A stretch of 64,000 nt of DNA, taken from positions 708 to 64,707 of the forward strand of contig JBMOMS010000173.1 of the NCBI GenBank assembly GCA_049324895.1. The letters are read 5' to 3'. Numbering within the stretch: the stretch's first letter is position 1; each line of letters opens with the position of its first letter. Below, in pieces: positions 1 to 64,000 of this stretch. The notes below the pieces were generated by a model, which ran no database searches, was not told the origin of the DNA, and was given only the letters and a program-made list of their open reading frames with translations. A program made the translations under genes and the position numbers. The stretch comes from Chloroflexota bacterium. Lineage in GTDB: Bacteria; Chloroflexota; Anaerolineae; Anaerolineales; Villigracilaceae.

Positions 1-94
1 GACGTTGGCTAAACCAAGCATCGCTCAAGTGCTGGCTGGCATGAGTTTTTTACAAACGCTGACCCAGCATCATGAATAGGAATAAAGAGGCTTT

Positions 95-394
95 ATGACC
101 CAAAGCATAGATACAAAAACCGTCAAGCACGTAGCCTATCTCGTGCGGCTGGGAATCACGGACGAGGAGGCGCAGGGCTTCAGCCAGCAGTTCTCGGCCA
201 TCATCGATTACTTCAACCTGCTCAACGAAGTGGACACCAGCGACACGCCGCCCGCCACGCAGGTCATCCACGCCAGCATGGTGCTGCGCGAGGACACGGC
301 CAGGCCTTCGATGTCGCGCGAGGAATTTTTGAAGAACGCGCCCGAAAGCGAAGATGGCTACGTCAAGGTCTCGACCGTGTTTGGGGAGGAATAA
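95..394 (+). CDS. gatC: Asp-tRNA(Asn)/Glu-tRNA(Gln) amidotransferase subunit C
   Basis: 99-aa ORF with GatC-like sequence. AAAGAGG Shine-Dalgarno upstream. The TAA stop abuts the gatA ATG. Confidence 0.9.
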   Translation: MTQSIDTKTVKHVAYLVRLGITDEEAQGFSQQFSAIIDYFNLLNEVDTSDTPPATQVIHASMVLREDTARPSMSREEFLKNAPESEDGYVKVSTVFGEE

Positions 395-1855
395 ATGGAC
401 TTGGCTTCTTTAACTTTGCGCTCGGCGCAGGAGATGCTGCGCAGCAAACAGGTCAGTAGCGTGGAGTTGACCCAGGCCATGCTGGATCGCATCCACAAAG
501 TAGATGCGCAGATTCAAGCATACATGACCGTCACCGATGAACTGGCGCTGGAACAGGCGCGTCAGGCGGATGAGCGGCTGGCCCACGGCGAGAACATCAC
601 CCCGCTGACGGGTATCCCATTCGGCGTGAAGGATTGCCTGTCCACCCGCGGCGTGCGCACCACCTGCTCGTCGAAGATTTTGGAAAATTACGTCCCACAG
701 TACAACGCCACCGTAATCGACAAACTGTCCGATGCGGGCGCGGTGCTGCTGGGCAAACACAACATGGACGAGTTCGGCATGGGCTCGTCGTGCGAGAACT
801 CGGCCTACTTCCCGACCCGCAACCCGTGGGATCTGACGCGCGTCCCTGGCGGGTCGAGCGGCGGGTCGGCGGCGGCGGCTTCGGCAGGCATGGGACTCTT
901 CTCCATTGGCGAAGACACGGGCGGATCGGTGCGCATGCCCGCGGGCTTCTGCAACGTGACAGGCCTCAAGCCAACCTACGGGCGCGTGTCCCGTTATGGG
1001 CTGATCGCGCTGGTCTCGTCGTTTGACTCGATTGGGCCGATGGCGCGTGAGGTGTATGACGTCGCCACGGTCACGGAAGCCATTGCGGGCGTGGACAGAC
1101 TCGACAGCACGTCGGCGGCGCTGCCCGTCCCGCAGTACAGCCAGTCGCTGGGCAAGTCGGTCAAGGGCATGAAGCTGGGCATCCCAAAGGAATATTTCGT
1201 GGCGGGCATGGAAGCGGGCGTGGAAAGCGCCATCCACAAAGCCATCGCGCAGTTCGAGGCGCTCGGCATGGAAATCCATGAAGTGTCGCTGCCGCACACG
1301 CAGTACGGCCTGCCCGTCTATTACCTGATCCTGTTCGCGGAGGCCAGCGCCAACCTGGCGCGCTTCGACGGGACGCGCTTCGGCCTGTCGGTGCGCGACG
1401 GGGCGCAGGATGTGATCGATGTGTACCTGCAAACCCGCCGCGCGGGCTTCGGCGATGAGGTCAAGCGGCGCATCATGCTGGGTGCGTACACGCTCTCGGC
1501 GGGCTACTACGACGCGTATTACCTCAAGGCGCAAAAAGTCCGCACGCTGCTGCGGCAGGACTTCGAGCAGGCCTTCGAAAAGGTGGATGCGCTGATCGCG
1601 CCGACCTGTCCGACCACGGCCTTCAAACTCGGCGAGAAGACCGCCGATCCGCTGGAGATGTATCTCTCGGATATTTACGTCACGGCCACCAACCCCGCGG
1701 GCGTCCCGTCGCTGGCGCTGCCGTGCGGATTCTCGCAGGGCATGCCCGTCGGGATGCAGTTGATGGGCAAACATTTCAACGAAGAGACGCTGTTCCAGAT
1801 CGGCCACGCCTATCAGCAAATCACCGACTGGCACAAGCAGTTGCCGCCGATCTAG
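395..1855 (+). CDS. gatA: Asp-tRNA(Asn)/Glu-tRNA(Gln) amidotransferase subunit A
   Basis: 486-aa ORF with the amidase signature ([10 protein letters not shown]). The start directly follows the gatC stop. Confidence 0.95.
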
Positions 1856-1856
1856 A

Positions 1857-1914
1857 ATCCACGAAGGGCACGAAGATCACGAAAAATTCGTGCTCCTTCG
1901 TGTTCTTCGTGGAT
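1857..1914. repeat. Nested perfect hairpin element (3x CACGAAG then 3x CTTCGTG) in the gatA-gatB spacer
   Basis: ATCCACGAAG (1857-1866) pairs with CTTCGTGGAT (1905-1914). Inner CACGAA/TTCGTG arms were read directly from the sequence. Confidence 0.8.
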
Positions 1915-1930
1915 CAAAAAGGGTATCAAC

Positions 1931-3382
1931 ATGACCAAATACGAAACCGTGATCGGGCTTGAAATCCACGCCGAGTTGCAGACCGCTTCCAAGATGTTTT
2001 GCGGCTGCTCCGCCGATTACTCGTCCGCGCCCGAAGCCAACACCAACATCTGTCCCGTCTGCACAGCGCTGCCTGGCGCGATGCCCGTCATCAATGCCAA
2101 AGCCGTCGAGCAGGCCATCCTGGTCGGGCTGGCGCTGCACTGCACGATCAATCCGCACAACACCTTTGCGCGCAAAAATTATTTTTATCCCGACCTGCCC
2201 AAGGGCTACCAGATCTCGCAGTATGACCTGCCCATCGCTTCCGAAGGCTGGCTGGATGTGCCTGCCGATGCGGGTGAGGGCACACAGCGCATCCGCATCC
2301 GCCGCGCGCATCTCGAAGAGGATACCGCCAAGACCTTCCACCGCGGCGACCATGCGCTGATCGACTACAACCGCGCGGGCGTGCCGCTGCTGGAGATCGT
2401 CACCGAGCCTGATTTCCGCAGCGTCGAGTCTGCGCTGGCCTACGCCACCAAGATCCGCGCCATCCTGCGTTATCTCGGCGTCAACGCGGGCGACATGGAG
2501 AAGGGCATCCTGCGCTTCGAGGCCAATGTCTCCGTGCGCCCCGTGGGAAGCGACGAGCTCCGCACCCGCACCGAGATCAAGAACCTGAACAGCTTCCGCG
2601 CCCTGACCCGCGCTTCCGCTTATGAGATCGAGCGCCAGATCAAGCTCTACGAAAGCGGCGGCCAGGTCGTGCAGGAAACATTGGGATGGGATGAAGCCCG
2701 CGGCGTGACGGTGTCCCAGCGCAGCAAGGAACATGCCCACGACTACCGCTACTTCCCCGAGCCTGACCTGCCTCCGTTGGAATTGGCCGCGTCCTACATC
2801 GACAGTTTCCGCGCCCACCTGCCCGAGTTGCCTGATGCCAAGACCGAGCGTTTCCTCCGCGAATATGGACTCAAGCCGCAGGACGCCGCCCTGCTGGCCT
2901 CCGAACTCTCATTGGCCGATTACTTTGAAGCCGTCACCTCACAGACGCGCGACAGCGCCCAGACCGTCTGCAACTGGCTGACAGGCGCCCTCCTGCGGCA
3001 GGTCAACGAGCTTGGCCTGAGCGTGGACGCGATCCCCGTCCCCGCCGCGCACCTGGCTCAACTAATCGACCTGGCCTTCGACAAGACCATCAGCGGCAAC
3101 ACCGCCAAGTCCGTGCTGGTCGAGATGTTCCAGAGCGGCCGCGCCCCGCAGGAGATCGTCGAGGCGCAGGGGCTGGGACAGATCTCCGATGAAAGCGTCC
3201 TCAAGGAAATGGTCATCAAGCTCATCGCTGACAATCCCAAGGAAGTCGCCAGCTATCTCGGCGGCAAGGAAACCCTGCTGCAATGGTTCATGGGACAGAT
3301 TGCCCGCGCCACCAAAGGCAAAGCCGATCCGCAGGCGGTGAAGCAGTTGCTGCTGGATGAATTTGAGAAGATGAAAAAGTAG
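1931..3382 (+). CDS. gatB: Asp-tRNA(Asn)/Glu-tRNA(Gln) amidotransferase subunit B
   Basis: 483-aa ORF with a GatB N-terminal catalytic region ([18 protein letters not shown]) and a GatB/YqeY-type C-terminal tail. Confidence 0.95.
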
Positions 3383-3404
3383 GACTGCCGCCTGTGCCTG
3401 TCCA

Positions 3405-3413
3405 TGCTATAAT
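3405..3413 (+). promoter_or_regulatory. Extended -10 promoter element TGcTATAAT, 7 nt upstream of the leader-peptide ATG (leaderless arrangement)
   Basis: TG at 3405-3406, TATAAT at 3408-3413, ATG at 3421. No SD lies between them. Confidence 0.5.
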
Positions 3414-3420
3414 TGCCGCC

Positions 3421-3501
3421 ATGAAATCCCAACTGCCCTTCGCCAACAACAACGACGATAATGACGATCGCCGTATCGTTGGGCGAAGCCTGGCAGGTTG
3501 A
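3421..3501 (+). CDS. 26-aa Asn/Asp-rich leader peptide MKSQLPFANNNDDNDDRRIVGRSLAG (putative attenuation leader for aspS)
   Basis: Hand-translated and too short for the ORF track. Codons 9-16 are AAC AAC AAC GAC GAT AAT GAC GAT. The TGA stop at 3499-3501 lies inside RNA segment 2 of the alternative-hairpin set. Confidence 0.6.
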   Translation: MKSQLPFANNNDDNDDRRIVGRSLAG

Positions 3502-3558
3502 CGAAAATCCATCGCAACCCCAATCGCCCAACGCACACGCGAAGGGCGATTTATTTTG
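3433..3558 (+). promoter_or_regulatory. Transcription attenuator with alternative 1:2, 2:3 (antiterminator) and 3:4 (terminator) pairings
   Basis: Pairing 1:2 is CTTCGCC 3438-3444 with GGCGAAG 3482-3488. Pairing 2:3 is TTGGGCGA 3479-3486 with TCGCCCAA 3524-3531. Pairing 3:4 is AATCGCCC 3522-3529 with GGGCGATT 3544-3551, followed by a U-tract. Confidence 0.6.
3522..3558 (+). terminator. Intrinsic terminator of the aspS leader
   Basis: The stem AATCGCCC..CGC-ACAC-GCG..GGGCGATT is followed by TATTTTG. Confidence 0.65.
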
Positions 3559-3567
3559 TATACAAAT

Positions 3568-3656
3568 GTCATTGCGAGGGTGCGTAGCACCCGAAGCAAT
3601 CTCAAGTAACCTATAAACATGAGATTGCCGCGCTCGCTTCGCTCGCTCGCAATGAC
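3568..3656. repeat. Palindromic element GTCATTGCGAG...GCAATCTC / GAGATTGC...CTCGCAATGAC
   Basis: Outer arms at 3568-3578 and 3646-3656. Inner GCAATCTC/GAGATTGC arms. Lies in the aspS 5' region. Confidence 0.75.
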
Positions 3657-3674
3657 CTCAACATTGGAGGCATC

Positions 3675-5438
3675 ATGTATAAAACTCACACTTGCGGCGA
3701 ATTGCGCGCCGCCCACGCAGGTCAAACCGTGACTTTGGCGGGCTGGGTACACAACTTCCGCACCTTTGGCGGGGTGGTCTTCCTTGTCCTGCGCGACCGC
3801 TACGGCATCACCCAAATCACCACCAGCCCGACCGATTTCCCCGAGGCGCACCAGGCCATCGAATCCGCCAAGGCGGAGTGGGTGCTGCAAATCGAAGGTG
3901 TGGTCAAGATGCGCCCCAGCGACCAGTTCAACCCGAAGATGGCCACGGGCGAAATCGAACTCGAAGCCCGCAAGGTGACCGTGTTGAACCAGTCCAAGGC
4001 CACGCCCATCGTCGTCAGCCGCGACGAGGACGAGAACGAGGACATCCGCCTGAAATATCGCTATCTCGACCTGCGCCGCGAACGCATGAGCCGCAACATG
4101 GTGTTGCGTCACCGCGTCACCAAGTTCATGCGCGACTTCATGGACAAGCAAGGCTTCATCGAGGTCGAGACGCCGATCCTGTTCAAAGCCACGCCCGAGG
4201 GCGCGCGCGACTATCTCGTGCCGTCCCGCATCCACCCAGGTCACTTCTACGCCCTGCCCCAGTCGCCGCAGCAGCTCAAGCAGTTGTTGATGGTGGCGGG
4301 CATGGATCGCTACTTCCAGATCGCGCGCTGCTTCCGCGACGAAGACCTGCGCGGCGACCGTCAGCCCGAGTTCACCCAACTCGACCTGGAAATGTCCTTC
4401 GTTCACCGCGACGACGTGCTGGTTCTGGTCGAACAGCTCTACACCGAGATGCTGCCCGCCGTCGCTCCGCACAAGAAGCTGCTCTCCTCGCCGTGGCCGA
4501 AATTCTCGCACCACGAGGTGGTCGAGAAATACGGTTCGGACAAGCCCGACCTGCGCTTCGGCATGGAACTGGTCGACGTGAGCGACATCTTCGCCAGGAG
4601 CGAATTCCGCGTCTTCCAGGGCGCGCTGGAAGCGAAGGGCGTGATCAAGTGCATCGTCGCTTCGGGCTGCGCCGACTATTCCCGCAAGGAAGTCGACGCG
4701 TTGACCGAGGCGGCCAAATCGCTCGGGGCGAAGGGGCTGGCCACGGTAGCGGTAACCGCTGAAGGCGTGAAGGGCACCGCGGGCAAATTCGTCACCGCCG
4801 ATGAGGTGGCGGCGCTCAAATCCCGCCTGAACATCAAGGACGGCGACCTGATCCTGTTCGCCGCGGATGCCCGCGCCGTGGTCAACAAGGTGTTGGGCGG
4901 ACTGCGCCTCATCTTCCGCGACAAGCTAGATCTGGCGGACAAGGACACCATGGCCTTCGCCTGGGTGGTCGACTTCCCGATGTTTGCCTGGAACGAAGAG
5001 GATCAGCGCTGGGACGCCGAGCATCACCCATTCACCATGCCGCAGCTCGACGATCTGTCGAAGTTCGACACCGACCCTGGCTCGATCCTGTCGGATGCGT
5101 ACGACATGGTCTGCAACGGCTACGAAATGGCCTCGGGCTCGATCCGCATCCACCGCCGCGACATCCAGACCAGGATCTTCCAACTGCTCGGCCTGAAGGA
5201 TGAAGACATCCAGGCCAAGTTCGGCCACCTGCTGGAGGCGTTCGAGTACGGCGCGCCCCCGCACGGCGGCATGGCCCCTGGCATCGACCGTCTGGTGATG
5301 CTGCTGGCCGACGAACCAAACATCCGCGAAGTGATCGCCTTCCCCAAGAACCAAAGCGGCCGCGACGTGATGGCCGATGCGCCGTCCACGGTGGAAGACA
5401 GGCAATTGAAGGAATTGCATATTAAAATAGCGGAATGA
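3675..5438 (+). CDS. aspS: Aspartate--tRNA ligase (bacterial type)
   Basis: 587-aa class IIb aaRS. Motifs seen: [18 protein letters not shown] and [21 protein letters not shown] lies 4 nt upstream. Confidence 0.95.
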
Positions 5439-5443
5439 CGAAC

Positions 5444-5488
5444 TCCGAAACTCGATATTCGAGAAGCGTTCGAATATCGAGTTTCGGA
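5444..5488. terminator. 19-bp perfect hairpin after aspS (possible U-tail-less terminator)
   Basis: TCCGAAACTCGATATTCGA pairs with TCGAATATCGAGTTTCGGA. It is followed by an A-run rather than a T-run on the + strand. Confidence 0.4.
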
Positions 5489-5501
5489 AAAATATCTGCC
5501 G

Positions 5502-5510
5502 TGCTACAAT
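5502..5510 (+). promoter_or_regulatory. Extended -10 TGcTACAAT upstream of the DUF433/DUF5615 pair
   Basis: TACAAT at 5505-5510, preceded by TGc. Confidence 0.45.
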
Positions 5511-5543
5511 CGCTGTATGAAGTTTTAGCGAAAGGAGTTTGAC

Positions 5544-5783
5544 ATGGACTGGCAGGATCGAATTGTGATTGACCCGAAAATACTGGTTGGAAAGCCCATC
5601 ATCAAAGGAACACGCCTTGCCGTGGAATTCATTGTTGAACTGCTTGCGCAGGGCTGGCCCGAAAGCGAGATCCTAAGAAATTACCCAGGGATCTCAAATG
5701 AGGATATTTCAGCCTGTCTGAAATATGCCACCAACCTGCTCAAAGCCGAAAAAATTTATCCCTTTCAGCTTTCGCAGGCGTGA
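5544..5783 (+). CDS. DUF433-family protein (putative antitoxin)
   Basis: 79-aa ORF with a DUF433-like core (VIDPKILVGKPIIKGTRLAVEFIVELL). AAAGGAG SD. 4-nt overlap with the next ORF. Confidence 0.8.
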   Translation: MDWQDRIVIDPKILVGKPIIKGTRLAVEFIVELLAQGWPESEILRNYPGISNEDISACLKYATNLLKAEKIYPFQLSQA

Positions 5784-6145
5784 AAATGAGGCTTCTTGCT
5801 AACGAGAACTTTCCGCTGGACGCAGTGCAGGCCTTGCGCACAAACGGACATGATGTTGCCTGGATTCGCGAAGATGCGCGCGGAAGCGCTGACGACAAAG
5901 TTTTAATCCGCGCCCAGGAAGAAAAACGAATTCTAATCACGTTTGACAAGGATTTTGGTGAGCTGGCATTTCGCTCCAAACTTCCAGCCGATTGTGGCAT
6001 CATTTTGTTCCGCATTACGCCCGTATCCTCGGCATATATCGCCCAGGTTGCGGTACAAGCGCTTGCCAGCCGAAAAGATTGGGCGGGACATTTCTCAGTG
6101 GTTGAAGATCAACGCATTCGAATGACATCATTACAAAACAGATAA
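5780..6145 (+). CDS. DUF5615-family PIN-like protein (putative toxin)
   Basis: 121-aa ORF (LLANENFP...ILITFDKDF) translationally coupled to the DUF433 gene. The segment is locally AT-richer. Confidence 0.75.
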   Translation: MKMRLLANENFPLDAVQALRTNGHDVAWIREDARGSADDKVLIRAQEEKRILITFDKDFGELAFRSKLPADCGIILFRITPVSSAYIAQVAVQALASRKDWAGHFSVVEDQRIRMTSLQNR

Positions 6146-6170
6146 TCATCGAAACATCAAGGAGAGTTTT

Positions 6171-7514
6171 ATGCCAGAAATCATTCGCGTCTCAGACATC
6201 TCGAAATACGCAGGCCAGGAAGTCACCGTCCAGGGCTGGGTCTACAACCGCACCGACAAGGGCAAGCTGTGCTTCCTGCTCGTGCGCGACGGCTCGGGCT
6301 TCGTTCAGTGCGTGGCCTTCAAGGGCGATCTCGCCCCCGAACTGTTCGACCAGATCATGCGCCTGCCGCAGGAATCCTCGGTCATCGTCACAGGCGCGGT
6401 GCGCGAGGACAAGCGCGCGCCCGGCATCCCTGGCGGATTCGAACTGGGCATCAAGGATTTGAAGGTGGTGCAAACCGCCGAAGCCGACTACCCGATGTCT
6501 CTCAAGGATCACGGCCCCGACTTCGCGCTCGACAACCGCCACCTGTGGATTCGGATGCAGAGCCAATGGGCCATTCTGCGCATCCGCGCCACGGTCATGG
6601 CCGCCACCCGTGAGTGGCTCGACATCAACGGCTTTGCCGAGATGAGCACGCCCATCCTGACCCCCGCCGCCGCCGAAGGCACCACCACCCTCTTCGAGAC
6701 CGAATACTTCGAGGAAGGCAAAGCCTATCTCGCGCAGACGGGTCAGCTTTACAACGAAGCCAACATCTTCGCCTTTGGCAAGGTCTACTGCTTCGGCCCC
6801 ACCTTCCGCGCCGAGAAGTCCAAGACCCGCCGCCACCTGACCGAGTTCTGGATGCTCGAACCCGAGATTGCCTTCTGCGACCTTGATCAGTTGATGGAGA
6901 TCGAGGAACAGATGATCACCCACATCGTCCAGCGTGTGCTGCGCGAGCGTCTGCCCGAGCTCAAGTCGCTGGGCCGCGACATCTCGAAGCTGGAAAACAT
7001 CCAGGCGCCCTTCCCGCGCATCTCCTACGATGACGCCGCCAAAATGCTCCAGGACATGTACGAGAAGGAAACCGACCCCGAGAAAAAGGCCCTGCTCAAA
7101 TTCGACTGGGGCATCGACTTCGGCGCGCCGCACGAGACGGCCATCACCCAGCAGTTCGACAAGCCCGTCTTCGTCTACGGCTACCCGACCGCGGTCAAGG
7201 CCTTCTACATGGAGCCGTGGCCGGGCCGCCCCGAGGTCTGCAAATCCGTCGACCTGCTGGCCCCCGAAGGCTACGGTGAGATCTGCGGCGGCTCGGAGCG
7301 CATCAGCGACCCCGACCTGCTGCTCAAGCGCATCCACGACCAGGGCCTGCCCGAGGAAGCCTTCAAGTGGTATCTCGAACTGCGCAAGTTCGGCTCCGTG
7401 CCCCACAGCGGATTCGGCATGGGCACCGAGCGCGTCACCACCTGGATCTGCGGCACCGAGCACATCCGCGAGGCGATTGCCTTCCCGCGCACGATCAAGC
7501 GCGTATATCCTTAA
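6171..7514 (+). CDS. asnS: Asparagine--tRNA ligase
   Basis: 447-aa class IIb aaRS with the AsnRS-type motif FGPTFRAEKSKTRRHLTEFWMLEPE. AAGGAGAG SD. Confidence 0.93.
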   Translation: MPEIIRVSDISKYAGQEVTVQGWVYNRTDKGKLCFLLVRDGSGFVQCVAFKGDLAPELFDQIMRLPQESSVIVTGAVREDKRAPGIPGGFELGIKDLKVVQTAEADYPMSLKDHGPDFALDNRHLWIRMQSQWAILRIRATVMAATREWLDINGFAEMSTPILTPAAAEGTTTLFETEYFEEGKAYLAQTGQLYNEANIFAFGKVYCFGPTFRAEKSKTRRHLTEFWMLEPEIAFCDLDQLMEIEEQMITHIVQRVLRERLPELKSLGRDISKLENIQAPFPRISYDDAAKMLQDMYEKETDPEKKALLKFDWGIDFGAPHETAITQQFDKPVFVYGYPTAVKAFYMEPWPGRPEVCKSVDLLAPEGYGEICGGSERISDPDLLLKRIHDQGLPEEAFKWYLELRKFGSVPHSGFGMGTERVTTWICGTEHIREAIAFPRTIKRVYP

Positions 7515-7516
7515 AA

Positions 7517-7561
7517 CAAAAAAGACCCTCAGGGTTTTGAAAACCCTGAGGGTCTTTTTGA
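7517..7561. terminator. Bidirectional intrinsic terminator
   Basis: Sequence AAAAAAGACCCTCAGGGTTTTGAAAACCCTGAGGGTCTTTTT lies between the convergent asnS and muramidase genes. Confidence 0.85.
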
Positions 7562-7563
7562 TT

Positions 7564-8565
7564 CTACGGGATCTGCAGCACCTGCCCCACCTTGACCCTG
7601 TTGATATCCTTGATGTTGTTCAGGGAGGCGATGGCGGCCACCGTCACCGCGAACTTGATGGCGACGAAGGAAAGCGTATCGCCGGGCTGGATCGTATACG
7701 TTTTGGCGGGAGTCTCCACCTTTTCGCCCTCGAGGTTGGTTCCGCTTTCGTTGGGAATCGCCACTGGCGAGGGCACATTCAACGTCTCGCCCACCTTGAG
7801 CAGTTGCAGGTTCGCCATCACCAGCTCGCGGACGGTCACGCCATACTTGGACGCGATGTTCTCGAAGGTATCGCCCGTCGCGACCTTGTGCGTCTTGGGT
7901 TTATCCTCCGCCACAGGCTGCGCGCCCGCGAAGGCGTACAATTCCTCCAGCGTGCCGTTGAACAGGTTCATGTCCACGGCAGCGTTGATGCCGTTGACCA
8001 CGCCCTTGTCGCTGTACTGCCAGAGGGTCCACTTGAACCAGCCTTTGGGCAGGAAGGGCGTCATGCCGGGCGAGTACTGGGTGGGATACTGCGCCAGCCA
8101 GAGCGGATAATCCTTGGCCCAAGACGGAGGCCCGCCGCCCAACTCGGAGAAATGGTCCTGTAAAAAATACTGGCCCGAGTAGATGATCGGCTTTCTGCCA
8201 AACTCGGCCTCGACCGCATCCAGCCAGGCCTTGGCGCGCGCAATGATCTTTAATTTAGGCTGGTTGTCATGCGCCTCCAGGTCGAGCACGTGCGGCAATT
8301 CGCCGTTATCCTTGGTGGCTTTGATGGCCTTGATGAATAGTTCCGCCTGCTTGACGGGGTCGAGGTTGGGGTGGAAAAAACAATAAGCGCCCCGCAGCAG
8401 GCCGGCCGTCTTGGCGCCGGACCAATTCCCGGGGAAGGTCGGGTCCGAGTAGGTCACTCCCTCGGTGGCTTTGACGAAGACATAGCGTTGGCCGGTGGCG
8501 CGCACCTTTGGCCAGTCAATGCCTGAATCCCAATACGAGACGTCGATTCCTGGTACAGTTGCCAT
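7564..8565 (-). CDS. GH25 muramidase (lysozyme) with two C-terminal LysM domains
   Basis: N-terminus is GIDVSYWDSGIDWPKV...FVKATEG. There are two LysM repeats (HKVATGDTFENIASKYG, YTIQPGDTLSFVAIKF). The start is set at the ATG at 8565, preceded by AAAGGAG. Confidence 0.88.
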   Translation of the reverse strand: MATVPGIDVSYWDSGIDWPKVRATGQRYVFVKATEGVTYSDPTFPGNWSGAKTAGLLRGAYCFFHPNLDPVKQAELFIKAIKATKDNGELPHVLDLEAHDNQPKLKIIARAKAWLDAVEAEFGRKPIIYSGQYFLQDHFSELGGGPPSWAKDYPLWLAQYPTQYSPGMTPFLPKGWFKWTLWQYSDKGVVNGINAAVDMNLFNGTLEELYAFAGAQPVAEDKPKTHKVATGDTFENIASKYGVTVRELVMANLQLLKVGETLNVPSPVAIPNESGTNLEGEKVETPAKTYTIQPGDTLSFVAIKFAVTVAAIASLNNIKDINRVKVGQVLQIP

Positions 8566-8821
8566 ACAATGCTCCTTTGCAGCGAATTGCTTACAGGGTA
8601 GCATAAAATAGGGTCGAAATCAATGCTCTCAGTGTGCACGCAAAACATGTCAGGTAATTTCTTGATAAAACTCGGTTTTGCGGCGCAGGGCTCAAAACAC
8701 GGCTATTTTGAGTGAATTTTCGCATAGATTTTCAAGTCCCAAAAAGTACTGACAACCTTTGCGTGCACACATGCTCTCATGTTTCTCTACCCGCGTCCCC
8801 GGGATTATGGTATAAAAGCAA

Positions 8822-9004
8822 TTGCCCTGCTGTGTACGTGATGTTGCACTCGCGGTTTTGAGCCAACACCCTTGTAAGGGGCTCTAATCTTACAGAAATA
8901 ACGCGATAGGCCTGAGCCAAGGCGGCGTTTCTGGGTCAGAGCCCAACCTGCCAAAAGCAGGTTCAAAACTTCGCAACACACGGCATCTGCGGGGTCCATT
9001 TTTT
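8822..9004 (+). ncRNA. ssrS: Candidate 6S-like RNA (about 183 nt rod with a central bubble)
   Basis: TATAAA -10 at 8811-8816. Closing-arm helices: 8825-8830/8989-8994, 8837-8840/8979-8982, 8842-8847/8973-8978, and a 10-bp helix 8855-8864/8960-8969. Central bubble of about 13 nt / 15 nt. Inner 7-bp helix 8879-8885/8938-8944. Apical stem. U-run at 8999-9004. Confidence 0.5.
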
Positions 9005-9009
9005 AAGGC

Positions 9010-9045
9010 AAATGGGATGGGTCCTGACCCATCCCATTTTCTATT
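9010..9045. terminator. Hairpin AAATGGGATGGGTC-CTG-ACCCATCCCATTT between the ncRNA candidate and the convergent rfbD
   Basis: 13-bp perfect stem with a T-rich tail on the + strand. Confidence 0.6.
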
Positions 9046-9068
9046 CAAAGAGAACGCGCCTGGGCGGA

Positions 9069-9950
9069 TCAAGCTTCCATACAACGCGCCAGGGCTTCCT
9101 GCCAGGGCGGGAGGCGCAGGCCGAAGGTGCGTTCAAAATGGGAACAATCCAGGGCCGAGAAGAGCGGACGCGCGGCTGGTGCGGGGAACTCATCGGTGCG
9201 GGCCGGCTGGATGGCCTGGACCCGCTGCTCGGTGCGCCTGGGATCGTTGGCGAGAATCTGCCTGGCCCACTCGAAGCGGGAGGCAAATCCCCAGCCTGCC
9301 AGGTGGTAGAGGCCGCTTTTTTCCCCCACGTAAGCGGGGAGGTCCTCCCCGCCGCGCGCCAGAAGCAGGGATGTGGCCTCGGCCAGCATCCGCGCCCAGG
9401 TAGGGTTGCTGACCTGGTCATCGACCACGCGCAAGTCTGGGTTGCTCCGCGCCCATCCCAGCAGTTTGGCAATGAAACTCTCGCCGCGCATGCTGTAGAC
9501 CCAGGCCGTGCGGAAGATGAGGTGGCGGCAACCCGCCGCCTGGATGGCCTGCTCGCCGGCCAGTTTGCTGCGGCCATAGACGCCGAGCGGGTTGGTTGGA
9601 TCCGTCTCCACATACGAACGGCCCAGGGTGCCGTCGAAGACGTAATCGGTGGAATAGTGAATCAGGCCGGCGCCCAGGGACCTGGCAGCTTCGGCCATTG
9701 CGCGCGGGGCGTGTTCGTTGATGGCAAAGGCCAGGTCCCGCTCCTGCTCGGCGCGGTCGACGGCGGTGTAGGCCGAGGCGTTGACGATCAGGTGCGGGGC
9801 CTGTTCGCGCAGGAAGGCTTCCAAAGCGGGAGCATCCCGCAGGTCCAGGTCGTCGCGGTCGACGGCCAGGACCTCGCCCAGGGGCGCGAGCGTGCGGCGC
9901 AGTTCCCAGCCCAACTGCCCGTACTTTCCGCCAAACAGGACGATCTTCAC
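9069..9950 (-). CDS. rfbD: dTDP-4-dehydrorhamnose reductase
   Basis: 293-aa RmlD-like ORF ([23 protein letters not shown]). 4-nt overlap with rfbA. Confidence 0.9.
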
Positions 9951-10819
9951 GCGCGTTTCTCCAACAGGCGGCGCAGGTAGTCGGTATAGCCGTTGTTCGC
10001 CATCCTCCCGACCTGTTCGCGCAGCTGCTCTTCGTTGATGTAACCCATGCGGTAGGCAATTTCCTCGGGACAGGAGATCATCATGCCCTGGCGTTCCTGC
10101 ACGGCCTGCACGAAGCCCGCCGATTGCAGCAGCGACTCGTGGGTGCCGGCGTCCAGCCAGGCCACGCCGCGCCCGAGGGTATCGACGTGCAGTTCGCCGC
10201 GTTCGAGGTACAGGCGGTTGAGGTCGGTGATCTCCAATTCGCCGCGCTTCGAGGGCTGGAGGTTTGCGGCCAGTTCGACCACCTTGGAGTCATAGAAATA
10301 AATCCCTGGCACGGCGAAATTCGATTTGGGCTGGGTGGGTTTTTCTTCCAGGCTGAGCACCAGGCCGTCCGAGTCGAATTCCACCACGCCGTAGCGTTCG
10401 GGGTCGCGCACCGCGTAGGCGAAGATCAGCGCGCCCGCTTTGAGCGCGGCGGCGCGGCGCAGCATCTCGGGCAGGCCGTGGCCGAAGAAGATGTTGTCGC
10501 CCAGGATGAGACAGGCGGAATCGCCGCCGATGAAATCCGCGCCAACGCGGAAGGCGTCTGCCAGCCCCCGCGGCTGGTCCTGCTCGACATAGCTGAACCT
10601 CAGCCCCCACTGACTCCCATCCTCCAGCAGGCGCTGAAAGTTGGGCAGGTCCTCGGGCGTGCTGATGACCAGAATCTCGCGGATACCCGCCAGCATGAGC
10701 ATCGACAGCGGATAGTACACCATCGGCTTGTCGTACACCGGCAGGAGTTGCTTGCTCATCACGAGTGTGAGCGGATTGAGGCGCGTGCCGCGCCCGCCAG
10801 CCAGGATGATTCCCTTCAT
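9947..10819 (-). CDS. rfbA: Glucose-1-phosphate thymidylyltransferase
   Basis: [19 protein letters not shown]-terminus. The start is taken at the internal ATG at 10819, just downstream of the rfbB stop, not at the ORF-track start. Confidence 0.92.
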
Positions 10820-10821
10820 GG

Positions 10822-11901
10822 TTACTGCTCCCGTTTCTGATAGTTTTGGTCGACCCATTTTTGGTAATCGCGTTGTTTCTGGATGGCGTCCATCCAGGCG
10901 GAGTTGGACAGATACCACTCGACCGTGGCGCGCAGGCCGTCGCTCAACGAATAGCGCGGCGACCAGCCCAGGTCGCGGTGGATCTTGTCGATGTTCATGG
11001 CGTAGCGGCGGTCGTGGCCGGGGCGGTCGGCGACGTAGGTGATCAGCTTGTTGTGCGGCAGGTTGGCCGAAGCGGGCTGGAACTCGTCCAGCATGTCGCA
11101 GATGGTCTCGACGATGGTCAGGTTGGCGGGCTGGTTCCCGCCGCCGATGTTGTAGGTCTCACCGGGCTGGCCCTTCGTCAAGATCAGGTGGATGGCCTCG
11201 CAATGATCCTCCACGTACAACCAGTCGCGGATCTGCTGGCCGTCGCCGTAGACCGGCAACGGCTTGCCGGTCATGCCGTTCAGGATCATCAGCGGGATGA
11301 GCTTCTCGGGGAATTGGTACGGTCCGTAATTGTTCGAGCAGTTCGAGATCGTGACGGGCAGCCCGTAGGTGTGGGCATACGAGCGCGCGATGTGGTCGCT
11401 GGAGGCCTTCGAGGCGGCGTAGGGCGAGTTGGGCGCGTAGGGCGTGGTCTCGGAGAAGGCGGGGTCCTTCGGCCCAAGCGTGCCGTAGACTTCATCGGTG
11501 GAGACGTGATGGAAGCGCACCTGGTCCTTCGGCAGAGCGCCCTCCCCCAGCCAGAACTTGCGCGCGGACTCCAGCAGGTTGAATGTGCCAAACACGTTGG
11601 TCTGAATGAACGGCTCAGGTCCCAGGATGGAGCGGTCGACGTGCGACTCGGCTGCGAAGTGAACGATGGTATCGACCTGATACTGGCGCAGGACTTGAGG
11701 GATGAGTTCGCGGTCGCAGATGTCGCCCTGCACGAAGGTATAGCGCTCCGCGCCAGGCAGGTCTTTGAGGTTCTCCAGGCTGCCGGCATAGGTCAGCGCA
11801 TCCAGGTTGACCAGCTGCACGTCGGGCTCGGCCTGGAGCAGATAGCGAACGAAATTGGAGCCGATAAACCCGGCGCCCCCTGTGACCAATACACGTTTCA
11901 T
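10822..11901 (-). CDS. rfbB: dTDP-glucose 4,6-dehydratase
   Basis: 359-aa ORF with [10 protein letters not shown] Rossmann and YAASKASSD catalytic motifs. Confidence 0.95.
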
Positions 11902-11924
11902 ATTCTCTCCTCGATTTACAGAAC

Positions 11925-12034
11925 GCGGACTTGAGTCCGCATTTTTGTTTCGACGGACTCAAGTCCGCACTCCAAACTTTCGTCTCATGGAGCGCAGATT
12001 TCAATCCGCATTTTTGCAGCAGACTGAAGTCTGC
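11925..12034. repeat. Four 16-nt palindromic units (GCGGACTTGAGTCCGC type) as a tandem about 68-nt duplication in the rfbC-rfbB spacer
   Basis: Units at 11925-11940, 11953-11968, about 11993-12009 and 12019-12034. Related copies are at 17292-17307 and elsewhere. Confidence 0.8.
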
Positions 12035-12042
12035 CTCCGAAA

Positions 12043-12591
12043 TTACGAATAAGTCTCCGCCTGGGAAAGCGGCAGGCCGTCCGCATCCTTTTTGGACAGG
12101 GTGGGCGCCGCTCCATCGACCAGCGGCCAGGAAATGGCCAGGGCGGGGTCGTTCCACAACAGGCTGCGCTCGTGCTGCGGGGCGTAATAGTCGCTGGCCT
12201 TGTAGAGGATTTCGGCCCGCTCACTCAGCACGTAGAAGCCGTGCGCAAAGCCGGGCGGGACCCATAACATTTGTTTGTTGCGGGCGGAAAGCGTCACGGC
12301 AACCCAGCGGCCAAAGGTGGGTGAACTGCGGCGCAAGTCGACGGCGACATCGTAGATCTCACCCGCCACGCAGCGCAACAATTTTCCCTGCGCCTGCTGG
12401 ATCTGGTAATGCAAGCCGCGCAGCACGCCCTGCGAAGATGCGGAGTGGTTATCCTGCACGAACCTGGCCGTGATGCCGGCAGCGGCAAAACGGTCCTCGC
12501 GGAAACTCTCCAAAAAGAAACCGCGCTCGTCCTCGAAAACCCTCGGGGTGACGAGGATGACATCCTGGATTTCCAACGGGGTGAATTCCAT
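12043..12591 (-). CDS. rfbC: dTDP-4-dehydrorhamnose 3,5-epimerase
   Basis: 182-aa RmlC-like ORF (FEDERGFF, RGLHYQ). The start abuts the wzt stop. Confidence 0.93.
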   Translation of the reverse strand: MEFTPLEIQDVILVTPRVFEDERGFFLESFREDRFAAAGITARFVQDNHSASSQGVLRGLHYQIQQAQGKLLRCVAGEIYDVAVDLRRSSPTFGRWVAVTLSARNKQMLWVPPGFAHGFYVLSERAEILYKASDYYAPQHERSLLWNDPALAISWPLVDGAAPTLSKKDADGLPLSQAETYS

Positions 12592-13341
12592 CTATTTGAC
12601 CTGGCCTTTTCGATACATGGCAATGACCTGCTTCGGGTCGCCGAACGCCTGCAACTTTCCATGATCGAGCCACATCACACGCGAGCACATGGACACGATC
12701 GTATCCATGCTGTGGCTGACCAGGAAGGTGGTCGTCCCCTCGGCGCGATAGTTCTGCATGCGCGCCTGGCATTTCTTGCGGAAGGCTTCGTCGCCCACCG
12801 AGAGGATCTCGTCCAGGATCAGGATCTCGGGTTCCCAGGCGGTCGCCACCGCAAAGCCGAGACGGGCCACCATGCCACTGGAATAGGTGCGCAGCGGGGC
12901 TTCGATGAAGGCGCCGATCTCCGCAAAATCGATGATCTCATCCATGCGTTCCTGGACTTCGGCCATCGGGTGTCCCAGCAGGGTGGCGTTGAGATAGACG
13001 TTCTCGCGGCCGGTCAACTCGGGGTGAAAACCAGCGCCCAGTTCGAGCAATGGCGACACCCGCCCGCGGATCCAAACACGGCCATCGGTCGGCACCAGCA
13101 CGCGCGAAATGACCTTCAGCATCGTGCTCTTGCCCGCGCCGTTGCGGCCAATGATGCCGACCGTTTCCCCTTTATCGACTTCGATGTCGATCCCGTCCAG
13201 CGCGGTGAATTCCTTGAAATTAACCTCGCGCTTCAACATGCGGATCATATATTCCTTGAAGGTGCGGATGCGCACCTCGGGCGCCTTGTATCGGACGGTC
13301 ACGTTTTGCAGCGCCACCACCAGGTCTTGAGACATTTCCAT
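12592..13341 (-). CDS. wzt: Polysaccharide ABC exporter ATP-binding protein (NBD only, no C-terminal carbohydrate-binding module)
   Basis: 249 aa. Walker A GRNGAGKST, signature YSSGM, Walker B ILILDE. Confidence 0.9.
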   Translation of the reverse strand: MEMSQDLVVALQNVTVRYKAPEVRIRTFKEYMIRMLKREVNFKEFTALDGIDIEVDKGETVGIIGRNGAGKSTMLKVISRVLVPTDGRVWIRGRVSPLLELGAGFHPELTGRENVYLNATLLGHPMAEVQERMDEIIDFAEIGAFIEAPLRTYSSGMVARLGFAVATAWEPEILILDEILSVGDEAFRKKCQARMQNYRAEGTTTFLVSHSMDTIVSMCSRVMWLDHGKLQAFGDPKQVIAMYRKGQVK

Positions 13342-13350
13342 GCCAGCCCC

Positions 13351-14190
13351 CTATGCCTTGTACGCGAAGCGGTCGGCGCGGCTGCAAAAGAAGACCCAGC
13401 CCACGGTCAGGGTCGTCAGGGAAATGGCGGCGGCAACCAAAAGGGTGTGGGCATCCGGCAGCTGCCCATCGTAGATGGGCGCGCGGAACAACTTGACCAG
13501 GTAATACATCGGGTTGAGGCCGAAGACCCAGGCCCGCATGGTCGCATCCGTGATGACGTCCTCGGGGTAGAAGATGGGCGTGAAGTACATCCAGGCCGTC
13601 AGGATGATCTGGTACATTTCGGACACGTCGGGGAAGGAAACCGCCAGGGTGGAAAAGAGCAGGCCAACCCCCAGGGCAAAGGCCGCCAGCAGGAGCATGG
13701 AGACCGGCAGGAAGAACACGTTCCAGGTCAATGCAATGCCGCTTCCCAGGATCACCACAACCAGCGGGATCAGGGAGATGGCCAGGTTGACCAACCCGGT
13801 TCCAACCGCAGAAATGGAAAAGGAGGTGCGCGGCATGTAAATGCGGTTCATCAGGGCCGCGCCCCACACCATCTGGTGGATGGCTGCGTTGGTGGTCTGG
13901 GCAAAGAAGGTCCAGGAAATCAACCCGCTCAACAGGTAGGCGGAATAGCCCTCCACGCGATGAAACAGGTTCGAGAAAACCAGGGTCAGGACGATCATCA
14001 TGCCCAGCGGCTGGAGCATGGTCCAGGCCACACCCAGGGCCGAGCGTTTGTAACGGGCCACGATGTCGCGGCGCACCAACTGCAGGATCAAATCCCGATA
14101 TTGATACACGCCGCGCAATTCCTCGAAGATCGCATTGCCACGACGGGAGCTGTCGTAAATATCGGGGGCGGAGATCAGCGAATTCGTCAT
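13351..14190 (-). CDS. wzm: ABC-2 type polysaccharide exporter permease
   Basis: 279-aa, 6-TM ABC-2 permease-like ORF immediately upstream of wzt. AAGGAG SD. Confidence 0.88.
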   Translation of the reverse strand: MTNSLISAPDIYDSSRRGNAIFEELRGVYQYRDLILQLVRRDIVARYKRSALGVAWTMLQPLGMMIVLTLVFSNLFHRVEGYSAYLLSGLISWTFFAQTTNAAIHQMVWGAALMNRIYMPRTSFSISAVGTGLVNLAISLIPLVVVILGSGIALTWNVFFLPVSMLLLAAFALGVGLLFSTLAVSFPDVSEMYQIILTAWMYFTPIFYPEDVITDATMRAWVFGLNPMYYLVKLFRAPIYDGQLPDAHTLLVAAAISLTTLTVGWVFFCSRADRFAYKA

Positions 14191-14226
14191 ATACCTGTGA
14201 AAAAACTCCTTGTTTGGGTTCGACCC

Positions 14227-14301
14227 ATTATATACCGCGCGCGGGTGAAAATTGCGTTTTTAGAGGGCGGAAAGCGCAATTTTAACCCGTGGGTATTATA
14301 T
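14227..14301. repeat. Promoter-associated palindromic element, copy A (ATTATATACC..GAAAATTGCG / GCGCAATTTTAACC..GGTATTATAT)
   Basis: Inverted arms around an 18-nt centre. The gene-proximal arm gives TATAAT (minus strand, 14227-14232) about 35 nt upstream of the wzm ATG. Confidence 0.7.
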
Positions 14302-14358
14302 CCGCATCGAGTGCGCCTTGCACGAAAACAGCCCCCGCTTCGGCGGAGGCTGTCCTTG

Positions 14359-14430
14359 TGACCGACCAGGGACTTGAACCCTGAACCCACTGATTAAGAG
14401 TCAGTTGCTCTGCCATTGAGCTAGTCGGCC
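14359..14430 (-). tRNA. tRNA-Lys (anticodon CUU)
   Basis: Cloverleaf folded by hand: acceptor GGCCGAC/GTCGGTC, D arm GCTC..GAGC, anticodon stem ACTGA/TCAGT with loop CTCTTAA, T arm CAGGG-TTCAAGT-CCCTG. CCA is not encoded. Confidence 0.9.
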
Positions 14431-14566
14431 AAAACGTGCGGGCAGTATTATACCGCAAAGGGTTATGCTGTCAACAAATTTGGCTGGGGAATTTTCCGAA
14501 TGCTCCCGCCAAACAAACAGCCCGCAGGGAGTTGCTCCCTGCGGGCTGTCATTTTTTACCGATCAG

Positions 14567-15640
14567 TTAGCTGGCCGGGGGCAGGGGTTCGGCAGGGACG
14601 GGAACCGCGGCCAGCGCGGATTTGCGCGAGTTGACCAGGGTCAGCGTCACGCCGCCCAGGCCGACCAGGCCCGCCAGGGCGGGGATCATCCAGCCCACGC
14701 AGGGGAACAGTCCCAGCAGTCCGGTGCCCAGCATGAGGACGAAGGTCCCCGCGCCGGCCACCAGCGGCGCATTCCAGGTCAGGTGGAAGGCGCGGGTCAG
14801 GCGCTCGCCCACTTCCTGGCCGAAGGCGATCATGCCGAACATCCAGGCCAGCGGGAAGACCACGAAGATCATCAACAGCGAAACGGGGATGAGGATGATG
14901 GTGACCACCATGATGACCGTGGTGGCAATGGCCAGCAGCCCAAAGCCGCCCGCCATCAAAGGCTCCGAGGCGATTGCGCCGCCCACCCGTTCCATCTGCG
15001 GCTGGAGGAAGAGCGAGGCCAGCATGGCAATGCCCGCCATGATGACGGCCACGCCCACGGCCTGGCCCAGGTTGCCGAAGAAGTTCCAGAACGGATCGAC
15101 GTTGATCCTGACGTTGGGATCGGGGACCTCAGGCGGGGTCGCGGTAAGCGGCAGGGACGGGATGACGACGGTCGGTGATTCGACTTCGTTGGCGATGTCG
15201 CCCGTGATCTTGGCGCCCTCGGCGCGCTCCAGTTCGCCGCCCACCATGCTGACGTCGCCGTCGACCAGGGCAGATTCATCCAGCGAGGCGTCGCCGCCCA
15301 GCATGGCCAGGTCGCCGTAGAGTTTGCCGTTCATGTGCAGGTTGCCGCCGAACAGGGCCACATCGCCGTTGATTTTGGCGCCCTCCCCCACCGAGGCGTT
15401 GCCGCCAAACAGGGCCAGGCTGCCGTTCACGACGGCATTCTCCTCGATGGTGACGTTGCCGCCAAAGACCACCAGGTCGCCGTCCAGGGTTTCGCCCTCG
15501 GAGAGCACGTAGTTGTCGCCGAAGACCACGCGGCCTTCGCGCAGCCCGGCCGCGAGTCCCTGCGCCGAGGCGGGGACGGCGGGCGCCAGCAGCAGCGCCA
15601 GGAGGAGCAGGATGATTGGGAATTTCAGGTTGATTTTCAT
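14567..15640 (-). CDS. Secreted beta-helix-repeat (bactofilin/polymer-forming-like) protein with a C-terminal polytopic membrane domain
   Basis: Start at MKINLKF (ATG at 15640), overlapping the anti-sigma stop as ATGA. Signal peptide. Repeated GD(L/V)xxFGGN units. About 6 TM helices at the C-terminus. Confidence 0.75.
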   Translation of the reverse strand: MKINLKFPIILLLLALLLAPAVPASAQGLAAGLREGRVVFGDNYVLSEGETLDGDLVVFGGNVTIEENAVVNGSLALFGGNASVGEGAKINGDVALFGGNLHMNGKLYGDLAMLGGDASLDESALVDGDVSMVGGELERAEGAKITGDIANEVESPTVVIPSLPLTATPPEVPDPNVRINVDPFWNFFGNLGQAVGVAVIMAGIAMLASLFLQPQMERVGGAIASEPLMAGGFGLLAIATTVIMVVTIILIPVSLLMIFVVFPLAWMFGMIAFGQEVGERLTRAFHLTWNAPLVAGAGTFVLMLGTGLLGLFPCVGWMIPALAGLVGLGGVTLTLVNSRKSALAAVPVPAEPLPPAS

Positions 15641-16167
15641 GATTGAACTCCTTGCGGGACGCGGGTGATGCGCCAGATCGAAACCGTCCACAATAAACTG
15701 GCGCCAGCCAGGGCCGAGGCCAGCACCATCCACACAAAGGGCGGCACAAAGCCAGGCAGGACACGTAAAAAGACCGAGCCGACATCCGCCAAAGCCTGGA
15801 TGGTGGAAAGAATGAACAAGAGGTAACCGAGCGCGAGGTTGATCCACTCGGCGGGGGCGGCTGTCAGGCCCCTCAGCAGCGGGTAGGCCAGCAGCACCAG
15901 GGCGGCCATGCCCGCCACAGAGAAGACGAAGATGCCCCAGAAGCGCCTGCGGCGGTCGACCATGCGCTGGGCGGCCAGCCGCGCCTGAAAGCGCTGGGCA
16001 AAGCCGGGGGCGGGCGAAACCATGCGCGGCGCGCGCAGGCTCAGGCCCGTCTCCGCCAGGGAGGCGCAGCGCAAGCAATCCCGCAGGTGCGAATCCAGTT
16101 CGCGTTTCTGTTCGGGCGCCAGGGGCAGGTCGTCCAACAGCCAGGATTCAAAAGGCTGGTGATTCAT
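15637..16167 (-). CDS. Anti-sigma factor (zf-HC2 type), membrane-spanning
   Basis: HLRDCLRC zinc-finger-like motif and TM segments. AAGGAG SD. Overlaps the sigma gene by 20 nt. Confidence 0.75.
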   Translation of the reverse strand: MNHQPFESWLLDDLPLAPEQKRELDSHLRDCLRCASLAETGLSLRAPRMVSPAPGFAQRFQARLAAQRMVDRRRRFWGIFVFSVAGMAALVLLAYPLLRGLTAAPAEWINLALGYLLFILSTIQALADVGSVFLRVLPGFVPPFVWMVLASALAGASLLWTVSIWRITRVPQGVQS

Positions 16168-16750
16168 GGGGTCTCCTTTGGGAGCGCGGCTTGGGAGCGT
16201 TACCCTGCCACAGGCCGGCCAGTTCGCGGCGGGCGCGGTGCAGGCGGCTCTTGACCGCGCTGACGGTAAGATGGAGCGCTTCGGCGATCTCGGCTTCCGA
16301 CTGCTCGTGCCAGTAACGCATGACGATGGCGGCGCGGTCGGTGGCGTCGAGGTGGCCCAGCAGGCCCTGCATCTGGTCGCGTTCCTCTTTTCTGATGGAG
16401 GCGGATTCGGGCATCACTGCGGCGGGATCGGGCAGTTCGTAGCCCGCCTCGCCCTCGTCGGCTTCGTCGATGGAAAAGATGGATAACCTTCGGCGACGCA
16501 GGCGGTCGATGCAGTAGTGTGCAGCGATGGACAGCAGCCAGGTCGCAAACGACCGTTTGCGGTCGTAGCGGTTGATGTGCTGGTAGACGCGCAGGAAAGT
16601 TTCCTGCGCGGCGTCTTCCGCGGCCTCAGGTTCGCCCAACATACGGTAACACAGGTTGTAGACGGGCGTCTGGTACGTTTCGACAATATAGGTGAAGGCT
16701 TCGTCGCTGCCTTGCTGCGCCTGGAGAACCCAGGTCAAGTCGTCGTTCAC
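16148..16750 (-). CDS. ECF-type RNA polymerase sigma-70 factor
   Basis: 200 aa with region 2 (YQTPVYNLCYRMLG) and region 4 (AEIAEALHLTVSAVKSRLHRAR). GTG start with AAGGAG SD. Confidence 0.88.
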   Translation of the reverse strand: MNDDLTWVLQAQQGSDEAFTYIVETYQTPVYNLCYRMLGEPEAAEDAAQETFLRVYQHINRYDRKRSFATWLLSIAAHYCIDRLRRRRLSIFSIDEADEGEAGYELPDPAAVMPESASIRKEERDQMQGLLGHLDATDRAAIVMRYWHEQSEAEIAEALHLTVSAVKSRLHRARRELAGLWQGNAPKPRSQRRPHESPAF

Positions 16751-16961
16751 GCGCGCTCCTTGTAATCTACCTATCTTACGCAGTGGAACGGAGATGGTTG
16801 CAGAATCGCAGGGGGGATTTTCCCCAATTCCAACAACAATCCCAGGGTTACCCTAAAGAACTGGCCCCGGTCTCGCCCCAAGCAGGGCCGTCGGAAGCCC
16901 CAGTTGCAGGGCGCCTCCCGTTCAAGAACAGGCGCCTGAGTGATATACTTGCCCCAGGCTT

Positions 16962-17231
16962 ATGAAGAAGACCCTGCACAGCCTCCGCCCCTTTGCCTGG
17001 ATCGCCCTGGGATTGCTGCTGGCCCTGTCCAGCGCGGCCCTCGGGCAGCCGGCCGCCTTCGGGCAGGCGGGGACGGGGACGCCCACCCCGCAGGCCAGCC
17101 CCACCCCGGTGCCCATCGACCCCGCCGAGATCGGCTCGACCAACGGCCTGGTCCTGGTGGGCGTGCTGATCACGATCATCATCCTCACGCCCATCCTGAT
17201 GCATTGGAAGACCTGGGCGCGGAAGGCTTGA
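16962..17231 (+). CDS. Small exported protein with a Pro/Thr-rich linker and a C-terminal TM anchor
   Basis: 89-aa ORF with a signal peptide and a hydrophobic C-terminal helix. TATACT -10-like hexamer at 16943-16948. Confidence 0.5.
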   Translation: MKKTLHSLRPFAWIALGLLLALSSAALGQPAAFGQAGTGTPTPQASPTPVPIDPAEIGSTNGLVLVGVLITIIILTPILMHWKTWARKA

Positions 17232-17328
17232 CCTGATCGTCTCTCGATCCATCCGAAAATCGGAGTGCAGACTTTAGACGGCCTTGGTATGGCGGACTGA
17301 AGTCCGCGCTCCGGGAGTTACGGAATAC

Positions 17329-17360
17329 AATCCCCTTCATGCAACTTCATGAAGGGGATT
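17329..17360. terminator. Bidirectional hairpin terminator AATCCCCTTCATG/CATGAAGGGGATT
   Basis: 13-bp perfect stem between convergent genes, with a T-rich tail on the + strand. Confidence 0.7.
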
Positions 17361-17364
17361 TTCA

Positions 17365-17937
17365 TTAGAAGACCATTTCTCCTGCCAGCAGGGTGATGAC
17401 TCCTTCGGCGGTCATCACCTGTCCATAGGATTTGAAGGCGGCCAGAAAGGCGCGGTGGACCTGGTCGGCGGGCACCGTCACCCCGCCGTGAGTCAGGTCG
17501 CGGGTGGCGCAGGCGTCCTCGGCCACGATGACCTGGAAGCCCAGGTCGGACGCCGCGCGGACGGTGGCGTCCACGCATAGATGGGTCATCATGCCGCAGA
17601 TCACCACCCGTTCGGTGCCCCAGCTTTTGAGCAACTCCAGCAGGTTCGTCCCGCGGAACGAGTTGGGATCATGCTTCTGCACGATGGGTTCACCCTCGAA
17701 ATGTGCCACCGCATCGTGGATGTCGGTGCCGCGCTCGCCTGAGATGAAAAAGGCCGCGTCCGCCTTGCGCGAGACGTGCTGAATATGCACGTGATGCGCG
17801 CTCCCCGCGCCATGCTCGCGGAAGCATTGCAGCAACATATAGGCCTTCTTGGCCGCCGCCAACGGCTCGACCAGCGGAAATTTCCCGCCGGGGAAGTAGT
17901 CTTTTTGGATGTCGATTACGAGTAAGGCTGTGTTCAT
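17365..17937 (-). CDS. Isochorismatase-family cysteine hydrolase
   Basis: 190 aa. N-terminus ALLVIDIQKDYF and the catalytic Cys context VVICGMMTHLCVDAT. Confidence 0.88.
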   Translation of the reverse strand: MNTALLVIDIQKDYFPGGKFPLVEPLAAAKKAYMLLQCFREHGAGSAHHVHIQHVSRKADAAFFISGERGTDIHDAVAHFEGEPIVQKHDPNSFRGTNLLELLKSWGTERVVICGMMTHLCVDATVRAASDLGFQVIVAEDACATRDLTHGGVTVPADQVHRAFLAAFKSYGQVMTAEGVITLLAGEMVF

Positions 17938-17958
17938 GGGAGGGTTCCTTCTACAATA

Positions 17959-18188
17959 AGTATACTCGGCGCGGTCATAAATTGCGGTTTTGTGTCGTCC
18001 GTTTCGCAGGGCTAAAGCCGCTTTCTCAGTTCATGGAAGCCCCTCGGGCTGGCGCAACAAATCGGTTTCAACCGACTTTCATGAACTGAGGCAGGAGCCT
18101 GCCCTGCGACCATCGGGAGTGTCGAAGGGTTAGTCCGACGGAACCCAATGAGCAAAAGCGCAATTTGTGCCCGTTTTCAGTATATACA
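17959..18188. repeat. Promoter-associated palindromic element, copy C, carrying an about 165-nt structured insert
   Basis: Arms are AGTATACTCGGCGCGGTCATAAATTGCGG and AGCGCAATTTGTGCCCGTTTTCAGTATATAC. The insert has nested helices at 18005-18012/18101-18108 and 18025-18035/18080-18090. Confidence 0.7.
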
Positions 18189-18429
18189 GAACTTTCTTAA
18201 AGTCGGGAGGCTCTTTTGTACACGGAAGACACGGATGGTTTTGTGTGAAAACGGAGGCGAGTTTTGCGCTGCCCGCGAATCGTGGAAGTGGAAGCCGTGA
18301 CTGTAAGAAGACCCTGGATCAGTATACTGCATTACATCCTGTGTGCAGTCCCAAATTTACAGCCGAAAACCGCTACGGTGTTTGATTAACCGCAAAGAAA
18401 GGGGCGCAAGTCTTCGATACAATCGGAGC

Positions 18430-19497
18430 ATGAAACTCAACTTTCGTTACCTGCCCCTAATTGTCCTGGCCATACTGGCCCTACTGCTGGCCCTATGGGC
18501 GGGCTTGTTGCGCATGGGCTGGAGCCTGCCCACCCTCACCAACCTGGCTCTCCAACACGGCCCACTGATGGTATGCGGTTTTCTGGGCGTGCTCATTCCG
18601 CTGGAACGCGCGGCGGCCATCCGTCAAACATGGATGTTCGCGGTTCCCGTAATCGCCGGGGTGGGATGGATAAGTCTGCTGTTCCTGCCCACGCTGGGAG
18701 CAGCGCTCCTGACCCTCGGCAGCCTGGGCACCCTGATAATTTTAGCAGTCATGGTGCAGCGCGAACCCCGAATGCATACCTTCAGCATGGCGGCGGGAGC
18801 GCTTACCTGGCTGGTTGGGAACATCCTGTGGATGGCGGGCATGCCCATCTTCCAGGTGGTGTTCTGGTGGATGACATTCCTGGTGTTGACCATCGGCGGT
18901 GAACGGCTCGAACTCAATCGCGTCCTGCGCCCCTCCACCCGCCAGACCCGCATTTTTGGCGGGCTGGCTGTCCTCCTGCTGGGCGGCACCCTTCTATCCA
19001 TCGTGGAGCACGCCTGGGGCGCGCGTCTCAGCGGGCTGTCCATGTTGCTGCTGTCTGCCTGGTTCCTGTGGAACGACCTGGCCCGCCGCAACCTGCGCCA
19101 CCCCAACCCACTCACCCGTTATATTGCGGCCTGCCTGTTCGGCGGCTTCCTATGGATGGGCATCTCGGGCGGCATGTTCCTCTTTTACGGGGCGCTCTAC
19201 GCAGGCCCGTTGTACGATGCGGCCCTGCACGCCCTGTTCGTGGGCTTTATCATTGGGATGGTCTTTGGGCACGCGCCTATTATCTTTCCCGCCCTCCTGG
19301 GCGCCCAGGCCCGCTTTCACCACGCCTTTTATGGGCATTTTCTCCTCCTGCATGCTTCGCTGATTCTGCGCATTGTGGGGAATCTGACGAATCAATTCGA
19401 GGCGCGCAAGTGGGGCGGCCTGCTAAACGAAGTTGCGATCCTGCTCTTTTTGGGTCTCACCGTGTATTCCATTGTCATCGAAAGGAAAACGCAGTAA
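18430..19497 (+). CDS. Polytopic membrane protein, NnrS-like (tentative)
   Basis: 355 aa with about 10-12 TM helices. His-containing motifs QHGPLMVCGF and HALFVGFIIGMVFGHAP resemble NnrS signatures. TACAAT lies 6 nt upstream of the ATG (leaderless). Confidence 0.6.
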   Translation: MKLNFRYLPLIVLAILALLLALWAGLLRMGWSLPTLTNLALQHGPLMVCGFLGVLIPLERAAAIRQTWMFAVPVIAGVGWISLLFLPTLGAALLTLGSLGTLIILAVMVQREPRMHTFSMAAGALTWLVGNILWMAGMPIFQVVFWWMTFLVLTIGGERLELNRVLRPSTRQTRIFGGLAVLLLGGTLLSIVEHAWGARLSGLSMLLLSAWFLWNDLARRNLRHPNPLTRYIAACLFGGFLWMGISGGMFLFYGALYAGPLYDAALHALFVGFIIGMVFGHAPIIFPALLGAQARFHHAFYGHFLLLHASLILRIVGNLTNQFEARKWGGLLNEVAILLFLGLTVYSIVIERKTQ

Positions 19498-19901
19498 TGC
19501 CTACCCTGACGCGCTGGTTTGTCAAATCTTCTTTTGTTTACCTGGTCCTGGGGCTGGTCATTGGCGTCTGGCAGCAGGTCCCCGAGGCAGCCCTGCCCGG
19601 GCTCTTCCCGATCTATCTGCACCTGCTGACCTTCGGCTGGCTGACGCAGTTGATCTTTGGAATTGCATTCTGGATGTTTCCCAAGCACAGCGCCGAACAC
19701 CCGCGCGGATACGAATGGCTGGGGTGGACGGCCTTTACCTGTATGAACCTGGGTCTGTTTCTACGGGCAGTCTTCGAGCCGCTCCACAGCGGTTCCCCGT
19801 CCACGCTGGGCGGCTGGATGCTCGTCGCCGCAGCGGTGTTGCAATGGGCTGCGGGACTGGCCTTCCTTGCCAATAGCTGGCCGCGCGTCAAGGTGAAATA
19901 A
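19497..19901 (+). CDS. 4-TM membrane protein, paralogue 1 (HxxxFGWLxQxxxGxAFWxxP motif)
   Basis: 134 aa. TAATG overlap with the upstream gene. Paralogous to the next ORF. Confidence 0.65.
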   Translation: MPTLTRWFVKSSFVYLVLGLVIGVWQQVPEAALPGLFPIYLHLLTFGWLTQLIFGIAFWMFPKHSAEHPRGYEWLGWTAFTCMNLGLFLRAVFEPLHSGSPSTLGGWMLVAAAVLQWAAGLAFLANSWPRVKVK

Positions 19902-19902
19902 G

Positions 19903-20331
19903 ATGCCGCGGCTGGCTGCTTATTTCCTGCGTTCTGCGCTGTTTTGCATGTTGCTCGGCTTCACCTTCGGCGGCCTGTTGCTGGCGAACAAAGGCGTCCC
20001 CTTTTCCCCGCTGGCCTGGATGCTGCTGCCGTCGCACATCGAGCTGGTCATCGCCGGCTGGCTGAGCCAACTGGCCCTGGGAACGGCATTTTGGATCCTG
20101 CCGCGCATCGCAGGCAGCGCCCCGCGCGGCGACGAAAGGTGGAGTTGGGCGGCCTTCTGGCTGCTGCAAGCCGGGCTGCTGACTGGGCTGCTGGCGCCCT
20201 TCCTGCCTGCGATCCCACACGGAATGGCGATCGCCCGCGCGCTGGAAGCCTGCGCCTTTGCCGCGTTTGCCATCGGCAACTGGGCCAGGGTGTATCCATT
20301 CCAGGTTCCCAACTGGGCAAAACGCACCTGA
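19903..20331 (+). CDS. 4-TM membrane protein, paralogue 2
   Basis: 142 aa. Starts 1 nt after the previous stop. Motif HIELVIAGWLSQLALGTAFWILP. Confidence 0.65.
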   Translation: MPRLAAYFLRSALFCMLLGFTFGGLLLANKGVPFSPLAWMLLPSHIELVIAGWLSQLALGTAFWILPRIAGSAPRGDERWSWAAFWLLQAGLLTGLLAPFLPAIPHGMAIARALEACAFAAFAIGNWARVYPFQVPNWAKRT

Positions 20332-20359
20332 AAAACAGGATTGGGGTATATTTGGGGAG

Positions 20360-21064
20360 ATGAATACCTCCCTGCCGGAAGTCGAAGATGCAATCCGCCG
20401 CGTAGCCGTGCTGCACGCGGCCACCGAAGATGACGTGCAAGCCATTGCCCGCATGGGCATCCTGCGCGCCGTGGAGGAGGGAGCTTTCTTCTTCCTTCAG
20501 GGAGAGCCGGCGCACTATCTATACATCCTCATCTCGGGGCGCGCCAAACTCTGCCAGATCGGCCTGGACGGGCAGCAGGTCAACCTGCGCACCCTTACGC
20601 CGCGCCAATTATTCGGGGCCGTTGGGGCGGTCGACCCTGCCGCCCACTATCCCGCCTGCGCCCAGGCGTTGGAAGACAGCGCCGCGTTGAGCATCCCCAG
20701 CGACAAGTTCCGCAACCTGCTGGAACAGCGCCCACACCTGTCGTTTGGTTTGATGAAGCTGATGACCGGCTATATCCAGGAAATGCAGGCCCGCTACCGA
20801 GAAATGGCAACCGAAAAGGTCGAACAGCGCATCGCCCGCGTCCTCTTGAGGCTGGCCGGGCAAACCGGCAAACGGGTGGAAGAAGGGGTATTAATCGAGC
20901 TGCCCTTTTCGCGCCAGGACCTGGCGGAAATGGCCGGGACCACCCTGTACACCGTCAGCCGCACATTAAAGGCCTGGGAAAAACAGGGCATCATCCTCGC
21001 TGCGCGTGAACTCGTGATTCTCAAAAAACCGCACGCTGTCATGCAGTTGGCCGAAGGGTTCTAA
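20360..21064 (+). CDS. Crp/Fnr-family transcriptional regulator (Dnr/NnrR-like by context)
   Basis: cNMP-binding-like N-domain and a C-terminal HTH (RQDLAEMAGTTLYTVSRTLK). The start is set at the ATG at 20360, after GGGGAG. Confidence 0.88.
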   Translation: MNTSLPEVEDAIRRVAVLHAATEDDVQAIARMGILRAVEEGAFFFLQGEPAHYLYILISGRAKLCQIGLDGQQVNLRTLTPRQLFGAVGAVDPAAHYPACAQALEDSAALSIPSDKFRNLLEQRPHLSFGLMKLMTGYIQEMQARYREMATEKVEQRIARVLLRLAGQTGKRVEEGVLIELPFSRQDLAEMAGTTLYTVSRTLKAWEKQGIILAARELVILKKPHAVMQLAEGF

Positions 21065-21095
21065 TTCCTGTCTTCCCGTCGTGGGTCTCTTTCCA

Positions 21096-21141
21096 CGCCC
21101 TCCCTCTTTGCGCTGGCGCAAAGAGGGAGGGCGTTTTTTTT
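21096..21141 (+). terminator. Intrinsic terminator
   Basis: 18-bp stem CGCCCTCCCTCTTTGCGC/GCGCAAAGAGGGAGGGCG followed by T8. Confidence 0.9.
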
Positions 21142-21155
21142 GCTATAGTGTCCGC

Positions 21156-21383
21156 ATGGAAACGCCACTGGAAGCCAATTGGACAGTCGGCCAGGTCATG
21201 CAGGTTCATCCACGGAGCATGGCCGGTTTTCTGGCCCTGAAAACCGCCTGTGTGGGCTGCCACCTGGTGTGGTTCTGCACACTCACTGAGGTTGCAGCCG
21301 CCTACCAGATGCCGCTGACCGTGCTGCTCGAAACGCTGAAGGAAGGCATCCAAACTTCAACCGAACAAGAGGAGAAGCCATGA
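21156..21383 (+). CDS. DUF1858 (ScdA-N/hybrid-cluster-associated redox disulfide) domain protein
   Basis: 75 aa (TVGQVMQVHPRSMAGFLALKTACVGCHL). TGcTATAGT lies 6 nt upstream (leaderless). ATGA overlap with nirS. Confidence 0.75.
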   Translation: METPLEANWTVGQVMQVHPRSMAGFLALKTACVGCHLVWFCTLTEVAAAYQMPLTVLLETLKEGIQTSTEQEEKP

Positions 21384-23800
21384 AAGCAAGCATCCTGATC
21401 AAGACTGGCCTGCTACTCCTGCTGGCGGCCGCGTTGTTGGCTGCCTGCGGACAGGTCAAGCCGGTGGTCAACACCGAATACATCCTGACCGCCTCCATGC
21501 GGGACGGGAACTTCGTCTACCTGGGCGTGGACGGCGAGATCAATGGACTGGTCAACCCGGCCCTGCGTGCCAAGCCAGGCGAACGCATCACCGTCATGCT
21601 GGTCAACGGCGGGGAAGGCACACACGACATCGTTTTCGACCTGCCAACCGGGCAGGCCAAATCAGACGCTGTTACCAAACAGGGTGAAACCACCTCCATC
21701 ACCTTTACCGTGCCAAATGAGAATGTGGCCGTTGAATATTACGATTCCACCCACGAAAAGTTGGGCATGAAGGGCGTCCTGCTGGTGGGCCAGGTGGCAG
21801 GAGAGGAGCCGCAAGCAGGCCCTGCCGACCAACCCCCAGCCGAAACCACGGCGGAAAAGCCAGCCGGCCTGTACGACCGGGAACTAGCCGCACAGGCCAT
21901 TCAAAAGGGCGGATGCGTGGCCTGCCATGTCATCCCGGGCGTCCCGGGCGCAGTGGGCACAATCGGCCCGGACCTGAGTGAGATCGGCGCGGTCATTGCA
22001 GGGCGCATGGACAGCGGAGAATACACCGGCATGTCGAAATCGGTCGAGGAGTACCTGGCTGAATCGATCCAGTCGCCAGACGCATTCATTGCGCCCGATT
22101 GCCCGACCGGCCCCTGCGCCAAAGGTGTGATGCCCGCCTCGCTGGCGCAGGTTCTGAGCGCAGACGAACTGAAAGCCGTAACGGCCTACCTGGCAGCCCT
22201 GCCCGACGGGGCCGCCCCGCCCGCCGAAACGGCCTCCACCGCCCCCGCGGGGGAAGCGCCCGCCCTCACCGACCAGGAATTCGATTGGGCCAAGCAGACC
22301 TTCTTCCAGCGCTGCGCAGGCTGTCACGGCACGCTGCGCAAGGGTGCCACTGGGCCGTCATTGACGCCCGACGTAACCCTGCCCAAAGGCACGCTTGGGC
22401 TGGCAGCCATCATCTTCAACGGCACCACACGCGGCATGCCCGATTGGGGCAAGCAGGGCATCCTAACCCAGGCCGAAACCGAGATCATGGCCAAATTCCT
22501 TCAAAACGAACCGCCCGCCCCACCCGAGCTGTCCCTGCAAGAGATGCAGGCCTCGTGGCAGCTGATTACACCGGTCGAGCAGCGCCCGACCGCGCCGCAA
22601 ACCACGCGCAATATCGCCAACTATTTCATCGTCACCCTGCGCGATGCCGGCAAGGTAGCCATCATCGACGGCGACACCAAGGAGATCGTCAGCGAAGTGG
22701 ACAGCGGCTACGCCGTGCATATCACACGCATGTCAGCCAGCGGGCGCTACGCCTACGTCATCGGGCGCGACGGGCGGCTGGCGTTGATCGACCTATGGAT
22801 GGAGATCCCGGCCGTGGTGGCGCGTGTGCAGACCTGTTACGATGCCCGCTCGGTGGAAGTGAGCAAGTACGAAGGCCCCGAAGGCGATTTCCGCGACAAG
22901 TACGCCATTACCGGCTGTTACTGGCCCCCGCACTTCGCCATCCTCGACGGGCAAACCCTCGAACCGATCAAGGTCGTCTCCAGCCGCAGCTACACCGTGG
23001 ACACAGGCGAATTCCACCCCGAGCCGCGCGTGGCCAGCATCCTGGCCTCTGAATACCACCCCGAGTGGGTCGTAAACGTCAAGGAGACCGGCCTGATCTG
23101 GATCGTGAACTACACCGACCTGCAAAACCTGTCCATCAAACAGATCGAAGCCTCGCGCTTCCTGCACGATGGCGGCCTGGATTCTACCCACCGCTACTTC
23201 CTGGTGGCGGCCAACCAATCCAACCAGATTGCGGTAGTCGACCTGAAGGAAAACACCCTGACCGCCATCACGGATGTGGGCCAGGTTCCACACCCCGGGC
23301 GCGGCGCCAACTGGATAGACCCCGAGTTTGGCCCCGTCTGGTCCACCCCGCACCTGGGCGAAGCCTCGATTGTATCCGTGGCAACCGACCCTGTGGGATT
23401 TCCCCAGAACGCATGGAAATCAGTGCGCACCACACCCCTGCCCGGCTCCGGCAGCCTGTTCATCAAGACCCACCCCAACAGTCCCTGGATCTGGGTGGAT
23501 ATGACCCTCAACTCGGATCCGCTGCTGGCACGCACGATTTGTGTCATCGCCAAGTCCGACCCATCCAAGGTGCATAAATGCTGGGAAGTGGGCACGTATG
23601 GACGCGCAGTCCACTTCGAATATAACCAGGATGGAACAGAGGTGTGGGTCAGCCTGTGGGGCGATGCAGCTCAACCCGGCCAGACCGGCGAGATCGTCAT
23701 CTACGATGACGCGACCCTGGAGGAAAAGGCGCGCATCACCGACCTGATTACCCCGACCGGCAAGTTCAACGTGTATAATACAGTCAACGACGTTTACTAA
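21380..23800 (+). CDS. nirS: Cytochrome cd1 nitrite reductase fused to an N-terminal lipoprotein signal, a cupredoxin-like domain and an extra cytochrome c domain
   Basis: 806 aa. Lipobox LLAAC. Cupredoxin-like region at aa 30-136. CxxCH at aa 179-183 and 312-316 (QRCAGCHGTLRKGATGPSLTPD is NirS-typical). C-terminal d1 beta-propeller region. Confidence 0.9.
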   Translation: MKASILIKTGLLLLLAAALLAACGQVKPVVNTEYILTASMRDGNFVYLGVDGEINGLVNPALRAKPGERITVMLVNGGEGTHDIVFDLPTGQAKSDAVTKQGETTSITFTVPNENVAVEYYDSTHEKLGMKGVLLVGQVAGEEPQAGPADQPPAETTAEKPAGLYDRELAAQAIQKGGCVACHVIPGVPGAVGTIGPDLSEIGAVIAGRMDSGEYTGMSKSVEEYLAESIQSPDAFIAPDCPTGPCAKGVMPASLAQVLSADELKAVTAYLAALPDGAAPPAETASTAPAGEAPALTDQEFDWAKQTFFQRCAGCHGTLRKGATGPSLTPDVTLPKGTLGLAAIIFNGTTRGMPDWGKQGILTQAETEIMAKFLQNEPPAPPELSLQEMQASWQLITPVEQRPTAPQTTRNIANYFIVTLRDAGKVAIIDGDTKEIVSEVDSGYAVHITRMSASGRYAYVIGRDGRLALIDLWMEIPAVVARVQTCYDARSVEVSKYEGPEGDFRDKYAITGCYWPPHFAILDGQTLEPIKVVSSRSYTVDTGEFHPEPRVASILASEYHPEWVVNVKETGLIWIVNYTDLQNLSIKQIEASRFLHDGGLDSTHRYFLVAANQSNQIAVVDLKENTLTAITDVGQVPHPGRGANWIDPEFGPVWSTPHLGEASIVSVATDPVGFPQNAWKSVRTTPLPGSGSLFIKTHPNSPWIWVDMTLNSDPLLARTICVIAKSDPSKVHKCWEVGTYGRAVHFEYNQDGTEVWVSLWGDAAQPGQTGEIVIYDDATLEEKARITDLITPTGKFNVYNTVNDVY

Positions 23801-23819
23801 ACCGTTGCCCCAATCGACT

Positions 23820-23851
23820 ACGCCCCGCCTGGAAGCGGGGCGTTTCTGTTT
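23820..23851. terminator. Intrinsic terminator between the convergent nirS and HEAT-repeat genes
   Basis: ACGCCCCGC-CTGGAA-GCGGGGCGT followed by TTCTGTTT. Confidence 0.85.
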
Positions 23852-23867
23852 ACACAGCCTCCCAAGC

Positions 23868-25007
23868 TTACGGGGCGTTCAGCAGCTCGCGGGCCAGGGC
23901 CGAGAATTCGCGGTCGGCGCGCTGGTTGGCGATCTCACGCAGGGCCGAGAGGGCGGCCAGGTCGCGCAGGCGGCCCAGGGCCAGGATGGCCTGTTTCTGC
24001 ACGCTGCGCTCGGGGTCCTGCAACATGCCGACCAGCAGCGGGGAGACGCGCGCGTCCTGGATCATGCCCAGGCCGAGGATGGCGTGCTCGCGCACGTCGA
24101 TCTCGGGGTGGTGCAGGGCCTCAGCCAGGAAGTCGACGGCGGGGGCGCCCAGGCTGCCCAGGGCCAGGGCGGCCACGCGTCCGACCTCGTGGTGCAGGTC
24201 ATAGAGCGCCATGCCGAGTTCCTCGACCGCGCGCAGGTCCCGCAGCTCACCCAGGACCAGGGCCGCAAACTTGCGCACCGTGCCCTCGCGGTCGGCCAGG
24301 GCGGCGATCAGCGGCTCGACGGCCTCCGCGCCCATCTTCACGATGGCTTGCAGCAGGTCGCCGGCCGCCTGTTCGCGCTCGTACCACCAGAACGAGTCGC
24401 GCAGGGCCTCCATCAGGTAGGGCAATGCGGCGGTGTGCTGGGTCTCGCCCAGCGCGCGCGCCGCGGCCTGGCGGACTTCGATCTTCTGGTCGTCGAGCAG
24501 CAGCCCGGCCAGGTCGTCGAAGGTATCGGGGTCGCGGAATTTTCCCACCGCCAACGCGGCCCAGATGCGCACCTCCGGCTCGGGGTCCTTGAGCGCCCGC
24601 AGCAGGTGCGGCAGGGTCTGCGGTTCGCGGATCAGCCCCAGGGCGGCGGCGGCGCGGGCGCGCACGGTGAAGAACTCGCCCTGCAGGGCCTCCAGCAGCG
24701 GGGGCAGGATGGCGCGGTCACGAATCTGCGCCAGGATGTCCACCGCCTGCGCGCGGACGAGCGGGTGCGCGCTTTGCACCGCCTTGGCCAGCGCGGGCAG
24801 GGCCGGCGACCCGATGCGGGCCAGGAGTCGCCCGGCAAGCGGGGGCAGGCCCGGGTCCCGGTCTTGCAGCGCATCCACCAGGGCGGGCGCGGCTTCCGCT
24901 CCCAGGCGGATCAATTCCTGGGCGGCCCGCTCCCGTTTGGCGGGGTCGGTCAACTGCCCGATCCACTTCCTTGCATCCGTTTGAGGTCCACCAGTGAGCC
25001 AGTTCAT
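23868..25007 (-). CDS. HEAT-repeat (PBS-lyase-like) protein
   Basis: 379 aa of tandem about 31-aa repeats (D.RVR..AA.ALG..). TAAAAT lies 6 nt upstream of the ATG. Confidence 0.8.
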   Translation of the reverse strand: MNWLTGGPQTDARKWIGQLTDPAKRERAAQELIRLGAEAAPALVDALQDRDPGLPPLAGRLLARIGSPALPALAKAVQSAHPLVRAQAVDILAQIRDRAILPPLLEALQGEFFTVRARAAAALGLIREPQTLPHLLRALKDPEPEVRIWAALAVGKFRDPDTFDDLAGLLLDDQKIEVRQAAARALGETQHTAALPYLMEALRDSFWWYEREQAAGDLLQAIVKMGAEAVEPLIAALADREGTVRKFAALVLGELRDLRAVEELGMALYDLHHEVGRVAALALGSLGAPAVDFLAEALHHPEIDVREHAILGLGMIQDARVSPLLVGMLQDPERSVQKQAILALGRLRDLAALSALREIANQRADREFSALARELLNAP

Positions 25008-25127
25008 GCTTCTATTTTACTCCAGTCGAAGCGGGCTGCCGCGCCGCAGGCTTGGGCCGGGCCGGCAAAACAGGCAATGGGTAGAAAAAAAGCGCTTCTT
25101 ATGCTATGCTAGTGCTACTTACTGACC

Positions 25128-28100
25128 ATGAAGCATCGCTCTGTGTTCACGCTTGGTATTCTGGCAGGCGGCATCCTTTGGGTCGCGGGGACAGCCATCC
25201 TCCTGCTCCCCATCCACGTACAGATTCTCTTCGGAATCCCCGGGGATTGGCACGGCCTGCCCCTGGGGATTCTTTTCATCCTTGCGGCGCTGGGCAACCT
25301 CATGGCATTGCTGGTTCCGTCCGGTCTTCGCCAGGGCAATGCCCTGTTCCTGTTCGGCAGCGCCATGCTGGGCCTGTTGGGCTGGCTGCACCTGCGGGCC
25401 GGGCTTCACGTGGAAGGCAGCCTGGTGATATCCGTGACGGTGGCCCACCTGGCGGCCCTGCACGGACAGGACGGCGACGGGCGCTTCGACCGGAGGCTGC
25501 TGCCCGTTGCGCTGCTGGCTGCCAACGCGCTGGCGGGCCTGACCCTGCTGCTGTTTCCGCCCACAGAAGGGCTGACCCCCATGCGCTGGACGCTGGCCGG
25601 CCTCTTCCTCGGCTCGGCGGCGGCGGGCGGGTTGGCCGTCTTTCGTCCCAACCTGCGCGCGGCTCCCATCCTGGAGAAAGCTCTGGGCCTCGCCTGGCTG
25701 GCCTGGGTGCTGGCCGGCCTGGGAGCGCCCAGCCTGCCAAACTGGATCGCGCCGGGGCTGCTCCTGGCGATTCTCCTGTTCGAGCCGGCCATACCCTGGG
25801 CGGCAATCGTGCTGCCCGAAAACGATATCCTGGGAAAGCGGCTGGTGTTCTACGCAGGCGCGGCCCTGTGCATCTCGGCCGGGTTCCTGGCGGCCCTGCT
25901 GAAGTTGATCGACCTGTCGCTGCTGGCCCTGGAATCGCCGCTGGCAGCGCTCAAGGTGCGCGAGGCCAGCTTCATCCTGTTCAACCTGGGCGCCCTGGTC
26001 CTATCGCACGGCGTCTTCACCGCGGCCCTGACCATCAACGGGCTGATGCGCGGCGGCAGGGAGGCCATCGACCTGGGCCATTCCTGGAAGCGGCGGGTGG
26101 ATCGTTTTCTGCACCCCCTGGTGCATACCCAGGAAGGCCTGCGCGCGCGCCTGGAGGCCCAGGAGGACCAGATCAACGCGCTCAGCCGCCAACTGGCCCT
26201 GGAAAAACGGCGCAGCGAACAATTGACCCTGCTGGCCGAATTGAGCCAGCAATTGGAGGCCCAACTCGACCAGCCCGTGGCCGCCCAGTTGACCATCAAC
26301 ACGCTCGAACGGGCCATTCCCAGCAGTTTCATCTGCCTGTACCTGCACGAACCCGAGCGGCGTGAATACGTGGCGCTGGCCACGGCCGGGCGGATGCTGC
26401 ACCGGGTGCCGCCCGGCTACCGCCAGGGCATCACCCAGGGCGCCCTGGGACGGGTCACCCATACCCGCAAGACCCAGTTGATCTACGATACGCGGCTCGA
26501 CCCGCACTACATCACCTTCAACAAGGACGAACCGCCCGGGTCCTGCATCCTCATTCCCCTCATCTACACGGGACACATCAAGGGCATCATCGAAATCGTC
26601 AGCGACCAGATCGACGCCTTTTCGAGCGCAGACGTGGCCCTGGCCGAAACCATGAGCATGGAACTGGTGCGGGCCTGGGAACGGTCGAGCTATCAGTACC
26701 GCCTGATGGAATTGATCCAGGCGGGCATCTCGCTTTCGACCATGATCGATCCCGAAGCCACCGTGCAGGAGATCGCCTCCATCGCGCGGCGCACCCTGGA
26801 GGCGCGCTTCACCTACGTTTCGCTGCTGTTCGACCGCGAGGGTAACCTGACCCAAAAGGCCTACGCAGGCCAGGCGCCGCGCCTGTTGGAATCGCTGGAC
26901 AAAGAGACCAACCACCCTGCCCTGCTGCAGGCCAGCATGAACGCGCTGCAGCCCTTCCGCGTGCGCGACATCCGCAAATATTCGCACCGCTCGGGCATCG
27001 AGATCGACCACAACGGGCTGCGCAGCCTGCTGGTGGTGCCCATCCGCCTGCACCGCCTGAACATCGGTTCGATCCTGGCCTTCGGCAAGCAGGGCGAGGT
27101 GTTCTTCACCGAGAACGACGAGGCGCTGGCCCGCCTGCTGGCCTCCGAGGCGGCGGCGGCCATCGAAAGCGTCTGGCTGCAACAGGAATTGCGCACCACC
27201 CTGCGCACCACGCGCCTGCTGTACGAGTTGAGCTACCAGATCATCCAGGCGGAGGAATTGCGCGAGGCCGCGCGGCACATCGCCGAGATGGCGCATCGCC
27301 TGGCCCAGGCGGTCGTCACGGGCATCGTGTTGTTCAGCCCCAACTTCGAGATCGAAGCCGAACTCGAAGTCGACTCGACCGGCATCCGCCTGGAGCCGGA
27401 GCACCCGATGGACATGATCGACAAGGTGGTGCGCAGCGGGCGGGTCATCTACCAGTCCATCGACCAGCACTACTCGCGGGTCTGCCTTCCGATCCAGACG
27501 CCGATGCGAAAATACGGCGCGCTCTGGCTGACGGTCCAGGAGATTCGCGGATACAAATCGGGCAGTCCCGCCGACCTGCAAACCCTGGTCAACCAGGCGG
27601 CCCTGGCGCTGGAACGCGCCATCCTGCTGGTCGAATCGCGGCGGCAGGCCCACGAGATCGAAGCGGCCTACCGCGAGTTGGAACGCGCCTACGACAACAC
27701 CCTGGCGGCGCTCATGTCTGCCCTGGATGCGCGCGACCGGGAAACGGAGGGCCACAGCACGCGCGTCAGCCGGCTGGCGGTCTGCCTGGGCGAGGCCCTC
27801 AAACTCCCCGCCGCGCAGCTCAAGGCGCTGGAGCGCGGCTCGCTGCTGCACGACATCGGCAAGATTGGCGTCAGCGATACCATCCTGCACAAGCCCGGCC
27901 CGTTGACCGAACAGGAGTGGGCCAGTATGCGCCTGCATCCTGACATCGGCGCGCAGATCGTGGAAGACATCCCCTTCCTGCAGGAGACCCTGCCCGTGAT
28001 CCGCCATCACCAGGAACGCTGGGACGGAAGCGGGTATCCCAGCGGGTTGAAGGGCAGCGACATTCCCCTGCTGGCGCGCGTCTTCGCCGTGGTGGATGCC

Positions 28101-28265
28101 TTCGACGCCCTGACCAGCAACCGCCCGTACCGCCAGAAAATTCCCCCCCAGGAAGCCATCGTCTATTTACGCGAGGAGGCAGGCAAGTTGTTCGATCCCG
28201 AAATCGTAGGCGCATTCGAAAAAATCGTGCGGGAAGGACATGCGGATTTTCTCCATGCCCAATAG
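25128..28265 (+). CDS. Membrane-anchored multi-GAF HD-GYP domain protein (putative c-di-GMP phosphodiesterase)
   Basis: 1045 aa. Polytopic N-terminus, GAF-like regions, and a C-terminal HD-GYP domain (HSTRVSRL, HDIGKIGV, HHQERWDGSGYPSGL). Confidence 0.88.
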   Translation: MKHRSVFTLGILAGGILWVAGTAILLLPIHVQILFGIPGDWHGLPLGILFILAALGNLMALLVPSGLRQGNALFLFGSAMLGLLGWLHLRAGLHVEGSLVISVTVAHLAALHGQDGDGRFDRRLLPVALLAANALAGLTLLLFPPTEGLTPMRWTLAGLFLGSAAAGGLAVFRPNLRAAPILEKALGLAWLAWVLAGLGAPSLPNWIAPGLLLAILLFEPAIPWAAIVLPENDILGKRLVFYAGAALCISAGFLAALLKLIDLSLLALESPLAALKVREASFILFNLGALVLSHGVFTAALTINGLMRGGREAIDLGHSWKRRVDRFLHPLVHTQEGLRARLEAQEDQINALSRQLALEKRRSEQLTLLAELSQQLEAQLDQPVAAQLTINTLERAIPSSFICLYLHEPERREYVALATAGRMLHRVPPGYRQGITQGALGRVTHTRKTQLIYDTRLDPHYITFNKDEPPGSCILIPLIYTGHIKGIIEIVSDQIDAFSSADVALAETMSMELVRAWERSSYQYRLMELIQAGISLSTMIDPEATVQEIASIARRTLEARFTYVSLLFDREGNLTQKAYAGQAPRLLESLDKETNHPALLQASMNALQPFRVRDIRKYSHRSGIEIDHNGLRSLLVVPIRLHRLNIGSILAFGKQGEVFFTENDEALARLLASEAAAAIESVWLQQELRTTLRTTRLLYELSYQIIQAEELREAARHIAEMAHRLAQAVVTGIVLFSPNFEIEAELEVDSTGIRLEPEHPMDMIDKVVRSGRVIYQSIDQHYSRVCLPIQTPMRKYGALWLTVQEIRGYKSGSPADLQTLVNQAALALERAILLVESRRQAHEIEAAYRELERAYDNTLAALMSALDARDRETEGHSTRVSRLAVCLGEALKLPAAQLKALERGSLLHDIGKIGVSDTILHKPGPLTEQEWASMRLHPDIGAQIVEDIPFLQETLPVIRHHQERWDGSGYPSGLKGSDIPLLARVFAVVDAFDALTSNRPYRQKIPPQEAIVYLREEAGKLFDPEIVGAFEKIVREGHADFLHAQ

Positions 28266-29826
28266 CCCCGCGCCCAGAAACCTGGAACACCTGGGATTCA
28301 CCCCCCGGGAACAGCAGATTCCCGCCCTGCCATCGGGGATGGCCAGCATCCTGCTGTTGATGGTCATGCTGTACAACGGCCTGACCAGCCTGCCCATGGA
28401 TGCGTTTTCGCGCACCATCCTCCTGGCCTACTGCATTGGAAACAGCCTGGCCCTGGCCTATTTCCATTTTTTCCTGGTCACCACCCCGCGCATGAAGCCG
28501 ACCCACGTGTGGGCCTACGCGGTCATCGAGGTGGCCGCCACCATCCTGCTGGCAAACCGCCTGCCCCAGGCCATCGATCCCTATATTGGCGCCTTGATGA
28601 TCCTGCTGTGCATCACCGCCTCGATCATCGCCGACCGCGCGCCCGCCCATTTCATCCTGGCCGGCATGACGTTTGCCCTGGTCATTTTCAACCTGGAGGA
28701 GGTCCGCGACCCGACCAACTGGTCGCGGCTGCTGGGCGCCACGCTGGTGGCCGCCGTGTCCAACGAGGCCATTCACCAGTTCAGGACTCTCACCGCCCGC
28801 GACATCAACCGTCTCAAGGTCATCAACGAATTCAGCCGCAAGATCACCTCCTCGCTCGAAATGGAACAGGTGCTGGCCCTGCTGAACGAGACCATTCCCA
28901 ATGCGCTGCCCGCCGACAGCTACTTCTTCGGCCTGGCAGAGGGGGACAACCTGCGTCTCAGCCTGTTGTACGACGAAGGCGAGCTCTTCAAGGATGTCAC
29001 GATCAAACTGGAAGGCACCCTCTCGGGCTGGGTGGTTCGCAACCGAAAGGAATTATTCCTGCCCGACCTGCGGCGCGACCCGGCCCTGAGCGGCGTCGAC
29101 CGGGTGATTGTCGGCCAGGAGAAAACCAGCCTCTCGTGGATGGGCGTCCCGATCAACGGCATCCACGTGCAGGGTGTGATCGCGTTGGCCTCCTACCGCC
29201 CCAACGCCTTCAACCGCGGCGACATGGAGTTGATGAACAACATGGCCCAGCACGCCGCGCTGGCGCTGGACAACACATTCCATCACGCCCACGTGGAGAG
29301 GCAGTCGCAGTTGGACAGCCTGACGGGCGTCTACAATCATGGTCATTTCCTGAATTTGCTGAAGAGGTACGCCGAGGAGGCCGAAGATCGGCACACCCCC
29401 TTGAGCTTGATCATGCTCGACGTGGATTATTTCAAACAATATAACGATACCTACGGACACCTGGCCGGGGACGAAATTCTAACCGCCCTGTGCAACACCA
29501 TCACCAGCCACATCAAACACGAGGACATCGTGGGACGCTGGGGCGGCGAAGAGTTTGCCGTCGTGCTGCTGAACGCCAACGGCAGGCAGGCAAACCAGGT
29601 GGCGCAGCGCATCCACGAAAGCATGGCCGCCGTCTGCATCAAAAGCGTGGGCCGCAGGAGCATTCCCGCGCCCACGCTCAGCCAGGGCATCGCCCAATTC
29701 CCCGACGAAGCCGACGAGATCATGAAACTGGTCGACCTGGCCGACCGCCGCCTGTACATTGCCAAGGAGCGCGGCCGCAACCAGATCGAGCCGTCCCCCG
29801 AACATTGGGAGAAGATGCGCGTTTAG
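28240..29826 (+). CDS. Membrane-anchored GAF-GGDEF diguanylate cyclase
   Basis: 528 aa. TM N-terminus, GAF domain, and a GGDEF domain with GGEEF. The start may instead be the ATG at 28255. Confidence 0.88.
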
Positions 29827-30860
29827 CTCAACACGTCCGCAAAGGCCTGCACGGTCCGATCCACACCCGCATCGTCGATCCAGCAATGCGTCACCAGGCG
29901 GAAGCGGGTGTAGCTCTCGGGACAGACCAGGATGCCGCGCTCCCTGAGCTTGTTCATGATCTGTTCCGCATCCAGTGGGGCATCCTTCGTCAGGTCGAAG
30001 TACACCATGTTGGTGTGGGGGGAGCCTTTGTCGATGACAATGCCCTTGACCTTGCCCAAGCCTTCCGCCAGACGCTTGGCGCGCGCGTGATCCTCGTCCA
30101 GCCGCTCGATCATCGACTCGAGCGAAATGATTCCAGCCGCCGCGAGGACGCCCACCTGGCGCATCCCGCCGCCGACCATTTTACGCAGGTGACGCGCGCG
30201 CTTGATGAACTTCGCCGTGCCCACCAGCATGGAACCGACCGGCGCGGCCAATCCCTTGCTCAGACAAAACATAACCGAGTCGGCGGGCGCGACAAGCTCC
30301 TTTGCCGAAACATTTTGCGCCACCGCCGCGTTGAACAACCGCGCCCCGTCGACGTGCAGGGCCAGGCCGTGGGCGTGCGCCAGCTCGCCGACCTGGCGGG
30401 TGTAGTCGACCGTCAGCGGGACGCCGCCGCAGATGTTCTGGGTGTTCTCGATGCACACCAGGCGCGTGATGGTGTGATGCACATCCTCCATTTGAATCGA
30501 GGCGCGGATGTCGTCCGGGGCCAGTGTGCCATCGGCCTGGTTCCTGACCGGGTGCGGATGAATCCCGCCCAACGCCGACATGCCGCCCGCCTCGTTGAGG
30601 TAGATGTGCGACTGGTCGCCGACGATGGCCTCGTCCCCGCGCTGACAGTGGGTCAGCAGCGCCAGCAGGTTGCCCATCGTGCCCGAGGCGACGAAGAGCG
30701 CCGCTTCCTTGCCGAGCATGGCCGCCGCCATCTCCTGCAAGCGGTTGACGGTGGGATCGTCTTCGAAGACGTCGTCGCCCACCCGGGCCTTGGCCATGGC
30801 CTCACGCATCTCGGGCGTGGGCTGGGTGACGGTATCGGAACGCAGGTCGATGAATTCCAT
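29823..30860 (-). CDS. ltaE: Low-specificity L-threonine aldolase
   Basis: 345 aa. [13 protein letters not shown]-terminus and a PLP fold-type I pattern. Confidence 0.88.
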
Positions 30861-30888
30861 GAAAACATCCTTTTCGGGTTGGACTGGG

Positions 30889-31027
30889 TTGGACTCAAAA
30901 GTCTCCTGGCTTTTGAGTGTATCGAAAGTCAGGAGACTTTCGACTCCAGGATGGCTTGATTTGGATTCAAAAGTCTCCTGACTTTTGAGGTTCTCGAAAG
31001 TCGGGAGACTTTCGACTCCAGGATTGC
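30889..31027. repeat. Two tandem about 67-nt units (72-nt period), each a long near-perfect hairpin
   Basis: Unit 1 is 30889-30955 and unit 2 is 30961-31027. GGACTCAAAAGTCTCCTG pairs with CAGGAGACTTTCGACTCC. Confidence 0.85.
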
Positions 31028-31031
31028 AGGG

Positions 31032-31947
<916 letters not shown>

Positions 31948-31955
<8 letters not shown>

Positions 31956-32496
31956 TCGCTTCCCCCGCTGGTTCTTCCACGGGCAGGCTGGCGGCCTGCG
32001 CTGCCATCTTCTTATCGTGGCGTTCCTTCCACCACACACCCAGCACCAATGCCACCACCCCCATCGTAATGGAGGCGTCGGCCACGTTGAAGACAGGGAA
32101 GGTCCACACCGAAATGAAATCGGTCACTTTGCCTTCCAACGTCAGGCGGTCGATCAGGTTGCCGAGCGCGCCCGCCAGCTGCATGCCCATCGCCAGGCGC
32201 AGGGGCCAGTCATCCTCCTCCACACGCGGGAAATAATAAAGGATGGCGACCACCACGATCACGGCCAGCACGGCAAACACGCCCCCGAACTGCTGGAACA
32301 TGCCAAAGGCTGCGCCGCTGTTGTACCAATGCACGATGCGCGCATACGGGTCGAGCCATTCCCAGCCGGCCGGCAGCCAGGATCCGCCAAACGGGATGTG
32401 CGCGCGCACCAGTCCCTTCGTCCACTGGTCGAGAGACACGATCACAGCCACCACCAGCGCCAGGAATAGATAATCTTTCATCAATCGCTTCAACAT
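31948..32496 (-). CDS. lspA: Lipoprotein signal peptidase II
   Basis: 182 aa with 4 TM helices. Motifs NSGAAFG and FNVAD. Confidence 0.9.
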
Positions 32497-32531
32497 TCAC
32501 CTCAATTCATAAATCGCCCGCCTATTGTACT

Positions 32532-33629
32532 CTACCCGGTCGCATACACACGCGGCACGCGCGCGCTGATGTTGGTCAGCGGCTCGTAATTGTTGGTGCC
32601 CGCCCAGGCCGCAAAATCATCGGCGCTGATGCCCTGCCCCAGCAGGATGACTTCATCGCCGACCTGCACCTCGTCCGCGCCCACATCGACCATGAACTGG
32701 TCCATGCAGATGCGCCCCACCTGGGGATAGGATTTGCCGCGGATGAAGACCCGCGCCTGGTTCGTCATACGGCGGAAGTAGCCATCCGCATAGCCGCACG
32801 GGACGGTGACGATGCGCGTCGGGGCCTCGGCCTGCCACAGCGACCCGTAGCTGACCGGCCGCCCGGGCGGGGTGATCTTGGAATAGACCACCTGCGAGCG
32901 CCAGGTCAGCGCGGGCTTGACCTCCACTGTGCGCTGGACATCCTCGCCGGGGTAATAGCCGTAGAGCATGATGCCGGGCCGCACCATGTCGAGGTGTCCC
33001 TCGGGCAATTGCAGGATGCCGCCCGAATTGCACAGGTGGCGCAGGGGCGGCGGCGGCGCGCCCAGTTTATCGTACAACGCCAGCACGCCCAGGAAGCGCT
33101 CCAGTTGCAGGCGGGCGTGGATCAGGTCGGGCATTTCGGAGTTTGCCAGGTGTGTATAAATCCCCTCGACGCTTAAGTGGCTACACGCAAGAGACTTCTC
33201 GATGAACGGCTCCGCTTCCGTGTCGCGCACGCCCACGCGTTCCATGCCCGTGTCGATTTTCAGGTGGGCGCGCAGACGCCTGCCCGTGGATTCGGCCATT
33301 TGCTCGGCGGCCAGCAGCAGGTCCAGGGACGAGGCGGTCAGGGTCAGGTCATGCTCGAAGAAGGCGGGCAGCTGGTCGGCCAGAGTCCCGCCCATCACGA
33401 GGATCGGTTTGGTAATCCCCAACTCGCGCAGGTAAATGCCCTCCTCCACCAGCGCCACGCCGAGGTAATCGGCAAACGGCGCGAGGAAGGGGGCCACACC
33501 ATCCACGCCGTGGCCGTAGGCGTTGGCCTTGACAACGGCCAGAACTTTGGCGGGCGCAACATGCGCGCGGATGGCTGTGAGGTTGCGTTGGAGTTGGGTC
33601 AGGTTGACTTCGAGATAGGTGGGGCGCAT
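32532..33629 (-). CDS. alr: Alanine racemase
   Basis: 365 aa. PLP-lysine context VVKANAYGHG. Confidence 0.92.
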   Translation of the reverse strand: MRPTYLEVNLTQLQRNLTAIRAHVAPAKVLAVVKANAYGHGVDGVAPFLAPFADYLGVALVEEGIYLRELGITKPILVMGGTLADQLPAFFEHDLTLTASSLDLLLAAEQMAESTGRRLRAHLKIDTGMERVGVRDTEAEPFIEKSLACSHLSVEGIYTHLANSEMPDLIHARLQLERFLGVLALYDKLGAPPPPLRHLCNSGGILQLPEGHLDMVRPGIMLYGYYPGEDVQRTVEVKPALTWRSQVVYSKITPPGRPVSYGSLWQAEAPTRIVTVPCGYADGYFRRMTNQARVFIRGKSYPQVGRICMDQFMVDVGADEVQVGDEVILLGQGISADDFAAWAGTNNYEPLTNISARVPRVYATG

Positions 33630-33713
33630 GAGAGGTTTGACCTTTACCAGATTGATGCGCTTCGGCTTCGTTCGGACAAGAGCATGTCCTCACTCCGCTC
33701 AGCGCGAAGATCA

Positions 33714-34166
33714 TCAGGACGGATACCAATGATATTCCACGTCGGGTTCGTTTTCGGGCGCGGGACTGAGGCCGAATTTTTCGGCCACGAAGCCGTTCTT
33801 TTCGTAGAAGGCGCGCGCCATGGCATTGGCGGCGTGGGTGTACAGCCACAGGTGATCGTGCGACAGGTCGCGGGCGTGTTCGAGCAGCATCTGACCGATG
33901 CCCTGGCGGTGGTACGCAGGGTCGACGTAGAGGTGGTCGATGAAGTCCTTCTTGATGCCCATGAAGGCCACGACCATCCCGTCCTTCTCGGCCACCCACA
34001 GGTCGCAGGCGGCCACGATGTGCTCGGCAAAAAACTTCTGGTCGGTTTGGAAGCTGTAGCCCATGCGGGCGGTCAGTTCGGGAGTGGCGACCTCGCGGGC
34101 GCGCCGCCACAGGCGCGTGACGGATTCGAAATCGTCGGCGCGGTAAAAACGGATGTTCAATGTCAT
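33714..34166 (-). CDS. GNAT-family N-acetyltransferase
   Basis: 150 aa. Acetyl-CoA motif HRQGIGQMLL. ATGA overlap with the upstream gene. Confidence 0.85.
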   Translation of the reverse strand: MTLNIRFYRADDFESVTRLWRRAREVATPELTARMGYSFQTDQKFFAEHIVAACDLWVAEKDGMVVAFMGIKKDFIDHLYVDPAYHRQGIGQMLLEHARDLSHDHLWLYTHAANAMARAFYEKNGFVAEKFGLSPAPENEPDVEYHWYPS

Positions 34167-34522
34167 GGCAATATGCCCTTTCCCACCATCCAGGTGTGTA
34201 GTTCAAAAACGAGCCGCCCGATCCTGACCATCGGGTCGGTGCTGATCCAGGCCTGCGCCTCGGCCAGGGAGCTGGCCTTGAGCACGCCGATGCCGCGAAT
34301 CTCGCCGCTCAGTTGGAACGCGTCCAGCAGCGGACCGTTCAGCACCAGTTTGCCTTCCTCGCCCAGGCGGCGCAGGTTGGCCAGGTGTTCGGCCTGCAAG
34401 GCTTCGACCTCGGGCGTGGCATCGGGAGTCCAGGCGGGGCCTTTCTTCAACAGGAAAACGTAGTAGATCGTCATGCCGAACTCTTCGGCAGCGCGCCAGG
34501 CTTGCGCGTCATCGTAGGTCAT
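34163..34522 (-). CDS. YciI-like protein
   Basis: YCII-type sequence. The start is set at the ATG at 34522, after GGAGAG. The ORF-track start is a TTG further upstream. Confidence 0.7.
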   Translation of the reverse strand: MTYDDAQAWRAAEEFGMTIYYVFLLKKGPAWTPDATPEVEALQAEHLANLRRLGEEGKLVLNGPLLDAFQLSGEIRGIGVLKASSLAEAQAWISTDPMVRIGRLVFELHTWMVGKGILP

Positions 34523-34588
34523 CAAAGCTCTCCTCAAATAATAAACGGACGGCTTGCGCCGTCCGCTTATTTTACTTTGCGTTGAAGC

Positions 34589-35014
34589 TTAACGCCATGC
34601 ACCCAGGATGGCGCCAAAGAGCACGAAGTTGACCAGGTGATTGCCAACCTCGATGGCCCAGACTTTCAAGCCGTGACCCGCGAACAATTTGTTGACCAGG
34701 TTCGTGGGTGCGACGAATCCCAACCAGAGCATGAAGCCAGCCGTCGCGCCCGAGACCAGCGTCGCGCCGCCTGTCATGCTACCCATGGCGTTGACGAAGA
34801 GCGCCATGAACACGGCCTGAACCAGGGACGAGAGTAAGGTCAAGCCCCAGGTCATGCCCATGTTTTCCATGCCGGGTTGGGAACCTTCAGGCTTGCCGAT
34901 GCCCTTCCACCAGATGGGGAAGAACGTTTTGGGGTTGTACCAGAGCGAACCGCTGATCATGCTGACCACGACACAGGCGATGACGGCCAACCAGTTGATA
35001 CTACTAAAGTCCAT
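34589..35014 (-). CDS. DUF1761-family membrane protein
   Basis: 141 aa with 4 TM helices. The start is set at the ATG at 35014, after AAGGAGG. Confidence 0.75.
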   Translation of the reverse strand: MDFSSINWLAVIACVVVSMISGSLWYNPKTFFPIWWKGIGKPEGSQPGMENMGMTWGLTLLSSLVQAVFMALFVNAMGSMTGGATLVSGATAGFMLWLGFVAPTNLVNKLFAGHGLKVWAIEVGNHLVNFVLFGAILGAWR

Positions 35015-35347
35015 TTCAGCCTCCTTGGCAATAAAAGGGATTGGCAAACGCCAATCTCGTTGAATATCATAACCCGAATAAATGTTCTAGGATGCGCTTC
35101 TGGAGAGGGGTTTTCGCCGCGAAAAATGGGGGCCTATAATTACCGGGAAAGAGCTCCACCACAAAGGACACGAAGTACACAAAGGAAAAAACGGCTATTG
35201 TGAGGCGGAATGGCAAAGTGCCCTGCAAGGGTATTCCGCCCCACGCCATTGGCTTTATTCCGATCCCGCCTTCCGAAACTTTAGACCACACCCAACTCCC
35301 ATGGTTGTAGCAAAGTCCGTTGACAGACTCCTGATTTTACGGCAGTG

Positions 35348-35436
35348 CTTAACGCGAAAAGCGCGAAGTGAGCGAATTTTCGGGAAAGCCATTAAAAAAT
35401 TCGCGTCTTTCGCCTTTTCGCGGCATTCGCGTTAAG
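35348..35436. repeat. Solo IR-bounded element with the same termini as the GxxExxY cassette (CTTAACGCGAA...CATTCGCGTTAAG)
   Basis: The termini match 40997-41008 and 41496-41507. No ORF lies inside. Confidence 0.7.
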
Positions 35437-35535
35437 ATTTTCCTGACTTTGCTACAGCCATGACCCCACTCCAACTGACGGTTTGCAGTCCGGGCGACGG
35501 TGCGCTATAATGATGCCAGAAACAAGGAGCAAAAT

Positions 35536-35766
35536 ATGGCCGAGAAAACCTCCCGCACCCGCAAGTCGTACGAAGAAAAGATTCCGTCCGAAACGCGCGA
35601 ACACCTGCGCGCCGCCCGCGAGGAAATGCGCAAGGGCCTGGAAGCGATGCTGCCGCCGGGCGTCCTGGAACACCGCCGCGCCGCCCGCAAGGAGATGCTG
35701 CTGGCCTTCCGCAGCATGATCGACGCCGCGCTCGAACGCGTGGAAGAAAAGCAAAAAACCGCATAA
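35536..35766 (+). CDS. Small hypothetical protein with an internal HLRAAREEM / HRRAARKEM duplication
   Basis: 76-aa ORF. TATAAT at 35497-35502, AAGGAG SD, and a strong terminator downstream. Confidence 0.55.
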   Translation: MAEKTSRTRKSYEEKIPSETREHLRAAREEMRKGLEAMLPPGVLEHRRAARKEMLLAFRSMIDAALERVEEKQKTA

Positions 35767-35772
35767 ATGCCG

Positions 35773-35804
35773 CCGCCCCGTCTTGGACGGGGCGGTTTGC
35801 TTTT
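35773..35804 (+). terminator. Intrinsic terminator
   Basis: CCGCCCCGTC-TTG-GACGGGGCGG followed by TTTGCTTTT. Confidence 0.85.
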
Positions 35805-36094
35805 AACTTTGCGTTGAGCGGAGCGAGCTGGAAAGCGAGCGCAGTCGAAACGCACCCATCTCAGGTAATTTGCTCTTCGACTGCGCCGTGGGGCCCGACA
35901 CCCGCACTGCGCGCCAGTGCATGTGCGGGGTCGAAAGAACGCCGACCTACTTGACCGCCAGTTCAAGGCAAAAAATGTATCTTCTCAATAATCATGGGTA
36001 TTTTGGAGTGTGCAAGTTCTACTTGCGCGTTATCCCGAAGTAGAACTTCGGTACTCCAGAGCACGCCCCAAAATGTTGAGAAGGTACCAAAAAA

Positions 36095-37786
36095 TTACAA
36101 AATCCTTCTGCGGCGAATAAAAATGAGAGCATACACCAGCGCCGCGCCCGAAGCGCCCATCAGAAGATAAGCCAGGGTTTCGTTCGATGGATATACAATC
36201 GCGCCCGCCAGCAGCAAACCGACGAAGACCAGCACGCCCGTCAGGCGGTTGACGGCCAGCTCCACAAACGCGACCTGACGGTTGACCAGCGGCATCTGCA
36301 CATTCAACTCGCCGCGCTCGACCAGGGTCAGCACGCGTTCGGTACGGGCGGGCAGGGCCAACAATACCTTGAACAAATTGCCTGCCTCGTCGAGGACGGT
36401 GTCGAAGAACGAACCGCCCTCCTTTTCGTCGGAGACCAGTTTGGAGGCGTAAGGCCCGATCTGCTCCCATAGATTGAAGTCGGGATTCAGGCCCGTACAC
36501 ATGCCGCTCAAAATGGCAACCGTTCTTCCAAGCAGCAGCAAATTCTCGGGCAGTTGGAAGGGCATGTCGTACATCAATTCACGAAACTGAATCATAAACT
36601 GCATCATCTCGGCATGACTGATCGAGCGCAGCTCACTGATGCTCATGCCCCAGAAGCGGTCGAAGAGTTGGGCCTCGGCGCGTTCGATCAGGCTCAAGTC
36701 GGCGCTGGGCAGCAGGACATCCAGCAACTTGTAGGCCCTGACCGTGCGGGCCGCGTCGCGCGTGCCGACGGCAATGAGCAACTCGCGCAGGCCCTCGCGC
36801 AGATGCTCGGGCATACGGCCCACCATGCCGAAATCCACGAAGGTCAGTTTCCAGCAGACTTTGCCGTCCGCATCCTTTTCGAGCGGGGTGACGAACAGGT
36901 TGCCAGGATGCGGATCGGCGTGGAAGAAACCATCCTCGAAGATCTGCTTGAGGTAGGTGGACAGCAGTTGCTTGGCCACTTCGTTGCGGTCGATGCCCGC
37001 GGCGGTGATGGCATCGTAATCCGTAATTTTGATGGCAAAGACATCTTCGAGCGTGAGCACGCGGCCCGTGCAGTGACTCCAGACCACGCGCGGCACGTGA
37101 ACATTTTCATCGTCCGCGAAGTTGGCGGCAAAGGTTTCGGCATTGCGGCCCTCGGCCTGGTAATCCAATTCCTCGCGGACCGTGGCGGAGAATTCCTCAA
37201 CCAGGGCGGGCACGTCGGCGCGTTCGCGCAGGGGACGGTATTTGTCGGCCCAGCCGCCCACCCGCCGCAGGGCAGAGAGGTCGACTTCCACCAACTGCTC
37301 GATGTGCGGACGCTGGATCTTGACGACCACACTCTCGAAGCCCACCCCTTCGGCGTCCTGAGGGAGCAGGCGCGCGCGATGCACCTGTCCCAGCGAGGCG
37401 GCGGCCAGGGGCGTCTCGTCGAAGGCGGCAAACTTCAGGTCCAGGCGGGCGCCCAGGTCGGCCTCAGCTTTGGCGCGGATGGCGGCAAAGTCCTCGGCGG
37501 GGACTTCATCCTGCAAACCCGCCAATTCGTCGGTGATCTCGGATGGCAGAACGTCCAGGCGCGAGGAAAGGAATTGTCCCACCTTGATCATCACGCCGCC
37601 CATGCGGATGGCCAGCGCGCGGAACCGCACAGCGATGTCGGTCATGCGCCGCGAACGGGTGCGGCGCGTCCAACCGCCCAGGCCGAGGCGCGGCAGGGTC
37701 AGTTCCCAGAAAATGATGCCCAGGGTGACGCGGGCAAAAAAAGCAAGGATGCGCCAATAGCGGGCGCGCAGCAGGGATGATTTCAT
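36095..37786 (-). CDS. ABC1/UbiB-family atypical kinase
   Basis: About 563 aa. Contains AAASLGQVHRA and HADPHPGN motifs and C-terminal TM helices. The start is set at the ATG at 37786, after GGAGG. Confidence 0.88.
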   Translation of the reverse strand: MKSSLLRARYWRILAFFARVTLGIIFWELTLPRLGLGGWTRRTRSRRMTDIAVRFRALAIRMGGVMIKVGQFLSSRLDVLPSEITDELAGLQDEVPAEDFAAIRAKAEADLGARLDLKFAAFDETPLAAASLGQVHRARLLPQDAEGVGFESVVVKIQRPHIEQLVEVDLSALRRVGGWADKYRPLRERADVPALVEEFSATVREELDYQAEGRNAETFAANFADDENVHVPRVVWSHCTGRVLTLEDVFAIKITDYDAITAAGIDRNEVAKQLLSTYLKQIFEDGFFHADPHPGNLFVTPLEKDADGKVCWKLTFVDFGMVGRMPEHLREGLRELLIAVGTRDAARTVRAYKLLDVLLPSADLSLIERAEAQLFDRFWGMSISELRSISHAEMMQFMIQFRELMYDMPFQLPENLLLLGRTVAILSGMCTGLNPDFNLWEQIGPYASKLVSDEKEGGSFFDTVLDEAGNLFKVLLALPARTERVLTLVERGELNVQMPLVNRQVAFVELAVNRLTGVLVFVGLLLAGAIVYPSNETLAYLLMGASGAALVYALIFIRRRRIL

Positions 37787-38016
37787 AAGCCTCCGCGTAA
37801 TCGAGATGGATTGTAATCCCAAAATTCCAGGCGCACGGCGGGCGATTCAAAATGAAAGGCCGCTTAAAAAACGGCCTCGAAAGACTTATTCAGGTTTCAG
37901 TGTGGGTTCAGGCTGTGCTCATGTGCCTGGATATAATAACAAGTGCATTCTCCTCTTCAAACCCTGCGCGGATCCGGGCCGATCCAAGCGGGGTTTGGGA
38001 TTTAATCGGGAGGACA

Positions 38017-39045
38017 TCACGAGAGCGGCCAGGTGGGCTGCACGTCCACGTCCAGGCCCGAGGTGTGGCCGAGGGCGTAACGGAAATAGCCCGCCGCGCC
38101 GATCATGGCGGCATTGTCGGTACACAGCGAAAGCGGGGGAATGTGAACCTTGAATTCCTTTTGAGATTGAAAGGCCTGGCGCAAAGCGCGATTGGCCGAG
38201 ACGCCGCCCGCCACGAGAATTTCCTTCGCGCCGAATTCGCGCGCCGCATCCACCGTCTTCTTGAACAACACTTCCACCACCGCGGCCTGGAAGGAGGCCG
38301 CCAGGTCATCGACGGGCAGGGAGCCGCTGCGATTCTTCAAATTGTTGACCTCGTACAACACCGCCGTCTTGACACCGCTGAACGAGAAATTCCAGCTGCC
38401 CTCCATCCACGCGCGTGGAAAGTGGAAGCGGCTCGGGTCGCCGCTCTCGGCAGACTTCTGCACCGACGGGCCGCCCGGATACGGAAGTCCCAGCAGGCGC
38501 GCGACCTTGTCGAAGGCCTCACCGGCCGCATCGTCCAGCGTGGCGCCGAGACGCTTGTAGGTCAGGTGGTCGGTCATCAGGTTCAGTTCGGTGTGCCCGC
38601 CCGAAACCAGCAGGGCCATGAGCGGGAATTGCGGCTCGGGCGGCGTGGTCTCGCCCGCGTTATACACCCACGAGGAATAGATGTGGCCTTCGAGATGGTT
38701 GACTCCCACCAGCGGCAGTCCCAGCCCGAGCGCCAGTCCCTTGGCGGCGTTCAAGCCGACCACCAGCGAGCCTGCCAGCCCAGGTCCGCGTGTGACGGCA
38801 ATGGCATCCACTTCGCTGAGCGAGAGATGCGCCTGCGCCAGGGCCTGCTCCACCACGGGCACCACGGCCAGCACGTGCTGGCGCGAAGCCACTTCGGGGA
38901 ATACGCCGCCATAGCGGGCGTGAACCTCCATCTGTGAGGCCACCACGGAAGAGAGCAGCGCGCGTCCATTTTCGAGGATGGCGCAGGCGGTCTCGTCGCA
39001 GGAGGATTCAAGGGCCAGGATGCGGGCGGGTTTGAGGTCGGTCAT
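38017..39045 (-). CDS. tsaD: tRNA N6-adenosine threonylcarbamoyltransferase
   Basis: 342 aa Kae1/TsaD family (ILALESSCDETA, GVNHLEGH). Confidence 0.93.
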   Translation of the reverse strand: MTDLKPARILALESSCDETACAILENGRALLSSVVASQMEVHARYGGVFPEVASRQHVLAVVPVVEQALAQAHLSLSEVDAIAVTRGPGLAGSLVVGLNAAKGLALGLGLPLVGVNHLEGHIYSSWVYNAGETTPPEPQFPLMALLVSGGHTELNLMTDHLTYKRLGATLDDAAGEAFDKVARLLGLPYPGGPSVQKSAESGDPSRFHFPRAWMEGSWNFSFSGVKTAVLYEVNNLKNRSGSLPVDDLAASFQAAVVEVLFKKTVDAAREFGAKEILVAGGVSANRALRQAFQSQKEFKVHIPPLSLCTDNAAMIGAAGYFRYALGHTSGLDVDVQPTWPLS

Positions 39046-39055
39046 TGGTTTCTTT

Positions 39056-39388
39056 TCAAGATCGAATAATCGAAATGATTTTGTTGACTACTTCATCCAT
39101 TCTGGATGGATTCAAAGTACCTGCCTTATACAGAATAATTCGTGTATCGGCGGTAAACAGATGATTGGGGCGGATATAGCTTTCCTGCTTCAACGTGCCG
39201 GAGATGAAATCAGCGGTTCGCAGGAAAACCGAATAGTCATCGTTTTTATGCTGGCTGGTGATTTGACATAAAATGACATCCTCGCCACTCAGCGATGCCA
39301 CCACCAGCGCGGGCCGCTTTTTGCTGGTCGTCAGGTCCGAATAAGGGAATGGCACAACAACCACATCCCCTTTTACAAATCTGCCCAT
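39056..39388 (-). CDS. MazF/PemK-family type II toxin endoribonuclease
   Basis: 110 aa (KGDVVVVPFPYSDLTTSKKRPALVV). Overlaps the antitoxin gene. Confidence 0.85.
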   Translation of the reverse strand: MGRFVKGDVVVVPFPYSDLTTSKKRPALVVASLSGEDVILCQITSQHKNDDYSVFLRTADFISGTLKQESYIRPNHLFTADTRIILYKAGTLNPSRMDEVVNKIISIIRS

Positions 39389-39603
39389 GCCGCATCCTCC
39401 TCAGGGGTATCCCAGTCCCGAGCGAGTACGTTTTCCGAGGCCAGCATGGTATCAAGAGCATACGACATGCCCGCCTCACGCAGGGTCACATTGGAAGGTT
39501 CGCGCGTGGAGAGGAAAACAATGAAATCATACACTTCCACGAGTTTATCAGGGGATAGCTTGCGAAGCGATTCATTGATCCGGGAAATTGTGATGGTTTC
39601 CAT
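39373..39603 (-). CDS. DUF2281-like antitoxin
   Basis: 76 aa. The start is set at the ATG at 39603, after AAGGAG. 16-nt overlap with the toxin gene. Confidence 0.7.
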   Translation of the reverse strand: METITISRINESLRKLSPDKLVEVYDFIVFLSTREPSNVTLREAGMSYALDTMLASENVLARDWDTPEEDAAWADL

Positions 39604-39728
39604 TTGTGGTCTCCTTTCTCGCAGCGTGCCTGTCGGTCCCGACACCTGCATTCACATGCTGACGCAAATCTCGAGACCGAAGGCGTATCTGTTTCAGTTA
39701 TACCAGTGAGACAGCCCAGCGTCCACGG

Positions 39729-40979
39729 TCATTTCTTCCACTTCTTCATCGGCAGCACAAAATCATACGGATAATCGGCCAGCATTTCCATGCGGCCGTC
39801 GGGACGCACCCAGAAGGTATCCTCGATGCGGAAGCCCATGCCTTTTTCGGGATAATACAACCCAGGCTCGGAAGTGACCACCACACCAGGCGACAGGCGA
39901 TGATCGTCGCCCGTCATTAGTCCGCTGAACGGGCGCTCGTGGATGTTGAGTCCCACGCCGTGGCCCAGGCTGTGGACGTAGCCCTCGGTGGGCGCGGGAG
40001 TATTCAACTGCGACTTGTGTCCCTTGGACTCGAAATACTCGCAAGTCATGCGCTGGTATTGTTTGAAGGGCACATTCAGGTCGAAGTCCTCCCACAGCTT
40101 GTTGAATATCTCCCTGACCTGGTCGTACAGTTCCTGCGCCTCGGGCGTGGCGTAGCCCAGGCTCCACGTGCGGGTGAAGTCATAGAAGTAACCGCCGCCC
40201 GCTTCGGCGGGATAGATGTCGTATACAATGGTCTGGCCCAGGCGCATCAGATCCTCGGGGTTGCCGGTCGAGTGCGGCACGCCCGCATCGCGGCCAATCG
40301 CGAAGATGAAGCCCTCGGGCAGTTCCGCGCCGCGCTCGGCCACCCACAGGCGAATCTTACTCTTGACCTCGCCCAACTTGAGCGGCTGGCCGTTCTCGTT
40401 GAGCAGCACCTCGTCTTCGCGCACCTCACAGGAGGTAAGAAATTCAGCCGTCAGGCGCACCACCTCGGTGGTGATGCGGCCCATGTTGCGGATGCGCTCC
40501 ACCTCGGCCTCTTCCTTCGTCTCCATCGCGCGGATGAAGACCGAGTCCATGCCATGCTCGCCGACCAGTTCCAGGTCGGGGGCGATGCGCTGGAGTTGGG
40601 CCAGGGTGGCGAAGGCGCTGCCCAGTTCGACGTGGCCGTACAGGCCCACTCGCCCCGTGGTCACGCCCAGGTCGGCCAGCATCCTCTGCGTGGCGAGCGC
40701 ACCCGCCAGGGAAGGATTCCCGCCTGCCTCCTTGATCAATTCCTGGAAGGGATATTGGCTCATCGAACGGATGGGCAGGCCCGTTTTGGCGGCTTCGTCG
40801 CGTTCCATGTTGTTGCAGAACAGGACGGGCGTCTCACCGCGTTTCTTGATGAGCACCGCGCCGCTGACATGTCCGCCGCCCGTCAGGTAATACATGGGCG
40901 GGTTGTGCTCGGCGCTGCCCAGCACAAGCAGGGCATCCAGGTTGCGGTCTTGCATAAGGGCATCGAGGTCAGATTTCAT
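39729..40979 (-). CDS. M24-family Xaa-Pro aminopeptidase
   Basis: 416 aa with metal-ligand contexts (HSLGHGVGLNIHE, EPGLY, RIED). Confidence 0.85.
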   Translation of the reverse strand: MKSDLDALMQDRNLDALLVLGSAEHNPPMYYLTGGGHVSGAVLIKKRGETPVLFCNNMERDEAAKTGLPIRSMSQYPFQELIKEAGGNPSLAGALATQRMLADLGVTTGRVGLYGHVELGSAFATLAQLQRIAPDLELVGEHGMDSVFIRAMETKEEAEVERIRNMGRITTEVVRLTAEFLTSCEVREDEVLLNENGQPLKLGEVKSKIRLWVAERGAELPEGFIFAIGRDAGVPHSTGNPEDLMRLGQTIVYDIYPAEAGGGYFYDFTRTWSLGYATPEAQELYDQVREIFNKLWEDFDLNVPFKQYQRMTCEYFESKGHKSQLNTPAPTEGYVHSLGHGVGLNIHERPFSGLMTGDDHRLSPGVVVTSEPGLYYPEKGMGFRIEDTFWVRPDGRMEMLADYPYDFVLPMKKWKK

Positions 40980-40996
40980 GGTTTCTCCTGAATTTT

Positions 40997-41507
40997 TTAA
41001 CGCGAATGACTCAAATAAGCGAATAAGTTCAAAAGGCTATTTTGGTTGGAGGATGCGAGGCACACGGCTGGACGGTTTCCAAGGGGTATTGACCACACGG
41101 CTATACTCAACTCGCGAAGCGCCAAAATTAATAACAATTGCCAATTGAAGGCCCGTCGCTTTCAAATACGATAAAGCCTGTTGCTCGTGGATTGGTGCAA
41201 TTGCTGCGACGGCTTTATATTCCAAAATCACTTTTCGATTAACAACACCGTCCAGCACATGTTGGCCAATCACCCTGTTCTTGAATTTTACCGGGATTCT
41301 TTTTTGTCTTTCAAGCTCCATTCCATCCAGCACAAGCTGGATCGCCATCGCTTCATCGTAAATTGCCTCAAGAAATCCTGGTCCAAGCTGGTTGTGTACC
41401 TCGAATACCGATTTCATGATGCGATACGACAACTCTTTTTCGATAATCTCACTTTCCATATCTGACCTCCATTCAAGACAATCGAAAATTCGAGCCATTC
41501 GCGTTAG
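40997..41507. mobile_element. About 510-bp cassette bounded by perfect 11-bp inverted repeats TAACGCGAATG/CATTCGCGTTA, carrying the GxxExxY gene
   Basis: IRs at 40997-41008 and 41496-41507. The interior is AT-richer. An empty element with the same ends is at 35348-35436. Confidence 0.5.
41037..41459 (-). CDS. GxxExxY-family (PD-(D/E)XK-like) protein
   Basis: 140 aa (GPGFLEAIYDEAM...ILEYKAV). The start is set at the ATG at 41459, after GGAGG. Confidence 0.8.
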   Translation of the reverse strand: MESEIIEKELSYRIMKSVFEVHNQLGPGFLEAIYDEAMAIQLVLDGMELERQKRIPVKFKNRVIGQHVLDGVVNRKVILEYKAVAAIAPIHEQQALSYLKATGLQLAIVINFGASRVEYSRVVNTPWKPSSRVPRILQPK

Positions 41508-42862
41508 GATCTCAGCGCATTCTTCAACCCGACCAGCAGCGCGCCCTCCTGTTCGGGCAGGACGGTGCGCGGGTCGAACAGCACGCGGTCATCCTCAGTG
41601 CGGGCGATGATGGGCGGATGCTGCATTCGCAGGCGCTTCAAAAATTTATCGGGTGATTGGACCTCCAGCGCCAGCGCGCGGGTCGGGAAGGCTTCGCCCG
41701 GCAGGCTGCCGCCGCCGACGGTGGATTCCGCTTCGACGACGCTGCCCCGCCCCAGCTCCAGCCGCCAGGCCTCGGCCCGCCCCCCGACCTGTTCCAGCGT
41801 GGACGACATCATGCGCCAGATGGGAATCTCGCGTTCCGCCTCATCCTTGAGGTAATGCAGCAGCGTGGCCGTCAGCCCCGCCAGGCAGGTCTTGTCGGCG
41901 CGGACGGCGCGCGCCAGCGGATGCTTTTTGATCTTGGCGATCAAATCCGCGCGGCCCAGGATGATGCCCGCCTGGGGTCCGCCCAGCAGTTTGTCGCCCG
42001 AGAAGCACAGCAGGTCGACGCCCGCGGCCAGGGACTCCTGCACCGTCGGTTCGTGGACGATGCCGAAGCGGGCCGTGTCGAGCAGGGCGCCCGAACCGAG
42101 ATCGTCCACCACGGGCACGCCGTGAGCGTGTGCGGCGGCGGCCACCTCGGCCAGGCCAGGCTCATCGGTGAACCCGACCAGTTTGAAATTGGAGCGATGC
42201 GCGCGCATGACCAGCGCGGTCGGCTCGGCCAGGGCGGTTTCATAATCGTTCAGGTTGACGCGGTTGGTGGCCCCGATCTCGACCAGTTTCGCGCCCGATT
42301 GCTTCATCACGTCGGGCACGCGGAAACCGCCGCCGATCTCGACCAGTTGGGTGCGCGAGATGATGGCGCGTTTGCGGTTGGCCAGCGCAGCCAGCACCAG
42401 CATGACTGCCGAGGCGTTGTTGTTGACCACCACCGCAGCTTCGGCGCCCGTCAGCTTTTGCAGGATGGCCTCCGCGTGGATCAGCCGCGAGCCGCGCGCG
42501 CCTTTGACCAAATCATATTCGAGGGTGGAATAGCCGCGCGAGACCGCGTCCATGGCGCGGATGGCCGCGTCGCTCAACGGGGCGCGTCCCAGGTTGGTGT
42601 GCAGGATCACTCCCGTGGCGTTGATGACGGGCAGCAGGCTGGGCGCCGTCCAGGCGGAGAGGCGGGAAGCGGCCGCAGAAAGGATATCCTCTGTCGAAGG
42701 CAGGGCCAGTCCAGGCTCCGCCTTGAAGCGGGCGCGGACCGCATCCAATTCGGCGCGGAAGGCATCCAACGTCAACGGGCGCCCATAGGCGGCAATCCAC
42801 TGCGCGGCGGCGCGGGTTTGCAGCAGGCTTTCGACCGAGGGCAGGTTACGCAGGCTGGTCAT
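41504..42862 (-). CDS. selA: L-seryl-tRNA(Sec) selenium transferase
   Basis: SelA-like N-terminus (LRNLPSVESLL) and PLP domain. The start is uncertain: the ATG at 42862 or at 42898. Both overlap the upstream ORF. Confidence 0.85.
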   Translation of the reverse strand: MTSLRNLPSVESLLQTRAAAQWIAAYGRPLTLDAFRAELDAVRARFKAEPGLALPSTEDILSAAASRLSAWTAPSLLPVINATGVILHTNLGRAPLSDAAIRAMDAVSRGYSTLEYDLVKGARGSRLIHAEAILQKLTGAEAAVVVNNNASAVMLVLAALANRKRAIISRTQLVEIGGGFRVPDVMKQSGAKLVEIGATNRVNLNDYETALAEPTALVMRAHRSNFKLVGFTDEPGLAEVAAAAHAHGVPVVDDLGSGALLDTARFGIVHEPTVQESLAAGVDLLCFSGDKLLGGPQAGIILGRADLIAKIKKHPLARAVRADKTCLAGLTATLLHYLKDEAEREIPIWRMMSSTLEQVGGRAEAWRLELGRGSVVEAESTVGGGSLPGEAFPTRALALEVQSPDKFLKRLRMQHPPIIARTEDDRVLFDPRTVLPEQEGALLVGLKNALRS

Positions 42863-43259
42863 CGTTTGAGGCAGGGGGCTTCCAGCGCGATTTCTCACGC
42901 AGGCGGATGAGGTATTCGATGGCGATCAGGCCGGCCGCCAGGCCCATCCACACGTACAGGCTGACCATGCGGCCAAGTTGCAGCCAGGCCAGGGTCGCGC
43001 CGTACACGCCCACCCACAGGGCCTGGCGCACACTCACGTTCGGCTCGGCGGGCGGCTGGCTGGGGAAGCGGCGGTTGAACAAATAGGTGAACGGCAGGGC
43101 CGTGCCCGTCAGCGCCAGGATCAGCAGCAGGAAGAAGCTCCAGCGCAGCCAGACAAATGGCAGGGTGTAGTTGACCACCAGGTACAGTCCGCCCCATCCG
43201 AAAACCGCCATGAAGGCGGCGGGGATGAGAAAAGCGCGCGGGGAAGGTTGTGCGTCCAT
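42846..43259 (-). CDS. Small 4-TM membrane protein
   Basis: 137 aa. The start is at the ATG at 43259, with TATAAT 7 nt upstream (leaderless arrangement). Confidence 0.6.
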   Translation of the reverse strand: MDAQPSPRAFLIPAAFMAVFGWGGLYLVVNYTLPFVWLRWSFFLLLILALTGTALPFTYLFNRRFPSQPPAEPNVSVRQALWVGVYGATLAWLQLGRMVSLYVWMGLAAGLIAIEYLIRLREKSRWKPPASNDDQPA

Positions 43260-43532
43260 TGCATGAATTATACCCTCTGCCGCAGGCGGGGTGCGGGTTT
43301 GGCTGGTCACCGGGGAGGACGGCTGCACTATAATGGAAAAAAATGGGTCTCCCATACTTAACGGGAAACCTTTTTCAGGTGGTGGTAATTTGATAAGTGA
43401 CGTGGCGCGGAATACCCTACGGGTACGATGTGGCATTCCGCGTACCCGTGATTTGGCGGGATACCATCCCGCCCCACGGAAATCATCACTTCGTTTTTGC
43501 CACTACCAAAAAAATGAAAGGAAAGAGGAAGC

Positions 43533-44072
43533 ATGAACGTATCCGAAGCCATTCGCACCAAACGCGCTGTGCGCAAATTCGACGACCGGCCCCTGCCCGC
43601 AGAGGCCGTCCGCGCCATCCTCCATGCGGGGCGCAGGTCGCAATCCTCGAAGAATGGACAGGCCTGGCAGTTCATCGCCATCCAGGACAAGGCCATCCTG
43701 GCAGAGTTGTCCCAATGCGGCGAGTGGGCGGGACATTTGGCGGGCGCCGCGCTGGCGGTTGCCATCCTGACCCCCGAGCCAACCGAAAAATTCCAAGTCC
43801 TGTTCGACGCGGGACAGGCGGCCGCCTTCATGCAGCTGGCCGCCTGGGAACTGGGCATCGGCTCCTGCCCCGCTTCACTTTACGACTTCGAGCGCTCCCG
43901 TCAAATCCTGGGTTTCCCCGCCGAGTGGCACCTGCGCATCGCGCTCTCCTTCGGCTATCCCGCCGACGAAGCAAAACTTTCCGCGCCGCCGCAGAAGGGC
44001 GGGCGCAGGGAACTGGAGGAGGTGGTCCATTGGGAGAAGTGGACGCATAAGCAGGACAGGTTTGCAAAATAG
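43533..44072 (+). CDS. Nitroreductase-family protein
   Basis: 179 aa (AIRTKRAVRKF, SSKNGQAWQF). Confidence 0.85.
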   Translation: MNVSEAIRTKRAVRKFDDRPLPAEAVRAILHAGRRSQSSKNGQAWQFIAIQDKAILAELSQCGEWAGHLAGAALAVAILTPEPTEKFQVLFDAGQAAAFMQLAAWELGIGSCPASLYDFERSRQILGFPAEWHLRIALSFGYPADEAKLSAPPQKGGRRELEEVVHWEKWTHKQDRFAK

Positions 44073-44250
44073 CAAATTGTTTTTGGGAACCCCCATTCAC
44101 GTCAAAAATTTGCGCTATAATGGCGCACAACATGGTCGGATATGTGAATACATTCACGAAAAAAGGGTGTGTGTTTGCAATTGAGCCATATCCTAATTTG
44201 TAGCATGCAGGATGGACAAGTCCTACATCTAACCGAGGAGCACGAGTAGA

Positions 44251-47200
44251 ATGCCATCGTTCGATGATGCCAATAGGCGGATATTTATTGTGTTGGGTAT
44301 GCACAGAAGCGGGACCAGCGCCATCACAAGAAGTTTGCGGGTCCTGGGTGTGGAACTTGGGGATCATCTCATCCCCCCCATGGAAGGCAACAATCCGACC
44401 GGCTTTTGGGAGGATGCAGATATCAACCGCCTCAACATCGAAATGCTGGCTTTCCTCCAGAGGGACTGGTATTTCCTGGCCCCCATCCAGGCGCGGGAGT
44501 TCGAAGCCTTGCGCGAAAATGGGTTCTTCCTGCGCGCGGCGGAAATACTGCGCAGAAAAACAAATGGCGTTCGTTCCTTTGGCCTCAAAGACCCGCGCAT
44601 TTCGATATTGCTTCCTTTCTGGAAGGAAGTTTTTGCAGCGTGCGAGTTGCAGGCCAGCTACATCCTGTCGGTTCGGCACCCGCTCAGCGTGTGTGAATCG
44701 CTGGCCAAACGCGACGGCTTTGACTTCGAGAGGGGCTATCTGCTGTGGATGAAGTACATGATTGCCAGCCTGGTGCATGTCGTGGGGGAAAACTGCATCG
44801 TGGTGGATTACGACAACCTGATGCGTTCCCCGCACATCGAACTGGACAGAATGTCCAGGAGCCTGGCGCTGGAGATCGACCCACAGGAACTCGCCACCTA
44901 CACAAACGAATTCCTCGACAGGAGCCTGCAGCACACGGTTTATCGACTGAGCGACCTGGAAGTGGACACTCCCCCGCTGGCGCGGGAAATCTACGCGGAA
45001 AGTTTCGAGCTGGCCAATGACCGCGCCAGCCTCCGCGATGCCGCCTTGGCAGACAAACTCACCCGCTGGAGCGGCGAATTTGCACGCCTGCAAGCGCTTC
45101 TGAAGCTGGCCGACAAACTCGAAATGCAGATTCTGGCCGGCAACCAGGCCATGCTGGAAAAAGACCGGGCCTTGAATTCCCTGTATGCCCAGATGCACGA
45201 AAAGGAACAGTATATCCAGGGCCTGCTATCCCAGATCGAAAAATGGGACGCGCAAGCGCAGGTCTTTGTGGGTCAGGTGCAATCGCTGTCTGCGCAACTG
45301 CACGAAAAGGAACAGTCCACACGGAACCTGCTTTCCCAGATCGAAAAATGGGACGCACAGTCGCAGGTCTTCGCAGGCCAGGTGCAATCGCTTTCTGCGC
45401 AGGTGGATGAGAGGAACGGGCAAATCTCCAACCTGCAGCAGGCCGTGATCGAACGGGATGGGCAGGTTTCCCGCCTTAACCAGGAACTGGCGCAAAGCTC
45501 CCAGGCGCTTTCCGCCCGCCTGGCCGACCGGGAACACGCCCTGCAAGACCTTTCAGCCCAATTGACGGACAAAGGACAGAACATTCAATCGCTCTCGACT
45601 CAATTGCTGGAAAAAGAACAAACGGTACAGAGTCTGGCGGTGCAGGCGGCAGAACTGGAACAAAAAATCCAGGCCCTCTCAAAGCAACTGGAAAACAAAA
45701 AGCAGGCTGCCCAAACGCTCAAGGCGCAATTGACGGCGATCCAAACCAGCCGCACGTGGAGGCTGGCCCTGTTCGTCCGCAAAGTACGGACTTCCGTCGC
45801 CCATCCCGGCCAACTCCTTGCCCCGCTGTTAAATTCCATCCGAAAGTCCAGAAGTGCCCAAAAGCAAAGGAATGATGCGCTGCTGGTGAAAAACTCCGGC
45901 CTGTTCGACCCAGCCTGGTACCTATCCCAATATCCCGACATCGCGCAGGCCGGGCTGGATCCCCTCATTCATTATCTCGGCGCGGGCGGATTGGAAGGCC
46001 GCGACCCCGGCCCCAACTTCAGCAGCGCCCTGTACCTTCAGGCCTACCCCGATATCCAAAAAGCAAAAAAGAACCCGCTGGTTCATTACCTCAACCACGG
46101 CAAACGGGAAGGCCGGCTGGCGCACCCGTCCCTGGCGGCCGCAAACCCAACGGCGGCGAACCCGCAACCCCAAAACAATGAACCCAACCCAAGGCCGCTG
46201 GACCCACAAACCGATAAGGACCGGTTCGATGCGACGTGGTACCTGGCCTTTTATCCCGATATTGCCGCAGCCGGGGTGGATCCCTACCAGCATTATCTTC
46301 AACACGGGAAATCTGAAGGCCGCCTGGGGTATCAGCCGGATCTGGTCCTTCAGCCGGGCCTGGCCGGCTTCGATCCGTCCAAGGAAAACGTACTCGTTGT
46401 CAGCCACGACGCTTCCCGCACCGGGGCGCCCATCCTGAGCTTGAACATCGTCCAAAACCTGCAACAACAATACAATGTGGTTTCCCTGCTGCTGGGAGAA
46501 GGATCGATTGCTGAAAATTTCCTGGCCGCATCGGCGTTCATGGTGGATGCAGGCCTTGCGAGGGGCAGTTACCTGTTGGCCGAGGTCATGATCGAACAAT
46601 TAACGAAAACTCACGATCTCAAATTTGCCATCGTCAACAGCATCGAATCCCGCGCCGTGATTCCCGCCCTGGCAAAACGCCATGTTCCAGTGGTGCATTT
46701 AATTCACGAATTTGCAGCCTACACCCGGCCGAAAGACGCTTTCCGCGAGGCCTTGTTTTGGTCTCATGCAGCCATTTTTTCAGCCTCCGTCACGCACAAA
46801 AATGCCGTTTCCGAATACCCCGAATTGGATAGCCAGCCGGTCCACATCATTCCACAAGGGCTGTGCGTCATTCCAAGCGCCAAAAACGACGCGGCGACCG
46901 AAACAGCAGAGGAGGCCAGAATTCTTGGCGTGCTCCGCCCGGATGGGGTGCCCGCCGGCGAGATTGTCGTCCTGGGCGTTGGAACGGTGAGCCTGAGAAA
47001 AGGCGTGGATTTGTTCATCGACTGCGCCTCCAGGATCGTCCAGTCTGCGGCAGGCAGGCGGTTTCGCTTCGTCTGGATCGGCAGTGGGTACGACCCAATA
47101 CAGGATGTCGGCTATTCAGTCTACCTGTACGATCAAATCCAGCGCGCGGGTTTGCAGGAACACCTCTTTTTCATGAAAGAGACCTCGAACATCAAAGCAG

Positions 47201-48567
47201 CCTACCGCGCGGCCGACATCCTGCTGGTCAGTTCCCGCCTGGACCCGCTGCCCAACGTAGGCATCGACGCCATGATGCACGAGCTGCCGCTGGTCTGCTT
47301 CCAGGACACGACGGGCATTGCAGATATCCTGGTTGCCCACGGCCTCGGGGAGGAATGTGTCTCTCCCTATCTGGACACAGCCGACATGGCGGCCAAGGTC
47401 ATGGCCTTTGCCAATTCCCCCGCCTTGCGAAAGCAGGTCGGTGAACAGCTGCATCAAGCCGCCCTGCAAGAATTCGACATGGAAAATTACATGTCGCAGG
47501 TCACTCAAGTCGCCGAAGCGGCCATCGATCAGGCGGCCAGGGAGCAGGCTGATATGACGCAGATCGCAAGCGCCAATGTGGCCCAACTGGAATACTTTTT
47601 ACCCCAACACCTCTCCATGACAGCGGAAGAGGCGGTCGGATATTACGTCCGCATGTGGGCCTGCGGCATCGATCGGCGGAAGCTGTTCCCGGGCTTCCAC
47701 CCGGGCATCTATGCAGAACGACACGGGCTGGACGACCCCCAGGCCGATCCCCTGGCCGATTACCTGCGCGCGGGACAGCCGTCCGGTCCCTGGCGCTATG
47801 ATGTCATCCCCTCGAACGCCGAGGTTCGGGCTTTGCCACCCGAATTCCGCGCGGCGCTTCACCTGCACGTCTTCTATGCGGACCTCCTGCCGGACATTCT
47901 GGAGCGGCTGAACGCAAACCAGGTCCGACCCGACCTGTTCGTCAGTGTTCCCACCGAGGCGCTGCGGGCCGAAGTCCAGGCAGAGTTGGCGCAAAAATAC
48001 CCCGGACGGGTGGTCGACGTCAAAGTGGTTCCCAATCGCGGACGCGACATCGGCCCGTTCCTGACCGCGTTCGGGCAGGAATTCATCGCAAAGTATGACG
48101 TGGTCGGCCATATCCACACCAAGAAAACAGCCGATGTCCAGGGTGAAAGGATGGCCCGCGATTGGTATCGTTTCCTGCTGGAAAACCTGCTGGGCGGAAC
48201 AGTCGCCATGGCCGACATCATTCTTGGACGACTGGCAAGCGACCCCTCCATTGGGATCATCCACCCGGACGATCCCTACGTGGTGGGCTGGGACAAGAAC
48301 AAACCCTACGCCATAGAACTCGGCAGGCGGCTTGGAATATTGGAGTTGCCGGAACATTTTCTGTTCCCGGTGGGAACCATGTTCTGGGCCAGGACTGAGG
48401 CCCTGCTGCCCCTGCTGGAATTGGGCCTGGACTGGCAGGATTATCCCGCAGAGCCTCTCCCCTACGACGGCTCCATGCTGCACGCCATCGAAAGGCTGCT
48501 GCCCTTCGTAACGACCAGCCGGGGATACCGTTCGGCGTTGACGCACGTTCAGGGAGTTACCAGATGA
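44251..48567 (+). CDS. Multidomain glycan synthase: sulfotransferase / about 220-aa coiled coil / 3 short WYL..YPD..HY..G..EGR repeats / GT1(GT4-like) / RgpF-like rhamnan-synthesis domain
   Basis: 1438 aa. Motifs seen: 5'-PSB-like GMHRSGTS, 3'-PB-like VRHPLSVCES, a heptad-rich Q/E/L region at about aa 285-505, a GT1 C-domain (LVSSRLDPLPNVGIDAMMHELPLVC), and RgpF motifs (LHLHVFYADLL, VPNRGRDIGPFL). GAGGAG SD. Confidence 0.85.
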   Translation: MPSFDDANRRIFIVLGMHRSGTSAITRSLRVLGVELGDHLIPPMEGNNPTGFWEDADINRLNIEMLAFLQRDWYFLAPIQAREFEALRENGFFLRAAEILRRKTNGVRSFGLKDPRISILLPFWKEVFAACELQASYILSVRHPLSVCESLAKRDGFDFERGYLLWMKYMIASLVHVVGENCIVVDYDNLMRSPHIELDRMSRSLALEIDPQELATYTNEFLDRSLQHTVYRLSDLEVDTPPLAREIYAESFELANDRASLRDAALADKLTRWSGEFARLQALLKLADKLEMQILAGNQAMLEKDRALNSLYAQMHEKEQYIQGLLSQIEKWDAQAQVFVGQVQSLSAQLHEKEQSTRNLLSQIEKWDAQSQVFAGQVQSLSAQVDERNGQISNLQQAVIERDGQVSRLNQELAQSSQALSARLADREHALQDLSAQLTDKGQNIQSLSTQLLEKEQTVQSLAVQAAELEQKIQALSKQLENKKQAAQTLKAQLTAIQTSRTWRLALFVRKVRTSVAHPGQLLAPLLNSIRKSRSAQKQRNDALLVKNSGLFDPAWYLSQYPDIAQAGLDPLIHYLGAGGLEGRDPGPNFSSALYLQAYPDIQKAKKNPLVHYLNHGKREGRLAHPSLAAANPTAANPQPQNNEPNPRPLDPQTDKDRFDATWYLAFYPDIAAAGVDPYQHYLQHGKSEGRLGYQPDLVLQPGLAGFDPSKENVLVVSHDASRTGAPILSLNIVQNLQQQYNVVSLLLGEGSIAENFLAASAFMVDAGLARGSYLLAEVMIEQLTKTHDLKFAIVNSIESRAVIPALAKRHVPVVHLIHEFAAYTRPKDAFREALFWSHAAIFSASVTHKNAVSEYPELDSQPVHIIPQGLCVIPSAKNDAATETAEEARILGVLRPDGVPAGEIVVLGVGTVSLRKGVDLFIDCASRIVQSAAGRRFRFVWIGSGYDPIQDVGYSVYLYDQIQRAGLQEHLFFMKETSNIKAAYRAADILLVSSRLDPLPNVGIDAMMHELPLVCFQDTTGIADILVAHGLGEECVSPYLDTADMAAKVMAFANSPALRKQVGEQLHQAALQEFDMENYMSQVTQVAEAAIDQAAREQADMTQIASANVAQLEYFLPQHLSMTAEEAVGYYVRMWACGIDRRKLFPGFHPGIYAERHGLDDPQADPLADYLRAGQPSGPWRYDVIPSNAEVRALPPEFRAALHLHVFYADLLPDILERLNANQVRPDLFVSVPTEALRAEVQAELAQKYPGRVVDVKVVPNRGRDIGPFLTAFGQEFIAKYDVVGHIHTKKTADVQGERMARDWYRFLLENLLGGTVAMADIILGRLASDPSIGIIHPDDPYVVGWDKNKPYAIELGRRLGILELPEHFLFPVGTMFWARTEALLPLLELGLDWQDYPAEPLPYDGSMLHAIERLLPFVTTSRGYRSALTHVQGVTR
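45196..45405 (+). repeat. In-frame tandem duplication of 105 bp (35 aa = 5 heptads) inside the coiled coil
   Basis: Units at 45196-45300 and 45301-45405 are about 80% identical, estimated by eye (HEKEQ..LLSQIEKWDAQ.QVF.GQVQSLSAQ). Confidence 0.85.
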
Positions 48568-48628
48568 ATATGAACAGAATGCTCCGCGGCAAGCGCCGCC
48601 CCATCCCCTTTTATAAGGACAAGTCACG

Positions 48629-49552
48629 ATGAATTGTGTGGTCATGGGAGGTGGTGGTTTCATTGGATCCCATTTATGCGAAGCGCTGCTGGCAGAAGGA
48701 CATGGCGTCAGGGCTTTCGACAGGCGGGAGGCTCGTTTTCTCCACGAAGTCGAACGCGCAGGGGCTGAAATCCAGGCCGGTGATTTTTTGAACCAGGCAG
48801 ACGTAAAAATTGCCCTGGCCGATGCGGACGTTGTTTATCATCTCATATCTGCAACCGTCCCCCAAACATCGAATGAAAGCCCCCTGAATGACGTGGAAAC
48901 CAATATCATGGGCACTTTGCGGCTGCTGGACGCCGCCAGGGATGCGCGGGTGAAGAAGGTCGTATATGCCTCATCCGGCGGAACGGTGTATGGAATTCCA
49001 CAGGAAATTCCCATCAAAGAAAGCCATCCCACCGACCCAACGAGTTCATACGGGATCTCAAAGCTCGCAACCGAAAAATACCTGCACCTCTACTCGATCC
49101 TGCACGGCCTGGACTACTGCATCCTGCGGGTTTCGAACGCGTATGGGGAAAGGCAGCCTGTCACGGGAACACAGGGAGTCATTGGAACATTTTTGGAGCG
49201 TGCCATCCAGGATGACGAAATTCCCGTCCTGGGCGACGGCCATATCATGCGCGATTACATCCATGTCGGTGATATTGCCGCCGCCTTTGCCAAGGCCGGG
49301 AAATATACCGGTGAATCCCGCATTTTCAACATCGGCACGGGGCAGGGACATAGCGTCAATGACATCATCGAGCTTATCGAACACATCACCCGACGGCCCC
49401 TCAAAGTAAAATACCTGCCCAACCGCGTCTTCGATGTGCCCTTCAACATTTTGGATATATCCCACGCCAAAATGTACCTGGACTGGCAGCCAAAGGTAAG
49501 CATCTTCGAGGGAATTTCACGGACTTACGAATGGATGCTGTCTCGCTCATAA
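48629..49552 (+). CDS. NAD-dependent sugar epimerase/dehydratase (SDR family)
   Basis: 307 aa. GGGGFIGSH Rossmann motif and catalytic YGISK. Confidence 0.88.
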   Translation: MNCVVMGGGGFIGSHLCEALLAEGHGVRAFDRREARFLHEVERAGAEIQAGDFLNQADVKIALADADVVYHLISATVPQTSNESPLNDVETNIMGTLRLLDAARDARVKKVVYASSGGTVYGIPQEIPIKESHPTDPTSSYGISKLATEKYLHLYSILHGLDYCILRVSNAYGERQPVTGTQGVIGTFLERAIQDDEIPVLGDGHIMRDYIHVGDIAAAFAKAGKYTGESRIFNIGTGQGHSVNDIIELIEHITRRPLKVKYLPNRVFDVPFNILDISHAKMYLDWQPKVSIFEGISRTYEWMLSRS

Positions 49553-49621
49553 GCGCAAGTCGTGCATGAGATCACTTCCACGCCCAAGCGGATGGAAAGG
49601 ACGATCAGTAAGGAGTTCCAA

Positions 49622-50185
49622 ATGTTGACGTTCCTTCGCAAGAACTGGATTCACCTGGCGGCCTGGACCGGGATGTTGTTCTACCTTGCGTTTGCCAACG
49701 ACCTGTACGTTCACTTCTTCCTCAAATACGGGAAGCCGGTCCTGGTCAATTCACAATTGCCCGCCGAAAGCGATCAAATCAAGGGGCATGTCGATCTTTT
49801 CGAACCTATTGTTTATGAGGGCCAAAAAATGTATTCGCTTGTGGGATGGGCATTTTCAATAGCAGATTCAACAATCCGTCCCGAAGACTATGACCGCCAG
49901 CTTGTTTTGATATCTGCCACAAATAATTATCACTTTCCCATGGAGGCCTACTCACGGCCTGATGTCCATGCAGCCTTCCAGTCCCTTGGAATGGAACTGA
50001 CCATGTCCGGCTACCATGCCAATGTTTCTCAAGAAGCCATAGCCCCTGGCATTTACCAGGTCGGTTTTGTGTTTCATAATATCCAGGATGGATCGATTTA
50101 TCATTCCCGTATAAATAAATACCTGATCTGCACCCCCAATCGCCTTCAGATCAGTGATACGCCTGCGCTCCCAGCGGGAGAATAA
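49622..50185 (+). CDS. Hypothetical membrane-anchored protein
   Basis: 187 aa. The start is set at the ATG at 49622, after AAGGAG. One N-terminal TM helix. The region is lower in GC. Confidence 0.6.
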   Translation: MLTFLRKNWIHLAAWTGMLFYLAFANDLYVHFFLKYGKPVLVNSQLPAESDQIKGHVDLFEPIVYEGQKMYSLVGWAFSIADSTIRPEDYDRQLVLISATNNYHFPMEAYSRPDVHAAFQSLGMELTMSGYHANVSQEAIAPGIYQVGFVFHNIQDGSIYHSRINKYLICTPNRLQISDTPALPAGE

Positions 50186-50212
50186 GATAGCCTCCCTCGA
50201 ATCCGTATAGAG

Positions 50213-51697
50213 ATGAAAATGTCAAAATCAACCAGGCCCCAAGCATTGAATATCCTAAAAGCCGCGATCCTGCCAATTTTAATGGCTGTATTTCCAGCAA
50301 TCTTTTTATATGGAAACAACGTCACATTACTATTACTGCCCACCTTGGGAAGAACCATCCTTCTGTACACCGTCCTGGCGCTGTTTTTCTTTGGCATAAC
50401 CCACCTCATTTTTGGAGGTCAAACCGTCAAAGCCGCCAATGCAGCATTTATTTACTTGATCTTCTTTAACACCTATGGAATGGGTTTTGAGTTTTTGGTC
50501 GCGAAAGACTGGTTTCGGGTCGATCACTTCACGCTGCTTCCATTTTTCCTGTTTCTTGCCATGTATGGAATTTGGGCCGTTTCCAGGGTCAATGCTGTCG
50601 CCTTTTGGAAAGGCGCAGTGATTGTAACGGGATTGCTGGTGGCTTTTAATGTGATGAAGATCATCCCCGCCGAAATCGAAAAACACGCGGTTCAACGCAA
50701 GCAGGAAGCCCCGTCCTCTACGAACGCGGAAGTTGGCACGGAATATCCCGACATCTATTACATAATTTTCGATGAGTTTGCGGGCTTCGACGTGATGCGT
50801 TCCTATTGGAACTATCAGGGAGTCGATGACTTTGTGGATTTTGCAAAATCAAATGGATTCCTGGTGGCGGAAAACAGCAGAAGCAGTTCGTCCATGACGC
50901 TTCACCAGCTCAGCGAGCGGTTGAATTATGAAGAATTTCCAAGCGATGAGAAATATTTCAACATGTACTACGCCGCAATCAGAAACAACAAAGTGATGAG
51001 TTATCTGAAATCGAAAGGTTACATGACCCTGGCATTTGAAGAAACCGGTTACTTCGTAGAGGCCCTGCCGCGCATCGAAGCGGATTACGTTTATGAATAC
51101 AGCGCCAGCAGTTCAATGGATATCGGATTGTTGTTCGATGACTTTGGCTCTCATGTTGCAGACAATACCATGCTAAGAATTTTTTCCAATTCCTATCGAA
51201 CGATTGACCCCACCATGAACCAGCATCGGGATTGGATTTTGTTTACAACGGCAAAAATGGGGGATTTGGACGATGTTCCATCCCCAAAATTTGTTTACGT
51301 CCACCTGTTGCTTCCGCACATGCCCTTCATGTTCGATGAAAACGGCAAGGTCCTGGACCAAAGCCTTTACTATAACTGGCAATATTACCTCGGCAACTAT
51401 AAATATTCGATCAAAGTGGCGGAAAGGATGATCCAAAATATCCGATCCAATTCAGATCCCCATAACCCGCCCATCATTATCATTCAATCGGATCATGGAG
51501 CGCGAAATATCGAGGTTTGGCAGCCGGGCAATCAACTGCTCCGGGATTATCCCGAGGAATACAGTTACCACATTCTTAACATGATGCATGCCCCCGGTCT
51601 CGACCCTGCCCAGTTCCCACAGGACATGAATCCAATCAATACCTTTCCGATCGTCTTCAACCACCTATTCGACGATCACATTCCCCTGCACAAATGA
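50213..51697 (+). CDS. Membrane-bound sulfatase/alkaline-phosphatase-superfamily transferase (LTA-synthase / phospho-substituent transferase-like)
   Basis: 494 aa. About 5 TM helices at the N-terminus, then IIFDEFAG and IIIQSDHG motifs typical of the superfamily. Confidence 0.7.
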   Translation: MKMSKSTRPQALNILKAAILPILMAVFPAIFLYGNNVTLLLLPTLGRTILLYTVLALFFFGITHLIFGGQTVKAANAAFIYLIFFNTYGMGFEFLVAKDWFRVDHFTLLPFFLFLAMYGIWAVSRVNAVAFWKGAVIVTGLLVAFNVMKIIPAEIEKHAVQRKQEAPSSTNAEVGTEYPDIYYIIFDEFAGFDVMRSYWNYQGVDDFVDFAKSNGFLVAENSRSSSSMTLHQLSERLNYEEFPSDEKYFNMYYAAIRNNKVMSYLKSKGYMTLAFEETGYFVEALPRIEADYVYEYSASSSMDIGLLFDDFGSHVADNTMLRIFSNSYRTIDPTMNQHRDWILFTTAKMGDLDDVPSPKFVYVHLLLPHMPFMFDENGKVLDQSLYYNWQYYLGNYKYSIKVAERMIQNIRSNSDPHNPPIIIIQSDHGARNIEVWQPGNQLLRDYPEEYSYHILNMMHAPGLDPAQFPQDMNPINTFPIVFNHLFDDHIPLHK

Positions 51698-51798
51698 CCG
51701 CCCCTCGCGCATGGAGCTTGTCGGGCGGGGCCGAAGCGCGCATCAGTGATAAAATCAAAGCATCGTAATTGGCCCACATTTTTCACAAAGGAGCAGTC

Positions 51799-52200
51799 AT
51801 GAAAATCGAAGACATCGAAGGAATTGGTTCGGCCTACGCCTCGAAATTTCACGGCGCGAACGTGCAGACCACGGACGATTTGTTGAAGCAGGGCGGCACC
51901 TCCAAAGGCCGCGCGGACCTGGCCGCCGCCACGGGCCTGAGCGAGAAGCAGATCCTCGAATGGGTCAACCGCGCAGACCTGTACCGCGTCAACGGCATTG
52001 GCTCCGAATACGCCGACCTGCTCGAAGCCGCGGGCGTGGATACGGTGCCCGAACTGGCCCAACGCAGCGCGGAAAACCTCGCAGCGAAGCTCAAGGAAGT
52101 CAACGACGAGAAGCAAAAGGTGCGCGCCCTGCCCGGCGCCGGCCAGGTGGCCGAGTGGATCGAGCAGGCCAAGTCCCTGCCGAGGGCGGTCGAGTATTAA
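51799..52200 (+). CDS. DUF4332 (helix-hairpin-helix) domain protein
   Basis: 133 aa (IEDIEGIGSAYA, VNGIGSEYADLLEAAGV). The start is set at the ATG at 51799, after AAGGAG. Confidence 0.75.
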   Translation: MKIEDIEGIGSAYASKFHGANVQTTDDLLKQGGTSKGRADLAAATGLSEKQILEWVNRADLYRVNGIGSEYADLLEAAGVDTVPELAQRSAENLAAKLKEVNDEKQKVRALPGAGQVAEWIEQAKSLPRAVEY

Positions 52201-52247
52201 AGCAAACGCGCTGGTCACCCGGCCGGCGCATCATCGATTGGGTTTTG

Positions 52248-52277
52248 AAATGCGGCGGCTGCGAGGCTGCCGCATTT
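52248..52277. terminator. Bidirectional hairpin terminator
   Basis: AAATGCGGC...GCCGCATTT with a T-run, between convergent genes. Confidence 0.65.
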
Positions 52278-52278
52278 T

Positions 52279-54297
52279 CTAATCCAAATACGCGGGCGTC
52301 ACCAGGGTGGTCAGCGAGTAGCAAACCAGCAGGAACAAAATAAATTGCAGCGGCCACAACCTGTCGCTGAAAATTTCAGCGTAGGTCTCGCGCCGCGTAG
52401 TGGCCAGCAGGAGGTAGAAGCCCACATACAACGGCAGGAAATACCGCCACTCCACGGCCATGGCCACGAAGGGCAGGATGGGCAGGGCCAAAAGCGCATA
52501 CCAGAAAAGGACTTGCAGGGACATGCCCTGCCTGCGGTGAACGAACCGGGACAGGCCCCGCCAGAAGACGAGGAACACCAGGAACAACACCCCGTAGTTG
52601 AAGAAACTGAAAAGCGCCGCGGGCAGCCCCGCATCCCAATGCACGGGGTATGGCTCGAAGGATTGGTTGTTCAATCCCGTGAACAGCTTCAAAAAGGTAT
52701 CGACCGTGAATTCGAGCGGATAACGGCGCGCCAGGTCGAGATACAGGGGAACGTTCATGCCGCCCTGCTGGTGCAGCATCTCCCCGGCCGCCTGGAAGTC
52801 GTGCAGGGCCACGGGGTCCAGTCCGAAATAACGGTACAGGGTGGACATGCCGACGCGGTTGGGAAATGGGTAGGGCCAGATCTGGGTCTTCAAACGCCCA
52901 ATGGCCAGGCCGTATTCCAGCACGGTGTCGTGCGTTTCCAGGTTCGACTCGAACCAGTTTTTATCCGAGAACGGAAACAGGGAGACCTTGTGATATTTCT
53001 GCCAGTTGAGTTGGACCTGCGGCAGGGATACAACCAGGAGCCCGACCGCCGTAAGAACTGTGACCTGGGTAAAGCGGCGCAGCAAAGAGGCCCATCCCAG
53101 CCCGGCGCTTTGCCGCTCCCGGTTCAGCAGGTGCAGGGCCAGGAACAACAGGATCGCCAAATCCAGTTCGTAGTTGGCGCGCAGGTTGATGGCAATACCC
53201 GTCAAGATTCCACCGACGGGCAGCGCGGCCCAACGCCGCCGCTCGATGCCATCCACCAGCAGCACCAGCCCGCCCAGCAGCGCACCCAGGGACAAGAGGT
53301 CGGTCAACAACCAGGTGAACCAGCCCAGCCAGAAGAAACCCGTCAGCGCAAAGACGGCCAGCGTCTCGTACGGACGGGCGGCCCTTCCCGTCAGCCAATG
53401 GATGAGTTTGGGAATGACCCAAATGAACAAGGCGGCGTAGACCGCGGCCAGCAGCAGGACATATACCAGCGCCGCCTCCAGCCCGAGCCGCCCTCCCAGC
53501 CATTGCGGGAGAAATGCAATCAGCGACATGAGATAACCGCGGAAGCTGTACAACGTGTCGACGTTGCCCAGCGCAAAGACCCCATCCCTGACGAAGGTCG
53601 GGGCGCTTTCCCAGTAACTCAGGCTGTCCCCAAAGAAGAACAGGCGCTGCGTCATGAACAGGTTGTTCAGGAGCAGGGTCAGGCCGATGATCGCAAAAGA
53701 CAGGGGGGCGTGGGACGGATCGGTCCAGACCTGAAGCGCATCCTTCCACTTCCAGCCTTTCAAACCCATCGCCATACCCGTGGACAGGCCAACCAACAGG
53801 ACCAGCGAGACCAGGAACAAGTCCCAGGCGCGTTTGGTGCCCGAGACCGTGGAGTGGGTCGCGGTGTAGCGCCCGCCCGCCTGCAAATCCAGTTCGGAGG
53901 CGCGGCCGGTTTCCAGGTCGGTGATGCGGACCTGGCCCGCCCCGGGGTCGGTGATGAAGACGAACTGTGTGCTGCCCGCGATGGGAATCTGGACCTGAAG
54001 CGAATCCCCGGCCCGGGCCGAGGTCAACGCCTGGAGTTCGGAACCAGGCATCGGTCCAAGCGTCCAGCCTTGGGCGGCGAAATCCGCCAGGGGGAGCGTC
54101 CGATAATTCTGCCGGATGTATCCCAGGTACACCGTCGAGTTCGCCTGCCCCGAGACATTCTCAATTCGAATCGTCTTGTGCGCATTGGACTCGCGCAGGG
54201 CGGCGGGGATGTCGAACCAGGCCGAGAGGGCCAAGGCGCCGACCAACAGCGCCAGCGCATAGAGCAAAACTTGCCAGGAATTCGGGAAGGGCTTCAT
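52279..54297 (-). CDS. Large polytopic membrane protein, putative GT-C-fold glycosyltransferase/oligosaccharyltransferase
   Basis: 672 aa. One TM helix, an about 150-aa extracytoplasmic domain, and about 12 further TM helices. FFFGDSLSYWE loop motif. ATGA coupling to the upstream GT. Confidence 0.55.
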   Translation of the reverse strand: MKPFPNSWQVLLYALALLVGALALSAWFDIPAALRESNAHKTIRIENVSGQANSTVYLGYIRQNYRTLPLADFAAQGWTLGPMPGSELQALTSARAGDSLQVQIPIAGSTQFVFITDPGAGQVRITDLETGRASELDLQAGGRYTATHSTVSGTKRAWDLFLVSLVLLVGLSTGMAMGLKGWKWKDALQVWTDPSHAPLSFAIIGLTLLLNNLFMTQRLFFFGDSLSYWESAPTFVRDGVFALGNVDTLYSFRGYLMSLIAFLPQWLGGRLGLEAALVYVLLLAAVYAALFIWVIPKLIHWLTGRAARPYETLAVFALTGFFWLGWFTWLLTDLLSLGALLGGLVLLVDGIERRRWAALPVGGILTGIAINLRANYELDLAILLFLALHLLNRERQSAGLGWASLLRRFTQVTVLTAVGLLVVSLPQVQLNWQKYHKVSLFPFSDKNWFESNLETHDTVLEYGLAIGRLKTQIWPYPFPNRVGMSTLYRYFGLDPVALHDFQAAGEMLHQQGGMNVPLYLDLARRYPLEFTVDTFLKLFTGLNNQSFEPYPVHWDAGLPAALFSFFNYGVLFLVFLVFWRGLSRFVHRRQGMSLQVLFWYALLALPILPFVAMAVEWRYFLPLYVGFYLLLATTRRETYAEIFSDRLWPLQFILFLLVCYSLTTLVTPAYLD

Positions 54298-55364
54298 GGC
54301 AGCGGCTTCCCCTCCCAGCCCCTCACGCGGACGATGGGCGCCAGGATGCGCGGCCAGGCCTGCTTCCAGGTGTAACGGGCCAGCACTTTGGCGCGCCCCG
54401 CCTGGCGGATGGCCTCAGCCTCGTCGGGGTGGTCGAGGTGGTAGCGAATCTTGGCCAGCATTTCCTCCACACCGTTGAAGGTGATGATTTCCTTCTGCAC
54501 ATCGAAATACTGGCGCAGCTCGGGGAAGTCCTCGGTGGCCAGCAGCGCCCCTGCGGCGAGGAAATCGAAGATGCCCACCTTGATCGTCTGCCGCCCCGAG
54601 GGCGTGCGCGAAAAGAGGATGGTGATCCTGGCGCTGTTCAACGCCTTGAGAGTCTCCCCGCCATAGACCAGCCCGCGATTTTGGATGCCATGCTTCTCCC
54701 AGTTCTCGCCGTGGATGTGGGTGTCGAAATGCTCCACCAGCGCCCTGACCGGCTGGATGCGGTCCTGGTGCGCCGCGCCCAGGTGCAGCACCTCGCAGGC
54801 GTATTCGGGCGCGGGCGGCACGGGATGGAAGAAACCGTCGTTGGTGGCGATGGGCATCTGGTAGGCGGGCACGCCGCCCTGACGGTAGGCCTCGGCGGTC
54901 GCCGCATCGTTGGTGTACATCGCATCGAAGTTCTTGAAAATTTTGCGGGTGGTCGGCTGATACACGTCAGGATCGCTCAAGGCAATGCCGAGCAGCTGGA
55001 TCCCCCAACCGCGCAGCGTGGCCGCATCCTGCGGGCGGAAGCTCAGCCCGCCCGCGTTGCAGATGATGAGGTGCGGGCGAAATTTCAGGATGGGCGGAAA
55101 GAGTTTTTCGCGCACCAGCCAGACGGGTCCCGACGTGCCGCGGTCGTATGGGATGCCGTCCGTCTCCAGCGCCTCGGGATGATCGTCGGTGTTGAAGGCC
55201 TGGACGGTCACACCCGCGGCTTTAAGTCCGCCCAGCATTTGGGCCACCATGTCATTCGAGCCGCGCCAGTAACCGCCGATGTAAAACACTCGCAGTTCGG
55301 CGGGTGAAGGCGGGCGGAGGCGCTGCAGGAGTTTGTTTTGAAGTTGAAGACGGATGGCGGTCAT
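54294..55364 (-). CDS. CgeB-like glycosyltransferase (DUF3880 + GT1-like C-domain)
   Basis: 356 aa with a C-terminal pattern typical of CgeB-family proteins (FDFLAAGALLATED...AGRAKVLARYTW). Confidence 0.65.
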   Translation of the reverse strand: MTAIRLQLQNKLLQRLRPPSPAELRVFYIGGYWRGSNDMVAQMLGGLKAAGVTVQAFNTDDHPEALETDGIPYDRGTSGPVWLVREKLFPPILKFRPHLIICNAGGLSFRPQDAATLRGWGIQLLGIALSDPDVYQPTTRKIFKNFDAMYTNDAATAEAYRQGGVPAYQMPIATNDGFFHPVPPAPEYACEVLHLGAAHQDRIQPVRALVEHFDTHIHGENWEKHGIQNRGLVYGGETLKALNSARITILFSRTPSGRQTIKVGIFDFLAAGALLATEDFPELRQYFDVQKEIITFNGVEEMLAKIRYHLDHPDEAEAIRQAGRAKVLARYTWKQAWPRILAPIVRVRGWEGKPLP

Positions 55365-55376
55365 GGTTTTGGGTAC

Positions 55377-55473
55377 AGACCTGTCAGGTCTCTTTGAAAG
55401 TATCGCGCAAAAGACGGCGTGCGGGGATCAGGGTCATGACTGGTCATGGATTCGCGGAGACCTGACAGGTCTC
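55377..55473. repeat. Pair of AGACCTGTCAGGTCT-type palindromes flanking an about 65-nt spacer
   Basis: Units at 55377-55391 and 55457-55473, lying between the GNAT stop and the GT start. Confidence 0.75.
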
Positions 55474-55980
55474 TTATCTTCGAATGCTCATCTTCAGCGA
55501 GCCATCCTCTTCGCCGTCGACCGAGAAGCCGCAGGCTTGATACAGGCGAATGGCGCGCTGGTTGTGCGCAAAGACGGACAAATAGACTTCATCCAGGCCC
55601 AGCGTCTCGAAGGCAAAGCGCAGGATCAGGCGCGTGGCCTCGCGGGCCAGGCCCTTTCCACCGGCGGCAGGCTCGCCGATCATCACGCGGCCATACTCCC
55701 CGCGGCGCCGCTCGAAGTCGATGTCGTACAGCGAGATCTGCCCCACAGGCATCCCCAGGGACTTCGACTCGATCACGAAGATGAAGTCGTTATCGCGCGG
55801 CATGTAGGAATTCATGACCCAGTTGCGATGCTGCTCGAAGGTCAACACGCTGCTGGTGTAAAACCACCTGCGGATTTCGTCCTGGTTCCGCCACCCGAGC
55901 GTCATCTCCAGGTCGGCCTCTTCCAGCAAGCGCAGGCGCACAGCCTCGCTTTCGATGGGCTGGACGGGGCGTTTGGTCAT
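55474..55980 (-). CDS. GNAT-family N-acetyltransferase (sugar N-acetyltransferase by context)
   Basis: 168 aa. The start is at the ATG at 55980, overlapping the aminotransferase stop as ATGA. The longer ORF-track N-terminus was rejected. Confidence 0.8.
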   Translation of the reverse strand: MTKRPVQPIESEAVRLRLLEEADLEMTLGWRNQDEIRRWFYTSSVLTFEQHRNWVMNSYMPRDNDFIFVIESKSLGMPVGQISLYDIDFERRRGEYGRVMIGEPAAGGKGLAREATRLILRFAFETLGLDEVYLSVFAHNQRAIRLYQACGFSVDGEEDGSLKMSIRR

Positions 55981-57116
55981 TGGCGCACGTACTCGATCAG
56001 GGCGGCGGCCACGCGCTTCACGTCCGCCTCGGTCAGGCGCAGGTGAATGGGCAGCGAGATGATGCGGTCGCTGGCGCGGTGCGAGTTGGGGCAGGTCCCG
56101 CCCGCGTAGGCGTACATCTTGTAAACGGTATTGTCGCGGTAATGCACGCCGGGGTAGATGCCATGCTGGTTCAGGTAGGCCATGGCCAGGTCGCGATTTT
56201 CGACCAGCACCTGGTACAGGTGGCGCGAGGGGGTGCAATCCGCGGACATGCGCACGGGCCGCACGCGCGGCTCCTCTGCGAAGGCTTCGTCGTACCAGGC
56301 CGCGATCTGGCGGCGGTAGGCATTGTCTTCGTCCACGTATTTGATGGCCACCAGTCCGATGGCCGCCATGATGGAGTTGCCGTGATACTTGTAGCCGACC
56401 TGCTCGACATCGTAGTACCAGCGGTAGGTGCCCTCTTTTTCGAGCGTGCGGGTATAGGTGTCCTTGTTGATGCCCAGCCAGGTCCACTTGCGCACTTCGC
56501 GGTCCAGCTCGGGGTCGCGGAAGCAGATCATGCCCGAGTCGGCGGTCGGCAGGTTCTTGACCGCCTGGAAGCTGAACACGCTCACATCCGACTCGTTCCC
56601 GACGTGCCGTCCGTCCTTGTGGAAGCTGCCCGTCATGTGCGCGGCGTCCAGGATCAGCTTGAGGTTCCGCTCGCGGCAAATTTCCACGATGCGCGGAAGC
56701 TGGCCGATATTGCCGCCCAGCCCGACGAAAATGACCGCGCGGGTGCGCTCCGTGATGCGGCTGAGGAGCGAGTCGGGGTCGAGGCACAGCATGTCGTCCA
56801 CGTCGGCGAAGACGGGAGTCAATCCCTCGTGCAGGATGGCGTGATTGGTGGAGACGAAGGTCAGGGGCGTGGTAATGACCTCATCCCCCGCCTGCCAGCC
56901 GCCCTGGAGTTTGAGCAGTTTGACCGCCAGGTTCAATCCCGAAGTGGCGGAGTCCAGGAAATGCGCCTGGGGCAGGCCGGTGTACTCACACCAGGCCTTT
57001 TCGAATTGCACGGTCTTGAAGCCCAGCCCGGTCCAGCCTTTTTCGAGACATTCGCGGATTTCAGCCAGCGTCTCGTCGACGCGGAAGGTGGGCACGAACA
57101 ATTGAATGGAATCCAA
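55977..57116 (-). CDS. DegT/DnrJ/EryC1/StrS-family sugar aminotransferase
   Basis: FVPTFRVDE N-terminus and a PLP-dependent fold. A TTG start at 57116 is proposed, with GAGG 5 nt upstream. The start is uncertain. Confidence 0.85.
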   Translation of the reverse strand: MDSIQLFVPTFRVDETLAEIRECLEKGWTGLGFKTVQFEKAWCEYTGLPQAHFLDSATSGLNLAVKLLKLQGGWQAGDEVITTPLTFVSTNHAILHEGLTPVFADVDDMLCLDPDSLLSRITERTRAVIFVGLGGNIGQLPRIVEICRERNLKLILDAAHMTGSFHKDGRHVGNESDVSVFSFQAVKNLPTADSGMICFRDPELDREVRKWTWLGINKDTYTRTLEKEGTYRWYYDVEQVGYKYHGNSIMAAIGLVAIKYVDEDNAYRRQIAAWYDEAFAEEPRVRPVRMSADCTPSRHLYQVLVENRDLAMAYLNQHGIYPGVHYRDNTVYKMYAYAGGTCPNSHRASDRIISLPIHLRLTEADVKRVAAALIEYVRQ

Positions 57117-57165
57117 TGGAACCTCGCTGCATGGGGAATGGCGCGGAACGCAAATGCGCCGCCTT

Positions 57166-57297
57166 GTAATTATACCCAGCGCGGTCACAAATTGCGCTTT
57201 TTTAGGGCGGGGAATGCGCGCTGCCCTGGCGCCCTCCGCCACGATAGTCCCCGAAGCAAAGCGGAGCGGGAGGGCGTGTGACCGTGGGTATTATATA
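57166..57297. repeat. Promoter-associated palindromic element, copy B
   Basis: Arms are TAATTATACCCAGCGCGGTCACAAATTGCGC and GTGTGACCGTGGGTATTATATAC. The minus-strand TATAAT (57168-57173) lies about 50 nt upstream of the aminotransferase start. Confidence 0.7.
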
Positions 57298-57386
57298 CGC
57301 CATGAACCCGCCGCGCCTGCTTTCAAAAGCTCCCGCCGCCGGGGACGGCAACGGGAGCCATTGTCATGGAAATGAGCTGGCGGGTT

Positions 57387-60248
57387 TTATGGCAGCAGCG
57401 GGATGTCGAAGGTCTTGTCGAGGAAGACCGCCATTTGCGCGCGGGTCACGCCAGACTTTGGACAGTAATTATCGCCTCCGCAGCCGCCCGTAATGCCGTC
57501 CGCGGCCAGCCTTTCGATCCAGGGAGCGAAGCCGTTGCCTTCAACGGGCACATCGGCAAAGACGCCGACCGCCGGGTCCGGGACGAAGGTTTGCCCAAAC
57601 TTGGTGCGCAGCAGGAAGACGGCCATCTGTTCACGCGTCACGGTTTTCTTGGGACAATAATTGGTGCCGCCGCATCCGCCGGTGATGCCCTGGGCGGCCA
57701 GTTCCTTGATCCACGGAGCAAAGGGACTGTTGATGGGCACATCCGTAAAGCCGGTACTGCTCCCCACCGGGGGAGGCAGATAGGATGGCCCATTCTTCGC
57801 GCGCAGGAGGAAGACCGCCATTTGCTCGCGTGTCACGAAGGTGTCGGGACAATATTTCACCGGGTTTGTGCTGCAACCGCCGGTCACCTGGACATTGTAC
57901 AGTCCTTCCACGAAGCGCCAGGCCCAATAATTCCCCTTGACGTCCGAGAAGGTGGTGGCATTGAATACCAGGTCACCGCCGGTGGGCGCAACATCATTGG
58001 ACTGGCCGGTCTCGATGTAATACGTGACGCCTGACTCGGCGGCAAAGGACAGGGCGGATTGTTTGTTGGTGTCGCTCGAATCGTCGTTGCACACCACGGG
58101 CGTGAAATCGCCGGGCGAACCGGTCCACACCGCCAGGAAGGTATCGTAATTCGACCCCAGGGTATCGAGGTAGACGAAACGATTGTCCGTCGGGTTGTAT
58201 TCGAACCACAGCGTGGCGCTGCCCTGGCCCAGCCCGCAATTGGTGACCTCCGGGTCATCCTCCGACACGGAGGCAATGGTGGTATCGGCCGTGTGCTGGT
58301 AAGGAATGGTGAGCATTTCCAGGGAGCCGTCGAAATTGTCCTCGGAAAGGGTCAGGTAAAAGTCCACAGAGGTGGCGGGCGGGGTGGCGGTCGTCGTGGC
58401 GGGATTATGTTCGGTCGCGGTGGCCGTCAGGGACATCTGCACGGAAGGCATGTATTTGAGGGTGTAGATGCCATCCGCGCCGGTAACGGCGGCAAAGCCG
58501 GTATCGGTGGTCACCAACGCGCCTACAATCGGCTGATTGGTCAACGCATCGTACACGGTGCCGCCGATGGTGCTGGTCGCCGGGGTGGTGCAGGTCCCCG
58601 TCCCAAAATTGAATTTGGCGATGCTGGTTTTCCAGTCTGTCGCTCCGCCGCCGTTGTCGTAATACTCGTTTGTGTACCAGAACGTGCATTGATCGAGCGG
58701 GTCGACCACCAGGGAACTGTAATTGCCCCAACGGCTGTTTTCATCCGTCTGGATGCCCGTGCCAGCCCAAATCGTGGCTTCGCCCTGCGCGAGTTGGCCG
58801 GGCGTGTCCGCAGCCAGGCGGCCGGCATAGCGGATGGAGGGTTTGTTGAGGCTGCCGGAGGCTGAATAACCAACGGCGATATTGCCGCTCGCATCCATGG
58901 CGGCGCTGCCCATCCAGCGATGCACCGTGTCAGCGTAGGTATGCGTGCCCTGGTCGGCCACGCTCCACTCATCCAGGTCGTTGGTTTGCAGGTGATACCA
59001 GCGCACGCCGGCGCGGTCTGCTCCCGTATCCACCGTGTGATTGAGGATCAGGTGTCCGTCGCCATCCAGGTAGCGGTATTGCGCGCGATACATCAGGCGG
59101 TCCGAGAGCACGTCCAGGTATTGGCTGGTGGTCGCGCCCTGTTGGGGAATGCAGTCGTAGGTATAGGTGGTGGTGTTGCAGGCGAATTTGGAATCGAAAC
59201 TGCTGACGGCCAGGTTCTTGGCCTCGCCCCAGGCGGCGAATTCGTTATTCCAGTTGACGTCCATCTGCCAGATGCGAACCTGGTCGGCCGGCGCGCCGCG
59301 CCCGTCATCGTCGATCTGCAGGAAAAATCCCGGTGTATCGGCCGGCGGCGGGAATCCATCCAGGTCGGCTGGAATCATCCTGGACAGTTCCGGGTTGGAA
59401 AGGAACAAGTCGAAATAGATCATGCGGGCGTTCTGGCCCACCAGCATCCTGGGGCGTTCGAACACTGCCGCTCCCTGCCCGGCGGCGGACCAGGTGCCCA
59501 GCGAGGAGTTGTACTTCCATTGGTCGACCGTCAGGTAATAACCGTTCGCCCAGACGGCCATTTTCGGCGAGGTGTACAGGTCGGCGTTGTTGGTGACAAT
59601 CTGGTAATCGTACAAATACCACAAATCGGAGACCGGGTCCGGCGTGACCGAGACCGCAATGCACTGGTGGTACTCGAAACTCGGGGCGGTGATGTCGCGC
59701 GCCATCTGGCTGATGATCCACCGGTCGGCCAGGTGGTCGTACAACACGATGGGCGAGCCTTCATCGTTGGTTTCGCACAGGCCGCCAAAACCCGCAAACA
59801 GGCTGCTGATGCGCCGATAGAGTTCCAACACACTGCCAGACGGGTTGATGACCTTGAAGAGGTTATTCACCACCTGGACGTAGTGCCCCGGCCCAATGTC
59901 GCCATTGGTGTCGGGCGGGTTGACCAGCAGGCCGGTTCCAACCGGCGAGAGGTTATCCTGATTGGACAGTCCGGGATAAACAATCGGAGCGGGCATGGCC
60001 CCAACCTGATTCCCGGTCGGGAGGCTGACCTGCGGCGCCATCTCTGCGAGTGCAAGGGCAGACGATTTGTAAGGCTGGCTGATCCCAACCTTGACCGGTT
60101 GAATGGTGATTGGCTGCGGCCCGTCGAGGGCGGGGGCCGGCTCCTGCGCGCGCGCGACGGCAGACAGCGGGGGCGGTACCATCGTCAAGGTCATGACAAC
60201 CAGGACCAGGAACGAAAAGAGGCGCATCCGGGGGGGTGTTTTCTTCAT
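57387..60248 (-). CDS. Large secreted surface protein with three C-terminal SLH domains
   Basis: 953 aa. Signal peptide and a PPC-like domain. There are three SLH repeats, each containing GITGGC..YCP and TREQMAVFL. Confidence 0.85.
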   Translation of the reverse strand: MKKTPPRMRLFSFLVLVVMTLTMVPPPLSAVARAQEPAPALDGPQPITIQPVKVGISQPYKSSALALAEMAPQVSLPTGNQVGAMPAPIVYPGLSNQDNLSPVGTGLLVNPPDTNGDIGPGHYVQVVNNLFKVINPSGSVLELYRRISSLFAGFGGLCETNDEGSPIVLYDHLADRWIISQMARDITAPSFEYHQCIAVSVTPDPVSDLWYLYDYQIVTNNADLYTSPKMAVWANGYYLTVDQWKYNSSLGTWSAAGQGAAVFERPRMLVGQNARMIYFDLFLSNPELSRMIPADLDGFPPPADTPGFFLQIDDDGRGAPADQVRIWQMDVNWNNEFAAWGEAKNLAVSSFDSKFACNTTTYTYDCIPQQGATTSQYLDVLSDRLMYRAQYRYLDGDGHLILNHTVDTGADRAGVRWYHLQTNDLDEWSVADQGTHTYADTVHRWMGSAAMDASGNIAVGYSASGSLNKPSIRYAGRLAADTPGQLAQGEATIWAGTGIQTDENSRWGNYSSLVVDPLDQCTFWYTNEYYDNGGGATDWKTSIAKFNFGTGTCTTPATSTIGGTVYDALTNQPIVGALVTTDTGFAAVTGADGIYTLKYMPSVQMSLTATATEHNPATTTATPPATSVDFYLTLSEDNFDGSLEMLTIPYQHTADTTIASVSEDDPEVTNCGLGQGSATLWFEYNPTDNRFVYLDTLGSNYDTFLAVWTGSPGDFTPVVCNDDSSDTNKQSALSFAAESGVTYYIETGQSNDVAPTGGDLVFNATTFSDVKGNYWAWRFVEGLYNVQVTGGCSTNPVKYCPDTFVTREQMAVFLLRAKNGPSYLPPPVGSSTGFTDVPINSPFAPWIKELAAQGITGGCGGTNYCPKKTVTREQMAVFLLRTKFGQTFVPDPAVGVFADVPVEGNGFAPWIERLAADGITGGCGGDNYCPKSGVTRAQMAVFLDKTFDIPLLP

Positions 60249-60482
60249 GCGAATTTCCTTTCGAGAGGTAACAATAATGAAACTGGAATAATTATACAGT
60301 TTCGAGCGCAGGCAGGGGTTTTCAATTCCATATCAAATGCCCGCGGGATTCTCATCTGGCAGGCTGCGCATTTTGATGGCCGTTCCCGTCGACAAAAAAC
60401 TCCCGCCTCGAAAAGAAACTTCGAGGCGGGAGGCTGGTTCCGTGATCGATGGCGTTCGAGCGCCGCCAGGGCGGGGGGACAG

Positions 60483-62645
60483 TTACGGCAGGGGCGCGAT
60501 ACCGAAGGTGACACTCAGGAACACGGCCATTTGCTCGCGGGTCACGTATTCATCCGGGCAGTAGTTGCTGGCATCGCAGCCGCCGGTAATGCCTTGAGCG
60601 TGCAATTCCTCGATCCACTTGGCGGCCCAATGAGCCAGGGGCACATCATCGAACACCGCGCCGCTAGCCAGGCCGGGCACAACGCCATTCGCCGTGAGCA
60701 GGAAGACCGCCATCTCGGCGCGGGTGACGAAGGCATCCGGGCAGTAATTGCCGCCGCCGCAGCCAGCGGTGATCCCATCGGCCACCAACTGCTCGATGTA
60801 ATCAGCCGCCCAATGAGAGGCAGGCACGTCATCGAACAGGCCCGTGGCATCGGGTGGGGTATAAGCTGTGCCATGCTTGGCCTTGACCAAAAAGACCGCC
60901 ATCTGGGCGCGGCTCACATTTTGGGTCGGGCAGAACAGCAGGTCCGGGCTGGTGGAACAGCCGCCCGTGATGCCCTCCGCATAGATGCCTTCGATGTAGG
61001 GCCAGAAGGCGGAGTTGCCCTTCACATCCGCAAAGTTCTTGACCTGGAATTTGAGCGTCCCGCCGGGCGCCGCCAGGGGCGTGGTGTTGGGGTTGCGCTG
61101 CGCCACCTGGATGTAATAGGTCATGGTATTGGTCACGCTCAGCGACACCGCCGACTGGTAGCTGCCGGGCGCGTTGTCGTTGCAGGTCAGCAGGGTCAAC
61201 GAATCGTCCACGTTCTTCTTCCACACCGCAATGAAGGTGTCGTAGTTGCTGCCGTAGGTATCCAGGTAGATCTTGCGGTTGTCGGTAGCCACGTACTTGT
61301 ACCAGACAGAGGCAAAGCCCAGCCCGTTGGAACAGGAGTTGCCCGTACCGGTATCGACCGTGGCCGCGGCCGTATTCAGGGGGATGATCTGGTAGGGCGG
61401 CGCAACGGGGATGTCGGTCGCGTTATTGATGGTGTCGTTGGGCGGGCCGTCGCTTGTGGTGAATTCCCACCACACGTTCGTGCCATTGCCTTCCACAGTG
61501 CCCTGGGGATTGGTGGCTCGCACCTGCCAGTAATACGTGTAATTGGGAGTCAAACCGCCCACCAGGGTGATGAAGGTGGATGAACCGTTGCTCACCCAGT
61601 TGGTATCGCAGAGATTGTTATCAACGGTGTCGATACAATAGGAATAGCTGGTGGCGTAGGTGCTCGAACCCCAGGCCAGGACGGGCGTCGTCGACTGCCC
61701 GACAGCGTTGTCGGCCGGCAGGGTCTTGACGAAGGCAATCGGCGGCGAAGGCGGCTCGGTCGGGGTGGCGGTCTTGGTCGGGGTGGAGGTCTTGGTGGGC
61801 GTAGCGGTGATCGTACCCGTGGGGGTGGCGGTGCCGCTGCCGGTGCTGAAAGCCCACCAGGTGCCGCTGTCGGCCCCAACCTTGCTGTTGTCGGTAAGCA
61901 CCGCTTCGACCTGCCAGTAGTACACATTGTTGACGGCCAGGGTCACGGTCACGCTGGTGCCGCTCCAAACGGAGGTCCAGCCGCCCGTGGCGTCGCAGTT
62001 GGAATTGGCGACCTGGTCGATACAGTAGCGGTAATGGCCGAATTTCGTTCCCGTATAGGCCGCCCAGGTCAGGGTGGGCTTGGAGGCAATGCCGGTCGCA
62101 TTGTTCGCGGGGTAGGTCTTGACGAAGGTCACCGCCTGCGGCTCGGGGTCGGGCGCGCCAAACTGCGGCGCAAGTTCGGTCGTTTCGCTGGCCCACACCG
62201 TCAGGCAGGCCAGCGCGGGGGCGTCCTCGCAGCCGGCAAATTCCACCAGGGCGTAGATGCCGCTCTCATGATAGTAGATGGAAAGAACGCCGTTCTTCTG
62301 GGGCTGGGAATCGACCAGCTTCCATCCCTTTTCCTCCATGCCCGGAGTGGCGTAATATTCGGCAACATCCTCGCGCGCCTCGTAATTGAATTCTTCCACG
62401 GCGCCATAGGCATTGCCCGCCAGGGTCACCTCGCTGCCGTTCACCTCGAAGGTCCGCTCCGCCTGGCCGAGATCGTTCCACGAGAGCTGCGGAGACAGGG
62501 GCGCCAGGATGCCGTCGATCTGAATGGGGGGTTTCTGGGCCAGGGCCGAAAGGCTCGGGGCAAAGATGGATGCAATCACCCCCAATACCAGCAGGAGTTT
62601 GGGCCACTCTTGAAAAAGTTTCTTTTTATTGGTATCGATTTTCAT
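60483..62645 (-). CDS. Secreted surface protein with two Fn3-like YCID..YYWQV modules, a PPC-like domain and three SLH domains
   Basis: 720 aa. The start is set at the ATG at 62645 (MKIDTNKKK, signal peptide), after AAAGGA. The ORF-track start further upstream was rejected. Confidence 0.85.
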   Translation of the reverse strand: MKIDTNKKKLFQEWPKLLLVLGVIASIFAPSLSALAQKPPIQIDGILAPLSPQLSWNDLGQAERTFEVNGSEVTLAGNAYGAVEEFNYEAREDVAEYYATPGMEEKGWKLVDSQPQKNGVLSIYYHESGIYALVEFAGCEDAPALACLTVWASETTELAPQFGAPDPEPQAVTFVKTYPANNATGIASKPTLTWAAYTGTKFGHYRYCIDQVANSNCDATGGWTSVWSGTSVTVTLAVNNVYYWQVEAVLTDNSKVGADSGTWWAFSTGSGTATPTGTITATPTKTSTPTKTATPTEPPSPPIAFVKTLPADNAVGQSTTPVLAWGSSTYATSYSYCIDTVDNNLCDTNWVSNGSSTFITLVGGLTPNYTYYWQVRATNPQGTVEGNGTNVWWEFTTSDGPPNDTINNATDIPVAPPYQIIPLNTAAATVDTGTGNSCSNGLGFASVWYKYVATDNRKIYLDTYGSNYDTFIAVWKKNVDDSLTLLTCNDNAPGSYQSAVSLSVTNTMTYYIQVAQRNPNTTPLAAPGGTLKFQVKNFADVKGNSAFWPYIEGIYAEGITGGCSTSPDLLFCPTQNVSRAQMAVFLVKAKHGTAYTPPDATGLFDDVPASHWAADYIEQLVADGITAGCGGGNYCPDAFVTRAEMAVFLLTANGVVPGLASGAVFDDVPLAHWAAKWIEELHAQGITGGCDASNYCPDEYVTREQMAVFLSVTFGIAPLP

Positions 62646-63105
62646 ATTTTTCCTTTCGATAGAAGCCAGGGCCGTTGCCGTAAACCGGGACGTTCCACGC
62701 AAGCGAAAAGTTCCCGCTTCAGGCAGCTTCGGCCTGGCTATTGGTTGCGCCTCCAGGTGAATGGAACCTGTCCTGGGTGTCGCTTCTCCGAAACACGCGT
62801 ACACAAGGTTTTATATCGCACCCGGGTATTGTATTATAACGCGGAAAGGCCGTTCCACCCCGCCGGGGCAGAACGCACGATCAATCGGGACGAAGTTTGG
62901 CTCGATACGCCTCCTTACATTGAAGGGTGGGAGTGAAGCGGGCATGTTGGGGGAATATTTTACTATAAAGAGGGAGGACAATTTATACTTACCAAGTCCG
63001 AATTGTGCCAGCCGCCCCTTGCGTAATCCAGCTTTGCGAAGGCTGGCTGGACAGGCTCGGACGACATGAGAAAGCGCGCTCGTTTTTGCGTCCGTCGCGC
63101 AGCAT

Positions 63106-63176
63106 GTGATACCCAGTGATAATTGCGCATTCCACTCCCCCAAAAAGCGCAATTTTCACCCGAGTGCGGTATTAGA
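63106..63176. repeat. Promoter-associated palindromic element, copy D
   Basis: GTGATACCCAGTGATAATTGCGC, an 18-nt centre, then AGCGCAATTTTCACCCGAGTGCGGTATTAGAC. Confidence 0.7.
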
Positions 63177-63341
63177 CTGGCAAGGCATGCCCCTGTCCCT
63201 TGCCAGTCTTTTTCAGCATCCCGCCCGGACAGGTCGATTGCGGCAGGCGGAGAATGGTCAAAGCTGCGCCCAGCCCTGACCAAAAAACGGCTCCTCCGCG
63301 CGAGGCTGCTTTTCTGAATCAGGAAAACGGGATCAGCCGCA

Positions 63342-63896
63342 TCAGGAATCTGCCGTGATGAAACTCCACCAGGCGTTCCGGTCGGCCTCCACGACACCCG
63401 CCGTGTTGGCGGCCCGCACCTGCCAGTAATACTGCGTTCCCGGCAGCAGGCCGGATACGACGGTATAGGTGCTGACACTGCTGGTGCGCACCCATAGCGT
63501 GTCGCATCGATCGTTGTCGGTGGTATCGATGCAGTAGAAATACTCGACGCCATAGCTGCTGGGAGTCCAGGACAGCGTCAGCGTGGTCGGCTGGCTGGCG
63601 GCCCCATCTGCAGGCTGGAGTTTGCCGAATGCGGCCGGCGGAACAACTTTCCTGGTCGGTACGGCCGTCTTGCTCGGCGTGGCGGTCTTGGTCTTGGTGA
63701 CGACCTTGCTTGGCGTGACCGTCCTGGTCTTCGTGAGGGTCTTCACTCTGGAGGTCGGTGTCGCGGTTTTGATGGCCCTCGCGGAGTCAGACTCCACGCT
63801 CGGCAGGGCGGCATATCCCGTGATCGGAATCGCCGCGGCAAGCACCAGACAGGCCAGGACCGCCGCAAAACGGTGGAACAGGGGTTTGTATGGCAT
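63342..63896 (-). CDS. Secreted protein with a Thr/Lys/Pro-rich linker and one Fn3-like YCID..YYWQV module
   Basis: 184 aa. The start is set at the ATG at 63896, after AAGGAG. Signal peptide. The module is paralogous to those in 60483-62645. Confidence 0.75.
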   Translation of the reverse strand: MPYKPLFHRFAAVLACLVLAAAIPITGYAALPSVESDSARAIKTATPTSRVKTLTKTRTVTPSKVVTKTKTATPSKTAVPTRKVVPPAAFGKLQPADGAASQPTTLTLSWTPSSYGVEYFYCIDTTDNDRCDTLWVRTSSVSTYTVVSGLLPGTQYYWQVRAANTAGVVEADRNAWWSFITADS

Positions 63897-64000
63897 GGTT
63901 TCTCCTTTTGATGAGAGGATGGGACGGATTCGGGCGCATACCCGCCCCAACATGGACGGACTTTGAGTCCAGGTTCAATATAGGATGAAGACCCCGCTTC

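Follow-up and report, generated by a model that had tools for sequence, protein, structure and literature searches.

The window, by which we mean the whole stretch of 64,000 nucleotides of Chloroflexota DNA that was analysed, contains, downstream of gatB, the genes for an aspartate--tRNA ligase (aspS) and an asparagine--tRNA ligase (asnS), with a pair of small genes between them and a bidirectional terminator behind them (Table 1). The spacer between gatB and aspS carries an unannotated short ORF with a run of Asn and Asp codons, preceded by an extended -10 element and followed by an intrinsic terminator. The initial annotation, made from the letters alone, had interpreted this spacer as a leader peptide with a transcription attenuator, and direct reading found the extended -10, the ATG, the 26-codon ORF and the Asn and Asp codons 9-16 exactly where it had placed them.

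Table 1. Features of the leader region and of the genes downstream of it (positions are those of the window).
Feature	Position	Strand	Basis or remark
gatB stop codon	3380-3382		Read directly
Extended -10, TGcTATAAT (TGCTATAAT)	3405-3413	+	Read directly
Leader ORF, 26 codons plus TGA, peptide MKSQLPFANNNDDNDDRRIVGRSLAG	3421-3501 (ATG 3421, stop 3499-3501)	+	No Shine-Dalgarno sequence
Segment 1a, CTTCGCC (codons Phe-Ala)	3438-3444	+	Partner GGCGAAG, 3482-3488
Regulatory codon run, 4 Asn (AAC/AAT) and 4 Asp (GAC/GAT), codons 9-16, NNNDDNDD	3445-3468	+	
Hairpin 1b:2a, GACGAT (3463-3468) with ATCGTT (3475-3480), loop CGCCGT	3463-3480	+	RNAalifold
Segment 2, GTTGGGCGAAGC	3478-3489	+	Alternative partners: segments 1a/1b or segment 3
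Small hairpin GGTTGaCGA ... TCGCAACC, holding the stop codon	3496-3519	+	TTGAC/GTCAA in most relatives
Intrinsic terminator: segment 3 AATCGCCCAACGC, loop ACAC, segment 4 GCGAAGGGCGATT, T tract TTTATTTTGT	3522-3559	+	
Imperfect palindrome, 89 nt, GTCATTGCGAGG...CTCGCAATGAC	3568-3656	+	Between terminator and aspS ribosome-binding site
aspS Shine-Dalgarno sequence, GGAGG	3666-3670	+	Read directly
aspS, bacterial-type aspartate--tRNA ligase, 587 aa	3675-5438	+	NF001750, 839 bits (cutoff 443)
DUF433 (5544-5783) and DUF5615/PIN-like (5780-6145) gene pair	5544-6145	+	Pfam
asnS, asparagine--tRNA ligase, 447 aa	6171-7514	+	NF003037, 526 bits (cutoff 414)
Perfect 19-bp palindromic bidirectional terminator, closing the operon	7519-7559	Strand-neutral	

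The 89-nt palindrome folds at -44 kcal/mol (z = -5). It is missing from the loci L021 and L031, unrelated palindrome families replace it in other genomes, and GGAGGCGCA before aspS is kept in nearly all loci. The palindrome is an insertion outside the switch; the interval 3405-3674, originally delimited as the leader, includes it. A second copy of this palindrome in the window was considered and rejected, as the match at 11197 is a chance match in a coding region.

Outside the window, 41 further Anaerolineales genomes and 21 metagenome contigs have the leader before aspS. Among the genome loci fetched, 41 of 80 have the leader architecture (extended -10, ATG, Asn/Asp run, segment 2, fixed stop and terminator), and these include nearly all loci with an AspRS identity of at least about 67%. 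The metagenome contigs were retrieved with the loose pattern GGGCGAAGC-N25-55-TCGCCCRACG, whose 127 matches comprise 22 real leader copies on 21 contigs and about 105 chance loci; the latter provided a negative control of about 0.6 Mb. All 18 contigs that have enough downstream sequence carry aspS, and a scan for Asn/Asp windows together with motif searches detected a single leader copy at each aspS locus and no copy outside these loci. The comparison of aspS upstream regions, on which the initial annotation had staked its reading, thus revealed about 60 independent sequences that keep the promoter, segments 1-4 and the small ORF with its Asn/Asp run. Distant Anaerolineae leaders (L047, L051, L055 and L058) and the subtype L033/L035 follow the same logic with different sequences. 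The genes upstream of the leader vary in identity and strand, and therefore the element travels with aspS. Its position in a gatB-aspS spacer, correctly described for the window, is incidental and was seen only there and in L001 and L002.

The extended -10 has the family consensus TGTGCTATAAT; in 41 aligned leaders TATAAT is invariant and TGTGC nearly so, and no -35 is conserved. Scans for simple consensus motifs missed both the promoter and the terminator of the leader in the window, because the former lacks a -35 and the stem of the latter has an internal loop. Sixty leaders share the ATG, which gives the ORF a usable translation start. Its distance from the -10 falls into two classes, either 6-12 nt without a Shine-Dalgarno sequence, as in most leaders, or exactly 20 nt with a GAGG located 5-6 nt before the ATG, and only this second subgroup has a Shine-Dalgarno sequence at all. 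The window belongs to the first class, with 7 nt between TATAAT and ATG. Because of this spacing and the absent Shine-Dalgarno sequence, the leader ORF probably is initiated in a leaderless or near-leaderless manner. The reportedly low number of leaderless genes in Chloroflexi, about 5% in 4 of 12 genomes (PMC3160421), weakens this view.

Over 60 main-type leaders, in which the ORF is 24-42 codons long, the run consists of 347 Asn, 171 Asp and 13 other codons. The synonymous codons AAC/AAT and GAC/GAT swap freely, the run length has a median of 9 codons (range 3-23), and the flanks stay fixed. A metagenome-assembled genome assigned to Anaerolinea thermophila (L023) carries the leader MLTRNFFANNDNNNDNNDPYIVGRSLAG. 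In a six-frame scan of 1.43 Mb of related and unrelated DNA, all 54 of the 54 eight-residue windows with at least seven Asn or Asp residues lie inside the leader ORF, and by the same measure no dense run occurs elsewhere in the 64-kb window. The stop codon, which the initial annotation had placed inside segment 2, in fact starts 9 nt 3' of the conserved core GGGCGAAGC and within the small hairpin that follows. This distance is the same in 53 of the 60 leaders. The other seven are frame-shifted by a 1-nt insertion, so that the peptide ends in ...YRWAKPC, and a new TAG or TGA is found 4 nt upstream of the usual stop, that is, 5 nt after GGGCGAAGC. The C-terminal residues ...IVGRSFAG are well conserved in most leaders and the N-terminal residues are not. 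Because of the synonymous variation, the recreated stops and the restriction of the Shine-Dalgarno sequence to the 20-nt spacing, the leader ORF behaves, as judged by sequence comparison, as translated RNA and not as a peptide gene.

The three pairings proposed for the leader transcript, 1:2 (3438-3444/3482-3488, extended by 3433-3437/3492-3496), 2:3 and 3:4, all consist of Watson-Crick pairs as claimed. The antiterminator 2:3 had been given as 8 bp; the pairing is correct and the helix really comprises 9 bp (3478-3486/3524-3532). It shares 3524-3529 with the 3:4 stem (3522-3529/3544-3551 plus CGC/GCG, 8+3 bp, followed by TTTATTTTGT), and the two structures are thus mutually exclusive. The region 3415-3565 folds at -50.5 kcal/mol as compared with -34.2 +/- 3.8 kcal/mol for shuffled sequences (z = -4.24; 0 of 200 shuffles as good). 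The nascent 1:2 fold has -29.0, the 2:3 fold of 3469-3535 -27.5 and the terminator -17.3 kcal/mol. The comparison of the two states by folding, proposed along with the original reading, found them isoenergetic in the naked full leader, with -50.0 kcal/mol for the terminator and -50.1 kcal/mol for the antiterminator state.

Across the leaders, helix 2:3 is paired in 97.3% of the cells, as compared with 25-44% when the partner is slid. The terminator 3:4 is paired in 96.9% and the 1a:2b core helix in 91.8% of the cells (41 leaders), and the slid-partner controls for the three helices ranged from 20 to 52%. Segment 2 is nearly invariant in the aligned leaders, and in the subtype L033/L035 one G-C pair of 2:3 becomes C-G. 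In the terminator, which is the RNAalifold consensus structure and is unique within the window, three apical pairs have changed on both sides, and eight loci have a larger apex with compensating stems. The core stems hardly vary and therefore show little classical covariation, both in 2:3, where it amounts to one pair, and in the lower part of the terminator stem. The outer extension of 1:2 (CTGCC/GGCAG) does exist in the window, but it is paired in only 50% across homologues and so is not a family trait. A further helix, 1b:2a, was overlooked by the initial annotation. It joins the last two Asp codons to the 5' end of segment 2, is 92.9% paired and is predicted as a hairpin in 60 of 61 leaders; 16 cells have changed on both sides in three pairs (AU to CG, UA to CG and GC to AU), and these compensatory changes come with amino-acid replacements in the peptide (D to A, I to G). 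Its covariation score is 0.271 versus 0.180 for shuffled alignments (0 of 500 shuffles reach 0.271), this being a control that related sequences without structure are known to exceed. The stop-codon hairpin TTGAC/GTCAA is 78% paired across homologues and compatible with both states; no covariation was detectable for it in the leader alignment.

Identification of aspS, the first structural gene behind the leader, as the controlled gene agrees with the conservation of the leader directly before aspS, but asnS, which lies downstream in the same orientation, had been missed. In 15 genome loci, including the window, and in four metagenome loci asnS follows aspS, with gaps down to 16 nt, and it probably represents the distal, co-transcribed gene of the aspS operon. 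The DUF433 and DUF5615/PIN-like pair between the two genes was found in the window genome only, and in L001, which lacks it, the gap measures 81 nt. Because this pair resembles a toxin-antitoxin module and a weak promoter-like site lies between aspS and asnS (6122-6149), asnS may be partly uncoupled. Overall, 19 loci have the leader in front of aspS-asnS and 25 have it in front of aspS-gatCAB; a single copy, whose run contains 9 Asn codons but none for Asp, lies before asnA. In the sequences compared, the codon content of the leader tracks the content of the operon, as Asn and Asp codons precede aspS accompanied by asnS or gatCAB, and only Asn codons precede asnA.

In the window genome the Asn codons are explained by the aspS-asnS operon, and an AspRS of dual specificity is thus not required. 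The initial annotation had regarded the window enzyme as potentially charging both tRNA-Asp and tRNA-Asn. However, at the position equivalent to His31 of Pseudomonas aeruginosa, in the anticodon domain, it has Phe. A His at this position we take to be the determinant of non-discriminating AspRS (presumably that of Bernard et al., 2006); the P. aeruginosa Asp/Asn enzyme (4wj3) reads RRRDHGG and the discriminating Thermus thermophilus enzyme (1efw) RRRDLGG. The Phe suggests, by residue comparison and in a suggestive manner only, that the window AspRS lacks the non-discriminating signature. At the aspS-gatCAB genome loci, 22 of 22 enzymes have His at the equivalent position.

These features very probably constitute a ribosome-mediated leader-peptide attenuator that senses charged tRNA-Asn and tRNA-Asp and controls the aspS-asnS operon. 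The core of the original proposal, a translated Asn/Asp leader with mutually exclusive pairings 1:2, 2:3 and 3:4 before aspS, is supported by the conservation in about 60 sequences from Anaerolineae genomes and contigs, which also makes it very likely that this amino-acid-sensing attenuator is an undescribed one. Transcription would start from the extended -10 at, or a few nucleotides from, the ATG at 3421 and yield a leaderless or near-leaderless message. On a transcript free of ribosomes, segment 1a (3438-3444/3482-3488) and the last Asp codons (3463-3468/3475-3480) would lock segment 2, the 3:4 terminator would form, and RNA polymerase would stop at the T tract near 3552-3559. If translation proceeds unhindered to the stop codon at 3499, the ribosome itself would cover segment 2 in its 3' half, again with formation of the terminator. 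A ribosome with the stop codon in its A site would mask only this 3' part, and thus the logic under replete conditions leans partly on rapid re-formation of 1:2. When Asn-tRNA or Asp-tRNA is scarce, by contrast, the ribosome would stall on the eight Asn and Asp codons (3445-3468) and cover or separate 1a and 1b. GTTGGGCGA (3478-3486), left free, could then pair with TCGCCCAAC (3524-3532), in which case no terminator forms and transcription enters aspS and asnS. What the sequences show directly is which elements are present, that they exclude one another, what energies they have and how well they are conserved, that the ORF is under constraints of a coding type, and that codon content and operon content are linked; from this we infer the start site, the coupling of ribosome and polymerase, the stalling, the co-transcription of asnS and the regulatory response.

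Among the alternatives, the one that fares best, unlikely as it is, holds that translation of the ORF reports general translational capacity or modulates Rho or terminator access, in the manner of general coupling or polarity control, and that the Asn/Asp run is tolerated low-complexity sequence. The imperfect geometry under replete conditions, in which a ribosome at the stop codon masks segment 2 only in part, would be in line with this, as would one leader copy of L150 (leader 1, upstream of asnA) that has only 2 Asn codons left and retains the RNA elements. A run that is merely tolerated, however, hardly accounts for 518 of 531 codons being Asn or Asp despite free synonymous change and lengths of 3-23 codons, for the confinement of dense runs to the leader within 1.43 Mb, or for codons that follow the downstream genes, with Asn and Asp for aspS with asnS or gatCAB and Asn for asnA.

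We give slightly less credence to a protein- or tRNA-binding riboregulator, such as AspRS autoregulation as known for thrS or a T-box-like sensor, to which the ORF would be incidental. T-box control of aspS and asnS is common in Firmicutes, and segments 2-4 vary unusually little, which would suit a binding site. Their invariance is, however, expected because each base joins two alternative helices, and the ATG, the reading frame, the fixed or recreated stops and the spacing-dependent Shine-Dalgarno sequence are constraints of a coding type, unlike those of an untranslated RNA. The apparent lack of a T-box noted in the initial annotation was borne out by cmscan of 3300-3750 at E-values up to 10, where no T-box, no other Rfam family and none of the curated leader families (His, Trp, Thr, Leu and others) was matched and only three sub-threshold chance matches (SAH, MIR4416 and SNORD49) appeared; scanning the whole window at gathering score gave no leader-family match and only chance matches near the region.

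It is also improbable, and somewhat more so, that the small ORF is a functional micropeptide gene and the hairpin the ordinary terminator of this gene or, in the window, of gatCAB. The conserved C-terminus speaks for a functional peptide and the absence of any other terminator after gatB in the window for a role in ending gatCAB. Against this, the N-terminal residues are unconserved and helix 1b:2a keeps its pairing at the expense of amino-acid changes. In the seven frame-shifted leaders the nucleotides behind the conserved C-terminus are read in a different frame, and therefore conservation acts at the RNA level. The element also is always co-oriented with and directly before aspS, whatever the upstream gene, and a terminator that separates a promoter from the one essential gene beside it implies that read-through is conditional. 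A fortuitous small ORF with hairpins in an intergenic spacer, for which only the silence of the consensus scanners could be adduced, is hardly conceivable and already refuted by the comparative data, given the fold z-score of -4.24, the architecture shared by about 60 sequences and the 54 of 54 Asn/Asp windows in the leader ORF.

The attenuator reading has consequences beyond this locus. Whether the family is the first to read both Asn and Asp codons, with a leader that has co-evolved with the route to Asn-tRNA, we judge to be an evenly balanced question. If this is true, the switch would serve aspS-asnS in genomes with direct formation of Asn-tRNA, where AspRS has lost the His signature, aspS-gatCAB in genomes where transamidation uses a His-bearing and probably non-discriminating AspRS, and asnA by means of an Asn-only run. 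The Asn codons in aspS-gatCAB genomes would then be a direct sensor of the flux through tRNA-dependent amidation, a regulatory input not described for this pathway, and initiation at a 5'-terminal AUG would put the sensing ribosome at the very start of the transcript. The family would extend leader-peptide attenuation to Asn and Asp, to the charging of tRNA-Asp and tRNA-Asn including the GatCAB transamidation route, and to the Chloroflexota (class Anaerolineae), in which almost no gene regulation has been characterised. The change of leader codon composition with the controlled genes amounts to a natural experiment. For annotation, the small ORF and the premature terminator before aspS are recognisable features that have been left unannotated, and together they make up a compact, sequence-defined candidate for an Asn/Asp-responsive switch.

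Leader-peptide attenuation is a textbook mechanism, known nearly exclusively from amino-acid biosynthetic operons of Proteobacteria and Actinobacteria and, in addition, from pheST. To our knowledge, no attenuator with Asn or Asp as its regulatory codons has been described. A full-text literature search, the scope of which excluded the 2010 Lopatovskaya survey, Bernard 2006, Chuawong 2006 and table S9 of PMC4007540, retrieved no Asn/Asp attenuator. A close functional parallel is pheST of Escherichia coli with the leader peptide pheM, where a leader-peptide terminator/antiterminator that contains the cognate codons also controls a synthetase operon. However, pheST senses Phe only, has an ORF led by a Shine-Dalgarno sequence, belongs to the Gammaproteobacteria and is unrelated in sequence, whereas the aspS leader would read two amino acids and control two synthetases or a synthetase and an amidotransferase. 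With E. coli trpL it shares the 1:2, 2:3, 3:4 logic, as well as a stop codon whose position would let a ribosome that completes the ORF keep 2:3 from forming. In the distant leaders L047 and L051, segment 1 directly follows the regulatory codons, which is also its place in trpL, whereas in main-type leaders it is split, with 1a located 5' of the run and 1b formed by the last Asp codons. Further differences from trpL are the run of 3-23 instead of 2 codons, the synthetase instead of biosynthetic operon, and the probably leaderless start. The mixing of operon-relevant codons in one ORF is known from the thr leader (Thr and Ile) and the ilvGMEDA leader (Leu, Val and Ile), but these attenuators control biosynthetic pathways. 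The T-box leaders of aspS and asnS in Firmicutes, such as that of Bacillus subtilis hisS-aspS, act on the same genes, through a terminator decision in the 5' leader and in response to tRNA charging. A T-box, however, binds uncharged tRNA directly and without translation, whereas the sensing device of the aspS leader would be a translated ORF. With regard to initiation, 14 putative leader peptides, which are leaderless, are described for Deinococcus deserti, for example before cysS (PMC4007540), a set that may include an aspS case, and mycobacteria have polycysteine leaderless uORFs (bioRxiv 10.1101/834739). Such ORFs likewise lie at or beside the 5' end, without a Shine-Dalgarno sequence, before synthetase or amino-acid genes, but they occur in other phyla, differ in sequence and, as far as described, sense other amino acids; unlike them, the aspS leader family combines a putatively leaderless subgroup with one that is led by a Shine-Dalgarno sequence.

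The attenuator predicted upstream of aspS is very probably real and is well supported by comparative evidence. Direct reading of the window reproduced exactly the coordinates at which the initial annotation had placed the sequence elements of an Asn/Asp leader peptide (table). The leader ATG follows the -10 element by 7 nt and lacks a Shine-Dalgarno sequence. The three mutually exclusive pairings, 1:2 (anti-antiterminator), 2:3 (antiterminator) and 3:4 (terminator), are all Watson-Crick at their proposed positions. The 2:3 helix, originally described as 8 bp long, comprises 9 bp (3478-3486 with 3524-3532), and the stop codon lies not inside segment 2 but 9 nt 3' of its conserved core. The outer CTGCC/GGCAG extension of 1:2 is indeed paired in the window but is peculiar to this genome.

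Features of the aspS-asnS region (window coordinates)
Feature	Position	Strand	Basis or remark
gatB stop codon	3380-3382		direct reading
TGCTATAAT, predicted extended -10 promoter element	3405-3413	+	direct reading
Leader ORF MKSQLPFANNNDDNDDRRIVGRSLAG	ATG 3421, stop 3499-3501	+	direct reading
N/D run (Asn/Asp codons), codons 9-16	3445-3468	+	4 Asn and 4 Asp codons
Helix 1b:2a	GACGAT 3463-3468 with ATCGTT 3475-3480		RNAalifold; last two Asp codons with 5' end of segment 2
Palindrome (89 nt) between terminator and aspS Shine-Dalgarno	3568-3656		-44 kcal/mol
Shine-Dalgarno of aspS	3666-3670	+
DUF433 gene	5544-5783	+
DUF5615 (PIN/Mut7-C-like) gene	5780-6145	+
asnS, asparagine--tRNA ligase	6171-7514	+	NF003037, 526 bits, cutoff 414
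Predicted bidirectional terminator closing asnS	7519-7559		perfect 19-bp palindrome

The AspRS protein as query retrieved 80 loci, which assign the window to Anaerolineales (Chloroflexota). In 40 of them aspS is preceded, at a distance of 83-320 nt, by a mini-ORF containing an N/D run, and one more leader-bearing locus (L019) lies on a truncated contig. The leader-bearing genomes comprise nearly all loci with an AspRS identity to the query of about 67% or more; above this value the leader is missing from L037 and L038, and in L031 the terminator persists together with a degenerate ORF. Scanning metagenome contigs for the leader pattern yielded 22 further copies in 21 contigs, followed by aspS in all 18 contigs with enough downstream sequence. 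Alignment of the aspS upstream regions, as the initial annotation had suggested, revealed the mini-ORF and the segments as common to the relatives: the leaders have in common TGTGCTATAAT, a short spacer followed by the ATG and about six variable codons, TTCGCC, the N/D run, GTTGGGCGAAGC, a stop codon, a small hairpin, and AATCGCCCRACGC joined by a loop to GCGAAGGGCGATTTATTTT. Because the genes upstream of the leader vary in identity and orientation, and gatCAB precedes it only in the window, L001 and L002, the leader goes with aspS rather than with gatB. In a six-frame scan of 743,502 nt (the window and the 80 loci) and of another 690,069 nt from metagenomes, mostly unrelated, all 54 stretches with at least 7 Asn/Asp residues out of 8 fell inside the leader ORF. 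Six pattern matches with a 91-nt period in metagenome contig L128 (about 1888-2414) point to a tandem repeat array that has no relation to the leader.

The pairings are conserved as well. The 2:3 helix is paired in 97.3% of cells, compared with 25-44% for slid partners, and the 3:4 helix in 96.9%, compared with 35-40%. The 1a:2b core (CTTCGCC/GGCGAAG) is paired in 91.8%; the slid control for 1:2 (39-52%) refers to the whole 1:2 structure, itself 75.3% paired. The core stems are nearly invariant, which limits classical covariation but is to be expected if every base has to pair with either of two partners. At the 3:4 apex three pairs have changed on both sides, and eight loci have an expanded apex with compensating stems of their own. 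The RNAalifold consensus structure is the terminator, and the same analysis pointed to a helix overlooked in the initial annotation, 1b:2a. Its pairing reaches 92.9%; three of its pairs (AU to CG, UA to CG, GC to AU) account for 16 cells in which both sides have changed, and its covariation score (0.271) exceeds those of all 500 shuffles and all slid versions. At the peptide level the compensatory exchanges are not silent (D to A, I to G). Such a hairpin is predicted for 60 of 61 leaders, which build it from at least five different base combinations. Segment 1 thus has two parts, with 1a located 5' of the run and 1b formed by the end of the run, and these jointly lock the whole of segment 2. 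The L033/L035 subtype realizes the same design in other bases (segment 2 GCTCGGGCG, segment 3 CGCCCGAGC, terminator CCGCCCGaGC...GCcGGGCGG), and in the distant leaders (L047/L051 MMTHTIRLIVDNDNVCPPLGRPTV, L055, L058) GCCGCCC/GGGCGGC repeats supply all three pairings anew, and segment 1 immediately follows the D/N codons, an arrangement shared with trpL.

The leader ORF is constrained as a translated sequence but not as a peptide. In the 60 leaders of the common architecture (main type) the run contains 347 Asn, 171 Asp and 13 other codons, has a median length of 9 codons (range 3-23), and opens with Asn codons and closes with Asp codons. The choice between synonymous codons is free (AAT 134, AAC 90, GAT 64, GAC 56), those ending in T being commoner than in aspS coding sequences. 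The stop codon starts exactly 9 nt after GGGCGAAGC in 53 of the 60. The other seven carry one inserted nucleotide behind the run and are read onward in a different frame, in which the same nucleotides encode ...YRWAKPC in place of ...IVGRSFAG; in every one a TAG or TGA has newly arisen 4 nt before the usual stop position. Hence, the stop position is selected and the peptide sequence is not. The distance from -10 element to ATG is bimodal, either 6-12 nt without a Shine-Dalgarno sequence or exactly 20 nt, in which case GAGG precedes the ATG by 5-6 nt; the distant Anaerolineae variants L055 and L058 have GGAGG and an ATG far from the promoter. An initiation signal is present just where a 5'-terminal AUG is no longer available. 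In metagenome contig L176 (about 1060-1300, +) the run consists of two Asp codons and 21 Asn codons, of which 20 are consecutive and mostly repeats of AAT; this composition suggests that run length changes by slippage.

Downstream of aspS (3675-5438, +; NF001750, 839 bits) lies a co-oriented asnS that the initial annotation did not include and that changes the reading of the leader's Asn codons. The two genes are separated by 81 nt in the closest relative and by 16 nt in L005. In the window an overlapping DUF433/DUF5615 pair, which looks like a toxin-antitoxin module and is absent from the closest relative, is inserted between them, and a weak promoter-like site at 6122-6149 might allow some independent asnS transcription. 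Leader-bearing loci have the order aspS-asnS in 19 cases and aspS-gatCAB in 25, one of the latter with asnS further on and several with dapB in between. Two metagenome contigs (L159 1-1600, +; L150 about 5780-7040, -) carry asnA (TIGR00669, 382 bits), the gene for aspartate--ammonia ligase, inserted between a leader copy and aspS-asnS. The asnA leader of L159, with nine Asn and no Asp codons, is the only one of the family whose run lacks Asp; in L150 two leaders follow one another, the run being mostly lost before asnA and normal before aspS. Given these operon types and the Asn-only leader of L159, codon content follows what the operon makes. In seven loci (L008, L011, L013, L016, L024, L026, L027) a dapB-like gene of 262-268 aa lies between aspS and gatC within the leader-led cluster, assigned by Pfam scan in L011 and by position and matching length in the other six; dapB encodes dihydrodipicolinate reductase of the aspartate-derived lysine/DAP pathway.

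The initial annotation had suggested that one AspRS might charge both tRNAs. A residue in the anticodon-domain loop, which reportedly signifies AspRS specificity, is His in the Asp/Asn enzyme of P. aeruginosa (RRRDHGG) and Leu in the discriminating enzyme of T. thermophilus. All 22 aspS-gatCAB genome loci have His here, but Phe occurs in the window (loop at AspRS residues 24-33) and otherwise only in the clade with asnS next to aspS (L001-L005, L034, L036, L040, L075). This pattern suggests a switch from a non-discriminating to a discriminating enzyme in the Phe clade. Dual charging may hold in gatCAB-type genomes, but is neither needed nor favoured for the window.

The 89-nt palindrome does not belong to the switch. 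No insert is present at this site in L021 and L031. In other genomes (L002-L075) the site holds long palindromes that fall into at least four unrelated families (GTCATTGCGAGG.., ACCACAAAGGACACAAAG.., GACCTGACAGGTTT.., GTCACCCTGAGC...), and these recur in the spacers after aspS (aspS-gatC, aspS-asnS). The site may be a hot spot for insertions, or a hairpin in the 5' UTR may be under selection. The window also contains ordinary genes for 6S RNA (8821-8999, +; Rfam 65.5 bits) and tRNA-Lys(CUU) (14358-14430, -).

The window leader very probably functions by classical ribosome-mediated attenuation. The suggested folding of 3415-3565 gave -50.5 kcal/mol, compared with -34.2 +/- 3.8 for dinucleotide shuffles (z = -4.24). 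Folded as separate pieces, the nascent RNA up to the stop codon (1:2) has -29.0, 3469-3535 (2:3 plus a small nested hairpin) -27.5, and the terminator by itself -17.3 kcal/mol. In the naked full leader the terminator and antiterminator states are isoenergetic (-50.0 and -50.1 kcal/mol), as a kinetic switch decided by the ribosome needs. Transcription would start at or adjoining the leader ATG. On RNA free of ribosomes, 1a:2b and 1b:2a would form first and 3:4 would then terminate; read-through transcripts from gatCAB, with an internal AUG and no Shine-Dalgarno sequence, should have the same fate. By footprint arithmetic, a coupled ribosome at the stop codon would cover roughly 3484-3511 and leave at most 6 nt of segment 2 free, so that 3:4 prevails. 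Stalling at any of the N/D codons would place the ribosome between or on 1a and 1b and leave GTTGGGCGA free; 2:3 could then form as segment 3 emerges, and the polymerase would continue into aspS and, if the two are co-transcribed, asnS.

Rfam returned no family match for the leader region or the whole window, neither a curated leader nor a T-box, in agreement with the initial annotation, which had seen no T-box. That annotation also knew of no ribosome-mediated attenuation for aspS; likewise, a full-text literature search with incomplete coverage of the relevant sources retrieved neither an attenuator that reads Asn or Asp codons nor one that controls aspS or asnS. Among known systems, the E. 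coli pheST attenuator has the most similar target and trpL the most similar logic; the thr and ilv leaders come closest in their mixed codons, and the leaderless leader ORFs described from Deinococcus deserti and mycobacteria in their mode of initiation. T-boxes of Firmicutes control the same genes, but by a translation-independent route. The attenuator is thus conceptually familiar, and new in the amino acids sensed, its targets and its phylum.

What the first reader, a model, noticed from the sequence alone, without database searches (positions are those of the whole stretch)
44251..48567. 1438-aa single-polypeptide glycan synthase with WbbB/WbdD-like 'terminator - coiled-coil ruler - polymerase' layout, but with a sulfotransferase as the head domain
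The domain order, read from the sequence, is:
- a P-loop sulfotransferase (GMHRSGTS 5'-PSB-like, VRHPLSVCES 3'-PB-like; aa 1-280)
- about 220 aa of heptad-rich coiled coil (aa 285-505)
- three short WY..YPD..HY..G..EGR repeats
- a GT1/GT4-type glycosyltransferase (aa 700-1080)
- an RgpF-type rhamnan-synthesis domain (LHLHVFYADLL, VPNRGRDIGPFL; aa 1100-1438)

In ABC-transporter-dependent O-antigen systems, chain length is set by a coiled-coil molecular ruler. The ruler separates a chain-terminating enzyme from the polymerising GTs. In E. coli O9a WbdD the terminator is a kinase/methyltransferase. In Raoultella/Klebsiella O12 WbbB it is a beta-Kdo transferase, and WbbB makes a rhamnose-containing polymer.

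The architecture here is the same, and rfbABCD plus wzm/wzt are present at 9-14 kb. Sulfation as the chain-terminating cap would be a new variant.

Two caveats apply. The Wzt here is NBD-only (249 aa, no cap-recognising CBM) and lies 30 kb away. The sulfotransferase could also decorate the polymer rather than cap it.
Basis: partly seen in the sequence, partly recalled or inferred. Interest (0 to 1): 0.8.

Follow-up and report, generated by a model that had tools for sequence, protein, structure and literature searches.

The report
Sulfotransferase-headed coiled-coil glycan synthase
A 1438-residue bacterial enzyme joins a sulfate-adding domain, through a very long rigid helical spacer, to two sugar-polymerising domains, the layout bacteria use to measure and cap surface sugar chains; this suggests that sulfation is a widespread but untested way of ending such chains.

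Summary
ORF 44251-48567(+) encodes, in order:
- a PAPS-type sulfotransferase head
- about 235 residues of helix with heptad periodicity
- three 33-residue repeats
- a complete GT4 glycosyltransferase
- an RgpF-type C-terminal domain

The head models at pLDDT 93, and its top 31 structural matches are all sulfotransferases. Its PAPS-binding motifs are invariant across homologues.

The protein is not unique. The head profile finds 11,441 protein clusters at E<=1e-30, nearly always N-terminal, ahead of a coil and varied glycosyltransferase sets.

In 7 of 8 homologue loci the gene directly follows wzm-wzt, and that Wzt carries a cap-reading Wzt_C module. Four of the 8 loci carry APS kinase.

Spacer length across the family varies in whole heptads (p=3e-7). 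This gene itself holds a 105-bp (5-heptad) duplication in the coil.

Together this supports a sulfate-capping terminator-ruler-polymerase, a new variant of the WbbB/WbdD/WsaE kind. Function is untested.

Caveats for this window:
- The only Wzt lacks the cap-reading module and belongs to a different lineage.
- No PAPS-synthesis genes were found among the ORFs scanned.
- The host is a Chloroflexota MAG, so the product may be a wall or S-layer glycan rather than O-antigen.
- A 2019 census that I could not read may already have predicted this class.

The parts
44251..48567 (+). Whole ORF, 1438 aa: sulfotransferase head, coiled coil, repeats, GT4, RgpF-like domain. No transmembrane segment.
   Evidence: maximum Kyte-Doolittle 19-mer 1.56
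44235..44240 (+). GAGGAG ribosome-binding site, 10 nt before the ATG at 44251. It supports the long start; NCBI's start at M17 would remove the conserved strand beta1.
   Evidence: V14, L15, G16 are 94-99% conserved; P0001 is 1422 aa
44251..45030 (+). PAPS-type sulfotransferase head, aa 1-260
   Evidence: AF2 pLDDT 93.2; Foldseek top 31 hits are all sulfotransferases; PDB profile hits CurM ST and OLS ST; Pfam PF13469 at 25.2 bits
44296..44319 (+). 5'-phosphosulfate-binding loop, G16-M-H-R-S-G-T-S23
   Evidence: invariant or at least 97% conserved in 31-119 homologues
44674..44712 (+). 3'-phosphate-binding motif, R142-H-P-L-S-V-C-E-S150-L-A-K-R154
   Evidence: R142, P144, S150 and R154 are invariant; the motif aligns with the equivalent CurM ST/OLS ST segment
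45040..45744 (+). Coiled-coil spacer, aa 264-498, about 235 residues of helix
   Evidence: AF2 helices 264-370 and 374-498; heptad score; SMC/Rad50-type hits
45194..45401 (+). Tandem duplication inside the coil: period 105 bp (35 aa, 5 heptads), 2 copies, 84% identical
45745..45789 (+). Basic helix at the foot of the coil carrying the family-wide S-x-S/T-W-R motif (aa 499-513, SRTWRLALFVRKVR). Possible membrane or partner contact; this is unproven.
   Evidence: consensus SxSWR in A2; helix in AF2; hydrophobic moment only 0.94
45904..46323 (+). Three 33-residue repeats (F552-R584, F590-R622, F659-R691) with the motif FDxxWYLxxYPDIxxAGxDPxxHYLxxGxxEGR. No Pfam family matches.
   Evidence: translation; conserved in A2; no Pfam hit at E<=10
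46387..47505 (+). GT4-type GT-B glycosyltransferase, aa 713-1085
   Evidence: PF00534 at 60 bits, PF13692 at 57 bits; Foldseek BshA, HepE, WaaG, PimA, TM 0.64-0.79 normalised to the target; PDB profile hit at 7.7e-9
47800..48564 (+). RgpF-type alpha/beta domain, aa 1184-1438. It matches only the C-terminal half of PF05045.
   Evidence: 163-167 bits, profile positions 268-503 of 503; AF2 alpha/beta domain, pLDDT about 90
48629..49552 (+). NAD-dependent sugar epimerase/reductase, 307 aa. A conserved downstream partner in homologue loci.
   Evidence: an epimerase follows the homologue in L001, L003, L005 and the P0002 locus
49562..51697 (+). Two low-GC genes. orf207 has an N-terminal hydrophobic segment, by reading of the translation. 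orf494 has N-terminal hydrophobic segments and a weak sulfatase/alkaline-phosphatase-like C-terminal domain. Both are probably part of the same acquired cassette.
   Evidence: translations; Sulfatase E=0.017, below cutoff; GC 0.46-0.49 against 0.60 for the window
12592..14190 (-). wzm (13351-14190) and wzt (12592-13341; 249 aa, NBD only, no CBM)
9069..12591 (-). rmlC (12043-12591), rmlB (10822-11901), rmlA (9947-10918), rmlD (9069-9950): dTDP-L-rhamnose supply

Best explanation
The ORF encodes a soluble, single-polypeptide glycan synthase that probably sits at the cytoplasmic face of the membrane.

Proposed mechanism:
- The C-terminal GT4 and RgpF-type modules extend a rhamnose-containing polymer on a lipid-linked primer. 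They would use dTDP-L-rhamnose from the rml genes in the window.
- The N-terminal PAPS-dependent sulfotransferase is held at the far end of a coiled coil of about 235 residues. That is about 35 nm if the coil is a continuous parallel one.
- The sulfotransferase sulfates the non-reducing end once the chain is long enough to reach it. This blocks further extension and so sets the modal chain length.
- In most relatives the sulfated end would then be read by a conserved Wzt_C module on the ABC exporter.

What is shown: the domain order, the sulfotransferase fold and its intact cofactor motifs, the long helix with heptad periodicity, and the family-wide link to CBM-bearing Wzt and PAPS-supply genes.

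What is inferred: capping rather than decoration, ruler action, the oligomeric state, rhamnose as substrate, and the export route in this organism.

In this Chloroflexota MAG the product is more likely a wall-linked or S-layer-type glycan than LPS O-antigen. The cap-reading exporter is either elsewhere in the genome or has been lost.
For: Head is a sulfotransferase:
- AF2 pLDDT 93.2.
- The Foldseek top 31 hits are all sulfotransferases: OLS ST 4gox, TPST2, CurM ST.
- The PDB profile search returns sulfotransferases as its seven best hits.
- HRSGTS, KDPR, RxPxxxxxS..R and E54 are invariant.

PAPS use:
- APS kinase is present in 4 of 8 homologue loci.
- A. caviae also has PAPS_reduct-family and GTP_EFTU-family genes, read here as cysD and cysN, and a sulfate-transporter-family gene inside the cluster.

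Terminator-ruler layout:
- The head is N-terminal, followed by a coil, in about all of the 120 best homologues, with interchangeable polymerase sets: GT4+RgpF, RgpF+WbsX, or GT2 sets.
- The distance from the head motif to the SxSWR motif ranges from 108 to 404 aa. In 38 of 58 proteins it is 3 mod 7. For distinct lengths, chi-square gives p=3.5e-7 for modulus 7 and p>0.5 for moduli 5, 6, 8, 9 and 11.
- Single-heptad steps (185/192, 213/220) argue for an extended coil rather than a hairpin.
- The window gene carries a 105-bp (5-heptad) duplication in the coil.

Cap-reading export in the family:
- Wzt with Wzt_C lies directly upstream in 7 of 8 loci.
- In four of these loci the CBMs are 53-68% identical across Pseudomonas, Aeromonas, Desulfofarcimen and an unnamed metagenome contig, and across polymerase types, with invariant Arg/Lys/His.

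Polymerase: GT4 and RgpF hits; rmlABCD in the window and next to 4 of the 8 homologue loci, with a lone rmlC in a fifth.

Precedents: WbbB, WbdD and K. pneumoniae O7 ORF6 (PMC11231755); WsaE (PMC2943079).
Against: - No biochemical or glycan-structure data exist for any member that I could find.
- In the window the only Wzt is NBD-only. No Wzt_C-like sequence is found by tblastn across the 64 kb. Its NBD is of a different lineage. The gene is 30 kb from wzm/wzt and is flanked upstream by nitroreductase and SelA genes.
- No APS kinase or cysDN was found among the window ORFs scanned.
- The query's own spacer, 271 aa, is 5 mod 7, which is out of the dominant phase.
- AF2 monomer confidence in the coil is only about 65-75, with a break at about aa 371-373. 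A hairpin cannot be excluded from the output.
- The Pfam sulfotransferase score is just below the gathering cutoff.
- The RgpF match covers only half of the model, and no solved structure informs that domain.
- The post-coil helix is only weakly amphipathic, so membrane anchoring is unproven.
Confidence: 0.55

Rival explanations
1. The sulfotransferase decorates internal residues of the polymer, giving a sulfated polysaccharide, rather than capping it. The coil only oligomerises or scaffolds the synthase, and chain length is set by coupling between polymerisation and export.
For: - The window has only a CBM-less Wzt. This is the arrangement of systems whose export does not depend on a terminator, such as K. 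pneumoniae O2a, and of V. cholerae O1 (PMC10629545).
- Internally sulfated bacterial polysaccharides are known (titles).
- Locus L008 has a second, standalone sulfotransferase, which shows that sulfation can be a separate tailoring step.
Against: - A decorating enzyme would be expected near the polymerase active sites, not at the far end of a 108-404-residue spacer whose length is heptad-quantised.
- 7 of 8 homologue loci pair the protein with a Wzt_C module, the hallmark of capped systems (PMC11231755).
- The CBMs compared, from four of these loci, are conserved across different polymerase types. That fits a shared end-group ligand.
Confidence: 0.2
2. The cap and ruler logic applies, but the product here is an S-layer-protein glycan or secondary cell-wall polymer of a monoderm. 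It would be exported by the CBM-less Wzm/Wzt, so the sulfate cap limits length without being an export checkpoint. This would be a WsaE-like system.
For: - The source is annotated as a Chloroflexota MAG.
- Two SLH-domain proteins, a DegT aminotransferase, a GNAT, a Glyco_trans_1_2 glycosyltransferase and a large polytopic membrane protein lie directly downstream.
- WsaE is a precedent in a monoderm.
- The synthase-to-orf494 block has lower GC, as described for S-layer glycan clusters.
Against: - No oligosaccharyltransferase or ligase could be assigned. The 672-aa membrane protein has no family hit.
- The rest of the genome is unseen, so a CBM-bearing Wzt elsewhere cannot be excluded.
Confidence: 0.15
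3. The head is catalytically dead or is a nucleotide-binding regulatory domain, or the coil is an antiparallel hairpin that puts the head next to the GTs. In either case there is no ruler.
For: - Pfam score below cutoff.
- Foldseek TM only about 0.5.
- AF2 shows a helix break near the middle of the coil.
- No PAPS-synthesis genes in the window.
Against: - All PAPS-binding motif residues and a candidate base, E54, are invariant across 31 diverse members.
- 11,441 clusters retain the domain at E<=1e-30.
- APS kinase co-occurs in 4 of 8 loci.
- Single-heptad length steps are hard to reconcile with a two-armed hairpin.
Confidence: 0.08

Closest known systems
WbbB (Klebsiella pneumoniae O12 / Raoultella terrigena)
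   Same: - A single polypeptide with an N-terminal chain terminator, a coiled-coil ruler and two C-terminal polymerase GT modules.
- It makes a rhamnose-containing polymer.
- It is paired with Wzm/Wzt, and the CBM on Wzt reads the cap (PMC11231755). Family members here show the same gene neighbourhood.
   Different: - The WbbB terminator is a GT99 beta-Kdo transferase, not a sulfotransferase.
- Its polymerase modules are GT102/GT103, not GT4 plus RgpF-type.
- A profile search of the PDB sequence set, which should include any deposited WbbB chains, returned no WbbB-named entry.
- The window itself lacks a CBM-bearing Wzt.
WbdD (E. coli O9a / K. pneumoniae O3, O5) and ORF6 of K. pneumoniae O7
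   Same: - An N-terminal terminating enzyme at the distal end of an extended coiled coil whose length sets chain length.
- O7 ORF6 also carries two C-terminal GT modules that add rhamnose (PMC11231755).
   Different: - The cap chemistry is methyl or phospho-methyl, added by a methyltransferase and kinase, and not sulfate.
- WbdD recruits a separate polymerase, WbdA.
- The GT modules of ORF6 are GT2.
WsaE (Geobacillus stearothermophilus NRS 2004/3a S-layer glycan)
   Same: - A monoderm host and a poly-L-rhamnan product.
- One soluble protein with an N-terminal capping enzyme and two rhamnosyltransferase domains.
- wzm, wzt and wsaE are contiguous, and the central region has lower GC (PMC2943079).
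   Different: - The cap is 2-O-methyl.
- The text I read does not describe a long coiled-coil ruler.
[quoted passage not shown]
PAPS-dependent sulfotransferases of the TPST / CurM-ST / OLS-ST / PF13469 type
   Same: The fold, the 5'-PSB loop (RSGT) and the 3'-PB motif (RxPxxxxxS).
   Different: - TM is only about 0.5 and identity 15-20%.
- The acceptor is presumed to be a glycan terminus.
- The domain is fused to a coiled coil and to GTs.
HNK-1 sulfotransferase acting on matriglycan (animals)
   Same: Sulfation of a sugar on a linear glycan made by a dual-GT polymerase. [quoted passage not shown] That this limits extension is my own recollection.
   Different: A separate Golgi enzyme, with no coiled-coil ruler fusion. 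It is an unrelated system and an analogy only.

Membership tests
Coiled-coil ruler terminator/polymerase systems of ABC-transporter-dependent glycan assembly (WbdD/WbbB class) | A non-polymerase, end-modifying enzyme domain at the end of the coiled coil distal to the polymerase or membrane end | tested here: met
   The sulfotransferase head is at aa 1-260, the coil at aa 264-498 and the GT modules are C-terminal. The same order holds in about 120 homologues. Terminating activity itself was not testable.
Coiled-coil ruler terminator/polymerase systems of ABC-transporter-dependent glycan assembly (WbdD/WbbB class) | An extended oligomeric coiled coil | tested here: inconclusive
   About 235 residues of predicted helix, heptad periodicity and family-wide heptad-quantised length all support a coiled coil.
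Coiled-coil ruler terminator/polymerase systems of ABC-transporter-dependent glycan assembly (WbdD/WbbB class) | Polymerase GT modules fused to, or recruited at, the proximal end | tested here: met
   GT4 (aa 713-1085) and RgpF-type (aa 1184-1438) domains.
Coiled-coil ruler terminator/polymerase systems of ABC-transporter-dependent glycan assembly (WbdD/WbbB class) | A Wzm/Wzt exporter whose Wzt carries a C-terminal carbohydrate-binding module that reads the cap | tested here: not met
   In the window, Wzt is 249 aa and NBD-only, and no Wzt_C-like sequence occurs in the 64 kb. In the family, the feature is met in 7 of 8 loci. The rest of the MAG is unseen.
Coiled-coil ruler terminator/polymerase systems of ABC-transporter-dependent glycan assembly (WbdD/WbbB class) | Coil length determines the modal glycan chain length | not testable with these tools
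   This needs heptad insertion and deletion mutants with chain-length profiling. The only indirect evidence is the whole-heptad length variation and the 5-heptad duplication.
PAPS-dependent sulfotransferase superfamily (Pfam PF13469 Sulfotransfer_3 type) | Sequence score above the family's curated threshold | tested here: not met
   25.2 bits against a cutoff of 27. Many homologues carry a precomputed PF13469 hit, and the PDB profile search gives CurM ST at E=1e-3.
PAPS-dependent sulfotransferase superfamily (Pfam PF13469 Sulfotransfer_3 type) | Sulfotransferase fold | tested here: met
   AF2 pLDDT 93.2 and pTM 0.91. Foldseek ranks 1-31 are all sulfotransferases, E down to 6.7e-6, TM about 0.5.
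PAPS-dependent sulfotransferase superfamily (Pfam PF13469 Sulfotransfer_3 type) | 5'-phosphosulfate-binding loop and 3'-phosphate-binding motif | tested here: met
   H18-R-S-G-T-S23 and R142-x-P-x5-S150-x3-R154 are present and invariant. The 3'-PB segment aligns with CurM ST and OLS ST. Equivalence of the 5'-PSB loop is by motif inspection plus general knowledge of the family.
PAPS-dependent sulfotransferase superfamily (Pfam PF13469 Sulfotransfer_3 type) | Catalytic base positioned next to the acceptor hydroxyl | tested here: inconclusive
   E54, in the conserved GFWED motif, is invariant and is a candidate. No residue-level structural superposition was available to confirm that it is equivalent to the catalytic base of known sulfotransferases (a glutamate in TPST2 and CurM ST, from my recollection).
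PAPS-dependent sulfotransferase superfamily (Pfam PF13469 Sulfotransfer_3 type) | Availability of the PAPS donor (APS kinase) | tested here: inconclusive
   None was found among the window ORFs scanned. APS kinase is embedded in 4 of 8 homologue loci. The rest of the genome is unseen.
GT4 glycosyltransferases (GT-B) | Pfam Glycos_transf_1 above threshold and a two-Rossmann GT-B fold | tested here: met
   60.4 bits against a cutoff of 26.4. Foldseek gives BshA at 6.5e-16, with TM 0.75-0.79, normalised to the target, for BshA and HepE. The usual E-x7-E motif reads D998-x7-D1006 here and is conserved in the family (by inspection).
RgpF family (PF05045, rhamnan synthesis protein F) | Full-length match to the family model | tested here: not met
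   The score is strong (163-167 bits) but covers only profile positions 268-503 of 503. The N-terminal half of the model is not matched. Rhamnosyltransferase activity is inferred from the family name only.

The most novel reading that the evidence does not exclude
Sulfation of the non-reducing end is a widespread, so far uncharacterised chain-terminating chemistry in ABC-transporter-dependent glycan assembly. It would be carried out by a dedicated sulfotransferase head, found in more than 11,000 protein clusters, mounted on a heptad-quantised coiled-coil ruler. It would be read by a conserved, probably sulfate-recognising Wzt_C module. The system would occur in diderms and monoderms alike, and the Chloroflexota copy would be a laterally acquired, exporter-uncoupled version.
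Probability: 0.5. Interest if true: 0.75.

Novelty: new variant of a known kind. Interest (0 to 1): 0.6.

Why it matters
Chain-length control by terminator-ruler proteins has been worked out experimentally for only a few caps: methyl, phospho-methyl and beta-Kdo, plus alpha-Kdo in K. pneumoniae O4.

A sulfate cap would add a new chemistry, and the numbers suggest it is common: 21,366 clusters at E<=1e-10.

It would imply that many structurally 'solved' O-antigens and wall glycans carry an overlooked, negatively charged terminal epitope. Such an epitope would matter for phage, antibody and lectin recognition.

It would also predict a sulfate-reading carbohydrate-binding module on Wzt.

The question is directly testable, because cultured carriers were identified here: Pseudomonas atacamensis, P. 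alkylphenolica, Aeromonas caviae, Stutzerimonas zhaodongensis and Desulfofarcimen acetoxidans DSM 771.

The heptad-quantised spacer lengths and the 5-heptad duplication give a natural allelic series for testing the ruler idea.

Tried and rejected
- A single-sequence PDB search with the head found nothing useful. A profile was needed.
- A single-sequence PDB search of aa 551-1438 and a profile search with A2 gave only GT4 hits and coiled-coil noise. No WbbB relative appeared, and nothing was found for the RgpF-type domain. Sequence homology to WbbB is therefore rejected, and the resemblance is architectural only.
- Foldseek with the 1189-residue model was dominated by GT4 hits, so the fold class of the C-terminal domain stays unresolved.
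- Pfam at E<=10 on the repeat region found no family.
- NCBIfam and Pfam on orf207, orf494 and orf672 gave nothing above threshold.
- Looking up P0001 to recover the MAG accession failed, so other contigs of the genome could not be examined for a CBM-bearing Wzt or cysC.
- Ten literature searches found no paper linking a sulfotransferase with WbdD, WbbB or ruler systems.
- The key census (Mann, Kimber and Whitfield 2019, Glycobiology 29:822) and the 2020 JBC review are not held. From memory, the census abstract says it 'predicted new chemistries'. I cannot verify whether sulfotransferases were among them.
- The idea that the post-coil helix is a clear amphipathic membrane anchor was dropped, because its hydrophobic moment is only 0.94.

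Full report
**Observation**

The ORF is real and lies exactly where stated: 44251-48567 on the + strand, 1438 aa. A GAGGAG ribosome-binding site sits 10 nt upstream of the ATG. The identical database protein (P0001) is named 'MAG: rhamnan synthesis F family protein [Chloroflexota bacterium]' and starts 16 residues later, at M17. Residues V14, L15 and G16 are 94-99% conserved in homologues, so the long start is the right one.

- Sulfotransfer_3 at aa 13-210, 25.2 bits, just below the 27-bit cutoff.
- SMC/Rad50-type coiled-coil hits over about aa 280-505.
- Glycos_transf_1 and Glyco_trans_1_4 at aa 901-1066, 60 and 57 bits, with weak GT4 N-domain hits at aa 713-870.
- RgpF at aa 1197-1426, 163 bits, but matching only positions 268-503 of the 503-position model.

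The three short repeats are at F552-R584, F590-R622 and F659-R691. They have no Pfam family. The window also holds rmlD, rmlA, rmlB, rmlC, a 249-aa wzt and wzm at 9069-14190 on the minus strand.

**The head domain**

An alignment of 31 diverse heads (A1) shows these invariant residues: G16, M17, H18, R19, G21, S23, N48, G51, E54, K113, D114, P115, R116, W124, R142, P144, S150, L151, R154, L165, W166, D188 and L226. They include the 5'-phosphosulfate loop (HRSGTS), the KxP element, the 3'-phosphate motif (RxPxxxxxS...R) and a candidate catalytic glutamate in GFWED.

A profile search of the PDB returns sulfotransferases as its seven best hits: CurM ST at E=1e-3, OLS ST, then cytosolic SULTs. HS 3-OST is among the weaker hits.

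AlphaFold2 gives pLDDT 93.2 and pTM 0.91. The first 31 Foldseek hits are all sulfotransferases, at E about 7e-6 and TM about 0.5.

I conclude that the head is a divergent PAPS-type sulfotransferase with its cofactor-binding motifs intact.

**The rest of the protein**

A model of aa 250-1438 (pLDDT 79) predicts the following:
- Two very long helices, aa 264-370 and aa 374-498.
- A short basic helix carrying the family-wide SxSWR motif.
- Low-confidence linkers around the repeats.
- A complete GT-B domain.
- A confident alpha/beta C-terminal domain.

The GT-B domain matches GT4 enzymes: BshA, HepE, WaaG and PimA, with TM 0.64-0.79 normalised to the target. No solved structure, WbbB included, matches by sequence beyond the GT4 part. 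The protein has no transmembrane segment.

**Family**

The protein is not unique. The word-indexed search gave 777 homologues. Sub-domain BLAST shows the head at the N-terminus of essentially all of the 120 best hits, at 31-56% identity. It is followed by a coil and then by different GT sets: GT4+RgpF as here, RgpF+WbsX, several GT2 combinations, and methyltransferase-containing forms.

An exhaustive profile search finds the following numbers of 50%-identity clusters:

| E-value threshold | Clusters |
|---|---|
| 1e-3 | 26,897 |
| 1e-10 | 21,366 |
| 1e-30 | 11,441 |

Cultured carriers include Pseudomonas atacamensis, P. alkylphenolica, Aeromonas caviae, Geopseudomonas aromaticivorans, Plasticicumulans acidivorans, Stutzerimonas species, Acidovorax and Desulfofarcimen acetoxidans DSM 771.

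**Genomic context of relatives**

I examined eight loci.
- In seven, the gene directly follows wzm-wzt, and that Wzt (411-711 aa) carries the Wzt_C carbohydrate-binding module.
- rml gene sets adjoin four of the eight loci, with a lone rmlC in a fifth.
- An NAD-dependent epimerase follows in four. The window has the same gene at 48629-49552.
- APS kinase lies in four loci.
- A. caviae additionally has PAPS_reduct-family and GTP_EFTU-family genes, which I read as cysD and cysN, and a sulfate-transporter-family gene inside the cluster.
- One locus, Plasticicumulans, is 'orphan' like the window.

The Wzt_C modules of four sulfotransferase-head loci are 53-68% identical to each other. These come from Pseudomonas, Aeromonas, Desulfofarcimen and an unnamed metagenome contig, and from different polymerase types. 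That is nearly as conserved as their NBDs (68-71%), and they share invariant Arg, Lys and His residues. This pattern fits a shared end-group ligand.

**Ruler evidence**

I measured the distance from a conserved head motif (query F221-H228) to the SxSWR motif at the foot of the coil.
- It ranges from 108 to 404 residues in the 58 proteins that have both motifs.
- In 38 of the 58, and in 18 of 36 distinct lengths, the distance is 3 mod 7.
- Chi-square on distinct lengths gives p=3.5e-7 for modulus 7 and p>0.5 for moduli 5, 6, 8, 9 and 11.

The spacer therefore changes in whole heptads while keeping the head and base in phase. Single-heptad steps are common, which favours an extended coil over a two-armed hairpin.

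In the window gene, Tandem Repeats Finder detects a 105-bp duplication at 45194-45401, with 84% matches. It corresponds to exactly 35 aa, or five heptads, so it is a recent lengthening of the coil.

The query's own spacer, 271 aa, is 5 mod 7 and so lies off the dominant phase. I leave this unexplained.

**What is different in this window**

- The upstream neighbours are nitroreductase and SelA genes, not wzm-wzt.
- The only Wzt is NBD-only. tblastn with four Wzt_C domains finds nothing in the 64 kb.
- The window's NBD is only 45-50% identical to the sulfotransferase-head-associated Wzt proteins. It is probably not the cognate cap-reading exporter.
- No PAPS-synthesis gene was seen among the ORFs scanned.
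- GC content:

| Region | GC |
|---|---|
| Synthase | 0.58 |
| Epimerase | 0.53 |
| orf207 | 0.49 |
| orf494 | 0.46 |
| Whole window | 0.60 |
| Flanking regions | 0.62-0.67 |

  The block at 44.2-51.7 kb therefore looks like an acquired cassette.
- Downstream lie a 672-aa polytopic membrane protein, a Glyco_trans_1_2 GT, a GNAT, a DegT aminotransferase and two SLH-domain proteins.

Given the Chloroflexota annotation, the product is more plausibly a wall-linked or S-layer-type glycan than an O-antigen.

**Comparison with known systems**

The layout is that of WbbB, and of K. pneumoniae O7 ORF6 and WbdD. In those proteins a terminator sits at the distal end of a coiled-coil ruler, and only capped chains are exported through a CBM-bearing Wzt (PMC11231755).

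In a monoderm, WsaE of G. stearothermophilus combines an N-terminal 2-O-methyl-capping domain with two rhamnosyltransferase domains next to wzm-wzt (PMC2943079).

What differs here is the cap chemistry (sulfate) and the polymerase modules (GT4 plus RgpF-type).

I found no open-access paper that connects a sulfotransferase with these systems. The 2019 census by Mann, Kimber and Whitfield, which may have predicted this class, could not be read.

An A. salmonicida O-antigen cluster has a standalone sulfotransferase gene between wzt and wbbB, and no sulfate was reported in the glycan (PMC4483657). Terminal modifications are known to be overlooked (PMC10629545).

**Verdict**

The architecture and its family-wide link to PAPS supply and to a cap-reading exporter make a sulfate-capping terminator-ruler-polymerase the best explanation, at about 0.55.

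Not demonstrated: capping as opposed to decoration, the oligomeric state, and ruler function. This particular copy also lacks the exporter checkpoint within the window.

It is a new, experimentally uncharacterised variant of a known kind and a member of a very large family.

Noticed in passing
window 45194-45401: A 105-bp tandem duplication (2 copies, 84% identical) inside the coiled-coil region. It equals exactly 35 aa, or five heptads, so it is a recent in-frame lengthening of the spacer.
   Followed up: yes
120 homologues P0002-P0120: The head-to-SxSWR spacer length (108-404 aa) is heptad-quantised. 38 of 58 proteins are 3 mod 7 (p=3.5e-7), with no signal for other moduli. The window protein, at 271 aa, is off-phase at 5 mod 7. 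This is unexplained.
   Followed up: yes
window 44251-44298: The public annotation of the identical protein (P0001, 1422 aa) starts at M17. That cuts the conserved beta1 strand before the PAPS loop. The ATG at 44251, with a GAGGAG site 10 nt upstream, is the better start.
   Followed up: yes
window 45904-46323, and possibly about 47690-47800: Three 33-aa repeats (FDxxWYLxxYPDIxxAGxDPxxHYLxxGxxEGR) are conserved in many family members and have no Pfam family. A fourth, degenerate copy (FHPGIYAERHGLDDPQADPLADYLRAGQPSGPW) seems to precede the RgpF-type domain. Their function is unknown.
   Followed up: partly
window 49400-51700: A pronounced low-GC stretch (0.45-0.49 against 0.60) covers orf207 and orf494. 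The synthase and epimerase are also below the flanking GC. This suggests a laterally acquired cassette spanning 44.2-51.7 kb.
   Followed up: partly
window 50213-51697 (+): A 494-aa protein with several N-terminal hydrophobic segments (by reading of the translation) and a C-terminal domain that weakly resembles sulfatase/alkaline-phosphatase enzymes (PF00884, E=0.017; motif IIIQSDHG). It could be an LtaS/GacH-like phospho-substituent transferase acting on the exported glycan. The hit is below threshold.
   Followed up: partly
window 52279-54297 (-): A 672-aa polytopic membrane protein with no family hit in Pfam or NCBIfam. It lies between the cassette and a Glyco_trans_1_2 GT, and might be a GT-C-type transferase or ligase for the glycan.
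   Followed up: no
window 54294-62804 (-): A run of envelope genes: Glyco_trans_1_2 GT (54294-55364), a GNAT domain at the 3' end of ORF 55474-56787, DegT aminotransferase (55977-57242), and two large SLH-domain proteins (57387-60248 and 60483-62804). Together they indicate an S-layer or wall-anchored protein context.
   Followed up: partly
L001, L003, L004, L005 Wzt C-termini: The Wzt_C modules of sulfotransferase-head loci are 53-68% identical across Pseudomonas, Aeromonas, Desulfofarcimen and an unnamed metagenome contig, with invariant Arg, Lys and His residues. They are candidates for a sulfate-reading CBM clade.
   Followed up: partly
L008 5060-7979: In a Desulfocapsaceae MAG the Wzt is 711 aa (ABC_tran, Wzt_C and a weak GT2 hit). 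A second, standalone 259-aa Sulfotransfer_3 gene lies between wzt and the sulfotransferase-headed synthase.
   Followed up: no
literature, PMC4483657: The Aeromonas salmonicida O-antigen cluster has a 216-aa sulfotransferase-domain gene between wzt and a WbbB homologue, although no sulfate was reported in the O-antigen. A terminal sulfate may have been overlooked.
   Followed up: no
window 21380-23800 and 41504-42898: A cytochrome cd1 (NirS-type) nitrite reductase with c-type cytochrome domains, and a selenocysteine synthase (SelA), are encoded in the window. Neither is related to the finding.
   Followed up: no
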